This document shows, one piece after another, positions 1 through 48,943 of a DNA stretch of 48,943 bases. Made by a program: the position numbers and the translations under genes. Under the pieces are notes generated by a model. The model made no database searches and was not told the origin of the DNA. It saw only the letters and a program-made list of their open reading frames with translations. The stretch is from a virus. Taxonomy: Duplodnaviria; Caudoviricetes. Within the stretch, counting starts at the first letter, position 1, and each line of letters starts with the position of its first letter. The DNA lies in IMG/VR virus record IMGVR_UViG_3300033067_002072, positions 1-48,943 of that record; one strand, given 5' to 3'.

Positions 1-846
1 TATGATTCGGTGCTACCAGCAAATCTTATTGAGTCCTTGGGACTCGTTGGTAGACTATCTGGTAGTCAAAAGAATAGAGTTAAAGCAATAAGACTGCGTC
101 AGCAGTTATCCATTGGCCTACTTGCCCCAGTACCAGACGGCTTCGCCGAAGGCGATTCGGTTGCCGAATTTCTTGGTGTTACTAAATATGAAGAGGTTTT
201 ACCGCCCATTTTTGGTGGACAAGCCCGATCAAAACCTCAGGGATGGTTAAAATATGATATTGAAAACTCTAACAATACTTTAGATGGTATTATAGATAAT
301 GATGAAGTTGTAATTTTGGAAAAAATTCATGGTTGCAATGGGGCCGTTGGATTAGTAGATAATGAATTTATTGTTTCTTCTAGAAATCTTTGCCTTAAAG
401 ATGAAGGTGAAAATATCTATTGGAAAATTGCTAAAGAATATAAACTAGAAAAAATAGTAAGAGAGTTGGGCAATAATTATTGGTTACATTTTGAAATTTA
501 CGGTGGAAATATTCAAGATTTATCTTATGGATTGACAAAGCCTTCTTTGTCAATGTTTGATATCCGTAATGCGAACGGCTTCCTAAACTACGAAAATTTT
601 GTAGAAATTTGTAGAAAATATGGGCTGCCGACCGTATCATTATTATATAGAGGGCCTTTTTCAAAGTCCATCTTGACGGCCCATACATCCGGTTTTGAAA
701 TGGTTTCGGGACGAAACCTCCATATTAGAGAAGGTTGTGTGGTTAAACCAGTAATCGAAAGATTAACCCGTAGAGGGGAACGAGTCATTTATAAGTCAGT
801 TTCGCCCGATTATTTATTAAGAAAGAACGGGACAGAGTTTCATTAA
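1..846 (+). CDS. ATP-dependent RNA ligase (Rnl2-like/DRB0094 family), 5'-truncated by window edge
   Basis: Nucleotidyltransferase motifs EKIHGCN (I), FEIYG (III), REGCVVK (IV), IYKSVSPDYL (V); frame open to base 1. Confidence 0.85.
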   Translation, partial: YDSVLPANLIESLGLVGRLSGSQKNRVKAIRLRQQLSIGLLAPVPDGFAEGDSVAEFLGVTKYEEVLPPIFGGQARSKPQGWLKYDIENSNNTLDGIIDNDEVVILEKIHGCNGAVGLVDNEFIVSSRNLCLKDEGENIYWKIAKEYKLEKIVRELGNNYWLHFEIYGGNIQDLSYGLTKPSLSMFDIRNANGFLNYENFVEICRKYGLPTVSLLYRGPFSKSILTAHTSGFEMVSGRNLHIREGCVVKPVIERLTRRGERVIYKSVSPDYLLRKNGTEFH

Positions 847-872
847 ATTAGGGCAAAGCCCAAGGAGTTTTT

Positions 873-1448
873 ATGGTTAATGTTGCAAGTTTGGTTCAGC
901 GTGTTGTTAGTGGGTGTCGCACTAACGGAATATTTTCAACCTCAAATCGTAATGAGATCAATGCTATTAATGATCTCTTTACCGTTGGGGACAGTCGTCT
1001 AAGCAATATTTCGCTTACGCGAAGTTTTGGCGGATCTTTGGAAGCCCGCCCATCTCGTCAAGTTGCTTGCTGCTCAACTTTGCAGGCTCGTCCTAACCCT
1101 GTAACTCTTTCTACGGCTTCACCATCTAATATGGCAGATCGCGTTGCTCGGTATTGTGGAGAAAAGGGTCTTACGGTTCCTCAGAATCTTTTAAATGAAA
1201 TTGGTGCGGGCGATGTAGTTTACGTTCGCCCCCTCTCTTCTTCTTCATTCCTTGTTATGCGGACTCGTGGAACGAACAGTGATACGGTTATGGTTCGTCG
1301 TGGTGCGAACGGGTCAGTGACTATTAATCGAACCACTCTTGCGGCGGTTATGGATAATATGGTCGCTCAAGATCTTGTTGGTGAGGAGTTTAGTTTCCGT
1401 CAGCATGGATCAACTCGTAACTGCATCTTGGTTGAATCCCTTTCTTAA
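873..1448 (+). CDS. hypothetical protein, possibly AbrB/MraZ-like swapped-hairpin DNA-binding C-terminal half
   Basis: Strong SD (AAGGAG); GLTVPQNLLNEIGAGDVVYV and GSVTINRTTL resemble AbrB repeats. Confidence 0.6.
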   Translation: MVNVASLVQRVVSGCRTNGIFSTSNRNEINAINDLFTVGDSRLSNISLTRSFGGSLEARPSRQVACCSTLQARPNPVTLSTASPSNMADRVARYCGEKGLTVPQNLLNEIGAGDVVYVRPLSSSSFLVMRTRGTNSDTVMVRRGANGSVTINRTTLAAVMDNMVAQDLVGEEFSFRQHGSTRNCILVESLS

Positions 1449-1469
1449 TGGACATAGTCCGTGTATATG

Positions 1470-1498
1470 TTAGCGTCGAAGGACGCTAATATGTTTTT
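1470..1498 (+). terminator. hairpin TTAGCGTC-GAAG-GACGCTAA followed by T-rich tract (possible terminator)
   Basis: Perfect 8-bp stem at 1470-1489 in the intergenic gap. Confidence 0.45.
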
Positions 1499-1736
1499 AC
1501 AATTTAAACCTAAAGATTGCTGCGGAACCACTAGATATATTGGATGTTGCCCAAAATGTCATCACGATTTCTTACTAGATTATAAAATATTTATGGAAAA
1601 TCCAGAATATTTATTTTGCAGCACATGTTCTGACAAATGGATTATTAGTTCTACTAAATTTAATAAATATGGACTTCGTATAGGAATAATATATGGACCA
1701 ACAGGATATCGAGGAAATAAAACAGAAGGCGGATAA
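1491..1736 (+). CDS. small Cys-rich hypothetical protein (CxxC pairs)
   Basis: CPKC and CSTC motifs; start uncertain (1461/1467/1491). Confidence 0.55.
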   Translation: MFLQFKPKDCCGTTRYIGCCPKCHHDFLLDYKIFMENPEYLFCSTCSDKWIISSTKFNKYGLRIGIIYGPTGYRGNKTEGG

Positions 1737-1977
1737 ATACACGGGTGAGTACTTGGCAAGGGCCAAGGTAATTGCTAAAGAAAATAAGTTGTGGCCCACC
1801 GCAACTCTTTTAATTGGTCTTATCGACAAACTTGTTTATTTTGAAAACGTGCTACTTATAGCACGACAAAAGGTAGAAGAAGTAAAACTGCGTCAGCAGG
1901 AAGATATTGAAGATAGCGGTTTGAATTTACAAATAAAAGAAGAGGAAGATGATGCAAGCAATACAGGTGAAGTTTAA
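1693..1977 (+). CDS. hypothetical protein, acidic C-terminus
   Basis: SD AGGAA upstream; overlaps neighbours. Confidence 0.65.
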   Translation: MDQQDIEEIKQKADKYTGEYLARAKVIAKENKLWPTATLLIGLIDKLVYFENVLLIARQKVEEVKLRQQEDIEDSGLNLQIKEEEDDASNTGEV

Positions 1978-2434
1978 GAGGTTGGTGCCAGAGGCACAGA
2001 TACCTAAAAAGGCGAATCCAAGTGATTCAGGATTTGATTTGACTGCCGTCAGCGAACCAATAATTTCTGAAGATGGTTATGTGGAATATGATACTGGAAT
2101 TGCTGTAGCCCCACCAGAAGGATATTATTGTGAATTATTTGCTCGATCCAGTATCAGTAAATACGATTTAACTCTATGTAATGGTGTGGGGATTATAGAT
2201 TTTGCATATCGAAACTCTATTAAAGTTCGTTTTAAAATGCCCAACCGTTTTAGTTATCAATCCTATGATCCTAATGAACCCTCGGTAGGATTTTGTCCGA
2301 AGGCTAAAATTTATAAGAAGGGTGATCGCATCGCTCAAATCATATTTAAGAGACTGGAACCAGTGGTTCTAGTCGAAGTTCAAGAATTAGACCAAACCGA
2401 TAGAGGTATGAAGGGATTTGGTTCGTCTAACTAA
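1949..2434 (+). CDS. dut: trimeric dUTPase
   Basis: SGFDL, ARSS, GIIDFAYR, GDRIAQ, RGMKGFGSS motifs. Confidence 0.95.
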   Translation: MMQAIQVKFKRLVPEAQIPKKANPSDSGFDLTAVSEPIISEDGYVEYDTGIAVAPPEGYYCELFARSSISKYDLTLCNGVGIIDFAYRNSIKVRFKMPNRFSYQSYDPNEPSVGFCPKAKIYKKGDRIAQIIFKRLEPVVLVEVQELDQTDRGMKGFGSSN

Positions 2435-2446
2435 TTTACAAATTTG

Positions 2447-2455
2447 GTGTATATA
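2447..2455 (+). promoter_or_regulatory. GTGTATA phage promoter-like motif
   Basis: Intergenic; starts 14 nt before the SD-less ATG at 2461; recurs at 11735, 39726, 46537/46546. Confidence 0.6.
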
Positions 2456-2460
2456 CAATT

Positions 2461-3357
2461 ATGACAATTGTAAAAAACCAATGTTTGTTTTGTAAAAATG
2501 ATATTTTATCCAAAAGAAATAAAAACTACTGTAGTAAAAAATGTTTTTTTTCTTTACGAGAACAAAAAGCCAATCGACATATATGTCCAGTTTGTAAAAC
2601 AAGTTTTAGAGTGAAATCTTGTCTTGTAAAAAAACAAAAATTTTTTAAAACTTGTTCTAAAAAATGTGGTTTGATTAAATTTTCTGAAACTTTCTCAGGT
2701 AGAAATAATCCTAGTTGCATCTATAAAAATCTTAACGATTGTTTTTTATCCGAAATAGATACTGAAGAAAAAGCTTATATTTTAGGATGGATTGCTAGCG
2801 ATGGCAGTGTTACCCCCGGAGCAATTGTTATTGAAATACATCCTCAAGATATAGATGTTTTAGTTAAAATCAAAAACATAATTTGTTCTTCCTTAGAAAT
2901 TAAAACAAGATTTCGAAAATCAACGGGTCAAACTATGGTTTATTTAATTTTAAGTTCGACTCAAATATCAAAAGACGTTTGTAAACATTTAAAAATTAAA
3001 CCAAAAGATAAATGCCGAAAAATGCGTTTTCCAGTTTTGGAAACTGATAAATTAAATTATGCCTTTTTACGCGGTTATTTTGATGGAGATGGTTTTGTTC
3101 GTCAAATAAGAAACCATTCATTAGAATGTGGTATATCTAGTATATGTATGCCTATGAAAAAAAGAATACAAGAAATTGTTAATTTGCCATCATGTTTAAA
3201 CAGTAAGCAAATCACTTGGTCTACAAATAATGCGTTAGAACTATTGCATAGAATTTACGATAACTCTTCTATATATCTTAACAGAAAATATAATATTTAT
3301 CAAGAATGGATAGATTTTCATCAAAAAAACAAACATTTAAGTCCAAAGTCTGTTTAG
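2461..3357 (+). CDS. free-standing LAGLIDADG homing endonuclease with N-terminal CxxC/CSxxC zinc repeats
   Basis: AYILGWIASDG and FLRGYFDGDG motifs; YLNRKY tail; very AT-rich. Confidence 0.88.
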   Translation: MTIVKNQCLFCKNDILSKRNKNYCSKKCFFSLREQKANRHICPVCKTSFRVKSCLVKKQKFFKTCSKKCGLIKFSETFSGRNNPSCIYKNLNDCFLSEIDTEEKAYILGWIASDGSVTPGAIVIEIHPQDIDVLVKIKNIICSSLEIKTRFRKSTGQTMVYLILSSTQISKDVCKHLKIKPKDKCRKMRFPVLETDKLNYAFLRGYFDGDGFVRQIRNHSLECGISSICMPMKKRIQEIVNLPSCLNSKQITWSTNNALELLHRIYDNSSIYLNRKYNIYQEWIDFHQKNKHLSPKSV

Positions 3358-3426
3358 TATAGCTATAAAATGAGAGTGTAAATATTACGATAGTATGGCT
3401 AATACAATGTTGAAAAAGAGGGCTGA

Positions 3427-3789
3427 ATGACCACAGAAGAACTACAAGACTGGCACGCGAGGCATGATGGGTGGATGTTTGGGAAGACCCGAACATGCAC
3501 GTTCGATCACTGGCACAACGCGGACGGCGAGCCGCATTTAGACGCGGAGAGCGAATACGTGCATCCCTACCCACCCACCCTCGACGGTGCCGCGAGTGCG
3601 ATGCCGGAGGGGTGGCAATGGACGCGAACGTGGCGTAATACGGCGGCATTTTCGTCCAAATCTGTGCTTGTGTGGTCTGCATGGACAACTGGGAAATCGT
3701 GCGAAGTTTTTGACACCAAAGACGAAATCCACGACCGCTACCTGCTGGCGAAACTTGCGAAGGAGGCGATGAATGCCAACCCACGCTGA
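3427..3789 (+). CDS. hypothetical protein (GC-rich island)
   Basis: SD GAGGG; Trp-rich ORF coupled to next gene. Confidence 0.7.
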   Translation: MTTEELQDWHARHDGWMFGKTRTCTFDHWHNADGEPHLDAESEYVHPYPPTLDGAASAMPEGWQWTRTWRNTAAFSSKSVLVWSAWTTGKSCEVFDTKDEIHDRYLLAKLAKEAMNANPR

Positions 3790-4114
3790 AATATATCGAC
3801 GGGTGTGCTTGGCGAGGCCGGAGTGTGCGGTAGTTCGTGGTCCGCACAAACTCACGTCGCATACCAAAATCGGGTGGTTCGCATGGCTAGGAACCGACGC
3901 AAGCACTGACAAATCGTGTGACTCAGAGGACGCCCTCGCCCTCATCACCGACTTCTGGACAGAGATGCTGCCAGAGGGATTCTGCCTCGCCCGAAACAAT
4001 AAGAAATGGATTGTTGGAAAGGATATGGATGATACTTTTGACGCTTCTGGTTTAACCCGCTTCCACGCCCTCGCGGAGTTTCTGGTGCCCGGCAGCACGA
4101 AGGAGAAGGCATGA
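3773..4114 (+). CDS. hypothetical protein (GC-rich island)
   Basis: SD GGAGG; ATGA overlap with next gene. Confidence 0.7.
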   Translation: MPTHAEIYRRVCLARPECAVVRGPHKLTSHTKIGWFAWLGTDASTDKSCDSEDALALITDFWTEMLPEGFCLARNNKKWIVGKDMDDTFDASGLTRFHALAEFLVPGSTKEKA

Positions 4115-4404
4115 CCGATCAACAAGTAGATACAATCCTACAAAAAATGATAGACTTGCTTTGGGCGGGTCATAATAATATCGTCGTTCCGAAAGAAAAC
4201 GAAGTGTTACTTCGCAACATGATTAAATCTATCTATCAAATCGGTCGGTTGGATCAGGGCAAGATTGACTTTGCCAATGATCAACTTACGCTTCGCGTAG
4301 TTGACGATAAAGGTAGAGTTGCACTGGTGCCACCTAAGTACCACTTTATGGATGATTCTGGAAGAATCAGAGATATTAAGGAAATATTCCCGAGAGGAAC
4401 CTGA
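4111..4404 (+). CDS. hypothetical protein
   Basis: SD AAGGAG, ATGA coupling. Confidence 0.7.
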   Translation: MTDQQVDTILQKMIDLLWAGHNNIVVPKENEVLLRNMIKSIYQIGRLDQGKIDFANDQLTLRVVDDKGRVALVPPKYHFMDDSGRIRDIKEIFPRGT

Positions 4405-4430
4405 GGTTCCTCGATATGCGGACCTAACAA

Positions 4431-4562
4431 ATGATTCAAGATGACCCTTCAAATATGTCTTTTTGGGACGAATTACGAGGGAAACTTATAGATTCTCTAA
4501 AAACCTTAAATGATGAGCAGCGGTTAGACTTCCTACGAAGCCTAACTTTTTGTAAAGAATGA
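4431..4562 (+). CDS. small hypothetical protein (43 aa, MIQDDPSNMSFWDELRGK...)
   Basis: Read manually; fills the gap on the coding strand; not in ORF track. Confidence 0.45.
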   Translation: MIQDDPSNMSFWDELRGKLIDSLKTLNDEQRLDFLRSLTFCKE

Positions 4563-4569
4563 GGTCGTT

Positions 4570-4896
4570 ATGATCCCAAAAGAGTCTGCCAGTGTTGGAA
4601 TGATAAATAAACATGTTAATAATATAGAAGATCAACAAGTTTATCCAGTTTTTCGATCTGGAGTAAAACCCGGTTCGGCCATTACTTATTCTCATGGAAA
4701 CCTGCGATTTTCTCGTGAAGATAAAGGATGGGTTTTTGTATTAACTAAAAACTCTGTATGTACTGGTATTAATCCAATCGATTTTAACTTTGAGATTGGT
4801 GTGTGGTCTAAAATTTTAGAGTACCATCTCTTTTTTAAAAAAATACAAGAAGAACCAGATCCCATCTGGTATCTTTGGCTTTCGATGATTGAATAG
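4570..4896 (+). CDS. hypothetical protein
   Basis: SD GAGG upstream. Confidence 0.6.
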   Translation: MIPKESASVGMINKHVNNIEDQQVYPVFRSGVKPGSAITYSHGNLRFSREDKGWVFVLTKNSVCTGINPIDFNFEIGVWSKILEYHLFFKKIQEEPDPIWYLWLSMIE

Positions 4897-4923
4897 GAAT
4901 AGTAATAAAGAAAGGACGTAGTC

Positions 4924-5097
4924 TTGAAGGCTGGACAAACAATTATTCTAAAATGTGGGTGCAAGCACCCATTTCAAGATGCGAGATATGGCATCTCGCA
5001 GAGAGTTCATAATGTGGGCGGTTCTAAAGGGACACCCAATAAGGTATCCTGTACGGTTTGTGGTAAGACGGATTCTCACAGTTTTGTGGGAAAATAA
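4924..5097 (+). CDS. small zinc-finger-like protein (57 aa, TTG start; CGCKH...CTVCG)
   Basis: Read manually; SD AAAGGA upstream; CxCxH and CxxC; not in ORF track. Confidence 0.65.
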   Translation: MKAGQTIILKCGCKHPFQDARYGISQRVHNVGGSKGTPNKVSCTVCGKTDSHSFVGK

Positions 5098-5108
5098 GGG
5101 CTTCGCCC

Positions 5109-5585
5109 ATGAAGATTCTTTCACAATCCATCTTAAATCATACCAAAGGTATTATAGCCCACGGTGTCAACTGTTGTGGAGTTATGGGCAAGGGCGTGGC
5201 TCTCGCCATACGCGAGGCATATCCTATAGTTAGCAAGCAATACTTCGCTAAATTTGCTAGAAAGATCCAGCCAGAATTATTAGGTGCGGTACAGTTAGTT
5301 CAAATTAATGAGCAACTGGACGTTGCGAATTTATTTATACAGGTTTATTATGGTAAGACCTTACGTTGTTATAATGACAGCCCTCAACAATTGAATTATG
5401 GGGCGTTAGATAAGTGTTTAGATAGAGTTTTTGATTTAGCCCAATCGATGAATCGCCCACTTGGTCTACCTTGGATTGGAACGAATTTGGCTGGTGGCGA
5501 CAAGGGGATAGTCAGGGCTTTTTTGGAATTTTATGAGAAAAAATATGGAATTGAGTGTACAATTTATGACCCGGAGGATCTATGA
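5109..5585 (+). CDS. macrodomain (ADP-ribose-binding/hydrolase) protein
   Basis: IAHGVNCCGVMGKGVALAIR and LPWIGTNLAGGD macrodomain motifs. Confidence 0.9.
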   Translation: MKILSQSILNHTKGIIAHGVNCCGVMGKGVALAIREAYPIVSKQYFAKFARKIQPELLGAVQLVQINEQLDVANLFIQVYYGKTLRCYNDSPQQLNYGALDKCLDRVFDLAQSMNRPLGLPWIGTNLAGGDKGIVRAFLEFYEKKYGIECTIYDPEDL

Positions 5586-5800
5586 AATCTGCTGGTGAAT
5601 TAATTAGAAATTGGTGGGTAGATAAGGGTTGTGTACAGCATTCCGATAGGCTCAAAGCCTATGCCGATAGACTCTTTGAGTCCAGAATGAAGAAGGCAAT
5701 CGCCCGAAATAATATCCGATGGGAGAATGTGCTTCGCCGTTATGTCGGTGAACGTATGCTCGACAATATTTTAATAGATTTTGATGAAGAGAAAGAATAA
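5582..5800 (+). CDS. hypothetical protein
   Basis: SD GGAGG; ATGA overlap. Confidence 0.65.
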   Translation: MKSAGELIRNWWVDKGCVQHSDRLKAYADRLFESRMKKAIARNNIRWENVLRRYVGERMLDNILIDFDEEKE

Positions 5801-5802
5801 GA

Positions 5803-6036
5803 ATGTCGAAAAACAAAATAAGTTTACCCGAACTTGCCCTCGCCCATAGATACTTGTATTACTGTTTACAGAAACCCGTTATTTCTGATCGAGAATATGA
5901 TCAACTAGAAAAAGATGCTCTTGCCCAAGTAGATTTACATCATCCTCTTAATTTACCCGGCTCAGAAATGGAATCTTCATATTCCGAAGAAATCAAAAAG
6001 ATTGCTAAAAAACTTTTGAAAGATAACAATGAATAA
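5803..6036 (+). CDS. stand-alone NAD-dependent DNA ligase N-terminal (subdomain Ia-like) protein
   Basis: HRYLYYCLQKPVISDREYDQLEK matches LigA Ia pattern YY...P.ISD.EYD.L. Confidence 0.75.
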   Translation: MSKNKISLPELALAHRYLYYCLQKPVISDREYDQLEKDALAQVDLHHPLNLPGSEMESSYSEEIKKIAKKLLKDNNE

Positions 6037-6268
6037 CACTGAAATAAATCCTGTCACTCAACCCAAGCGACTGACGGCGGAGGAGGAGGCGAGGGAGATC
6101 GTGAACGACAACTTCCGCACGTATCCGAATACCAAAACGATGCTTGACGCCATCGCCGCCGCACTACGCAAGCGGGACGAACGTATGGAGAAGACAGAAA
6201 AACATCGTGACGAAATCGTTGATTTCTGCAAAAAGATGTTATCATATTATGAAACGCAGTTTAATTGA
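6029..6268 (+). CDS. hypothetical protein with GC-rich central segment
   Basis: ORF overlapping both neighbours. Confidence 0.6.
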   Translation: MNNTEINPVTQPKRLTAEEEAREIVNDNFRTYPNTKTMLDAIAAALRKRDERMEKTEKHRDEIVDFCKKMLSYYETQFN

Positions 6269-6473
6269 ACGGCTTTCTGCTATTGATACTACTCATGCTG
6301 ATGCGAAAGAAGCGGCTATTTTGCTACGTCAAATTAAGCACGATTTACAAATTGTTATTGAGGCATTAGAATTGCCCTTACCGCCCAACCCAACTTGGGA
6401 CTGGTTTCAAGATTTAAACGAAACACAAAAGAATTTAGCAAACCTTTTAAAAAGGAATTTTACGCATGATTGA
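6249..6473 (+). CDS. hypothetical protein
   Basis: Likely start MKRSLIERL at 6249 within ORF 6144-6473. Confidence 0.55.
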   Translation: MKRSLIERLSAIDTTHADAKEAAILLRQIKHDLQIVIEALELPLPPNPTWDWFQDLNETQKNLANLLKRNFTHD

Positions 6474-6545
6474 TATCGAAGTTATTGAAAAGACAAAGCA
6501 AAAATTTAATTCACCCCAAAATATTAACCCTTTTGATATTCAACT

Positions 6546-6743
6546 ATGATGAAGGAAAAACTGCAAATGACTTTAAGAAAAGTTTTTCAAAAACGAAAAG
6601 AGCTTTTAGAACAAATACGAAAATGCAATATTAAAATTAAAAAATTACAACAGATTTGCCCACACGTTTGGATTTATAATCCTGACCATTTTAGTAATAA
6701 TGATTCTTCTTATATTTGTGGGGTATGCCGATTGCAGAAATAA
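6546..6743 (+). CDS. small coiled-coil + CxH/CxxC protein
   Basis: LQQICPHVW...YICGVC typical small phage Zn-binding ORF. Confidence 0.6.
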   Translation: MMKEKLQMTLRKVFQKRKELLEQIRKCNIKIKKLQQICPHVWIYNPDHFSNNDSSYICGVCRLQK

Positions 6744-6767
6744 AATTTAGACAAGTAATAATTATTT

Positions 6768-7301
6768 ATGAATCTACGTAAATACAAATCTATAGGAATA
6801 GGTGATCGTAGTCATATCGAAAATAAAATACGCCCATCTTGGAATTCCTATTTTATGGGAATTTGTGACAAGGTGGCCGAACGCAGTTTAGACGTTAATA
6901 CTAACTTTGGTTGTCTCTTTGTAAGAGATAATAGAATTATTGTTTCTTCCTACAACTCATTTCCTCCTAATTGTCCCGATAATATAATTCCTAATTCTAG
7001 AGGTATAGATGGATCTAATATAAAACTTCGTTTTATTAACCATGCTGAAATGGCTGGTATTTTATTTGCAGCAAGCGAAGGGATTTCTCTAAAAGGATGT
7101 ACTCTCTTTTGCCAAGGGCACCCTTGCTCAAATTGCAGCAGGGCATTAGTAACCTGTGGTGTAACTCACTGGATAATTGGTAATAAACCATACAAAGCAG
7201 ACGAACAAGAGAAGTTGCTACGCAACTTTTGGGTAGAAGTGGGAAAAGTAAAGATTGAATATATTGATTTGGAGAATCAAAATGAGAAAAGCAAAAAATA
7301 A
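6768..7301 (+). CDS. dCMP deaminase family protein
   Basis: WNSYFM..., HAE and PCSNC zinc motifs. Confidence 0.9.
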   Translation: MNLRKYKSIGIGDRSHIENKIRPSWNSYFMGICDKVAERSLDVNTNFGCLFVRDNRIIVSSYNSFPPNCPDNIIPNSRGIDGSNIKLRFINHAEMAGILFAASEGISLKGCTLFCQGHPCSNCSRALVTCGVTHWIIGNKPYKADEQEKLLRNFWVEVGKVKIEYIDLENQNEKSKK

Positions 7302-7512
7302 GGTTAAAACGCACAGCGTGCTAGTCTATGAAATGACTCCCAAATTAGCAAACGCCTTAAGTCAATTATTAGAGTGTAAAAGACGAGCAATCAAAAATGC
7401 TGGAAATTATTTATTATTTCAAGAGTCGTATGAAGAATTTGTTCGATCGGCAGATGAAGTGTGCTTTGTACTAGAAGCAATGAAAATAAAAAACAAAAAA
7501 GATGAAAAATAA
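7282..7512 (+). CDS. hypothetical protein
   Basis: SD GGAG before ATG 7282. Confidence 0.6.
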   Translation: MRKAKNKVKTHSVLVYEMTPKLANALSQLLECKRRAIKNAGNYLLFQESYEEFVRSADEVCFVLEAMKIKNKKDEK

Positions 7513-7819
7513 ATATAAATTCATACTGGTCGCCCTCGCCCTATTATTTTTAGGTTTAATTACCTTAGGTATTCGAAGTCGCTATTTAGATAGTAGTGTA
7601 ACTTCTGGGATAATAACACATAAATATCATAGAAATGAGCATTATTATATCCATTATATTCGCGTAGGAAAGGGTTTTGTTCCCCAAATTCATCATGTAC
7701 CAGAGGATTATGGAATAGTGGTGACGGGAAAAGATTATAGCGGAAATGATCGTGCTATATCAATTTCCTCTTATGATATGTATTTACATACTAATATTGG
7801 AGATAGTTGGCACAAATGA
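7502..7819 (+). CDS. membrane-anchored hypothetical protein
   Basis: N-terminal hydrophobic helix FILVALALLFLGLITLGI. Confidence 0.7.
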   Translation: MKNKYKFILVALALLFLGLITLGIRSRYLDSSVTSGIITHKYHRNEHYYIHYIRVGKGFVPQIHHVPEDYGIVVTGKDYSGNDRAISISSYDMYLHTNIGDSWHK

Positions 7820-7844
7820 GGTTCTTAAGGAACCGGAGGTTCTA

Positions 7845-8090
7845 ATGATCGACTGGATTTATAAAAAACTAAATAAATGTCGCCACGTTTGGCAATATTT
7901 TAAACACGATGGTTTTTTGATTAGTAGTACTGAAATTCAACTATGTAAAAAATGTAATGAATTAAGGGCTTATCGCTCTTATGGTTCTTTAGATTTAGAC
8001 TGTATGAGAATCTACGATGAAAAAGAATTAGAAGAACTCAGAAAGGCTTTGCCGAATGAACCAAGAAGAATTTGCAAAGAAATGGCATAA
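7845..8090 (+). CDS. hypothetical protein (CxH...CxxC)
   Basis: SD GGAGG at 7835 before ATG 7845. Confidence 0.65.
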   Translation: MIDWIYKKLNKCRHVWQYFKHDGFLISSTEIQLCKKCNELRAYRSYGSLDLDCMRIYDEKELEELRKALPNEPRRICKEMA

Positions 8091-8295
8091 AAAGATTGTA
8101 GTGCCTATAGGCAAGTACGAAATTCCTATTAAGGAATATTATGTAACTGCTGCTCTTTATAAATATGATCCAGATGATATCACTGTTTTTGCAATATTAG
8201 GTATGGATAATTCCGATTGGTTGACGTTCAAACTTACTCCCGAAGAGGTAGAAAATTTAGATAAAGAATTTAAAGTGAAGGAGATCACCCCATGA
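8056..8295 (+). CDS. hypothetical protein
   Basis: Overlap-coupled ORF. Confidence 0.6.
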   Translation: MNQEEFAKKWHKKIVVPIGKYEIPIKEYYVTAALYKYDPDDITVFAILGMDNSDWLTFKLTPEEVENLDKEFKVKEITP

Positions 8296-8678
8296 GCGAT
8301 GGAAAAGGATGCCGCTGTGCGGCACAAGGGGAATCCGAATGTGCCTGCGGCACAGATTGGACCCCTCAAAAATTGTATGACCTACTGCATATTGCAGAGC
8401 AATTGCAGTTTTGGGCACGTCGATATGCCAATGGTAGAATGACTTATGCGGTTTCAGATGTAAATAATTTAACGGCAAAACTCATTGATTTAGGAGGTCA
8501 GCCAAAGGCTGATCTAGATGATTGGGATAGGGAGTTTAAAACAAATGGGACTGTATGGGCAAATGATGGAAATTTTGAATGGGCGATTGAGCCTTATGTG
8601 GAAAAGTATGGTAGGGATGGTAAAGGGGCGGGACCATCAATCCAACCCAAAGGCGAAGGATGTGGATACTCAGACTGA
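8292..8678 (+). CDS. hypothetical protein with N-terminal CxC...CxC
   Basis: SD AAGGAG; WARRYANGRMTYA motif. Confidence 0.7.
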   Translation: MSDGKGCRCAAQGESECACGTDWTPQKLYDLLHIAEQLQFWARRYANGRMTYAVSDVNNLTAKLIDLGGQPKADLDDWDREFKTNGTVWANDGNFEWAIEPYVEKYGRDGKGAGPSIQPKGEGCGYSD

Positions 8679-8920
8679 TTTCTATTATATCGAATAGATT
8701 AGTAAAATATCAAGCCGGTTACTGTTTTGGCAATTGGTATCTTTGGCACAAGCGGCACGCCAAACATCTCTATAAACACAAAGAAAACTGTGTACCAAAG
8801 GCACTTAGGGAGTTAAGAGGATCGAAACGTCTTTATAAAAAGAATATCCAAGAAAATCAAACTGCTCTGCAAAATATTGAAAAGAAAATAAAAAGATTAA
8901 GAAATTCTGTGAAGAATTAA
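8660..8920 (+). CDS. basic hypothetical protein
   Basis: Overlap-coupled ORF ending before a hairpin. Confidence 0.55.
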   Translation: MWILRLISIISNRLVKYQAGYCFGNWYLWHKRHAKHLYKHKENCVPKALRELRGSKRLYKKNIQENQTALQNIEKKIKRLRNSVKN

Positions 8921-8949
8921 ATAAGGGGCCGATCGACCCTTTATTATTT
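8920..8949 (+). terminator. imperfect hairpin with T-rich tail (weak terminator)
   Basis: AATAAGGGG...CCCTTTATT inverted repeat after the stop. Confidence 0.45.
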
Positions 8950-8976
8950 GGTTTTCGCCGCCGGAGGCACTATAAT
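8948..8976 (+). promoter_or_regulatory. sigma70-like promoter upstream of nrdJ
   Basis: TTGGTT-17 nt-TATAAT. Confidence 0.45.
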
Positions 8977-9004
8977 TACTTACCAGATTAAATAAAGGGA
9001 AGAG

Positions 9005-11416
9005 ATGTCAATTCTTACAGAAAGTTTTCTAAAAAAATACAAGACAATTCAGCCAAAATGGGGTTTCAACGGTTTAGGATATATTGTCTATAAAAGAACT
9101 TATTCAAGATTAAAACCAGATGACACTACAGAAGAATGGTGGGAAACAGTAAAGCGTTGTATTGACGGGGCACAAGAGATAGGTGCTGGTTATACAAAAG
9201 ATGAAGCAGAACGATTATTTGACCATGTCTTTAATTTACGTTGTTGTTTTGCTGGACGTAGTTTATGGCAGTTAGGTACGGATACAGTACGTCGTTTTGG
9301 TGCTAATTCACTCATTAATTGTTTTTATACAAATATTGAGGAATTGGAAGATTTTAATTTTGTGTTTGAAAATTTAATGTTAGGTGGCGGTGTAACTTTT
9401 AGTGTAAGACGGGAACACGTCCATCAACTTCCTAAGATTAAATCTGATGTAACAATTATACATAAATTAACTAAAGATGCAGATTTTATAGTCCCCGATT
9501 CTAGAGAGGGATGGGTTGAATTATTACGCAGATTCTTATCCGCCTATTTAGTTACCGGAAAAGGTTTTAGTTATTCAACTATTTTGATCCGTAGTTATGG
9601 AGAAAAGATTAATGGATTTGGTGGTACTGCTAGCGGCCCGCAAATTCTTATTGACGGATTAGAAAATATTACTAAGGTATTAAAAAATAGAGAAGGTAAG
9701 AAACTTCGTAGCATTGATATATTAGATATTGGTAATATTATTGGTTCTATTGTAGTAGCCGGTAATGTCCGTCGTACTGCCGAACTTGCTTTGGGCGATG
9801 CCGATGATATTTTATTCTTAAGGGCGAAACGTTGGGATTTAGGTAATATTCCGAATTGGCGAGCTATGTCTAATAATACAATTGCCGCCGATTCCTATGA
9901 CTATACATCTCCTGAATTTTGGAAGGGATATAATGGGGACGGGGAACCTTATGGTTTGTTTAATTTAGAACTAAGTCAGAATTATGGTCGTCTTATTGAT
10001 GGACCAATGAATAAATGCAAATTGTATCCTCAGCCTAAAGATAATTGCGAAGGAACAAATCCGTGCTGTTTCAGTATTAATTCTTATGTAGAAGTAATAC
10101 GCAGAACAGATTTAGGATATGAACATATTGATATAAAAAAGGTAAAATCAAATGATTTAATTTGGATTGATAATGAAAGAGGATGGGGAAAAACTACAAG
10201 AGGTTATTTTAATACTGGAAAATTACCTGTTTATGAACTTAATATGATTTACCAAAATACCGTAGTTTATTTTAAGGTAACTGGTAATCATAAATTTGAA
10301 ACAGATGAGAATCAATTAATTACAGTAGATGAATTAATAGAAAGACAAAAATTAATGTTGCCCTGTAATATTCGATGGGGAGAGAGGGCTACAATTAATC
10401 CAACATGCGAAAAATTATCTAATAATTACGCTCAAATTACTACTATATATTTAGTAGGCGAAGAGGAAACAGGTTGTATAGATATTGAAAATCATCACCG
10501 ATTTTGGGCTAATAACGTAATATCTGGAAATTCAGAAATTTCTCTCGCTTCTGGCGAATCTTGTAATCTTTCTGAACTTTTCTTAAACAATATAAGTTCT
10601 TTAGAAGAATTAATTGATTGTGCTAAATTACTCTACAAAACCCAAAAGGCTATTTGTGCAATGAATTATTTACATGACAAAACGACTAAAATTGTTCATA
10701 AGAATATGCGATTAGGTATCGGTATTACTGGAATCTGTCAGTCTTTTGATAAATTAAAATGGCTTGACTCTTGTTATAAAGCCCTTAGAAAATTTGACAA
10801 AGAGTGGTCTAAAGAAAGAGGTTGGAATGAAAGTATTAAACTTACTACTACTAAACCTTCAGGAACACTTAGTTTGCTCGGTGGTTCTACTCCCGGCGTA
10901 CATCCCGGTTTTGACAAATACTATATCAGACGAGTACGAATGAGTAGTTTAGATAAATTAGTAGAGATTTGTAAAAATTTAGGCTATCATACGGAATACG
11001 CTAGAACATTTGATGGAGCGAACGATCATAAAACTATAATTGTGGAATTCCCATGTTCTTGTGAAGATGCTATTATTGCTACTCAAATGACAGCAATTCA
11101 ACAATTAGAATTAGTAAAGAAGATACAAACAGATTGGGCCGATAATGCTGTAAGTGTTACCGTTTATTACCGTCTAAATGAATTAGATGGAATAAAGAAG
11201 TGGTTACAGGAAAACTATAAAACGAGTCTAAAATGCGTATCTTTCCTTTTACACTCAGATCATAATTTCGCCCAAGTCCCATATGAATCTATACCTAAAG
11301 ATAAATACCTTGAATTGATGACTAAAGTTAAACCGTTTACTTTGAATACTCTTAAAGATACAGGTGGTTCTATTGATATGGAAGAATGTGCGGGGGGAGC
11401 ATGTCCCGTAAAATAA
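9005..11416 (+). CDS. nrdJ: class II (B12-dependent) ribonucleotide reductase, intein-containing
   Basis: VYKRTYSR, SLINC, VAGNVRR, NPC/SEISL...CNL, KPSGT, C-terminal CAGGACP. Confidence 0.93.
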   Translation: MSILTESFLKKYKTIQPKWGFNGLGYIVYKRTYSRLKPDDTTEEWWETVKRCIDGAQEIGAGYTKDEAERLFDHVFNLRCCFAGRSLWQLGTDTVRRFGANSLINCFYTNIEELEDFNFVFENLMLGGGVTFSVRREHVHQLPKIKSDVTIIHKLTKDADFIVPDSREGWVELLRRFLSAYLVTGKGFSYSTILIRSYGEKINGFGGTASGPQILIDGLENITKVLKNREGKKLRSIDILDIGNIIGSIVVAGNVRRTAELALGDADDILFLRAKRWDLGNIPNWRAMSNNTIAADSYDYTSPEFWKGYNGDGEPYGLFNLELSQNYGRLIDGPMNKCKLYPQPKDNCEGTNPCCFSINSYVEVIRRTDLGYEHIDIKKVKSNDLIWIDNERGWGKTTRGYFNTGKLPVYELNMIYQNTVVYFKVTGNHKFETDENQLITVDELIERQKLMLPCNIRWGERATINPTCEKLSNNYAQITTIYLVGEEETGCIDIENHHRFWANNVISGNSEISLASGESCNLSELFLNNISSLEELIDCAKLLYKTQKAICAMNYLHDKTTKIVHKNMRLGIGITGICQSFDKLKWLDSCYKALRKFDKEWSKERGWNESIKLTTTKPSGTLSLLGGSTPGVHPGFDKYYIRRVRMSSLDKLVEICKNLGYHTEYARTFDGANDHKTIIVEFPCSCEDAIIATQMTAIQQLELVKKIQTDWADNAVSVTVYYRLNELDGIKKWLQENYKTSLKCVSFLLHSDHNFAQVPYESIPKDKYLELMTKVKPFTLNTLKDTGGSIDMEECAGGACPVK
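10067..10531 (+). mobile_element. mini-intein (155 aa, no endonuclease) in NrdJ
   Basis: Starts CFSINSYV, block B VTGNHKF, ends HRFWANNVISGN followed by Ser; removal restores GTNPC-SEISL. Confidence 0.9.
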
Positions 11417-11682
11417 GATACAAATGGTATGTAGGGCGAATTAAAGTATATCATAGAATCTGTAATAGACTACATAAACTTGAGAAGAAAATAAGAATAG
11501 ATGAAAAATTACGCCCAAATCGATCCTTGATACAATCTGTTTATAATGAGGATCACGACCAGTTGTTTAATCTTCTTTATAAGCGTCAATATTGGCAATT
11601 ACATCGACCAGATTACCGATATTTTAAATGGCCCTATATTCTTTTTAATATAAAAATATATATACCCCATACTTCAGTGTAA
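11401..11682 (+). CDS. basic hypothetical protein
   Basis: SD GGGAG before ATG 11401. Confidence 0.55.
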   Translation: MSRKIRYKWYVGRIKVYHRICNRLHKLEKKIRIDEKLRPNRSLIQSVYNEDHDQLFNLLYKRQYWQLHRPDYRYFKWPYILFNIKIYIPHTSV

Positions 11683-11684
11683 TT

Positions 11685-11713
11685 AAAGCCCGGTTTTTCC
11701 GGGCTTTTTCTTT
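11685..11713 (+). terminator. rho-independent terminator
   Basis: AAAGCCCGG-loop-CCGGGCTTT followed by TTCTTT. Confidence 0.9.
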
Positions 11714-11734
11714 GGCGTCTTAAACTTCTCCAAA

Positions 11735-11744
11735 GTGTATATAT
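11735..11744 (+). promoter_or_regulatory. GTGTATA phage promoter-like motif
   Basis: Just downstream of a terminator; 15 nt before ATG 11750. Confidence 0.65.
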
Positions 11745-11749
11745 TGGGA

Positions 11750-13228
11750 ATGAGAAACCAGCCCGTTACACCCTCTAAAGATAACCCTATCTTTTATTTA
11801 TGGAATGCTCCCATAAATGACTTATCTCATAAAAATTGGAAACATCCCAACATTAGGGTCATGGCTCGTACTTTTATTGGTCGTCCAGACGCCTTTGTGC
11901 CTACCGGCTATTCTATTCCTTCTTTACCAACGCCTGCCAGTTTTCCCTTAACATACACTGAACTGTCTGGTTTTGCCGTAGCAACCGCCCAAATAGTTGC
12001 CCACTTCTTTCATGCGGGTGGTTTGGTGCGTGGTTATGGGGCTTATAATAGCGGTTTGTATGATGGGGCTATTAGTATTCAAAATTTTGGTTATTTATCT
12101 GGCGGGGCTGCCAATTCATCTAGCCAAAGTATTTGTGCTTTAGTTGGTCATCCACACGATAGAATACCGACAATCTATCGAAGCGGTTCTTTAGCATCTA
12201 CATCGGGACAAAGCCCTTATCAAAATGCTACCAATTGGGCTACTGGAAATGTATGCGATCTAACGCTTATAATGACCAGTGGCATTCAAGAATGCAGCGG
12301 TTTCTCCAATTTATTCTTCTCAGCACTTAAAAATTATTGTGATTCTTACACAACTCCGCTGGGTACTTTAGTACAACTTTGTTATCCTAAATATATTCAT
12401 AATGATGGTGAATTATTAATTTCTAATCTTATTTATTATCAACCAAGCGGTGCGGTTGATATTGGTCATAGATTAAGTTTACAAAGAGATCCACGGTATT
12501 CCACCGCTACTATCTATCAAACACCAAATGGAACGGGTTGGAATAATATAACAATGTCAGGGGTCGAAGCCTTATTAACTGTCAATTTAAATCCTTTACC
12601 ATCTTGGTCTACTGAAGCTAATTCTGGTTTTATTCAATGGTGGTATAGAACTGCAATTTCCGCTTTATCTTATGGGTTTCAAAAGGGTTATTACGAACCT
12701 GCCAAAGCCATTTTTCCCAATCTTTTAACGTCTAATTATCACGCATTTGAAGTCCCAAGCGGTAATTATAGTCATGTCGCTTACTTACCACGAAATTGGG
12801 AAAGAATAGTGGCCCCAGTAATAAGAGAAGATTCTAATTCACCTGATCTTTATCCCTTACAAATTACGGGTACTTTATATAGTTTACCTACTTTAGATGG
12901 TTATGAAAATAATATTTATTTTCAAAATGCTAATAATTTAGCTTGTTCTATTAGTGGAGGCAGCACCAAACCTATTATTCCGTGGATTATGACGACGGGC
13001 AGTTTTGATAGTTTGCTTTTTATTAACACGCCTTATCTTGCCGAAACTTTAAAATCTTGTTATAACAATAATAGTAGTGAATATATTATGTGGGGGAACC
13101 CAACTTCCAACCCAATTACATGGACAGATGATTCCGCATTTAATGTTTGTGAATATCTTTTAGCATATTTTGCAAGAATAAAAAATAATTCTAATGTTTC
13201 GGGTTTTATTAGAAGAGGTAGAATATAA
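11750..13228 (+). CDS. putative virion-associated protein, possible TIM-barrel glycoside hydrolase-like depolymerase
   Basis: Low-charge S/G/N/Y-rich; spaced YIHNDGE, SPDLYP, KPIIPWI, EYIMWG elements. Confidence 0.5.
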   Translation: MRNQPVTPSKDNPIFYLWNAPINDLSHKNWKHPNIRVMARTFIGRPDAFVPTGYSIPSLPTPASFPLTYTELSGFAVATAQIVAHFFHAGGLVRGYGAYNSGLYDGAISIQNFGYLSGGAANSSSQSICALVGHPHDRIPTIYRSGSLASTSGQSPYQNATNWATGNVCDLTLIMTSGIQECSGFSNLFFSALKNYCDSYTTPLGTLVQLCYPKYIHNDGELLISNLIYYQPSGAVDIGHRLSLQRDPRYSTATIYQTPNGTGWNNITMSGVEALLTVNLNPLPSWSTEANSGFIQWWYRTAISALSYGFQKGYYEPAKAIFPNLLTSNYHAFEVPSGNYSHVAYLPRNWERIVAPVIREDSNSPDLYPLQITGTLYSLPTLDGYENNIYFQNANNLACSISGGSTKPIIPWIMTTGSFDSLLFINTPYLAETLKSCYNNNSSEYIMWGNPTSNPITWTDDSAFNVCEYLLAYFARIKNNSNVSGFIRRGRI

Positions 13229-14307
13229 TGGGTTTTATTAACTTTAGGGCACCGCTAGGAAATTTTGAGATCATTAGACAATCTGAAGGAAACAATGCTA
13301 ATACCATTCTTTCTTCAGCCATTGCTTCTACTGGTCATTATGTTGGGGCAAATTGGATTGCCCCTAAAACTGGCAATATTACTTCTATCGGTGTTTTGCT
13401 AACCGCTTTAAGCGGTTCTTTGCCAACTACAAATATTGTGTTAGAAGGTGTTAATACAAGTAAGGGAGCCGATAATATTGCTGCCGCAACAACTGGTTTA
13501 ATCACTTCTGTTACCAGTGGATTTGTTTGGATTCCCTTTCCTTCAACGCAAGTTAAAGAGGGTTCAGGATATTCTTGTGTTATTCGTTCGACAGGAACCG
13601 TAAGTTCTACTAACTGTGGTTTTTTTGGTTATTCTAACAATCCTTCTTCTGTTAACGCTAATGGTTATTTAAACAATTTTCCTATTCGTTTTGTGGGTTC
13701 TTTAAGTACGCCTATTGGATATTCAATGATTGTTCCTCGTTATAGCGATGGGAGTATTCCTCAAGGATTTTATATTGCAAATACGGGCAATGTTCCTTAT
13801 GGCGGTGCCACCTTTAGTTCTGGGACTTCACTTCCTTTAAAGGGTTTATTGTTTCAAACACCTTTTGAATGTAAACTTTCCTCCTTTTTAATTGCTACGG
13901 CACAAGTAAGTTCACAATCTCATACTGAAGTACGTCTTTATGATTCTGCCAATGCCTTATTATTTCGTCGAGAATTTGCGGCTAATAAAAATTGGACGGG
14001 CAATCAGGGTTGTTTACTTGTAGAACTTGCCAGTGGTATAATCGTAAAGAAAAATACTAATTATCGTTTAATCTTAAATCCTAGCGGTACAGCCGCTTTA
14101 AGTAATTATTTTAATACAATGAATAGTACGGGCGATTTACAAAATTTCTATGGTTTCTCTGGTTGTATGACTGAAGGTTCTGGAACAGGATCAAGTCTTG
14201 CATGGAAAAATTATAATAACAGCACAGATGGTTTTAGAGCGTGGATTGCCATGCCAATATTAAGTGATATTGCTATTGCCGGTCGTAGAAGAGGTACTGG
14301 TGCTTAA
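13228..14307 (+). CDS. putative virion structural/decoration protein (beta-rich)
   Basis: S/T/G/N-rich, low charge; apparent two-fold internal repeat (WIAPKTGNITSIGV / FQTPFECKLSSFLI). Confidence 0.55.
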   Translation: MGFINFRAPLGNFEIIRQSEGNNANTILSSAIASTGHYVGANWIAPKTGNITSIGVLLTALSGSLPTTNIVLEGVNTSKGADNIAAATTGLITSVTSGFVWIPFPSTQVKEGSGYSCVIRSTGTVSSTNCGFFGYSNNPSSVNANGYLNNFPIRFVGSLSTPIGYSMIVPRYSDGSIPQGFYIANTGNVPYGGATFSSGTSLPLKGLLFQTPFECKLSSFLIATAQVSSQSHTEVRLYDSANALLFRREFAANKNWTGNQGCLLVELASGIIVKKNTNYRLILNPSGTAALSNYFNTMNSTGDLQNFYGFSGCMTEGSGTGSSLAWKNYNNSTDGFRAWIAMPILSDIAIAGRRRGTGA

Positions 14308-14322
14308 TAAGAAAGGTAAAGT

Positions 14323-15054
14323 ATGATTTATAAGAATGTTGCAAGTCAAAAAGCCCTAGTATTCATATACGATATTAATAATAATAGTCCATTGACTGGA
14401 TATGGTTCGGCTGTCTCTGGCTTTGTGTCTAGAGATGGTGGGGCACCATCGGGGTTAACCACCCCGAACCCCGTAGAAATTACGGGTGGTCTTTATTATT
14501 ATTCCTTAACCCAAAATGAAACAAATGGTGACGTTTTAGGTTTGATTTCCTATTCTTCAAGTGGTAACGTTGCTATTGATCCCCTTATCTTTTATACTTC
14601 TGCACAAACACCTTCGGTTAATGCGGTCCAAATTGGTGGTTCTACAACCGCCGCAAATAACACTTCCAGTTTCTTTACAACTGGTTATGCCGCAACAAAC
14701 TCTTCATTAGGTGCTGTAGGTACCGTTTCTGGTAATCTAACTGTTTCTGGATTATATGATGCAAATATTGTATCAATCAGTGGTAGTGCGATTTCTGCCA
14801 AGAATCTTGCCCTCTTCTTTAATGCTTCTGGTTATGCAGCCAGCGGATCAGTTAATAAGTTAAACGGTAGAACACCTGATAACATCACCTTTGATAATAT
14901 GTGGGAAATCTTAACGGGTTGTGCGGCTGGTAAAGTGACTGGTGCTTCAAGTGGTGCATCTGTAATTAATATCAGAAACTATGCTGATACTAAGAACGTC
15001 GTAAGCCTTAATGTTGATACTTATGGTAATAGATCTTCAGGAGTTGTTGCATAA
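14323..15054 (+). CDS. putative virion/tail-associated protein
   Basis: S/G/N-rich; SD AAAGG; N-terminal KNVASQK...SRDGGA...GLYYYSLTQNETNGD domain. Confidence 0.55.
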   Translation: MIYKNVASQKALVFIYDINNNSPLTGYGSAVSGFVSRDGGAPSGLTTPNPVEITGGLYYYSLTQNETNGDVLGLISYSSSGNVAIDPLIFYTSAQTPSVNAVQIGGSTTAANNTSSFFTTGYAATNSSLGAVGTVSGNLTVSGLYDANIVSISGSAISAKNLALFFNASGYAASGSVNKLNGRTPDNITFDNMWEILTGCAAGKVTGASSGASVINIRNYADTKNVVSLNVDTYGNRSSGVVA

Positions 15055-15236
15055 TGGCCGGTAACAGAATAAAATATATACCAAATAACTCTAGGCCCAA
15101 TAGAAGTATTCCTATTTTCTATCAGCCAGTAGAAGCCTCATCTCCACCCGGTGGTGGGGCCGGGGATTTAAGAGGCCCTTCTTTAACAAACCTAAAAGTT
15201 TTAAGACAAGCGACCCATAAAATAGGCAGAAAATAA
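15054..15236 (+). CDS. small basic hypothetical protein
   Basis: TAATG coupling on both sides. Confidence 0.6.
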   Translation: MAGNRIKYIPNNSRPNRSIPIFYQPVEASSPPGGGAGDLRGPSLTNLKVLRQATHKIGRK

Positions 15237-16069
15237 TGAAGAAGATAGGAATAATAATATTTTGTTGTGTTCTATTAGTTTCTTGTAATAAGAAAGGTTT
15301 TATTAAATACGATGTTTTAGATAGTACAAAGCAAATTGAAACATCAAGCAATAAAATTATTGAACAAACACAAACTATCGAAAAAGAAAAACCTGAATTA
15401 AAGCCCCAACTTGATCCAATTGCTGTAGAAGCCCAAAGAATTTTAGAATTTAGTGGTAATATCACTAAAGGATATCAGCAATTTTCTACGGATACTTCTA
15501 CCATTATAGATAATTTACAAAAACAAAATAAGAAATTTGAAGATGTAATTAAAAAACAACAGGGCGAAATCAAAGATTTAAAATCCCAAAAAGATTTATG
15601 GTACGACAGGTGTTTAGCGGCTATAATTATAGCATCAGGATTGGGTGTAGCGGTTTCCCTCGTCTTATTCTTTATGGGTAAACTGCCCAGTTTAACCTTC
15701 TCTTTAGTAGGAATTGCTGTTCTAGCAGGAGCAATTTTTCTAAAGGTCTTACAAGCCTATTTCCTTTATGTAGCAGGTGGATTTGGTCTACTTATTGCTA
15801 TTATCATAGGTTATGTTGCTTTTACTCATAAGAAACAAAGCATTAATAAAGACAAAGGGATTTCGGAAATCGTTAATTCTGTTAATAAAGGAATTGAAGA
15901 AGGGGCGATCGATCCAGCCAAATTTAGTGAAATTGCTAATAAAAACCAAACTCCTAATTTAGGTAAAGCCCTAGTGGATAGAGTTCAAGGAAAGTTAAAT
16001 GAAACAAACTTTAATCGTGTTTTTGGGAAGCGTCGGACAAAGAGAAGTGATTCAAGTAAAGGAAAATAA
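15236..16069 (+). CDS. predicted lipoprotein with coiled coil and three TM helices
   Basis: MKK + hydrophobic + LVSC lipobox; heptad-rich middle; three hydrophobic segments. Confidence 0.75.
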   Translation: MKKIGIIIFCCVLLVSCNKKGFIKYDVLDSTKQIETSSNKIIEQTQTIEKEKPELKPQLDPIAVEAQRILEFSGNITKGYQQFSTDTSTIIDNLQKQNKKFEDVIKKQQGEIKDLKSQKDLWYDRCLAAIIIASGLGVAVSLVLFFMGKLPSLTFSLVGIAVLAGAIFLKVLQAYFLYVAGGFGLLIAIIIGYVAFTHKKQSINKDKGISEIVNSVNKGIEEGAIDPAKFSEIANKNQTPNLGKALVDRVQGKLNETNFNRVFGKRRTKRSDSSKGK

Positions 16070-16226
16070 ATTTTTCCTTGATGATGGGGAATGGTATGAA
16101 GTGCCCCATGTCTATGCGTTTAAAGGTAATAGACAAGATTGTATAGATAAAATGACGGCGGATATTAATAAATTCTTTGATGAAATGGAACTTGAGGATA
16201 ATAAAAATGCCCCTATACTCATATGA
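16047..16226 (+). CDS. hypothetical protein
   Basis: Probable GTG start within ORF 15999-16226. Confidence 0.5.
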   Translation: MIQVKENKFFLDDGEWYEVPHVYAFKGNRQDCIDKMTADINKFFDEMELEDNKNAPILI

Positions 16227-16542
16227 GATTCTTACAGACAATGATGAACCAACTGGGGAAATCATGGATATCTTTCAAACTATGTCAGAAGAACATTTGA
16301 CAAAAGATCCAAAAAGTGGTAGAAAAATTAGAAAAATAATTTCCTGCCCCACTATACTTATAGATAGTACGAAGCCTAAGACTCTTGGAGCGTTGGCTGA
16401 AAAAAATACGGCTGAGATGCTTAAAAACGGTGATCCTAGGGTGAAGCCTCCGACAACAAAGAAGAAAAAACTAAACACGCGGGGTTGGACGCCACGCCAA
16501 ACAGAACGCTACATTATGGAAGGACATAAACCCAATGTCTGA
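16207..16542 (+). CDS. FmdB-family zinc-ribbon-like protein lacking the CxxC pairs
   Basis: MPLYSYE...DIFQTMSEEHLTKDPKSG..IRKIIS follows the FmdB pattern; SD GAGG. Confidence 0.7.
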   Translation: MPLYSYEILTDNDEPTGEIMDIFQTMSEEHLTKDPKSGRKIRKIISCPTILIDSTKPKTLGALAEKNTAEMLKNGDPRVKPPTTKKKKLNTRGWTPRQTERYIMEGHKPNV

Positions 16543-16810
16543 TCTGGAACATATAGATGGGGGCGAACAAACCATATCCTGTAGTGACTGTAATATGCCT
16601 CTTATGCATTATCGTGTACATACTCCAAAACATAAAAGTGTACAAAAATTAGTGGCGAAGTGCCCCTTTTGTAACGGGCAGTCATTTATGAAAACAATAG
16701 AAGGTCTTTTCTGGTACGGTCCCATTGGGCCTGATGAATCAGTAAACTTTACTACGGTTGTGGGTATGGATTTAAAGGATGGTATTTGGTATTTTAGTGT
16801 GAGTAAATAA
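16535..16810 (+). CDS. zinc-ribbon protein
   Basis: CSDC...CPFC. Confidence 0.7.
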   Translation: MSDLEHIDGGEQTISCSDCNMPLMHYRVHTPKHKSVQKLVAKCPFCNGQSFMKTIEGLFWYGPIGPDESVNFTTVVGMDLKDGIWYFSVSK

Positions 16811-17199
16811 TGGGCAGAGTAACAAATAGCGAATTGGCATTAAGTCTGGTAAAAACAAAAGACGCGGTTTCTAGTTATGTTTTTCAGGGTAAAAAGACTC
16901 AGTATTATAATAAAGCAGGAACTAGTTTCGCTCAATTAGATGATCAAGATACAGTAGCAAAAGCAGTTATTACTGATACATCTAAAACTTTTTATATTAA
17001 GTTTAATCAAAAAAATGAGGCATTTGACCCTCACAATAGATTGTATTTAGAAGTTAGTTTTAAGTATGCGTGTCAAATAGGTTTAAAGGATGATTGTTTT
17101 AAATTTATCTTAGTGCAAGAAGATACGTTTAACTACTATATTTCATATCTTAAGAACAAAAAGTTAACTTACTTACACAAAGTAAATCAAGCAATATAA
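16810..17199 (+). CDS. hypothetical protein
   Basis: TAATG coupling. Confidence 0.7.
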   Translation: MGRVTNSELALSLVKTKDAVSSYVFQGKKTQYYNKAGTSFAQLDDQDTVAKAVITDTSKTFYIKFNQKNEAFDPHNRLYLEVSFKYACQIGLKDDCFKFILVQEDTFNYYISYLKNKKLTYLHKVNQAI

Positions 17200-17208
17200 A
17201 GGAAGAAA

Positions 17209-17505
17209 ATGCTTACAAAACAAGAGTTAGAAACTTTAGAAGAATTCATTGATGGTTTGAACGGTAAAAAGAGTTTAGCGACCCACAAGCAGACCATTCT
17301 GGATTTTGTGAAGAATTCTTTAAGTGAAAAGAAAAGCGGCGTTAAAGACGCTTACACTAGAGGTTCAAAGGATTGTTTTATTAAGACCAATACGAATGTA
17401 CGAGAGTTATCGGCCCAACGCCAACGCGAAAAAGAAAAGGGATTTAAGGTTGGGACAAGCGGCGAATCACAGGCTGGCGATAAAATTCAACGAAAGTTCG
17501 ACTAA
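17209..17505 (+). CDS. hypothetical protein
   Basis: SD AAGGA. Confidence 0.7.
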   Translation: MLTKQELETLEEFIDGLNGKKSLATHKQTILDFVKNSLSEKKSGVKDAYTRGSKDCFIKTNTNVRELSAQRQREKEKGFKVGTSGESQAGDKIQRKFD

Positions 17506-17961
17506 ATGAATGATTTTAAATCAATCTTTGTACCGGAAGAAAAAATTAATCTTCCGAATTGTATAACTGAAATTTTGATTAAGAATTGGTTATCTTACTA
17601 TAATAAACCAGTACCTACTTGTCCCTTTTGGAGAAAAGAATATGCTACCCAGTCGAAAGATTTAGAATTCTTGTCTCATAAATATTCATTAGAGATTTCA
17701 GCCGTTCATGATTATCTTAAGGTATTCCATGCAGAAGTATTAATTACAGTACTTAAAAAACGTAAGTTGGGAACCTTAAAATATCTAAAATTAGATATGA
17801 AAAAAGATCTCATTAATGATTTATTCAATACTCAAGTCAAGGCTAATTTGCCTCTTCTAAAGTGTATAGACACGAGTCCCGCAGAACCTATTCAAGAGCC
17901 AAGTTTATTTAAAGGTACTACTAGTAAAACAGTTAATAAAGGAAGTATGAGCCTACTATGA
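17506..17961 (+). CDS. hypothetical protein
   Basis: Abuts previous stop; ATGA overlap with recA. Confidence 0.7.
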   Translation: MNDFKSIFVPEEKINLPNCITEILIKNWLSYYNKPVPTCPFWRKEYATQSKDLEFLSHKYSLEISAVHDYLKVFHAEVLITVLKKRKLGTLKYLKLDMKKDLINDLFNTQVKANLPLLKCIDTSPAEPIQEPSLFKGTTSKTVNKGSMSLL

Positions 17962-19025
17962 GTAAAGTTTTAGATTTGGCTGGACAAATAAATAAAGAAT
18001 ACGGTGATATTTTTGTATCTGCCAGTTATCTTGTCACCAACCCCCCTAGAATTATTCCTACGACGCTAGGATTAGATATAGCCCTCTCTGGCGGTTTGCT
18101 AGAGGGAAGGCTGACTACCATCGCCGCCCCCGCAGGAGCCGGTAAAACCACCCTCTGCCTCACCATTTTGGCTCAGGCCCAAAAACTTTACAAAAAGAAA
18201 TGTATTTACATTGATGCGGAATGTAGACTTAACAAGGAATTGCTGGGAACCATTCCGGGTTTAGTATGGACTGAAGCACAGGCAAAGGAAACGGGTTGCC
18301 CCGCCCTTCAGATTATTCGTCCTACTGAAGATAAGTTCATTTCGGCAGAAGAATACTTGAATATCTTAAATACGATATTTAAAGAAGATAAGAATTGTTC
18401 GGTTGTTCTAGACTCTATTGCGGCCCTTTGTTCAACCGCCTTACAAGGAACGAAGTTGGGCGAATCTCGCCAGATGCTACGAATCCCCCAATTCTTATAC
18501 GATTTTTGCCGTCAAACAATTCCTATTATTGCCGCCAAAAAGCATGATCTGATTGTTATTACCCATATGACCGCTAATCCTACAGGTTACGGAAATCCCC
18601 TCAAGGCTACGGGAGGTAATGCTATTGAATTCTTCTCTAGTAACTTCCTCTATTGTTATTCTTCCAAGGAAATTGACGGCGACGATGAAAATGGCAGGAA
18701 GATTGGGAAGAATACAACGTTTAAATTAAAGAAGTCGGCCCTTGGACCTCCCAATATGGAAGCGGTTATACCAATTCGATATGGTAGAGGGGTTGACCCA
18801 ATTGAAGATTTAGTCTCTTTGGGTGAGGAATTCGGATTGATTGAAAAGGCTGGTGCTTGGTATAACTTGAAAGATAGTAAGGAGAAATATCAAGGTAAGG
18901 CTGCGATGGTTGCGGCCCTACGTGAAGATACCAAATTGCAAAGCAGTTTAGATTCAAAGATACGTTCTATTGCCTTACCCAAGGGGCCTCCCGATGAGAA
19001 AGTTAACAGTGTTAGCAAGAAGTGA
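17958..19025 (+). CDS. recA: RecA/UvsX recombinase
   Basis: LDIALSGG, Walker A APAGAGKTT, YIDAE, VLDSIAAL, TGGNAIEF, KAGAWY. Confidence 0.93.
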   Translation: MSKVLDLAGQINKEYGDIFVSASYLVTNPPRIIPTTLGLDIALSGGLLEGRLTTIAAPAGAGKTTLCLTILAQAQKLYKKKCIYIDAECRLNKELLGTIPGLVWTEAQAKETGCPALQIIRPTEDKFISAEEYLNILNTIFKEDKNCSVVLDSIAALCSTALQGTKLGESRQMLRIPQFLYDFCRQTIPIIAAKKHDLIVITHMTANPTGYGNPLKATGGNAIEFFSSNFLYCYSSKEIDGDDENGRKIGKNTTFKLKKSALGPPNMEAVIPIRYGRGVDPIEDLVSLGEEFGLIEKAGAWYNLKDSKEKYQGKAAMVAALREDTKLQSSLDSKIRSIALPKGPPDEKVNSVSKK

Positions 19026-19290
19026 TTTTGATAACGTTAGTAGACTCTATGACTTAATTTCTCAAAATTCCACGATAAAAGATACAATTTATATTGATAC
19101 CAAAGAAAGTCAGTTAAATAGTTTAATAGAAGAAGTTGCAACCTTGTTGCATCGTAAAGTATTGTTTTGTCCTAGAGCAACTCAAACGGCTGACGCCGTA
19201 TTGATCATATACGATAAAGATCATGAAATTCATGAGTCCCGTAAGGATTATAGTAACAAGTATGAAATGTTAGAATGTATAGCAGCATAA
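18994..19290 (+). CDS. hypothetical protein
   Basis: Likely ATG at 18994. Confidence 0.6.
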   Translation: MRKLTVLARSDFDNVSRLYDLISQNSTIKDTIYIDTKESQLNSLIEEVATLLHRKVLFCPRATQTADAVLIIYDKDHEIHESRKDYSNKYEMLECIAA

Positions 19291-19300
19291 AGTAGAACAA

Positions 19301-19876
19301 ATGAAATTTAAAAATATTATTGGTATTGACGATTTATTTATCGCAAGATATAACAACACTTGGATTAATGAACGTGGAATAGAAATAATTCACGCATTAA
19401 ACTTTATAACTAATCATGGTCCAATTATAGAAGTTGGTGCCGTGTTACCTTATTATGGATTTTATAATCATATTTGTTATGACCCTTATGATCCTCACCC
19501 AATAGCCCAAAAAATTGATGCAGAGATTACAGATTTAACGGGGCAAAATGTTGTGTGTATTTCTAGTATCGAGCATTTCGGAACCGATTCCTATTGTAAA
19601 GATACGCCAGTAGATAATGATAAACCGGCTAGGTTTTTAGAAAAACTACACAGAGAATCTAAATCTTATTTTGTCACATTTCCGGGCGGTTATAATTTTC
19701 ATTTGCAAGATTACCTAAAAAAGAATCGTGATAAATATCAAATACACGGTTATATCAAAACACAACAAGATCCACCGATTTGGGTTTACACCAATGATTT
19801 AGAAAAATTAGGATCGGTTAAATATCACACCCCATTTCCAAATGGGAATTCGATAATTTTTGTTATTAAGGAATAA
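19301..19876 (+). CDS. class I SAM-methyltransferase-like protein (DUF268-like)
   Basis: IIEVGA motif I-like; CISSIEHFG. Confidence 0.6.
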   Translation: MKFKNIIGIDDLFIARYNNTWINERGIEIIHALNFITNHGPIIEVGAVLPYYGFYNHICYDPYDPHPIAQKIDAEITDLTGQNVVCISSIEHFGTDSYCKDTPVDNDKPARFLEKLHRESKSYFVTFPGGYNFHLQDYLKKNRDKYQIHGYIKTQQDPPIWVYTNDLEKLGSVKYHTPFPNGNSIIFVIKE

Positions 19877-19877
19877 A

Positions 19878-20477
19878 ATGATAGATTTCTTTTTTCGTAA
19901 GTATGTAAGTTTATTGGGTGGGCGGGCACCCACTTTCTTCAAATCTTTTCAATTATTACACGCCCGTACACACGAGATTGGGCGAAGCCCCATAATTGTA
20001 GAAACTGGTTGTGCCCGCATTGAAGATAATTGGGCGGGGGATGGTTTATCCACTTTAATATGGGCCGACTACGTTAATACTTTTGGGGGGAAGTTTTATT
20101 CAGTAGATATTGACCCTGCGTGCATCGCTTTTGCACGTAGCAAGATTAGCGAAAGCGATAGGACCAAACTAGTTTGCCAAGATTCCTTAGAATTCCTAAA
20201 GGAATTCAAAGAACCCATAGATTTATTATATTTAGACTCTATGGACTTCTGTACTACAGGCGATCCAAACCCCCCACAGGATCACGCTGTTAAAGAGGCT
20301 CAATTAGCCCTACCTCTTTTAACCCCAAAATCCTTGATTTTGGTTGATGATTGTGGGCTTATTCATGGTGGAAAGGGGGGCAAGGTTGTGCCTTATCTCG
20401 TAAATGAAGGATCGTGGGCCATAGCCCACTATGGATATCAAATACTGCTAACGCAATATGCTTGCGAAACGCTATGA
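19878..20477 (+). CDS. class I SAM-dependent methyltransferase (Methyltransf_24-like)
   Basis: IVETG, YSVDID, QDSLEFL, IDLLYLDS, ILVDD. Confidence 0.85.
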   Translation: MIDFFFRKYVSLLGGRAPTFFKSFQLLHARTHEIGRSPIIVETGCARIEDNWAGDGLSTLIWADYVNTFGGKFYSVDIDPACIAFARSKISESDRTKLVCQDSLEFLKEFKEPIDLLYLDSMDFCTTGDPNPPQDHAVKEAQLALPLLTPKSLILVDDCGLIHGGKGGKVVPYLVNEGSWAIAHYGYQILLTQYACETL

Positions 20478-20854
20478 AATACAAATCCCTAAAAGGGAAA
20501 GAGTTTACTCTTACCTTTGGTAAAAAATGGAAGAATGAAAGCCGTTCTAAGTTTCAGGCGGCTTGTGCCGAAGTTATTAAAACCCGTTATCCGCACGATC
20601 AAATTCTCGAAGAATTCTATGTTCCCCATGATAAATTCTACATTGACTTCTTCATTCCGGCTAGGGCCATCGCCCTAGAGATTCAAGGGAGGCAGCATGG
20701 GGAGTTTGTTAAACATTTCCATAAAACACGCCGGAATTTCATTTCCGCCCAAGATCGTGATTTGCGTAAGCAAAAATGGTGCGATCTCAACAGAGTAGCA
20801 CTTGTGAGTGTATATTCTATTGAAGAACTTAAAGAAAAGTTGGGTGTAGAATGA
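20474..20854 (+). CDS. Vsr/DUF559-like PD-(D/E)XK endonuclease
   Basis: YIDFFIP...ALEIQGRQH...RDLRKQKWC. Confidence 0.8.
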   Translation: MKYKSLKGKEFTLTFGKKWKNESRSKFQAACAEVIKTRYPHDQILEEFYVPHDKFYIDFFIPARAIALEIQGRQHGEFVKHFHKTRRNFISAQDRDLRKQKWCDLNRVALVSVYSIEELKEKLGVE

Positions 20855-21222
20855 TTTTATTTGGATTCATGCAAATTGTAGATGAGAAGTTATATGCCGA
20901 GTTAAAACAGCAGGCCGATAAACTTTTTGTGGGGACAAAGGATTCTGTGAAGAATCTATGGATTCAAAGGGAGTATAGAAAAAGGGGCGGTAAGATTACC
21001 AAAGGGCTTATTCGTCCCGGTAAACTTCGCAATAAATTGGCTGCTGACTTTGCCAATCTACTCCTTAAAGCAAATATGGCAACCGAATTGGCCCAAACCT
21101 CTTTGGATGAAAAAACACAAAAATTCTTACTTAATGATTTAGAGAAGATTTTAGAATATAAGATGGACAATACAGATCAAGAAGATTTGTTTGAAGATAC
21201 GGATACTTTAGAAGAGGATTAA
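20851..21222 (+). CDS. conserved phage hypothetical protein
   Basis: LYAELK..A...F....S...LWIQREYRKRGG pattern; acidic tail. Confidence 0.6.
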   Translation: MILFGFMQIVDEKLYAELKQQADKLFVGTKDSVKNLWIQREYRKRGGKITKGLIRPGKLRNKLAADFANLLLKANMATELAQTSLDEKTQKFLLNDLEKILEYKMDNTDQEDLFEDTDTLEED

Positions 21223-21224
21223 TT

Positions 21225-21722
21225 TTGTCACGATTAGACCCAAAAGAGATTTCATCTGAAATTACTTCGATGAAACAGGAAATTAATTTCCCCGTTTTTA
21301 CTGCAAAACATAGCCTCGCCCCTTTATTTGAGAATTTACTTAATTCTGATTTTATACAAAAGATGGATGGGCAGACCGCCCAGCAGTATTTGTTACAAAT
21401 TAGTGCTTACAGTCTCTATGTACAAATAGAACAGAACAAGATACGGTCTTATTTAAATTGGTGCGAAAGCAATATTAAGCATATTGTGGGTAAAGAATTA
21501 ATCAATGTTCCAAGGGAAGTAGGAACCTACTTCACATCGCAAGATGTGTACATTAGGGCCAATCACAAGACCGCCAACGACCTCGAAGAAGAAAAATTGA
21601 AATGTCAGGCAAAATTAGATATAATTTTTGATATAACGAAGAAGATGGATTTTATTTGTGACGCACTTAAAACCATTATTTACAGTAAAAGGAAAGACCA
21701 TGAATCCATTAGATCAAATTAG
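21225..21722 (+). CDS. helical protein, possible UvsY-like recombination mediator
   Basis: TTG start with SD GAGG; coiled-coil character; lies between recA and dnaB. Confidence 0.45.
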   Translation: MSRLDPKEISSEITSMKQEINFPVFTAKHSLAPLFENLLNSDFIQKMDGQTAQQYLLQISAYSLYVQIEQNKIRSYLNWCESNIKHIVGKELINVPREVGTYFTSQDVYIRANHKTANDLEEEKLKCQAKLDIIFDITKKMDFICDALKTIIYSKRKDHESIRSN

Positions 21723-22179
21723 GGAAGGTTTAGAGAAAAGGGACTTTAGTATTATTGCTAAAGGCTATACTATGATGACGGGTAAAACCGTCGAAATAGG
21801 TAGTATTAAAGAGGATACAGACGATAGTTATGTATCAAGCCTTGAAAAAGCGGAAGTAATTCCAGAAAAGATCCAAAGTGCTAAAAAAAGGGGTCGTCCT
21901 GCTAAAACGAAACCTACCACGGGACAAACTTTTACAGGTAAAAAGATGAAGATTCTTACTGTTCCAGAGGACAAAGAATATAGTAAGAAACTTAAAAAGG
22001 CAGCAAATAAGATCAAAGAGGAAAAGGGTAGTCGCCGACCATCTAATAATATGATGAAATGTGTTAAGTGCGATCATTCTTTTAACAGAGCCAGTTTTGT
22101 TGTCGGAACCAGTTTTGATGACGGTAAACAGGAAACAAAAGTCAAATGTCCAAAGTGCAAGACCGAACAGACCATCTAA
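21700..22179 (+). CDS. basic protein with KRGRP hook and C-terminal zinc ribbon
   Basis: KKRGRPAK; CVKC...CPKC. Confidence 0.7.
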   Translation: MNPLDQIREGLEKRDFSIIAKGYTMMTGKTVEIGSIKEDTDDSYVSSLEKAEVIPEKIQSAKKRGRPAKTKPTTGQTFTGKKMKILTVPEDKEYSKKLKKAANKIKEEKGSRRPSNNMMKCVKCDHSFNRASFVVGTSFDDGKQETKVKCPKCKTEQTI

Positions 22180-23606
22180 AAGATGTAGCAGCAGAGAGAC
22201 TTGTTCTTTCAAGCCTTTTTAAATATGGAGAAAAATATTATTATGAAGTTGATGGATTTTTAAAACCTAGAGATTTTACATCTGGCATTAACCAAATTCT
22301 TTTCGATGTTCTTACTGAACAGATTAGAACCAACAAGGTTAATCCTAGCATTTCGGCTGTTTTGGCTAAAACTCAACTAATCGATAAGAATCTTATTAGT
22401 AAATACGATCTTTCAGAATATCTTGAAAATCTATCTAGTGAGAATTTGTCAATTGAAGAAGGGGTTGGTTTTGCTAAAAAGATTGCTAAGATTTCTTTAA
22501 TAAGAAATCTTCAAACCACTCTACTTAATACGGCTGACAGTTTAAACAAGGTTCAAAATGAAGAATCCTTGCGGGATATCTTAGTAAGAGTAGAACAACC
22601 TTTAGCCAATTTTACTACTGATTTAGTAAGTGGATTTAAGACAGTTAATCTTGTCGAGTTTCTACCCGCGTTTGCCGAAAAGATTCCTAATAATAAGAAT
22701 GTTAGTAGGGGGATCCCTAGTGGTTTACCATTATGGGATAAAACTATTGGTGGTGGATTAAGAGTTGGTGTGAATCTTGTAGGTGCAAGATCTGGTCAAG
22801 GCAAAAGTTTTTTAGGTATTAATGTTGCGAACCATACGATTAATCAAAATATCCCTACCCTCTATTTAGATACAGAATTAAGTGAAGAAATTACGCTTAC
22901 GCGGTTTACCGCACTAATCTCTGGCGAAACCATTGATGATATTGAAAGTGGCACGGCAAATCTAATCAATATTGATAAGGCTATTAAGAAATTAAAAGAT
23001 AAGAAGTTTTTCTATCATAATATCTCTGGTACTCACCATTCCCATTGGATTTCTGAAATTCGCAAGTGGATTATTAAAGAAGTTGGTTTTAAGCCCGATG
23101 GTTCGGCTAAAGATTGCTTAGTAGTACTAGACTACATTAAGGTTATGGATCTGACCGATGGTAATATGATGAAGGAATACCAGTACTTGGGCCAAATCAT
23201 TACTGATTTGCATAATTGCTGTGTCAAATTTAATTTGCCCATCCTTTCCCTAGTACAACTTAATAGAGATGGTATTAATAATTCTGGCGAAGGTACCTTG
23301 GCCGATTCTGATCGCCTATTACGTCTTTGCTCTAGTTTCTCAATCTTTCGTAAGAAAGAAGAAGAAGATTTGGTGGCTGACCCATCGAAAAATGGTAATC
23401 GTAAGATTTTAACCGTAAAATCCAGATTCGGGGCAGGTATGGATGAGGGCGAATACATTAATATGAAATGTGATTTTGCCCGTGGTCTTATTCAGGAAGG
23501 TCAGAGTAATATAAATAATAGGACTAAGGCGACACCCGCTAAAGTAAATACGGTATCGGTAGATACAAAGGAAGCCCCCTTTGACGATGACACAATTCCC
23601 TTATAG
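22146..23606 (+). CDS. dnaB: replicative DNA helicase (DnaB family)
   Basis: AERLVLS, GARSGQGKS, YLDTE, VLDYI, QLNR, KSRFG. Confidence 0.93.
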   Translation: MSKVQDRTDHLKDVAAERLVLSSLFKYGEKYYYEVDGFLKPRDFTSGINQILFDVLTEQIRTNKVNPSISAVLAKTQLIDKNLISKYDLSEYLENLSSENLSIEEGVGFAKKIAKISLIRNLQTTLLNTADSLNKVQNEESLRDILVRVEQPLANFTTDLVSGFKTVNLVEFLPAFAEKIPNNKNVSRGIPSGLPLWDKTIGGGLRVGVNLVGARSGQGKSFLGINVANHTINQNIPTLYLDTELSEEITLTRFTALISGETIDDIESGTANLINIDKAIKKLKDKKFFYHNISGTHHSHWISEIRKWIIKEVGFKPDGSAKDCLVVLDYIKVMDLTDGNMMKEYQYLGQIITDLHNCCVKFNLPILSLVQLNRDGINNSGEGTLADSDRLLRLCSSFSIFRKKEEEDLVADPSKNGNRKILTVKSRFGAGMDEGEYINMKCDFARGLIQEGQSNINNRTKATPAKVNTVSVDTKEAPFDDDTIPL

Positions 23607-24585
23607 TTATATTTTGGATATAGCAAATCAGTACGATGAGGCAATTCTAAAAGAATTGGATCTGCCGGTACGTAGAAATGGGAATGTAGTCTGTGCGTGC
23701 CCAATTCACGATGGAGACAATCCTCATGGTTTCTCTTATTCTACTAAACACAAAAAATGGCAGTGCTTCACTCACAGATGCCATGAAAAATATGGGAGTA
23801 ATTTATTTGGATTAGTAAGAGGACTAAAGCAGTGTTCCCTTAGAGAAGCGGCAGACGAATTAGTTTTTATTCTAAAAATTGAGACTGATGTAGATTTAGA
23901 TACTATAGAAGCCAAGGCTTATGCTGTTAAGAAAATCAAAGAGAAGGTTAAACTTGAGAAGTTTAATCCTAATAATCACCCGGATATCCATTTAGGGGCT
24001 AAGTACTTTAGTGAAAAAAGGGGCGTGCCCAACGAAACTATTCTTTCCTATTACCCCTACATTTGTATTGATCGTAAAAGCGGTCTTTATGGGCGGGCTT
24101 GTTTGTCCATCAAGAATGAAGATGGGGATATTGTAGGATATACAGGGCGAAAGACTGATCTCATAGATAGGTATGATCACAATAAATATGTACCTAAATG
24201 GTTTCATTATCCCAATTATGTCGGGCGAGAATGTCTTTTTGGCATAGATCGTGTCAGAAAAACAGATACGGTTTTCTTACTAGAAGGATGTATAGGTGTT
24301 CTTAAACTTCAATCTGTTGGAATTAATAATGCCATTTGCACCTTTGGAAACAAAATTACGGCAAATCAGAGAAAAATATTGCTAAAATTAGGGATACGCA
24401 ATATAATTACGTTGTTTGACCCCGATGAGGGCGGGAGAATCGGTGCGGCCCTTGTAAATAAAAACTGCTCTCTTTATTTCAATATTATGAATTTCGAAGA
24501 AAAATTAAAGAAAGATCCCGGTCATATGGTTCCTTCGGAACTCCAAGAATTAAAGGAATTATTAAATCAATATGTACAAAACTAA
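23587..24585 (+). CDS. dnaG: DNA primase (CHC2 zinc finger + TOPRIM)
   Basis: CPIH...CFTHRC; VGYTGR; LLEG; FDPDEGG; KDP. Confidence 0.9.
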   Translation: MTQFPYSYILDIANQYDEAILKELDLPVRRNGNVVCACPIHDGDNPHGFSYSTKHKKWQCFTHRCHEKYGSNLFGLVRGLKQCSLREAADELVFILKIETDVDLDTIEAKAYAVKKIKEKVKLEKFNPNNHPDIHLGAKYFSEKRGVPNETILSYYPYICIDRKSGLYGRACLSIKNEDGDIVGYTGRKTDLIDRYDHNKYVPKWFHYPNYVGRECLFGIDRVRKTDTVFLLEGCIGVLKLQSVGINNAICTFGNKITANQRKILLKLGIRNIITLFDPDEGGRIGAALVNKNCSLYFNIMNFEEKLKKDPGHMVPSELQELKELLNQYVQN

Positions 24586-25255
24586 AGTGATATTATTAAC
24601 TGGGCGTGCCCAAAGCGGAAAGGATACTGCGGGATTCTTCTTACGTAACAAATTAGAAGAAGAGGTAGCAAATCAAGAAGAAAATAGGGTTAAAATGTAT
24701 TCTTTTGCTACAGCCCTAAAAGATATTGCTATTGAAATCTTTAATATCGAACGACATAAAGTATATGGGACAGATGCTGAAAAGAATGAGTTGACTCATA
24801 TTAAATGGGATGATTTACCCCTATCTAATAATGAACGAGATCAATTAGCAGCAAAAGGTAAGGATACTACTTACCTTACTGGCCGGGAATTCCTACAAGT
24901 ATTCGGCACAAATATCTGTCGTAGGCTTTATGGGGATTGCTGGGCCTATAGGACTTTAGTAGAAATTACTAAGGATCATCCAAGATATGCTATTCTTACT
25001 GATGTTCGTTTTCCAAACGAACTAGATATCTTTGATTTAAAGAATAATCCACGTTCAAATATTGAGAACATTGAGTCTGAGCCAGTAGTCGTAAGACTAC
25101 TTCGTAATCCCCTAAATATGCAGCATGATAGTGAAATCGCCCTTAATTCCTATAATTTTGAAAAATTCAGCAATTTTATTGTTGTTGATAATAGAAAAAT
25201 GGATTTGGGTGATAAGAACCAGTTGGTTTATGAAAGAGTAAAGGAAGTATTATGA
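24572..25255 (+). CDS. deoxynucleoside monophosphate kinase
   Basis: GRAQSGKDT P-loop, SFATALK, REFLQVFGT, TDVRFPNE, HDSE. Confidence 0.9.
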   Translation: MYKTKVILLTGRAQSGKDTAGFFLRNKLEEEVANQEENRVKMYSFATALKDIAIEIFNIERHKVYGTDAEKNELTHIKWDDLPLSNNERDQLAAKGKDTTYLTGREFLQVFGTNICRRLYGDCWAYRTLVEITKDHPRYAILTDVRFPNELDIFDLKNNPRSNIENIESEPVVVRLLRNPLNMQHDSEIALNSYNFEKFSNFIVVDNRKMDLGDKNQLVYERVKEVL

Positions 25256-26361
25256 GATTTGTTGACGCGAACTACATTGAATATACCCCCCGTAAATGGC
25301 TTACTTTTGATGATGTTTTACTTTTGCCCAATAGGTCTGATGTTCCCTCTAGAAACTCAGAAAAATTAGATTTATCCAGTCACTTTACCTCTGGTGTTGG
25401 TATGAGATTGCCCATTATTTCTGCCAATATGGATACTATTACCGAAGGTAAAATGGCTATTGCAATGGGTAAGGCGGGTGGGCAGGGCATCCTACATCGG
25501 TTCTATAAAAGTAAAGCAGAGTGGCTTAAAGACATATTGGCAGTTGAAGAGGCTGGGCTTTTGCCCGCTTTTAGTATTGGCGTGTCTAAAGATGATGTAA
25601 AATTAGTTGAAGAAATCTTAAATAGGCTTAAACAGCCGAAATGTGTAGTTACTGTAGATGTAGCCCACGGGCATCACCAATTAGTCTTTGACCAAGTAAG
25701 AAGATTGGCACTGGGTTTTGCTAATAATATAAATGTTATTGCTGGAAACGTATGTACTCCTGAGGGTGCAGCTTATTTAGTGTCGGCAGGGGCAAATGGG
25801 GTAAAAGTAAACGTCGGAAATGGTTCATTATGCACAACTAGATTAATTACAGGTCATGGAAGTCCCGCTTTATCTACTATTATTAATATTCGTCGTGCCC
25901 TACATGGAATGCAAACGAATACAACCTTAATAGCCGATGGAGGCATTCGTAATTCTGGGGATATTGTTAAAGCATTAGCAGCCGGTGCTGACAGCGTAAT
26001 GATTGGAAGCCTGTTTGCGGGAACCAATGAAACCTCCGGTAATTATTATGATATTAATCACCAAGTCTTTAATGGGAACACAGAAGATGTTAGTGGATTA
26101 TACAAGAAGTATCGTGGGCAATCTTCGGAAGAATTTAATGAAGAAATCAACAAAACCAATGTTACATCAGAGGGTGAGTCGCAATATGTGCCCTGTAAAG
26201 GGGCTGTCGCCGACATTATTAATAATCTAGCCGGGGGTATACGTTCGGGGCTTAGTTATGCGGGTTGTTATACTCTTAAGGATTTATTTAATAAATCCTC
26301 ATTCATTGAACTTTCAAATCACGGATTTACTGAAGGTACTCCTCACGGATTAAAACAATGA
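25252..26361 (+). CDS. IMPDH/GMP reductase family enzyme without CBS domains (GuaC-like)
   Basis: [37 protein letters not shown]. Confidence 0.9.
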
Positions 26362-26648
26362 AAACAAAAGATAAAAAAGAAATATCACTTTATCATAATT
26401 ATTATTATGTTGAATATGAGATTCCCAGATTATCTAAAGTTCAATGTATTAAAATTTGTGAATTGGAATGTCGTTTTAAGGTAGTTCAGCGTTTAATAGG
26501 AAATCTATCTTTACACGATTTGTATGCCCACGAAGGTCTTTATTACGGCGATGATTATTTTTTTAGTTTAAATACTGCTCGGAAGAAACTTAAAAAACAT
26601 TGGAAAAATAAAATGCTGGCTGCAAAAGAAATTTGGAAATTGTTATGA
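26358..26648 (+). CDS. hypothetical protein
   Basis: ATGA overlap. Confidence 0.6.
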   Translation: MKTKDKKEISLYHNYYYVEYEIPRLSKVQCIKICELECRFKVVQRLIGNLSLHDLYAHEGLYYGDDYFFSLNTARKKLKKHWKNKMLAAKEIWKLL

Positions 26649-27136
26649 GTAAAACTAAAATAAAACTAGCCGTCTTTGGCCCCAAACCCTGCTTTTTATC
26701 TGGACATGACCTAGAAGATAAAAGAAAGTTGGTTCGGGACCATCTTTTAAGAAAAATTCAGAATTTACAGGCAAATAATTTTACAATTCAGGGAGTTGGC
26801 GGAATCGACCTTGGGGTTGAGCAAGATTTTCTAGAAATCTGCCGGGAACTTAAGATTCCCTATGTATGCTACATAAGTAGTATATTGGATGAAAAAAGGT
26901 GGGCAAAGTTGCCGCAGGCATATGAAAAGATTAAAACATTAGTAGACGGGGCCATTAGAACCATAGTATTATCTAATAAGAAATATTCCCCTAAAAAGAA
27001 TATGGAAAAAGTGAACAAGATTATAGAAGAAGCGGATATGGTCTTTGTATTTAAAGGTAGGTTTGACGTTAAAAGTAAATCAATTGTTAATATCTGCGAA
27101 AGCAATAAAAAAACCTACGTTATAATCAATGTATAA
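26645..27136 (+). CDS. SLOG superfamily (YspA/DUF1273-like) protein
   Basis: AVFGPKP, GGIDLGVEQDF, ELKIPY pattern. Confidence 0.65.
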   Translation: MSKTKIKLAVFGPKPCFLSGHDLEDKRKLVRDHLLRKIQNLQANNFTIQGVGGIDLGVEQDFLEICRELKIPYVCYISSILDEKRWAKLPQAYEKIKTLVDGAIRTIVLSNKKYSPKKNMEKVNKIIEEADMVFVFKGRFDVKSKSIVNICESNKKTYVIINV

Positions 27137-27503
27137 ACTTTATTTTGATGCTGGACTACGCGAACACGGATTTGTATGGGCCTTTGTCATCTTCGATGAT
27201 AATATCATTGTTAACAAACAAAGGGGATATATTAAAGATAAGTCTGTAGACTCTAATGCCGCCGAATTCTATGCTCTAATATACGGCCTCAGGGAGGCCA
27301 TCTTAAGGGGGATTACAGAACTACAGGTTTACGGGGATAGTCAACAGGTTATTTACCAGATTAACAATTTAGTGTTCACCAATAAGAAGATGATGTTACA
27401 ATGTAAAAAAGAAGTGAAAGAACTCTCCAATAAATTTGACGTAGTCAGTTTCAATTGGGTGGAGAGTAAGGATAACAAGGTTGCTCATAGGGAGACAAGA
27501 TGA
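27129..27503 (+). CDS. ribonuclease HI family protein
   Basis: LYFDA, SNAAEFYALIYGL, VYGDSQQVIYQ, WV...NKVA. Confidence 0.88.
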   Translation: MYKLYFDAGLREHGFVWAFVIFDDNIIVNKQRGYIKDKSVDSNAAEFYALIYGLREAILRGITELQVYGDSQQVIYQINNLVFTNKKMMLQCKKEVKELSNKFDVVSFNWVESKDNKVAHRETR

Positions 27504-27826
27504 TTGTTCTAATCAAAGAAAATTGGACTATTAATTTTGAACCTACAAAATATGAGGTTGATTTAGAAATACAAAGTAGCGGCCCTATCGATGATGCTAT
27601 CTTAGGCAAATTAAAAATGCTGAAAAGGAAGAAGTGGGGATTTACTAATCTAAATTATACAAGTGATAAAGAATTTGGATACTTATCATTTCATAACAAA
27701 TCATTAAATCCTATTACGGTTGAAAATAAATATATATTAGAAATAGGGGCTGCGGGCCGCATTAATTTTCAAAAATATTTGCATTCTTTTCTTAAGAAAG
27801 CATTTGGTGATCAATGGGTAAAGTAG
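27500..27826 (+). CDS. hypothetical protein
   Basis: SD GGAG, ATGA overlap. Confidence 0.65.
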   Translation: MIVLIKENWTINFEPTKYEVDLEIQSSGPIDDAILGKLKMLKRKKWGFTNLNYTSDKEFGYLSFHNKSLNPITVENKYILEIGAAGRINFQKYLHSFLKKAFGDQWVK

Positions 27827-28140
27827 TTAATATATATCTTGACCCCTATGATATTTACATTGGACGTAAGTCCATATGGGGCAATCCTTATACAGTTAAA
27901 TTAAGTAGAGTTCCGGGCACTCAAAGGGTTGCTTCTAGCAAAGACGCGATACGCCTTTATGAAGAGTGGCTACGGCAACAGCCCGAGTTACTAAAACAAT
28001 TGCCCAACCTAAGAGGAAAAACACTGGGATGTTTTTGTGCCCCTAAAGGGGGCGTGGGAATTGAAAAGGGAACACCCCTTTTCTGTCATGGGCAGATTTT
28101 ATTGAAATTAATAGAGGAAATGGAAAATGTCAAAAACTAA
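27814..28140 (+). CDS. DUF4326 family protein
   Basis: YDIYIGRKSIWGNPY...LRGKTLGCFCAP...CHGQIL. Confidence 0.9.
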   Translation: MGKVVNIYLDPYDIYIGRKSIWGNPYTVKLSRVPGTQRVASSKDAIRLYEEWLRQQPELLKQLPNLRGKTLGCFCAPKGGVGIEKGTPLFCHGQILLKLIEEMENVKN

Positions 28141-28375
28141 AGAAATCAAAACTCCAAAACTTGGTACCCTATCCTATTCCTTTGATTTTTTCTATGAGAG
28201 TTGGTTTAAAGCGGGCAAACCCCAAAAGCACAAAGTACTTTGCTACTTTGGGAGTATCGACCCGAGGGCACAGGCAAAACTGGAAGAGTATGGCTTCGCC
28301 ATACGATGCGTGGAAACAAGTGCCAAAGGTACCGTTTACACTATGGAATTATTGCAAGAAACACAGGAAGATTAA
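28127..28375 (+). CDS. hypothetical protein
   Basis: SD GAGG/GGA. Confidence 0.6.
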   Translation: MSKTKEIKTPKLGTLSYSFDFFYESWFKAGKPQKHKVLCYFGSIDPRAQAKLEEYGFAIRCVETSAKGTVYTMELLQETQED

Positions 28376-28376
28376 T

Positions 28377-28601
28377 ATGAATTATGAAACATTTGCCAAC
28401 CAATATTACACCGATCCAAACTATGAGTTTGGTAACGAACTTATGAAGTTAATAGAAGGGCAATCAATTGTTTTGCCCAACAGGTTGCCCTCTGGTATTC
28501 TTGACGTAATCGTAGATTACGTCTTTACAAATATTGAGGGGGGATCATTGAAGATTGAACCGTCAAGAATGGGCACGATATATCATATTAATAAACCATG
28601 A
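28377..28601 (+). CDS. hypothetical protein
   Basis: SD AGGA before ATG 28377. Confidence 0.6.
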   Translation: MNYETFANQYYTDPNYEFGNELMKLIEGQSIVLPNRLPSGILDVIVDYVFTNIEGGSLKIEPSRMGTIYHINKP

Positions 28602-28948
28602 AAATTATTATCGCTGGTTCTCGCAGCATTACGGACTACGCTCGATGTGAACCTTATTTGTTGCAAAGCAACTTTGATATTACGGAAGTGATTTCGGGCG
28701 GGGCATTCGGAGTCGATCATATTGGAGAAGAATTCGCCAGAAAACACTGTAAACTTCTTACTATTATGCCCGTTTTACCTTGGGAATGGACCCGCACTAA
28801 AACTGCGGGTCATAACAGGAACCTTAGAATGGCCCAATATGCTGATGGTGTTATAATTTTGTGGGACGGAAAATCAACAGGTAGCCAAAACATGTGGATG
28901 CAAGCCAAGAAATTAAATTTGCCCATAGAAATACATACTTTAACATGA
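28598..28948 (+). CDS. SLOG (cpYpsA/DUF2493-like) protein
   Basis: MKIIIAGSR, VISGGAFGVD, AGHNRNLRMAQYAD, WDGKSTGS. Confidence 0.88.
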   Translation: MKIIIAGSRSITDYARCEPYLLQSNFDITEVISGGAFGVDHIGEEFARKHCKLLTIMPVLPWEWTRTKTAGHNRNLRMAQYADGVIILWDGKSTGSQNMWMQAKKLNLPIEIHTLT

Positions 28949-30042
28949 AAATACATTCTTTGAGAGCCTCGACTGCTAATAGTTATGCCGGGTGTGAATG
29001 GCAATACTTTTTATTATATGACGTAGGAATATTAGGACAAAGTGGGCAAAAAGCTGAGTATGGCAATTGCGTGCATCTCGCGGCTGAGCTATTGGCCAAA
29101 GCCAAGAGGGTTCATAGGCTTAAGGGTAAAAGAGGTAAGCCTAAGGGTAAAAGAGTTGACCCCGAGTTTCTATTAAATGTGGCATACAACCGCACAGTTA
29201 AAACTAGTAGATTTGAATGGGATGAAGAAAGTAAGCAATTTTGTCGTAAACAATTTGCTAATATTTTAGCAGTCTCCTTTATTAATCCCCTTAATCTTAA
29301 AGTCCTCCGTACCGAACATCAGTTTGAAATTACGATTAAAAAGCCGGGCTTTTTAATTCAGGGAACCGGAGAATACCTTAAACTACGTGGTACCATTGAT
29401 TTAATCACTGAACAAGATAAGAATACTATTCATATTATTGACTACAAAACTGGTAAATCTACAGATTGGATCACTGGCGAAGATAAAACGCACGAAAAGT
29501 TAAAAACTGATACGCAGTTACGAATGTATGATTTGGCTATAAAGTACTTATATCCCAAATATAAGAATCGAATATTTACCCTATTCTTTACACAAGAATC
29601 CAAACCTGTTACTATCTCCTACGATTCGGATGAATGGATTAAAACGCTAGAAGAATTCAGAGGAATTTTTAAACAAATTCAATCCAACAATAATCCAACT
29701 CGTTTAATAGATATTAAGGTGAGTGATCAGTGGAAATGCAACTATGTTTGCCAGTTTGGTGAATTAGCCGTTAAATTCCAATCTGACAACGGTCAGATTA
29801 TAATCGAAAATTTTAGAAAGAAAAAGGGGTTGGTCATTCCTGAAGAGATTGTAAGAGACAATATTTCTTATAAGAAACTACCCGGCTATCCTGAAACCAT
29901 CTGCCAGAAATACTATAAGAAGTTTAATAAACTGGGCATGGATGAATTTCGTAATGAAATGACCCAACTTACAATTAATGGGAAAGTATCAGCGAGAAAC
30001 GATTACTCAAATCCTAAATTAACCCGATTGGAGATCACTTAA
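28945..30042 (+). CDS. Cas4/RecB-like PD-(D/E)XK exonuclease
   Basis: LRGTIDLI, IIDYKTG, QLRMY; N-terminal Cys plus C-terminal CNYVC suggest an Fe-S staple. Confidence 0.85.
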   Translation: MKIHSLRASTANSYAGCEWQYFLLYDVGILGQSGQKAEYGNCVHLAAELLAKAKRVHRLKGKRGKPKGKRVDPEFLLNVAYNRTVKTSRFEWDEESKQFCRKQFANILAVSFINPLNLKVLRTEHQFEITIKKPGFLIQGTGEYLKLRGTIDLITEQDKNTIHIIDYKTGKSTDWITGEDKTHEKLKTDTQLRMYDLAIKYLYPKYKNRIFTLFFTQESKPVTISYDSDEWIKTLEEFRGIFKQIQSNNNPTRLIDIKVSDQWKCNYVCQFGELAVKFQSDNGQIIIENFRKKKGLVIPEEIVRDNISYKKLPGYPETICQKYYKKFNKLGMDEFRNEMTQLTINGKVSARNDYSNPKLTRLEIT

Positions 30043-31724
30043 TGCTTAATTTTACCCATTATTCTGTAGGATATGGAATAAGTCATATTGATGAATTAGT
30101 TAAAAGGGCGGCAGAACTTAATTTACCCTATCTGACTATCACTGACTTAAATAGTCTTGCTGGCTGCCCAGAGTTTTTAGAAACGGTCAATAAGGTTAAT
30201 GAGAAACGGGAAAATAAGATTGTACCCATATTAGGGGCAACTTTTACAGTAAAACTGTCCGAAGGACATGGACATCTTAGTGCCCTTTGTAAAAATAAAC
30301 AAGGTTGGCATAGTCTATTAAAGATTTTGTCAACAATGCAGGTCGAAAAACAGGAGTTTTTCGAGTTAAAAGATGTTTTGTCGAATCTGACCAATTTGGA
30401 CATAATCCTTGGGGATTTTGAGGGCCGAGCGGCCCTTGCAAAAATATTAGGGGCAAAGGGTATTCCTTTTACGGAAACCAATGTCCAATCCAATTATGTT
30501 CGGGTAGAGGACAAAATTCTTCATCAAGTAGTTTTAAGTGGGCGGTTAGATTGTACTATTCCAGAAATCCCCCAAGTTATTGAAAAACACAAGGAATTTG
30601 CTAAGTTCTTTGGAGAGGACACTTTTGCCCTGACTACATCGGCCAATCTCAACTTATCTGGCTTTTCCCCATTTTCGCTAAAAGCAAAGCCATTTATCCC
30701 AAACTTTTCCCTAGAAGGGCGATCATACGCCCCACCCGAGGCGGCTGAACTCCTTAAGAATTTATGTAGGGACGGCTGGGCATCAAGAAAATTAAACTGG
30801 TTGTGCCGAAACGACCCGGCCCTTAAAGATGTTTATCTGAATAGAATTAAAGAGGAGTTAAAGACCTTTGAAGAGGCCAACTTATCTAGTTATTTTCTTA
30901 TTGTTAAAGACTTAATGAACTATTCTAGGGAGAATGGATATAGTTGTGGGCTTAGAGGTTCTGGCTCAGGTTGTTTAATTGCCTATCTAATAGGTATATC
31001 AGACATTGATCCTATATGGCCCGATAAAACTATTCCTTATGATCCTAATAAATCCCTACTGTTTTCCCGATTCTATAATTCTGCCCGTAATTCTGCTGAA
31101 AATATATCTCTACCAGATTTGGATATTGATGTTTGTCCTTCCTTTAGACAGGCAATGAAGCAATATATTGTAGAGAAATATGGAAGTGATAAAGTTGCTT
31201 CATACATTGTAACTTATGCCCGCTATGATGGTAAGGGTGCCTTTAAGCAAGTGTGCAGGGCACTGGGGACGTTGACACCAGAGGAAGTCAACGACATTAC
31301 AAAGTTCATGATTGATTATGCTAGAATTCAAGATGAACTTGAGGATTTAAAGCAGGAAGATCCCAAATATAATACTTTACGGTATAATTTGGATCACGTT
31401 CTTGCCGTGCAACAACTATATGAGGAATACAAAGAAGAATTTGATCTTGCCGTCCGCATTTCGGACACGATTTATTCTAGAAGCAAACACGCCGCAGGCG
31501 TAGTAATTTCTCCTAACAATTTAAATGAAAATTTTCCAATTTTTATTGAAAAAGACGGTACAAAAATATTAGGATTAGAAATGGAATGGGCAGAGTATGT
31601 TGGGGCACTTAAATATGATCTTTTATGTGTTGCTGCCTATGAAAAGATTGATAAGATTATAGAGATGATTAATACGGGTTCGAACGAGCCTGTAGTGGGA
31701 ATTTTGGAAGAAGATACGGAGTAA
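30042..31724 (+). CDS. dnaE: DNA polymerase III alpha, N-terminal part (PHP, palm, thumb)
   Basis: RGSGSGCLIAYLIGISDIDP, PDLDID, KHAAGVVI, KYDLL: all three catalytic Asp; stops where fingers should begin. Confidence 0.92.
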   Translation: MLNFTHYSVGYGISHIDELVKRAAELNLPYLTITDLNSLAGCPEFLETVNKVNEKRENKIVPILGATFTVKLSEGHGHLSALCKNKQGWHSLLKILSTMQVEKQEFFELKDVLSNLTNLDIILGDFEGRAALAKILGAKGIPFTETNVQSNYVRVEDKILHQVVLSGRLDCTIPEIPQVIEKHKEFAKFFGEDTFALTTSANLNLSGFSPFSLKAKPFIPNFSLEGRSYAPPEAAELLKNLCRDGWASRKLNWLCRNDPALKDVYLNRIKEELKTFEEANLSSYFLIVKDLMNYSRENGYSCGLRGSGSGCLIAYLIGISDIDPIWPDKTIPYDPNKSLLFSRFYNSARNSAENISLPDLDIDVCPSFRQAMKQYIVEKYGSDKVASYIVTYARYDGKGAFKQVCRALGTLTPEEVNDITKFMIDYARIQDELEDLKQEDPKYNTLRYNLDHVLAVQQLYEEYKEEFDLAVRISDTIYSRSKHAAGVVISPNNLNENFPIFIEKDGTKILGLEMEWAEYVGALKYDLLCVAAYEKIDKIIEMINTGSNEPVVGILEEDTE

Positions 31725-31727
31725 TTA

Positions 31728-31967
31728 ATGTTATTATTATTACCATTACATTTAACCAACCAAGAAAAAAAGTCGTTTAAAAGAATAGTAGGAAAATATA
31801 TGATTGAGATTGCCTATCAAAATTCTACTGGTAATTGGCATTATTCTATTTGGTCTGAAAGAGAAGGTAAGAATAAGTTTATTCAATATGAACATTTTAA
31901 AGGCTTTGCTAATTCTCGTGAAAAAGCAGTGCGTAAATGTAATAAATGGTTAGTGAATCGGATTTAA
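31728..31967 (+). CDS. hypothetical protein
   Basis: SD GGAG. Confidence 0.55.
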   Translation: MLLLLPLHLTNQEKKSFKRIVGKYMIEIAYQNSTGNWHYSIWSEREGKNKFIQYEHFKGFANSREKAVRKCNKWLVNRI

Positions 31968-31985
31968 TTTTTATCGGAGATAAAA

Positions 31986-32393
31986 TTGGAATATTTTAAA
32001 GCACAGCGTTATGGCGATGCTGAAGGTAGACAAGTAGAAGAGAGGGTGTATTACACCCTCGGAGGTCGTAAGACCAATATAATGGATATGGAGGCAGATG
32101 CCTCCCATACTGAGATGGAACTTCCGCCCGAATATTTTGCGGTAGTATTGGTTCCGGCTAATTTGGGGATGTTACCTGTTGTTGGTTCCAACCAACAACC
32201 TATTGGGGTTGCCCCTCATATTGCCCTTATTGAGAATTTCCTACCAATTCCGGGGGCTAAGACGCCCCATGAGGCAATGCTTAAGGTTGATTCCATCATG
32301 GATGGATATAAGAAGAAACAAGAAGAGGCACGGAAACAAAGTAAATTAGTTACGGCCCAAGCCGTTCCTTCTACTAAGTTGCATTTATCATGA
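31986..32393 (+). CDS. hypothetical protein
   Basis: TTG start with SD GGAG. Confidence 0.7.
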   Translation: MEYFKAQRYGDAEGRQVEERVYYTLGGRKTNIMDMEADASHTEMELPPEYFAVVLVPANLGMLPVVGSNQQPIGVAPHIALIENFLPIPGAKTPHEAMLKVDSIMDGYKKKQEEARKQSKLVTAQAVPSTKLHLS

Positions 32394-32767
32394 GTGAAAC
32401 TCCTTTTACGTTCAAGTTTGAGGCTATCGCCAATGACGGAAAAGTTATTGATGTTGGTGATACCGTCTATCAGATGAAATGTCAAGCAAAGCAGTTACCA
32501 GAGGTAATAACCCTAAAAATTTTGGAAAAGATTCCTCAAACTCGTAAGTTAAGAGTGGTGACTTTGTCAGCAAAACCCACGGTATACGAAGTACATCCGA
32601 AGGATGTAACCACTGATTATAAGGCACTCTGTTCCTCTTGGGTTACTGATCTTACAGCCGTCGCAGACTTCGTACCAAAACAAATTGCTGCGTTGCAGCA
32701 AGTAATACAAACGGGTTTGCCCGAGGTACCGCAGGTGACTGTAGACCATAAAGAAATAGAAATATAA
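32390..32767 (+). CDS. hypothetical protein
   Basis: ATGA overlap. Confidence 0.7.
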   Translation: MSETPFTFKFEAIANDGKVIDVGDTVYQMKCQAKQLPEVITLKILEKIPQTRKLRVVTLSAKPTVYEVHPKDVTTDYKALCSSWVTDLTAVADFVPKQIAALQQVIQTGLPEVPQVTVDHKEIEI

Positions 32768-32802
32768 CTTTTGATAAAAGTTACAAAATAAAGGAAATAA
32801 CA

Positions 32803-33426
32803 ATCAACAACCGACATATATTAATTGTAGACACGGAGACTACGGGACTTTCAGTGGACGATGGCCATGAAATTACTGAATTAGCAGCAATTGCCCTTAA
32901 CGCCCATGACTTTGAACCTCACCACGCCGGTAAGTTCCAAGTTTTTATTAAACCCAAGAACCTTGAAATAGTTTCTGCTGGGGCAGTTAAGGTAGCAAAG
33001 GAAAGTTATGAAAAGGCTATGACGGAGGGAGTGGACGCCAAAGTTGCCATGCGGCACTTTATGGAATTTTGTAATAAGGTGAATGATAAACAGTTAGACA
33101 GTACCCGCCCCTACCTTGCTGGTCATAACTGCCCCTTTGATTACAAATTTATCAATGTTACTGCAAAGAAATGCGGCCTTATTAAAAGTGACAAAGACGC
33201 CCCTTGGCACTACCACTTTATCGACACTTTACCTATGATGTTTTGTCTCTTTGAGTCAGATCCAACGGTAAATCGATGGAATCTAGACACCCTTTTAGCG
33301 AAGTTAAACATGAAGAGATCGGGAACTACGCACGGGGCTATGGAGGACGTTGAGTTAACAGCAGAGGCTTTACGTCGTATGCTTAAGTTTTTTAGGACTG
33401 CATCTAAGAAAATGAAGATTGCCTAG
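32803..33426 (+). CDS. DEDDh 3'-5' exonuclease (DnaQ/epsilon-like), apparent ATC start
   Basis: ExoI ILIVDTETTG lies upstream of the track's GTG; ExoII AGHNCPFDYKF; ExoIII HGAMEDV. Confidence 0.88.
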   Translation: MNNRHILIVDTETTGLSVDDGHEITELAAIALNAHDFEPHHAGKFQVFIKPKNLEIVSAGAVKVAKESYEKAMTEGVDAKVAMRHFMEFCNKVNDKQLDSTRPYLAGHNCPFDYKFINVTAKKCGLIKSDKDAPWHYHFIDTLPMMFCLFESDPTVNRWNLDTLLAKLNMKRSGTTHGAMEDVELTAEALRRMLKFFRTASKKMKIA

Positions 33427-33451
33427 CAATCAGAAAGGATAAGAATTATCT

Positions 33452-33766
33452 ATGGCAATTAAATTAGCATTACACGAAAAGGCTTCGCCGAAAAAGACTA
33501 AGGCTAAAAATAATACTTTACACACTGTGCGACTTATTGTAGATTTTCCAGCAGAAATTACTTCGGAAGATAAAACAATTTTGGCTAAAATGACCAACAA
33601 TTTACTCAAATTTGTCTTTGAGGATTCTACACCAGAAGAATTGGCAAGACGACATATTAATGTATATTTGAATGCTTATAAAGATAATAAGAAGAAGGAA
33701 GAGAATTATTTAGTAATTAGTACTAATGGTAATTGGACCCCTTTAAGTGCGATAAATAAAAAATGA
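33452..33766 (+). CDS. hypothetical protein
   Basis: ORF on coding strand. Confidence 0.65.
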   Translation: MAIKLALHEKASPKKTKAKNNTLHTVRLIVDFPAEITSEDKTILAKMTNNLLKFVFEDSTPEELARRHINVYLNAYKDNKKKEENYLVISTNGNWTPLSAINKK

Positions 33767-33888
33767 TACCACAACAAATACCAACGATGGAAGTGGAATC
33801 CTATAGGATTCCAGTAAAAACAGAATCTACCACTGAAATTACCGAAACGGCTTGTGCCACCATTTCTTCATTTGTTTTATATGGTTAG
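33763..33888 (+). CDS. possible small protein (41 aa)
   Basis: ATGA overlap with upstream stop; fills the gap; not in track. Confidence 0.3.
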   Translation: MIPQQIPTMEVESYRIPVKTESTTEITETACATISSFVLYG

Positions 33889-33918
33889 TCTTAAAAGTTA
33901 TTAAAAGGGTTCGTAAAT

Positions 33919-34119
33919 ATGAGTAAGAAAAGAACAAAGTCTAATAAGCAAGTTGCCCAAATTGTTGATCGAGAAGGATTAGACTACGCTGTCACAGCGT
34001 ATATGGATTCAGATGATTTTGAGGATCGTCATTTAGCGTCTTTATGGGACCAAGCCCAAGTTATTTTAGATGAAATCACAGAAATATTAGATGAGGCTAA
34101 TCCCGATGGAGAAGTCTAA
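33919..34119 (+). CDS. small acidic hypothetical protein
   Basis: SD AAGGG. Confidence 0.7.
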   Translation: MSKKRTKSNKQVAQIVDREGLDYAVTAYMDSDDFEDRHLASLWDQAQVILDEITEILDEANPDGEV

Positions 34120-34612
34120 AGATTATCGGCTAGATAGCCGAACAAAAGAACAATTTGCGGCAGATATTAAGGCGGCGACGGCCCAAGAAAAGATCCTTAT
34201 GGGCCTGTATGTAGAATGGTTGAACAAAACTAAGGGCGGTGGAAAAACCCCCTATTCTTTTACAGATAATGGGGTTGATAACTCTGGAGAATATTTAGAA
34301 CCCGGTACGGCCCATGCCGCCGCCGATTTTATTCTTCACAAAAAAGGTGGAAGAGATAAAAAGATAGAGATAAAATTCAGCAGAACGGTGTCTAATTCAA
34401 ATTTTCACCTAAAAGTTGCCCAAATGGAACGGTATATTCGTGAGGACGTTTGTATAATAAACTTTATGGGTGTCACTCCCCCCGATTGTAGGTTTTGTAT
34501 CTTAACACCGGCTTCCCTTAAGGAAGCCTTAGTCTCTGGAGAACGCAAGCGTTTTTGGCATAAGGATTGTATAAGATTTAAGACCAGTGGGCAGAAATGG
34601 TACTCTGTATGA
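34106..34612 (+). CDS. PD-(D/E)XK restriction-endonuclease-fold protein
   Basis: ADFIL...KIEIK motif preceded by an E-bearing helix. Confidence 0.6.
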   Translation: MEKSKDYRLDSRTKEQFAADIKAATAQEKILMGLYVEWLNKTKGGGKTPYSFTDNGVDNSGEYLEPGTAHAAADFILHKKGGRDKKIEIKFSRTVSNSNFHLKVAQMERYIREDVCIINFMGVTPPDCRFCILTPASLKEALVSGERKRFWHKDCIRFKTSGQKWYSV

Positions 34613-34980
34613 ATAAGAAAAAGGCAGAATTAACGCACTGGGAAAAGTTCTATGAAATAGATGTTTCTCATCCCAAAGAGATACGCAAATTACTCCGAAA
34701 ATATCTCGGAGAAATTCATAATTTGGGTTGTTGGTTGTTGCCAAGAGGCAGGGAGTTTAGAAATTACGTTAAGAGTAAACCAATCGCCCGTAATATCTTT
34801 AGGACGGAGTCCTATGATGATATCCACTACTATAGAGAGTTTCTTAGGCTGATCGCTAAGAAACAATATAAGAAAGCATATAAGTTATATTGGGATATGG
34901 ATACTTTTCCTCGTGATTTTATCTCAGAACAGTTTAAGACAATTTTAGATTACGCTTGGAACGGCGAACCATATGAATAA
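34609..34980 (+). CDS. hypothetical protein (paralog of 39425-39694)
   Basis: YKKAYKLYWDMDTFPRDFI shared motif. Confidence 0.65.
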   Translation: MNKKKAELTHWEKFYEIDVSHPKEIRKLLRKYLGEIHNLGCWLLPRGREFRNYVKSKPIARNIFRTESYDDIHYYREFLRLIAKKQYKKAYKLYWDMDTFPRDFISEQFKTILDYAWNGEPYE

Positions 34981-36574
34981 ACTTGATATTTCCCAAATTA
35001 ATTACGCTGATACCAAAACTTGGGAATTGATTAAATCGGGGGCGACTAAGAATATTTTCCAGTGCGAAAGTCGTCTTTTGTCTCATTGGCTCAAGAAGAT
35101 TCAACCAAATAATCTTTGGGAACTTTCTATTATTCTAGCTCTGGTAAGGCCGGGTGCATTGAACAGCGGAACCGCCGATGACTATGTTGCCTATAAGAAT
35201 AAGGTTAAAGAATTTCAGCCAATTCATCCTATCGTAGATAGAATCTTAGAAACTACGAATCACTGCTTAGTTTTTCAAGAATCATTGATGCAGATTGGTG
35301 CAAATCTTGCGTGGCCCCATCTTCCTGATAAAGAGAAATCCCTAAAGGTTGATGAACTTCGTAAAGCCGTAGGTAAGAAGAATCAAGAGAAAATTCTTAA
35401 GATTGGTAAGGAATTCGTAGAAGGCTGTTTGACTAATAAAGTTGAGGCGGCGGTTGCCGCCCGCCTCTTTGAGATTATTAAGAATTGTGGGCGATACCTA
35501 TTTAACCTTTCCCACTCATTTGCTTATGGTGTTAAGGCATATGAAAGTGCCTATCTAAAAGCCAACTATCCATTACAATCCCTTGCTGTATACTTAAGTT
35601 ATGCCCAATTTAAACAGGCTCATAAAAAAGAGGGCAAAACCTTTGGTGGAAAGTGGAATGAAATAGAGGAAATTGTTAATGAGGGCCGCAAATATCTTGG
35701 AGTAGAACTCCTCGCCCCCAATATTAATTCTAAAAATGAGAATTTTGCAATAGAGAATGGGGCAATTCGATATGGGCTGGGCCATATTAAGTACTTTGGA
35801 AATAGCATCGACAAAGTAAAGAAACTTCCTCGGATTGATAAATGGCAGCAAGTATTGTTGCTCCTTTGTACTGATAGATTTGGATTTAAACTTAAAGCAA
35901 CTACGGGCGAAGCCCTTATTAAAACGGGTTGTTTTGCCGATACCAAGGTGAGTAGATCAGATTTGCTCACGGTATACACTTTGTGTACAAGCCTAACTGA
36001 AAGAGAAATGGAAAAGTTGGCCGACTTATTAGAAAATAATTCGGACCAACCGATAACATCTTTAAAAGATTTACTTACTGACGTAGTTAGCATAGCCACC
36101 AAGCGAAGAAAAGAAACTTTAGAAGATGAAATTAAACTTCTAAAACTCAACCAATTCGACAATCCCCAATGGGTAGAACAGGTTGAAAAACACTATATGG
36201 GCCTGCCCATTAATACTACCGCTCTTGATAATATCTCTGAACAAGCCGGTTATGGTTGTCAAGACTTACATGATAGTTTACCCCTTTATACCACTCGTCA
36301 GATTCATCTTATTATCGATGATGTAAAGACTACAGTTACTAAGACAGGTAAAAACCCCGGCCAAGAGATGTGTTTTGTAACAGGGCACGATGCTACGGGT
36401 AAGGTTGATCGCTTACCCATTTTCCCTGAATTGTATGCCACCCTAAAAGATGATCTATTTCCCCCACAAATGTTTTGTTTAACGGTACATAAAGGTAAGG
36501 GCGGCTGGTTCGTTAAAGAAGGATATAAACTTGACACCACTAGAGATTCTGGAAAAATGCAATTATCTGATTAA
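34973..36574 (+). CDS. dnaE: DNA polymerase III alpha, C-terminal part (fingers, HhH, OB)
   Basis: IFQCES, ALVRPG, LVFQE, LRKAVGKK, FNLSHSFAY, YLKANYP, IRYGLGHIK, EMCFVTGHDATG. Confidence 0.92.
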   Translation: MNKLDISQINYADTKTWELIKSGATKNIFQCESRLLSHWLKKIQPNNLWELSIILALVRPGALNSGTADDYVAYKNKVKEFQPIHPIVDRILETTNHCLVFQESLMQIGANLAWPHLPDKEKSLKVDELRKAVGKKNQEKILKIGKEFVEGCLTNKVEAAVAARLFEIIKNCGRYLFNLSHSFAYGVKAYESAYLKANYPLQSLAVYLSYAQFKQAHKKEGKTFGGKWNEIEEIVNEGRKYLGVELLAPNINSKNENFAIENGAIRYGLGHIKYFGNSIDKVKKLPRIDKWQQVLLLLCTDRFGFKLKATTGEALIKTGCFADTKVSRSDLLTVYTLCTSLTEREMEKLADLLENNSDQPITSLKDLLTDVVSIATKRRKETLEDEIKLLKLNQFDNPQWVEQVEKHYMGLPINTTALDNISEQAGYGCQDLHDSLPLYTTRQIHLIIDDVKTTVTKTGKNPGQEMCFVTGHDATGKVDRLPIFPELYATLKDDLFPPQMFCLTVHKGKGGWFVKEGYKLDTTRDSGKMQLSD

Positions 36575-36995
36575 ATATTTCTATAATGAAGGAGATAATC
36601 ACGCAATATTACATATTCTATTAGATAAACAGAAAATATATAAGTTTACCTATGAAAACGGGGAGTTTAAAACAAATTATCAAGATATAACTATTAAATG
36701 CCCTAAATATGCTTCGCTTGCTTACCTCTCATTTTTTATACAGGAAATTTGTAAGGAAGAAGAATATCCGGCGTTCCGAATCAAGAAATTATTTAACAAC
36801 AATCCTTCGAACCTGATAAGGTTCTTAGATGTGTCTGAAGAAGAAACTTTGCAAAGTATGTATCTGCAAGATTTATTAGAGGAATATAGTCGTTATGGTT
36901 TACGCAAAAATATTATTGAAAAAGCCACAATGGTAGAAATTACCGATGGGCTATATCCGTTAGTTGGGCACCATCTTGGAATTACAATCTCATGA
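36531..36995 (+). CDS. hypothetical protein
   Basis: TTG start with SD AAGGA. Confidence 0.6.
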   Translation: MTPLEILEKCNYLIKYFYNEGDNHAILHILLDKQKIYKFTYENGEFKTNYQDITIKCPKYASLAYLSFFIQEICKEEEYPAFRIKKLFNNNPSNLIRFLDVSEEETLQSMYLQDLLEEYSRYGLRKNIIEKATMVEITDGLYPLVGHHLGITIS

Positions 36996-37579
36996 TTCTA
37001 GCCCAAATACAAAAGTATGATAGACTCATTAAGAAAGTCGCCAAGCAAACCATTCAAAAATACAAATCCTCTATCTTAGATGAAGAAGATTTATACGCCG
37101 AAGGTTGTTTAGTCTTAGATAAAATTCTGTCAAGTTATAAGGAAGAAAAGGGTTCAAAGGTTAATTACATTATTCATTGCTTACGAAATGAATTTTCTGA
37201 ATTAATAAATAAGCACACTAATAATGTAGCCCTTTCGAAACGTGGAGTCTACTTACTTACTCAATATAGGCTCTTATGTAAAACTAAAAATATTGAAGAT
37301 ATTGCTAAAGAATTGGGCACAACAGAGGGGTACTTAAGAAAACTAATAGGTTTATCGAGTAGAAAAGATCTTGCCCAAGCATATAAAATAGAGAATCTTG
37401 ATTATAATATAGATAAAACCACATTTTTATCAAAAAATGATGAATTTCTCCTGAATTTTTACTTAGGCGGTCATACAATTAAAGAAATCGCTAAAAGATT
37501 AGGGCGATCTGATGAATCAACTCGATTAGAATTAAAGAAGATTTTCAACAAATTGAAGATCTATTGGAAAGAAGTATGA
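36992..37579 (+). CDS. sigma-70 family RNA polymerase sigma factor
   Basis: Region 2 LIKKVA...EEDLYAEG...Y.EEKG; two HTHs (EDIAKELG, TIKEIAKRLGRS). Confidence 0.8.
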   Translation: MILAQIQKYDRLIKKVAKQTIQKYKSSILDEEDLYAEGCLVLDKILSSYKEEKGSKVNYIIHCLRNEFSELINKHTNNVALSKRGVYLLTQYRLLCKTKNIEDIAKELGTTEGYLRKLIGLSSRKDLAQAYKIENLDYNIDKTTFLSKNDEFLLNFYLGGHTIKEIAKRLGRSDESTRLELKKIFNKLKIYWKEV

Positions 37580-39231
37580 GTAAGAAACGTATCCTTTTTG
37601 TAAACGAGTTTTCCGAACTTTCTACTGGTTTTGCTACTTATGGCCATTATGTAATTCCCGAATTATATAAGACGGGCAAATATGAAATTGCTGAGATCGG
37701 TGTTTACGCCAGCAAAGCCCATCCCAAAATTGGCAATGTCCCTTGGAAAGTATATCCTAATGAACCCGATCCAAACAATGTTGAAGAACAAAAGATATAT
37801 GCTCAAAATAAAATTAATCAATTTGGTCTATGGAGATTTAATGAGGCAGCACTTGATTTTAAGCCCGATTTTACGATCTCAATTTCTGACATTTGGATGA
37901 ATGAATGGATTCATCAAACACCCTATCGTAATAATTTTAAACATCTTCAAATGGTTACTTGTGATGGTGAACCTCAAAAAGATGAGTGGTTACGCAGTTA
38001 CAAGAACAACGATGTTTTATTAACGTATTCCTATTGGGCTAAAAATTTAATAGAAAGAGTAAGTAATGGGCGAACAAAAGTACGAGATGTTGCTTCGCCG
38101 GGCACCGATATCAATATTTTTAAACCTAAAGATAAGCAAAAACTGCGGGAGCAATTTGGTGTTAAAGGGGATGTGTTTATCATACAAACGGTGATGCGGA
38201 ATCAGCCCCGTAAACTCTTCCCCGAACTTATGAAGGCGTTTAACGCCTTTTTGGAACTCTGCCGTGCTAACGGTCGTGACGATATCGCCCAAAAAACTTA
38301 TCTTCACCTTCATACGACGAATCCTGATATGGGTTGGGACTTACCCAAGGAAATCCGCAATCACGGATTGGGTCACAAGGTAATTTTTACCTATATGTGT
38401 GACGCTTGTAAAACGTTCTATCCTTCATTCTATCAAGGTGATCGTACTATTTGTCGTCATTGCCATCAATCAAGCCTCCGGCTCCCAAATACAGCCATTG
38501 GCCTAGAACGAGAACAACTGGCTGATATTATGGCAATGCCTGATTTGTATGTCCAATTTTCGACTTGTGAGGGTTGGGGCATGTGCGGTAATGATGCTAA
38601 AGCTTGCGGTGTTCCTACGGCACAAGTAGATTATTCTGGTATGTCAGAACAGGCTCATGCACCCGGCGGCTTACCGATTCCTGTTGCTAAGTTTAATCAA
38701 GAATGTATTACGCAAACCAATCAATTAAGGGCGATTCCAGATAATGAGGCTACAACCCAATTGTTCTACAAATTCTTTACGGCTACGCCGGAATATCGTG
38801 ATAAATTAGGTAAAGAAGCAAGAGATTGGGTAGTAAAACAGTATGCTTGGCCCAATATTGCAAAAATCTGGGAAAATATTATAGATGAGACTCCTATCTT
38901 AGACCGTCGTCAGACTTGGGATGCCCCACCCTATATTATTAAAAATTTGGCTTTGCCCAATCAACAATTATCCAATGCGGACTTTGTCCGCTGGGCATTA
39001 GTGGATGTTCTTCGCAAACCTCGTATGTTCCACGATGTTGGGGGACGATTCGCTCAGATATTAGATCAAGGTTTTGAACCTCAGCAATTAGAAGATGGGC
39101 GAATGATGCATAAGCCATACAATCGAGAGAACTTCGTTCAATTTATAGTAGGACAGATTAATCAGAATAATATGCTAGAATCTATGAGATGTGGGCTAAC
39201 ACAGTCAGCCTCCAAGGTGGTGAAGATCTAA
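37576..39231 (+). CDS. GT-B (GT4-like) glycosyltransferase with CxxC-CxxC insert
   Basis: TGFATY, MRNQPRK, EGWGM...AKACGVP; CDAC...CRHC. Confidence 0.85.
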   Translation: MSKKRILFVNEFSELSTGFATYGHYVIPELYKTGKYEIAEIGVYASKAHPKIGNVPWKVYPNEPDPNNVEEQKIYAQNKINQFGLWRFNEAALDFKPDFTISISDIWMNEWIHQTPYRNNFKHLQMVTCDGEPQKDEWLRSYKNNDVLLTYSYWAKNLIERVSNGRTKVRDVASPGTDINIFKPKDKQKLREQFGVKGDVFIIQTVMRNQPRKLFPELMKAFNAFLELCRANGRDDIAQKTYLHLHTTNPDMGWDLPKEIRNHGLGHKVIFTYMCDACKTFYPSFYQGDRTICRHCHQSSLRLPNTAIGLEREQLADIMAMPDLYVQFSTCEGWGMCGNDAKACGVPTAQVDYSGMSEQAHAPGGLPIPVAKFNQECITQTNQLRAIPDNEATTQLFYKFFTATPEYRDKLGKEARDWVVKQYAWPNIAKIWENIIDETPILDRRQTWDAPPYIIKNLALPNQQLSNADFVRWALVDVLRKPRMFHDVGGRFAQILDQGFEPQQLEDGRMMHKPYNRENFVQFIVGQINQNNMLESMRCGLTQSASKVVKI

Positions 39232-39428
39232 TGGGTGAAACAAAATTAAAGCATTTAGGACGTTTTAAAACCGACAGTATACCTAAAGACATTTATTACG
39301 ACGTAGACAAAAATGAAATATTACTGACTCATTGGAACTATATAAATCCAAGTTGGGAAAGTACCATTATTATTTCTAAAGATTTAGTATTGAAATTGGC
39401 TAAAATGATTGAGAGTAAAGAAATATGA
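39231..39428 (+). CDS. hypothetical protein
   Basis: TAATG coupling. Confidence 0.55.
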   Translation: MGETKLKHLGRFKTDSIPKDIYYDVDKNEILLTHWNYINPSWESTIIISKDLVLKLAKMIESKEI

Positions 39429-39694
39429 GTCTAACGACTAAAAAAGATAAAATTGTAAAAATTGCTCAAACAGAATATAGTAAATTACAGGATTTGTTAG
39501 GTATAGCAAGCAGCAGTAGGAAAATTTCAAAGAAATATTTTTATTGGTGGATAGGTGATATTCAAAGTTTAATGGAATTATATGTTTTAGTATTTAATGA
39601 AGAATGGTATAAAGCTTATAAATTTTCTAGGAATTTAGATTCTGATTGTAGGGAAAAAATTAATCGACAGGTTCATAATTTTCTAGAAAGTTAA
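39425..39694 (+). CDS. hypothetical protein (paralog of 34609-34980)
   Basis: WYKAYKFSRNLDSDCREKI. Confidence 0.6.
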   Translation: MSLTTKKDKIVKIAQTEYSKLQDLLGIASSSRKISKKYFYWWIGDIQSLMELYVLVFNEEWYKAYKFSRNLDSDCREKINRQVHNFLES

Positions 39695-39725
39695 ATATAT
39701 GAATAACATGATGACACCGGATTAA

Positions 39726-39734
39726 GTGTATAAA
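39726..39734 (+). promoter_or_regulatory. GTGTATA phage promoter-like motif
   Basis: Intergenic; 14 nt before SD-less ATG 39740. Confidence 0.6.
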
Positions 39735-39739
39735 ATGTA

Positions 39740-40573
39740 ATGAACAAAACAAAATGGCCGGAAAAAAAAATTTGCGATAGATATCTCAGGGGAGAAGGCA
39801 GTACAACAATTGCTCGTTCGTTAAATACTACCGATGGAACAATATGTAATATCTTGAGACGCAATAAAATAACAATGAGAAAAAGAGGAGAGTCTAACAG
39901 ACTTTATTCCTTAAATGAAAATGCTTTTTCTAAAATTACAGATGAATCAGCTTATTGGGCTGGTTTTCTTATGGCGGATGGGAATATTAGATATAAAGGA
40001 CGCAATCAATATGTTCTTAGTTTAGAAATTGCTTATAAAGATATTGAACATTTAAAACGTTTTCAAAAGTTTTTAAATACTAATAAACCTATTTATGAAA
40101 GAAAGCGTATTATTTGTAATGGTACACAAATACATGTTGTTTCTTTGCAAATTTGTTCAGAAAAAATATATAAAGATTTAATCAGTAATTTTAATGTAAC
40201 AGAAAATAAAAGTTTTAATGCGAAGGCTAATAATATATTAGTTTATAATCGGCACTTTTGGAGAGGAATGATAGATGGGGACGGATGTGTTTGTAACAAA
40301 AAAGGTGGAAAAAATGGTTATTTTAATATTCATTTAATAGGTTCTTTAGATATTTGCAAACAATTTAAAAAATATTTAAAAACAACGGTGGAAATTAAAA
40401 GTAATATTTGTAAAAAAGGCAAAATTTTTTCCATGCACGCTAATGGTCAATACGGAATAAAACTTGGTGAAATTTTGTATAAAGACACGAGTTTATATTT
40501 AGAAAGAAAATACGTTAAATGGTTATCTCGATATGAACAATCCCAAAATAACATACGTCGGTCCATTCTATGA
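39740..40573 (+). CDS. free-standing LAGLIDADG homing endonuclease with N-terminal HTH
   Basis: AYWAGFLMADG, FWRGMIDGDG, YLERKY. Confidence 0.88.
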   Translation: MNKTKWPEKKICDRYLRGEGSTTIARSLNTTDGTICNILRRNKITMRKRGESNRLYSLNENAFSKITDESAYWAGFLMADGNIRYKGRNQYVLSLEIAYKDIEHLKRFQKFLNTNKPIYERKRIICNGTQIHVVSLQICSEKIYKDLISNFNVTENKSFNAKANNILVYNRHFWRGMIDGDGCVCNKKGGKNGYFNIHLIGSLDICKQFKKYLKTTVEIKSNICKKGKIFSMHANGQYGIKLGEILYKDTSLYLERKYVKWLSRYEQSQNNIRRSIL

Positions 40574-41639
40574 TTCTACAGGTTACTGTGATGCTGCTAG
40601 TAAAACTGCATTATGTATCCAAAAAGCTGGATACGCTATACAAGCAAAAACAGTAAAACTTACTGGGCAAAGAGTAGATGCTTATCCAGACATACAGAAA
40701 TTGGAACTTGTCAGGCATAAACCTGACGTAGTCATCCAAAACTACCTTCCACCCTTAATGGTTTACCATGCTGGGGCAAAGAATATTGGTTATTTCTTTT
40801 GTGAAACTTCTCATTTCCGCCCTTCGAATTGGCAATATAACCTTAATTTAATGGATGAAGTTTGGGTTTGCTGTGATCAAAACATAGAGGCGGCTCAGCG
40901 TTCGGGAGTGACTAAACCTATTAAGAAGGTGCCCATTCCTTATGTAAATCCTTATTCATCGGTTGTAGACCGTATGGATTTTGGATTTCCAGAGGAAACT
41001 TTTGTATTCTTTAATGTCGGAGACTTTTCCTATCGTAAGAATATTATGGGGCTTGTTGAAGCATATTTTCTATCTTTCACCAAGTATGATAAGGTTGCCC
41101 TTATTCTAAAGTGCTACTGCGATGGTCAGCCTACGGCAAAATCCGTGGAGATAATTAAACATGAGATTAATAATCTTAAACGCCAATTAAAGAAACATAA
41201 TGTAGATATTTATCCTCCTGTTTATCTTGTTGCCGAATACTTAGACGAAGTAGAACTTCAGAAATTTCACAATGCCGGAGATTGTTTTATTTCTTTAGAA
41301 CGCGGAGCGGCATGGAATCTCCCTTGCTATCAAGCAATGGGTGAGGGCAAGCCTGTTATAGTGGCAGGGGGTGGTGGGCAAACAGAATACCTTATGGGTG
41401 AAAAGGAAGGGGTAACACTATTAGATGGGGAAGTCGAATTTGTTAAGAATATGGCCCAGTGCCCCTATCCCGGTTTATATACTTGCCATGAGAAATGGTT
41501 TAATCCTTCAATTCAACATGCAGTATTTGCAATGCAAAATGCGTACCGCACAGGTAAGATTCGGTATAACCGGACAACTTGGTTGTCCAAATGGGATTTA
41601 GCGGGCTGTGCCGCCAAATTCAAGGAGGTTTTAGGTTGA
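40533..41639 (+). CDS. GT-B (GT4-like) glycosyltransferase
   Basis: DSTGY, DEVWV, RKN, DCFISLERGAAWNLPCYQAMGEGKPVI. Confidence 0.85.
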   Translation: MNNPKITYVGPFYDSTGYCDAASKTALCIQKAGYAIQAKTVKLTGQRVDAYPDIQKLELVRHKPDVVIQNYLPPLMVYHAGAKNIGYFFCETSHFRPSNWQYNLNLMDEVWVCCDQNIEAAQRSGVTKPIKKVPIPYVNPYSSVVDRMDFGFPEETFVFFNVGDFSYRKNIMGLVEAYFLSFTKYDKVALILKCYCDGQPTAKSVEIIKHEINNLKRQLKKHNVDIYPPVYLVAEYLDEVELQKFHNAGDCFISLERGAAWNLPCYQAMGEGKPVIVAGGGGQTEYLMGEKEGVTLLDGEVEFVKNMAQCPYPGLYTCHEKWFNPSIQHAVFAMQNAYRTGKIRYNRTTWLSKWDLAGCAAKFKEVLG

Positions 41640-42091
41640 TTATTCCTATAATTACTAAAACCGGCTACAAAGGTGATTTAATTATTGATGATGAAGATTG
41701 GGATAAGATCAAACATTTTAAATTAAGCACAAATAAAGGTTATGCTAGAGGTTATACTAAACAAAAAACATATTTTATACATAGAATTGTTTTAAATGCT
41801 CCTAAAAATATGCAAGTTGATCACATCAATAATAATAGATTAGATAATAAAAAATCAAATTTACGTTTAGTTAATAATAAACAAAATAATGAAAATAGAA
41901 AAGGTGCTTATAGCACTAGTAAAACTGGTATTAGAGGAGTTTGTTGGTATAAAAGCCATAAAAAATGGCGAGCAGTAATCATGTCTAATTATAAACAAGT
42001 ATACAATAAACTATTTGATTCTCAAGAAGAAGCAGTTATTGCTGTGGTGAACAAAAGAAAAGAATTGGGGTTTTTAGATGCTAACTCGTGA
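41636..42091 (+). CDS. HNH homing endonuclease with AP2 domain
   Basis: IHRIVL...VDHINNNRLDNKKSNLR; SKTGIRGV.W....KKWRA; TTG start, SD AAGGAGG. Confidence 0.9.
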   Translation: MIIPIITKTGYKGDLIIDDEDWDKIKHFKLSTNKGYARGYTKQKTYFIHRIVLNAPKNMQVDHINNNRLDNKKSNLRLVNNKQNNENRKGAYSTSKTGIRGVCWYKSHKKWRAVIMSNYKQVYNKLFDSQEEAVIAVVNKRKELGFLDANS

Positions 42092-43079
42092 ATTATCGGT
42101 AATGCGTAGATTGTTAGAAAAACCTAATAGAAAGTTAAATATACTAACCTCAGCAATTCATGAGGGTTTTTCAGGCATGTTAGCTCATGTTCCACACAAT
42201 TTTTACATGTTAGCAGGAGCAATCCAAGGTGGACCCCCATTCAAAAAGTGGGATTATCATACACGCCCCATGCCTGCTAACCACTACATGTTTAATATTC
42301 CCGCCGAACATACAAAGGCGGATATAGAATTTGATCTTGTTTTATGCCAAAACAGGTCCATGTATTATCCCTTTTTTAACGCCGTTGCAGAAAAACTAAA
42401 TCTTCCCCTAATCGTTTTAGACCATACAGAACCGCCGCCGGGGGTCAGTCAGCAACAGTTAGATGGGATTAAACAATGGATTGGGCATACTAACGTCTAC
42501 ATTACCGAACACAATAGAGCGACTTGGGGAAATCCTAACGGCATCATAATTCCTCATGGAATTGACACCGAAGTCTTTAAGGGATATACAGGTGCTCTCC
42601 CAAGGGGCGTAACAATGGTCAATCAATTCCCAAGCCGCGATGTGTTCTGCGGGTGGGGTCTATATCAGAGCCTCTTAAAACAAATCCAATGCGATCTGGT
42701 TGGGGATAATCCGGGCCTCTCAAAATCTATTAAAGATCCCGTGGCGATAGCCAGTACTTTAGGACAATATAGATATTACCTTAATACTTCCCAACTTAGC
42801 CCAGTCCCCCTATCGGTCCTAGAAGCAATGGCGATTGGCCTTCCTATAGTCACTACGGCTAAGCAGGAATTACCTAAGATTATTAAAAATGGTTATAATG
42901 GGTACATTAGTAATGATCCAGAGGAACTTGTTAAGGCTTGTCAGAAATTAGTAGCAGAACCAGAATTAGCAAAAGAATTAGGGGCGAATGCCCGTAAAAC
43001 AATAGAAGAGAAGTTCTCTTTACAGAACTTCGTGGAAAATTGGAATAATGTGTTCTATAATACCTTGGAGAAAATATGA
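42078..43079 (+). CDS. GT4 glycosyltransferase
   Basis: IPHGID, PLSVLEAMAIGLPIVTT, IIKNGYNG, LGANARK. Confidence 0.9.
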   Translation: MLTRELSVMRRLLEKPNRKLNILTSAIHEGFSGMLAHVPHNFYMLAGAIQGGPPFKKWDYHTRPMPANHYMFNIPAEHTKADIEFDLVLCQNRSMYYPFFNAVAEKLNLPLIVLDHTEPPPGVSQQQLDGIKQWIGHTNVYITEHNRATWGNPNGIIIPHGIDTEVFKGYTGALPRGVTMVNQFPSRDVFCGWGLYQSLLKQIQCDLVGDNPGLSKSIKDPVAIASTLGQYRYYLNTSQLSPVPLSVLEAMAIGLPIVTTAKQELPKIIKNGYNGYISNDPEELVKACQKLVAEPELAKELGANARKTIEEKFSLQNFVENWNNVFYNTLEKI

Positions 43080-43531
43080 AATTAAACTTTCAGTGCGGGC
43101 AGGACTTTATAACTGGATGGAAAAACTATGACATGAATCCAGTGAATGCTGAAATTCAGCAATTTGATTTTAGAAACTTTCAACAATTAGGAATAAAGGA
43201 TAATACAGTCGAGGAAATCAGACTTAATACTTCCCTAGAACTCGTCCACTTTTCCCAAATAGGGAACTTGTTCACTCAATTTTATAACGCCCTACAGGTC
43301 GGAGGTAGTCTATACCTCCAAGGTATTCATGCCGAACAACTTGCCAATACCTTAGCCTATGGCAATATATCTATTGAGGAATTTAATCAAGTAGTTTATG
43401 GGCATCCCAAGTTACCCCACCGATCCCTATATACATTGAACCTAACAGAAAATATTATGGGGCAGATAGGGTTTAAGATTAAGCAAAAGGGGATTATAGG
43501 ACAAGCCTTCTATATAAGGATTACGAAGTGA
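43076..43531 (+). CDS. degenerate methyltransferase-fold protein
   Basis: MKLNFQCG...GWKNYD...LELV...LQVGG echoes the KLNLGCG...LEH...LKPGG pattern. Confidence 0.6.
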   Translation: MKLNFQCGQDFITGWKNYDMNPVNAEIQQFDFRNFQQLGIKDNTVEEIRLNTSLELVHFSQIGNLFTQFYNALQVGGSLYLQGIHAEQLANTLAYGNISIEEFNQVVYGHPKLPHRSLYTLNLTENIMGQIGFKIKQKGIIGQAFYIRITK

Positions 43532-44229
43532 TTACGTCGGTAATAACAAATTTTAATCAGGGTAAGTTTATTGAATCTGCACTTAATAGTTTACTTGGGC
43601 AAATAATGTTGCCTTCTGAGATTATAGTTGTCGATGATAAATCGACAGATAACTCAGTAGAATTAATAGAAAAATGTATAGGAAAATATACGGGGCCGAT
43701 CCCTATTCACTTTGTGAAAAGGGAAACAAATGGTAAGCCGGGCGGGGCGAGGAACTCTGCCATTAAAATCGCTAAGGGCGATATTATTACCTTTCTTGAT
43801 ATTGATGATTACTACTACAAAGATAAGATTCAAAAATCAGTTGAGGTTCTGGAAAAGAACCCTGAAGTAGGATTAGTTTATTCCGACTATGACAAGATGG
43901 ATCTTCGATCGGGTAAAACGATGCGGGAATTTAAGCACCCCTATGATTTTGCCCTTCTTTGGCAAACTTGTATTGTGAGTACTAATTCCGTAATAAGGGC
44001 AGAAGTATTTAAAGAAGGTGTGGTCGGCCTATTTAATGAAAAATACCTAGTGGCTGAGGACTATGAAATGTGGCTTCGTATCGCTCGTAAATATATCCTT
44101 TGGCACATCCCCGAACCCCTATTTATGTACCGCTTACACGGTGAGAACCTAACTATTAAGTACGGATATACAATGAATAAAGTAGTAGAAGAAATTAAAA
44201 GGAACTATATTAATGAGCATTCAACTTAA
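43528..44229 (+). CDS. GT2 glycosyltransferase
   Basis: EIIVVDDKSTD, ARN, FLDIDD, EDYEMWLR. Confidence 0.92.
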   Translation: MITSVITNFNQGKFIESALNSLLGQIMLPSEIIVVDDKSTDNSVELIEKCIGKYTGPIPIHFVKRETNGKPGGARNSAIKIAKGDIITFLDIDDYYYKDKIQKSVEVLEKNPEVGLVYSDYDKMDLRSGKTMREFKHPYDFALLWQTCIVSTNSVIRAEVFKEGVVGLFNEKYLVAEDYEMWLRIARKYILWHIPEPLFMYRLHGENLTIKYGYTMNKVVEEIKRNYINEHST

Positions 44230-44758
44230 TAGTGCGGCAGCCAAAGCCGCCAAACAATCTATTGTTCCTCTCTATAAATCGCCCTTTCAATTTGGCATTT
44301 TCCTTAGTAAATTCAATCAGACCCAGATGGCCTTCGGCCTTTTGAAGAATTTAAACGAATTTTTTGGAAAACCCCAAAATATCGACATATACTTATATAC
44401 GCTCGAACATTCTTTGCCCATAATTGTACCTCCCACAAGTTTATTTCAACGTCCTCATTTGGACAATCACGAGGGGTATTTAGTAGTTACCGATTATGCT
44501 ACATGGCAACAGGCCATAAGAATTGATGGGGCAAAGGTTTTATTCTATGTTTACGATCTCATGTATCTCTCGCTCTTACCAGCGAATCTTTTAGAAGAGA
44601 TTCGGGTCGCTGGGACGGTATGTTTCTCTCATACAACCGCTCATAATAATATTTTAGAGAAGATGTTTAGATTTAAAGTACCAAATAAGGTATGTCACAC
44701 GTTTAACATTGAACAATTAATAGGAGTAGTACGTGAGCAAGACGCCAGAAGTAACTGA
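44213..44758 (+). CDS. hypothetical protein, possible single GT-B Rossmann domain
   Basis: LVVTD...KVLFYVYDL; end of GT cluster. Confidence 0.5.
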   Translation: MSIQLNSAAAKAAKQSIVPLYKSPFQFGIFLSKFNQTQMAFGLLKNLNEFFGKPQNIDIYLYTLEHSLPIIVPPTSLFQRPHLDNHEGYLVVTDYATWQQAIRIDGAKVLFYVYDLMYLSLLPANLLEEIRVAGTVCFSHTTAHNNILEKMFRFKVPNKVCHTFNIEQLIGVVREQDARSN

Positions 44759-45422
44759 AAGTTTAACACATCGTAGATTTAATGATCCCGCATGGACTGA
44801 TTGGGTTTTAGATCAATTGTGGGATAATGAGTTTGTTGTCAAAGAGGATGGTAAACGTTATCCAAAGGCCGATGGATTACGTCGAGTTTTTCATAATGTA
44901 GTTGGTCCCATTATTTCGATGACTAGAAGTGTAGCACAGGCACCCGCCGCTAGTATGGAAAATGATTATTCGGGCATGGCAACAATTAGAGTATCTTTAA
45001 CATATAAATTGAACGATTTGCCTGATCAAATTTGTGTGTATGACGAAGTGGCCGATTGTTACGATGGTAATACGATTCGCCCCTACTCATTACATCCGTC
45101 TGCGACAGCATCTACAATGGCCGAGGGTCGTGCTTTACGAAAGATTATGAATCTAAAGGTTCTTACGATTGAAGAAATGTCTGCTCCCCCCGGAGCAAAT
45201 AAGCAGAGAGATTCGGTTCCTCCAATGAAGGAACATCAAAAGAATACTATAAAGACAATTTGTAAAAATATAGAAATTGATCCTGTCAAAGCAGTTAAAT
45301 ATATCGTAGGTAAAGATGTGAAAGATCTTAATATTGAAGATGGTGCCCAAATCATTGGGGCACTTAGTGATTGGCAGATTAGTAAAAATGGGAAGTTTAA
45401 TATCCCAGCAGATTTCAAATAA
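44733..45422 (+). CDS. putative Rad52/Sak-like single-strand annealing protein
   Basis: YPKADGLRR...beta meander...ATASTMAEGRALRKIMNL..EEM; GTG start, SD AGGAG. Confidence 0.6.
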   Translation: MSKTPEVTESLTHRRFNDPAWTDWVLDQLWDNEFVVKEDGKRYPKADGLRRVFHNVVGPIISMTRSVAQAPAASMENDYSGMATIRVSLTYKLNDLPDQICVYDEVADCYDGNTIRPYSLHPSATASTMAEGRALRKIMNLKVLTIEEMSAPPGANKQRDSVPPMKEHQKNTIKTICKNIEIDPVKAVKYIVGKDVKDLNIEDGAQIIGALSDWQISKNGKFNIPADFK

Positions 45423-45431
45423 GGAGTTGAT

Positions 45432-45914
45432 ATGGCAAGTAAGTTAAGTTATTCAGTTTGGCGTCCAAATAAGTCTGGTAATGGTTTTGCGGCAACCTTT
45501 GATTACAGTGATAAGAATCGCTGCTGGTTTGCTGCCGTTGCCCCTCAAAGCGGCGATGGTGAGCGTAGTTTTGATTTTAGTAAGAAGATTACCGCAAAAC
45601 TGGGTTTAAGCGATATCGGGGCAATGCTTAGTGTTCTTTTAGGTCGAACCCAAACGGTAGGGGAAAAGGGTTTATTCCATACCTCTAACAAGGATTCGAA
45701 GGATAGTACCATCATTAATTTGCAGGCGAATGAAAATGGTGGCTTCGCCTTTAGTTTAAGTCAGAAGAAGGGCACCGTTTCTTCAAGAGGAGGAGTGAAT
45801 CTCTTCCTAGGAGATGCTGTTATTCTTGCTGAATTGTTCCGACAAACTGTTGTGCCTATGTGTACGGAAGAGTACACACCGGGAGGAACGGGAAATAATA
45901 AACAAAGTGATTAA
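45432..45914 (+). CDS. Whirly-like single-stranded DNA-binding protein
   Basis: VAPQSGDGERSFDFSKKITAKLGLSDIG...LFH...GFAFSLS...DAVIL parallels Whirly FAP...RQYDWSRKQVFSLSVTEIG...FFH...GHFFNLS...EFAVL. Confidence 0.7.
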   Translation: MASKLSYSVWRPNKSGNGFAATFDYSDKNRCWFAAVAPQSGDGERSFDFSKKITAKLGLSDIGAMLSVLLGRTQTVGEKGLFHTSNKDSKDSTIINLQANENGGFAFSLSQKKGTVSSRGGVNLFLGDAVILAELFRQTVVPMCTEEYTPGGTGNNKQSD

Positions 45915-45947
45915 AATAAAGGGGCCAAACGGCCCCTTATTTATTTT
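45913..45947. terminator. bidirectional rho-independent terminator between convergent modules
   Basis: A-tract, AAGGGGCC-AAAC-GGCCCCTT, T-tract. Confidence 0.88.
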
Positions 45948-46512
45948 GGGGTCTTACTACGGCAATCCATCCAGTTATATTATGGCCGCTATCAAACGTT
46001 GGTTGAGCCTCAACATTGATTTCCACAACTCCCCCGTTGGAGTGGAGCCAACCGTAGGAACAGATAAAGTTTCGTTTTTCCTTAACGGCTGTGTCCCATT
46101 CTGCAATAACTCGTTCTCTATCTTCGTGGGCGACAACATTAACCCAGTTTCTTCCGAGGAAATCTTCGGATGATCTATTGAGTAATTGGCAAGCGGCTGA
46201 ATTGACATAAATACATTCACCTTCTACGTTACTTTGCCATTCCGCAATTTCTAACGCCGCAATTAAACTTTTGCTGCGTGCTTCTGCTTTGGCAAGTCTA
46301 TAATCTATATTCACTATTTTATCATAAAGACTCTTTCCGCCGTTAGGACCAAGTAAATATAATATTTGTTCAATCTTGTTGATATTGTTAAGTACTTTAG
46401 TTAAAGGTTTGATGACTTTAGATTTAAAGAATAAAACAACAGGTACAAGTGCTAAAATGCCCGTACCAATCTTTACGATTAAATCAAAGTTGCTTATAAG
46501 TATATCTAGCAT
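45937..46512 (-). CDS. membrane protein: N-terminal TM + NGGxSLxD coiled coil + PAS domain
   Basis: IGTGILALVPVVLFF; PNGGKSLYDKI; GECIYVNSAACQLLNRSSEDFLGRNWVNVVAHEDRERV PAS signature. Confidence 0.85.
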   Translation of the reverse strand: MLDILISNFDLIVKIGTGILALVPVVLFFKSKVIKPLTKVLNNINKIEQILYLLGPNGGKSLYDKIVNIDYRLAKAEARSKSLIAALEIAEWQSNVEGECIYVNSAACQLLNRSSEDFLGRNWVNVVAHEDRERVIAEWDTAVKEKRNFICSYGWLHSNGGVVEINVEAQPTFDSGHNITGWIAVVRPQNK

Positions 46513-46529
46513 AATTACGCACCACAGTA

Positions 46530-46546
46530 ATATACACTATATACAC
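46530..46546 (-). promoter_or_regulatory. tandem GTGTATAT motifs upstream of the PAS gene
   Basis: Minus strand reads GTGTATATAGTGTATATT in the intergenic gap. Confidence 0.6.
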
Positions 46547-46565
46547 CATTAAAATTTATTTAGGA

Positions 46566-47267
46566 TTATGTTCGAATAATAGTAGAATATTTAATTCTAA
46601 ACTCTTCAAATTGTAATCGCGTATTATACTTTTGCCCGTATTCAGAATGAAATTTTTTATGACACCCAAAACACAAAGTGATACCATTATTTAAATCATA
46701 TCTTAGATGTAAATTACAATGAAAAGATTCTAGATGATGAGCAACAATTCTTTGTTTAGATTCACAAATAACACAAGTTCTTTTGTCTCTATCTTTTACA
46801 CCTGTTTTCCAATCAAATTCTTTTTGACAAAATTTGCGTTCTCGTTTTTTCTCACCAAGTTTACCATATTTCAATCTATTACTGTTAGACAATTCTAATA
46901 AACAGCCACAACTTAAAACCCTATGGTGTTTTAATAAAGAACCTCGTCCTACCCAAGAATTACCGCAATCACATTTGGCTTCCCATAATCGAGTACCACC
47001 TTTGTGATTGGGGGCGGGTTTCAAAGCAATCAATTTGCCAGAACGTATACCTTTTAAATCATTCCTTAAATACCGACAATCACCAAAACCACAAGAGGTT
47101 GTTAATCCTTGTCGTAACGAATTTTGTTTCACACTAGTTATTTTACCACATTCGCACCAACATAACCACTTTCTATCCAAATCTGTCTTAAAATCTTCAA
47201 AAATCACTAAAAGTTTTCCAAATCTTTGTCCTAATAAATTAATTTTTTTATGTTCGGGCCATCCCAT
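46566..47267 (-). CDS. HNH endonuclease with two N-terminal Cys-rich DNA-binding repeats
   Basis: LLGQRFGKL...WLCWCECG...SCG twice; CVIC...AHHL...NGITLCFGCHKKFH. Confidence 0.88.
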   Translation of the reverse strand: MGWPEHKKINLLGQRFGKLLVIFEDFKTDLDRKWLCWCECGKITSVKQNSLRQGLTTSCGFGDCRYLRNDLKGIRSGKLIALKPAPNHKGGTRLWEAKCDCGNSWVGRGSLLKHHRVLSCGCLLELSNSNRLKYGKLGEKKRERKFCQKEFDWKTGVKDRDKRTCVICESKQRIVAHHLESFHCNLHLRYDLNNGITLCFGCHKKFHSEYGQKYNTRLQFEEFRIKYSTIIRT

Positions 47268-47268
47268 A

Positions 47269-47640
47269 TTATTTACCTTCTATAGTTAAATGAGTCCATT
47301 TGTCACATTTTCCTGTTTGAGTTTTACAAATTAACAAACAATTACAAGGAGCGTTGTTTTTATTAGGATCGGGCCTACTACATTGCGAAGCACTAGTCAT
47401 CTTCCCATCTTTCTTGGTAGAAAATTCACAATTACGACAAATATCCCTATTCTTTTTAATATCCTCATCGCTATAAGATTTATCTCCGGTAATGCATTTA
47501 GCGATACCCATCGCCCCCTCTTTTAACCATTCCACCTTATTTGGTTGCTGTTTAAATGCTTCCAAAAGATTATGGGCAACATGAGTTGCTCCACCCTGAA
47601 ACATTGGTGTTGGTTGCCCTTTATTACAATTACATCCCAT
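47269..47640 (-). CDS. small Cys-rich protein (MGCNCNK...)
   Basis: SD AAGGAG; 10 Cys in 123 aa. Confidence 0.75.
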   Translation of the reverse strand: MGCNCNKGQPTPMFQGGATHVAHNLLEAFKQQPNKVEWLKEGAMGIAKCITGDKSYSDEDIKKNRDICRNCEFSTKKDGKMTSASQCSRPDPNKNNAPCNCLLICKTQTGKCDKWTHLTIEGK

Positions 47641-47650
47641 TCTTAACTCC

Positions 47651-48943
47651 TTAAGTACATCCAGTTGATCCTAAGAATCTAGAATCAGTTGCCCCTACAC
47701 CGGAGGCATAGCCCACTTGTGGATAACCACAATCAAACGTGGCTACATTATTTTCCCAATTCTTAATATAAATATACGTTTTACCATTCGTTGGTACGCT
47801 TGTGGGACAGTCACCCCATACTGGTTTTGCATCATCCGTTAATACTGTTAAACTACATGTACCAGTCCAGTTATATGGACTAGGACTACAGACGTTGGGG
47901 CTTGCGTTTCCACTCGAAACCCTACTTTCCACATAAGACGTAGTACCATAACCACATGAATTCAAAGTTTTAGTATAAGTGTAAGTGCCCTGTCCTCCAC
48001 AATTTTCAACATAGTTGATTCCGCGTGGAGAACAAGTTGAACCATCACCATCACATCCAAAATTACATCCACCTAAAGCAAAAGTGCCAGTTGGAACATT
48101 AAGAGGCGATGGGAAATCTTGACAACTAAAACAGTAGGTGAGATTGCTAGGTTGACTTGGATCAATCCAAACGCCGGAAGTACAGAAAGTACCTGCACAA
48201 GAAGTGCTTATGCTATTATTTTCAGTAAAACAAACATTGGTACCACCATTGATAGTACATCCACAAGTTGTAACAATTCGTGTTAAATTGATACTTAATG
48301 AATGAGAATTACTACCATTCCAACAAGCACCAAACGAATCACAACAACTTACCCCATCACAAACGCCCGGAGGGAAAGTACATTGTCCTCCCACATTGTA
48401 AAAATCATACAAGGTGCCGTTTAAACTTGTATCTGCCGCACATTTCTGTCTGGTACTATCAGCCGCTTCTGTTAGCGAATAGGTACTGGTTTGTGTAAAG
48501 GGATGGTGGACCTTAGCACTTATGCAGCAAGTACCACCCGTTTCTTCATAGGCAAATCCACATTCACAGCAAGCCGTCCCGCAATCAATATCAATTCGGC
48601 TACAGACACTACCGTTCGAACAAACACCGCTAGCCCGTAAAGGAGAAATAACTGGTCTAAATAGGGCCGTAAGAGTTACGCCCGTAGGTAGATAATCATA
48701 ATATTCAGGATAAACTAGCCCTAAATTTTCTATTCTATCCCAGTTTTCACATCTTGGACAGGAATTATATCTAAAAAGACTGCAATCAACACCATCAGGG
48801 GCCGTTCTACAACCACCGGGTAAACCAAAATAAGCAGAGCCACCGGGAATTTCTAAGATATTTGCAATAGTACCGCCCTGAATATCTTCGGGTCTAAAGT
48901 TCCAAGGATGGGTTGAGCAAAAGACACCAAGACCACGTTGGGC
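47651..48943 (-). CDS. large Cys-rich protein (>=430 aa), 5'-truncated by window edge; probably virion-associated
   Basis: Manual translation shows the frame open from 48943 to 47651; about 36 Cys; G/S/T-rich. Confidence 0.75.
   Translation of the reverse strand, partial: AQRGLGVFCSTHPWNFRPEDIQGGTIANILEIPGGSAYFGLPGGCRTAPDGVDCSLFRYNSCPRCENWDRIENLGLVYPEYYDYLPTGVTLTALFRPVISPLRASGVCSNGSVCSRIDIDCGTACCECGFAYEETGGTCCISAKVHHPFTQTSTYSLTEAADSTRQKCAADTSLNGTLYDFYNVGGQCTFPPGVCDGVSCCDSFGACWNGSNSHSLSINLTRIVTTCGCTINGGTNVCFTENNSISTSCAGTFCTSGVWIDPSQPSNLTYCFSCQDFPSPLNVPTGTFALGGCNFGCDGDGSTCSPRGINYVENCGGQGTYTYTKTLNSCGYGTTSYVESRVSSGNASPNVCSPSPYNWTGTCSLTVLTDDAKPVWGDCPTSVPTNGKTYIYIKNWENNVATFDCGYPQVGYASGVGATDSRFLGSTGCT

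Follow-up and report, generated by a model that had tools for sequence, protein, structure and literature searches.

The window, by which we mean the whole 48,943-nt stretch analysed here, is a linear virus record of IMG/VR (IMGVR_UViG_3300033067_002072; Duplodnaviria, Caudoviricetes) with an estimated completeness of 31%. Its last minus-strand gene encodes a protein that joins a predicted transmembrane (TM) helix and a PNGG turn motif to a PAS domain (TM-NGG-PAS gene, Table 1). The reading frame ends at a two-way terminator-like hairpin that separates the convergent gene blocks, in agreement with the initial annotation, which had placed the gene at the end of the minus-strand module. The Cys-rich genes beyond the neighbouring endonuclease gene have counterparts at positions 8926-9375 of the related locus L005 and, as a similar-looking pair, at 7754-7990 of L001, and gave no family match. 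A host is hinted at only by an Atlas row of lead level (score 0.86), which was matched to the neighbouring Cys-rich protein and has a cluster that is mostly Planctomycetota.

Table 1. Features at and around the TM-NGG-PAS gene, in window coordinates.
Feature	Position	Strand	Basis or remark
Two-way terminator-like hairpin at the end of the TM-NGG-PAS gene	45919..45938	.	Sequence
TM-NGG-PAS gene, 191 aa	45937..46512	-	ORF, Pfam, homologues, model; pN/pS 0.124/0.581 versus L002
Complete PAS domain, residues 88-189, without C-terminal DIT motif or output domain	45946..46251	-	Pfam, model, fold match
Helix 2 (linker), residues 62-87; length varies by whole heptads in the family	46252..46329	-	Spacing, model
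Turn motif PNGGKSLYD at residues 56-64, which marks the phrog_9869 / mu1/6 gp52 module	46321..46347	-	Alignment, profiles
Amphipathic helix 1, residues 30-54, predicted cytoplasmic	46351..46425	-	Model; a/d positions 0.88 hydrophobic in the best register
Predicted single TM helix, residues 11-29, N-out/C-in	46426..46482	-	Hydrophobicity and positive-inside rule
GTGTATAT, proximal copy; one change in L002	46530..46537	-	Motif scan
GTGTATAT, distal copy; genome-wide promoter-like motif; intact in L002	46539..46546	-	Motif scan
HNH endonuclease gene, next one upstream; L005 lacks it at this position	46566..47267	-	Pfam
Small Cys-rich gene (47269-47640) and long Cys-rich gene cut by the contig end	47269..48943	-	Homologues precede the TM-NGG-PAS gene in L005

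The single hydrophobic segment of the protein has a mean Kyte-Doolittle value of 2.4, with no Lys or Arg before it and four after it, and in 47 of 51 family members more of these residues lie behind the TM helix than ahead of it. The one N-terminal TM helix of the initial annotation is therefore predicted here as well. The annotation had further described a coiled coil containing PNGGKSLYDKI; the motif is present at residues 56-66, but the coiled coil is in fact two helices broken at the PNGG turn. A structure predicted from a 56-row alignment (pLDDT 92.6) has helices at residues 9-54 and 62-87, the turn at the motif, and then the strands of the PAS domain. Pfam matches cover residues 83-188 (PF00989, E 2.3e-13; PF08447, E 7e-13), and a score of 50.6 bits against a curated cut-off of 22.6, together with the full PAS fold, places the domain in the Pfam PAS clan. 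In structure searches made mainly with residues 86-191, the top match was a PAS domain (Z 15.8, rmsd 1.9 over 104 residues). No domain was found C-terminal of the PAS domain, and a check for a sensor histidine kinase gave neither HisKA/HATPase domains nor a DIT-linked output helix, so that the earlier description of a complete PAS domain lacking any kinase or output domain stands. Homodimer prediction for the full protein with the same 56-row alignment scored 0.05 against a mark of 0.42, which speaks neither for nor against binding. In a comparison with the 77%-identical gene of L002, dN/dS came to approximately 0.08 in the membrane part, 0.04 in the stretch of motif and linker (residues 55-87; dN 0.026, dS 0.605) and 0.12 in the PAS domain; all three parts are under purifying selection.

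The two GTGTATAT copies reported upstream of the gene are there, though the motif is not its own. Six exact copies occur in the window against 1.57 expected, a number reached in 1 of 100 shuffles, and copies with one mismatch show no excess (43 versus 47.9 expected). The remaining four exact copies lie on the plus strand, 14-43 nt ahead of other ATG starts, and precede, among others, a homing endonuclease gene and an operon at 11735; one GTGTATAA copy likewise lies ahead of the ATG start of a second homing endonuclease gene. With four of the six exact copies preceding other genes, a gene-specific tandem promoter was ruled out, and we infer from the motif's distribution that GTGTATAT would be a genome-wide, probably late, promoter element. 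Upstream of the gene, 34 of 36 bases are kept in L002; since the proximal copy is changed there, the exact tandem is not conserved, and even a partial copy of the motif was found upstream in just 3 of 49 other family loci. A phage sigma-70-like factor encoded at 36992-37579 (+) of the window is a candidate reader of the GTGTATA(T/A) motif.

Proteins of this layout form a large family. A protein search returned nine relatives of 190-221 aa, all built like the window protein, and contig scans added L001/L004, L002, L003 and L005, and later L049 and L051. Motif scans that allowed for gaps gave at least 241 matches in at least 240 loci, at least 51 of them with a PAS domain. The PAS-fused set used below consists of 52 sampled loci, namely 50 clusters (loci merged at 70% identity) plus L444 and L445; by extrapolation, the family in IMG/VR likely comprises a few hundred stretches. 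Its six best Atlas cluster rows are 99-100% viral, with clusters of up to 1142 members. Two scans of GTDB genomes yielded no member or prophage copy from which a host could be read off. Searches of cultured phages with tblastn gave no full-length family match: the window protein returned nothing meaningful, and a query with L439 found only a PAS-less gene of Streptomyces phage mu1/6.

These data bear on the origin of the gene, for which the initial annotation had allowed a truncated host kinase fragment. Apart from the PAS match itself, nothing points that way. The NGG module is found in none of 73 long PAS proteins (lengths of 336-419 aa lay outside the search), the architecture is shared by 52 loci, and all members with an intact end stop soon after the PAS domain. 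The GTDB scans, the viral make-up of the best Atlas clusters and the purifying selection argue against a fragment as well, leaving it with a negligible probability. TM-NGG-PAS proteins are, on the evidence of their sequences, a phage family and not a kinase stump.

The N-terminal half ties the family to lysis cassettes. The N-terminal region of all five members tested matches phrog_9869 (E 4e-5 to 2e-3). For the window protein the direct match is weak (E 0.002), and family profiles raise it to 28-45 bits, by which it belongs to this group. The mu1/6 protein gp52 (DQ372923) matches phrog_9869 with an E of 2e-32 and the N-terminal profile of our family with 45 bits, and has a homologous module of one TM helix, a helix, PN(G/S)GxSLxD and a further helix; it differs in being only 91 aa long, without a PAS domain. 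Its gene, annotated as 'unknown', is the third of a cassette, after an annotated endolysin and an annotated holin, and our literature search found no functional study of it. Shorter PAS-less homologues did not appear in a protein search with residues 1-85 of the family protein P0009, but DNA scans did find them. We sampled the neighbourhoods of six such loci. An HMM-supported lysin (Amidase_2 or CHAP) lies near the PAS-less gene in L050, L054 and L059, and a related unannotated gene of 141-143 aa together with a small hydrophobic gene is found nearby in L052, L058 and L060. The N-terminal 85 residues are thus a one-TM plus NGG module that, in its form without PAS, is a lysis-cassette gene, which supports the earlier statement that TM plus NGG proteins recur in such cassettes. 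The name 'holin' fared less well: the protein matched no holin family (best phrog_15431, E 0.36; no Pfam holin), and in a viral fold search 'Class III holin' appeared weakly, at rank 42 with an E of 0.05. As a separate observation, the gene of 141-143 aa (phrog_32486 where scanned) occupies the endolysin slot beside the PAS-less NGG genes of L052, L053, L058 and L060, and probably encodes an unannotated lysin.

Among the PAS-fused loci, two cases are compact. In L115 the gene is followed by a lysozyme, an Rz-like and an Rz1-like gene, and no other holin candidate was seen; L109/L229 have a similar order, but with a 42-codon hydrophobic ORF in between. In both cases the PAS-fused gene stands in the position of a holin, ahead of lysozyme and spanins, and the lysozymes of L115 and L109 carry a weakly hydrophobic, SAR-like N-terminal stretch. 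A lysin or spanin is also found near L049, L051, L194, L198, L203, L332, L360, L439 and L444, the neighbour of L447 looks by eye like an M15 peptidase, and a small hydrophobic gene, again read by eye, adjoins about 13 further loci. Lysin-linked members stand in six places of a quick tree. As a control we used 35 chance-match loci with 150 neighbouring ORFs. When the rule of the control (PHROG 'lysis', E<=1e-5) is applied, 8 of 52 family loci have a lysin or spanin no more than three genes away, compared with 1 of 35 control loci; a wider rule adds L051 (Hydrolase_2), L194 (NlpC/P60) and L203 (tail-lysozyme PHROG), giving 11 of 52. The one-sided Fisher p is 0.059 under the strict rule, which misses 0.05, and 0.013 under the wider one, in both cases for loci that are not independent. 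Neighbouring ORFs were picked by a crude greedy rule, with 136 ORFs in the main scan, most of them taken from a list of 238, and others scanned separately; the neighbours of L247, L252 and L273 were left out of the lysis-gene scan.

In the other 41 of 52 loci, no HMM-supported lysis gene was found within three genes, and several lie beside ribonucleotide reductase or unrelated genes. The window belongs to a clade of nine rows in a quick tree (window, L001, L003, L005, P0004-P0007 and P0009; SH-aLRT 100). Pfam scans recognised no lysin, holin or spanin among 82 ORFs of the window, a contig estimated to be 31% complete, nor was one recognised among the scanned ORFs of L001 or the genes closest to the TM-NGG-PAS gene in L003 and L005. 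The L001 gene is one of a series of genes for small membrane proteins that follows the tail genes, which is where a lysis cassette is usually found. A lysis role in the phage of the window would hence be carried over from the wider family, as it is not visible in the gene's own neighbourhood. The expectation that homologues would be found next to endolysins holds for several separate lineages, enough to set aside the contrary case named at the outset, that they never associate with lysis or late genes, but most PAS-fused loci, the window's included, have no recognisable lysin nearby.

Such neighbourhoods raise the question of whether the protein serves not lysis but virion assembly or DNA packaging, as an anchor or checkpoint at the inner membrane where its PAS domain would bind a component of the head, portal or terminase. 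Genes for terminase, portal or head do adjoin about 12 of the 52 loci (L003, L193, L386, L436, L437, L443, L320, L340, L440, L192, L199 and L439), and the clade of the window, without lysins nearby, would suit this role. The neighbour nevertheless varies between lineages with no constant partner, the gene takes the holin position in L115 and L109, and, as a recent preprint describes, genes for packaging and tail can have lysis genes in their midst (bioRxiv 10.64898/2026.08.27.747656). We regard this role as unlikely.

The PAS domain is held at a fixed phase to the membrane module. From the Asp of the motif to the conserved PAS Gly we counted 34 residues in 25 loci, 35 in five, 41 in 17, 42 in four and 38 in one. 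The gapped scans admitted every spacing from 34 to 43, so the gap between the classes was not imposed; since all members but one (51 of 52) have a spacing of 34/35 or 41/42, phase-locked coupling is implied. The long class requires eight parsimony changes on a quick tree of the PAS domain alone, at least two of them forced by strong branches. A PAS domain in constant register with the membrane module is compatible with signal transfer along a coiled coil, and equally with any plain parallel dimer, whether it signals or not. PAS domains usually join downstream output by a D[IVL][TS] motif. Near the PAS end this motif is present in 2 of 57 family rows versus 120 of 147 cellular PAS domains; because the PAS domain ends the protein and is without this exit motif, any output must run N-terminally. 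Flavin-binding PAS domains of the LOV type are marked by the cysteine motif NCRxLQ, which is found in none of 56 rows, and LOV-type light sensing was rejected. As regards haem- or FAD-binding sensors of the FixL, Aer and NifL types, the PAS alignment shows no invariant His, and only G98, G120 and W123 reach 90% conservation. With neither a LOV motif nor conservation beyond these three positions, no ligand is indicated.

The PAS domain might accordingly do no sensing at all, and serve within a lysis accessory protein as a ligand-free dimerisation or docking module that sets an oligomerisation threshold or binds a partner protein. Its sequence varies (mean column identity 25%) and contains no cofactor motif, the evidence from lysis cassettes serves this reading just as well, and VqmA is reported to need its PAS domains in order to dimerise (PMC8284805). 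On the other side, PAS-less versions far outnumber fused ones: a codon-specific motif scan gave 120 matches, of which 97 have a hydrophobic segment upstream and eight a PAS domain after the motif. Since the PAS-less form is so much commoner, the module works without PAS. The repeated whole-heptad changes also suit signal transmission, short of proving it. We consider a ligand-free role rather improbable, somewhat less so than an assembly anchor, and below the sensing regulator set out further on.

The initial annotation had offered a decoy as its second reading, in which the protein would heterodimerise with PAS histidine kinases or cyclases of the host and silence them. A lone PAS domain on a membrane anchor would suit such a role, the PAS half is matched by long PAS proteins, and there is a published report of phage peptides interfering with a cyclase of the host (PMC8085984). 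Identity of the PAS half to cellular long PAS proteins is, however, mostly 20-35%, with no close donor, and a single architecture persists in phages that differ widely in GC content and in the neighbourhood of the gene. The genes also lie mostly in late modules, and the kinase-linked DIT motif is lost. The decoy thus finds little support, and we hold it to be very unlikely.

Several known systems share parts of this design. The T4 holin T is a one-TM lysis protein with a C-terminal globular periplasmic domain, which reads superinfection through the antiholin RI; common to both is one TM helix with a C-terminal globular regulatory domain, here a PAS domain that is predicted to be cytoplasmic. 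LysF1b/LysA2b of mycobacteriophages (DUF2746, PF10874) are one-TM lysis regulators that work with a two-TM partner and may lie apart from the lysin gene (PMC13056207; bioRxiv 10.64898/2026.08.27.747656). LysF1b and the window protein have in common the single N-terminal TM helix with predicted N-out/C-in topology, the basic residues behind it and a long cytoplasmic helix, and D29 gp30, of the LysF1b type, has a similar-looking turn followed by LRD. LysF1b differs in having no sensor domain and in its hosts. Membership in DUF2746 was rejected, with PF10874 in none of five records and no significant match to D29 gp30 (0.8-4.7 bits). The releasin gp25 of phage Mu (DUF2730, PF10805) is a type I membrane protein with a cytoplasmic domain that serves a SAR endolysin in a holin-less cassette (PMC9239132). 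A pairing of the TM-NGG-PAS gene with a SAR-like lysozyme is seen in L115 and probably in L109, and was not seen in the window. Mu gp25 differs in being a 99-aa, anionic protein of Mu-like phages only, without a PAS domain; DUF2730 membership was likewise rejected, as PF10805 gave no match. By analogy, the window protein would work like LysF1b or the Mu releasin, but it belongs to neither family.

In vibriophage VP882, lysis is under the control of a phage-encoded PAS domain that responds to a signal of the host, that of VqmA(Phage); this protein is a soluble transcription factor without a membrane module, which acts on the lysis-lysogeny switch via qtip, before the lytic programme (PMC8284805). 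Gene 108 of the cultured Cellulophaga phage phi19:1 (KC821607; L454 6203-6925), which came up in the fold search, lies after holin-like genes, about 1.5 kb before a lysozyme, and encodes a TM helix, a helix and a degenerate PAS-like domain. It was rejected as a family member, having no NGG motif and no profile match, and is an analogue at most.

Burst size and phage fitness follow from the moment of lysis, which in the systems studied depends on holin accumulation or, in T4-type lysis inhibition, on an outside signal. Taken together, we see about even chances that the window protein regulates lysis from a membrane anchor, its PAS domain, for which a cytoplasmic location is predicted, reading a host cue and tuning burst time. 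A signal inside the infected cell would be read by the lone PAS domain, and a parallel coiled-coil oligomer would pass a twist or a change in association to the membrane module. The module would then shift between off and on, and, judging from its likeness in topology to LysF1b and the Mu releasin, could activate a two-TM partner or free a membrane-held endolysin; in some phages the membrane module may itself be the holin and form the lesion. Whether the family as a whole is a widespread class of phage lysis timers with a built-in sensor, the PAS domain binding a host metabolite, a gas or a redox carrier and the protein sometimes replacing the holin, is a more tentative proposal, to which we give slightly less than an even chance.

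If this holds, a lysis-cassette membrane protein with its own cytoplasmic PAS domain would provide a direct route from host physiology to burst time, and late in infection phages would fit the timing and size of their burst to the condition of the host. One-TM lysis regulators are already known; what would be new is a sensor PAS domain on a lysis-type membrane module. A full-text literature search, whose coverage excluded most subscription papers, found no paper on PAS fused to a phage lysis membrane protein. The family, with at least 52 loci and virus-dominated Atlas clusters, is large, compact cassettes such as that of L115 make it testable in a laboratory strain, and a lysis switch under the control of a ligand would be of practical use as a tool.

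Further features of the window were noted in passing. The gene at 15236-16069 (+) closes the operon whose start follows the GTGTATAT copy at 11735. Its 277-aa product carries a lipoprotein-like signal (LVSC), has a middle part resembling a coiled coil and ends in hydrophobic helices. The product could be a one-piece spanin-like protein; it had no family match (best Rz-like PHROG, E 0.74), and its homology to membrane and lipoprotein genes near the TM-NGG-PAS gene in L001 and L003 is weak or absent. DNA polymerase III alpha is split between 30042-31724 (PHP and NTPase) and 34973-36574 (finger and HhH), both on the plus strand and about 3 kb apart, with several genes between. A class II ribonucleotide reductase (9005-11416, +) contains an internal stretch at about residues 355-510 that looks intein-like by eye, and at 37564-44229 (+) four glycosyltransferase genes are interrupted by LAGLIDADG and HNH-AP2 homing endonucleases. 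In L005, the product of 12609-13790 (-), inside a sugar-modification gene cluster, resembles by eye a RuBisCO large chain (KPK and FIKEDE motifs).
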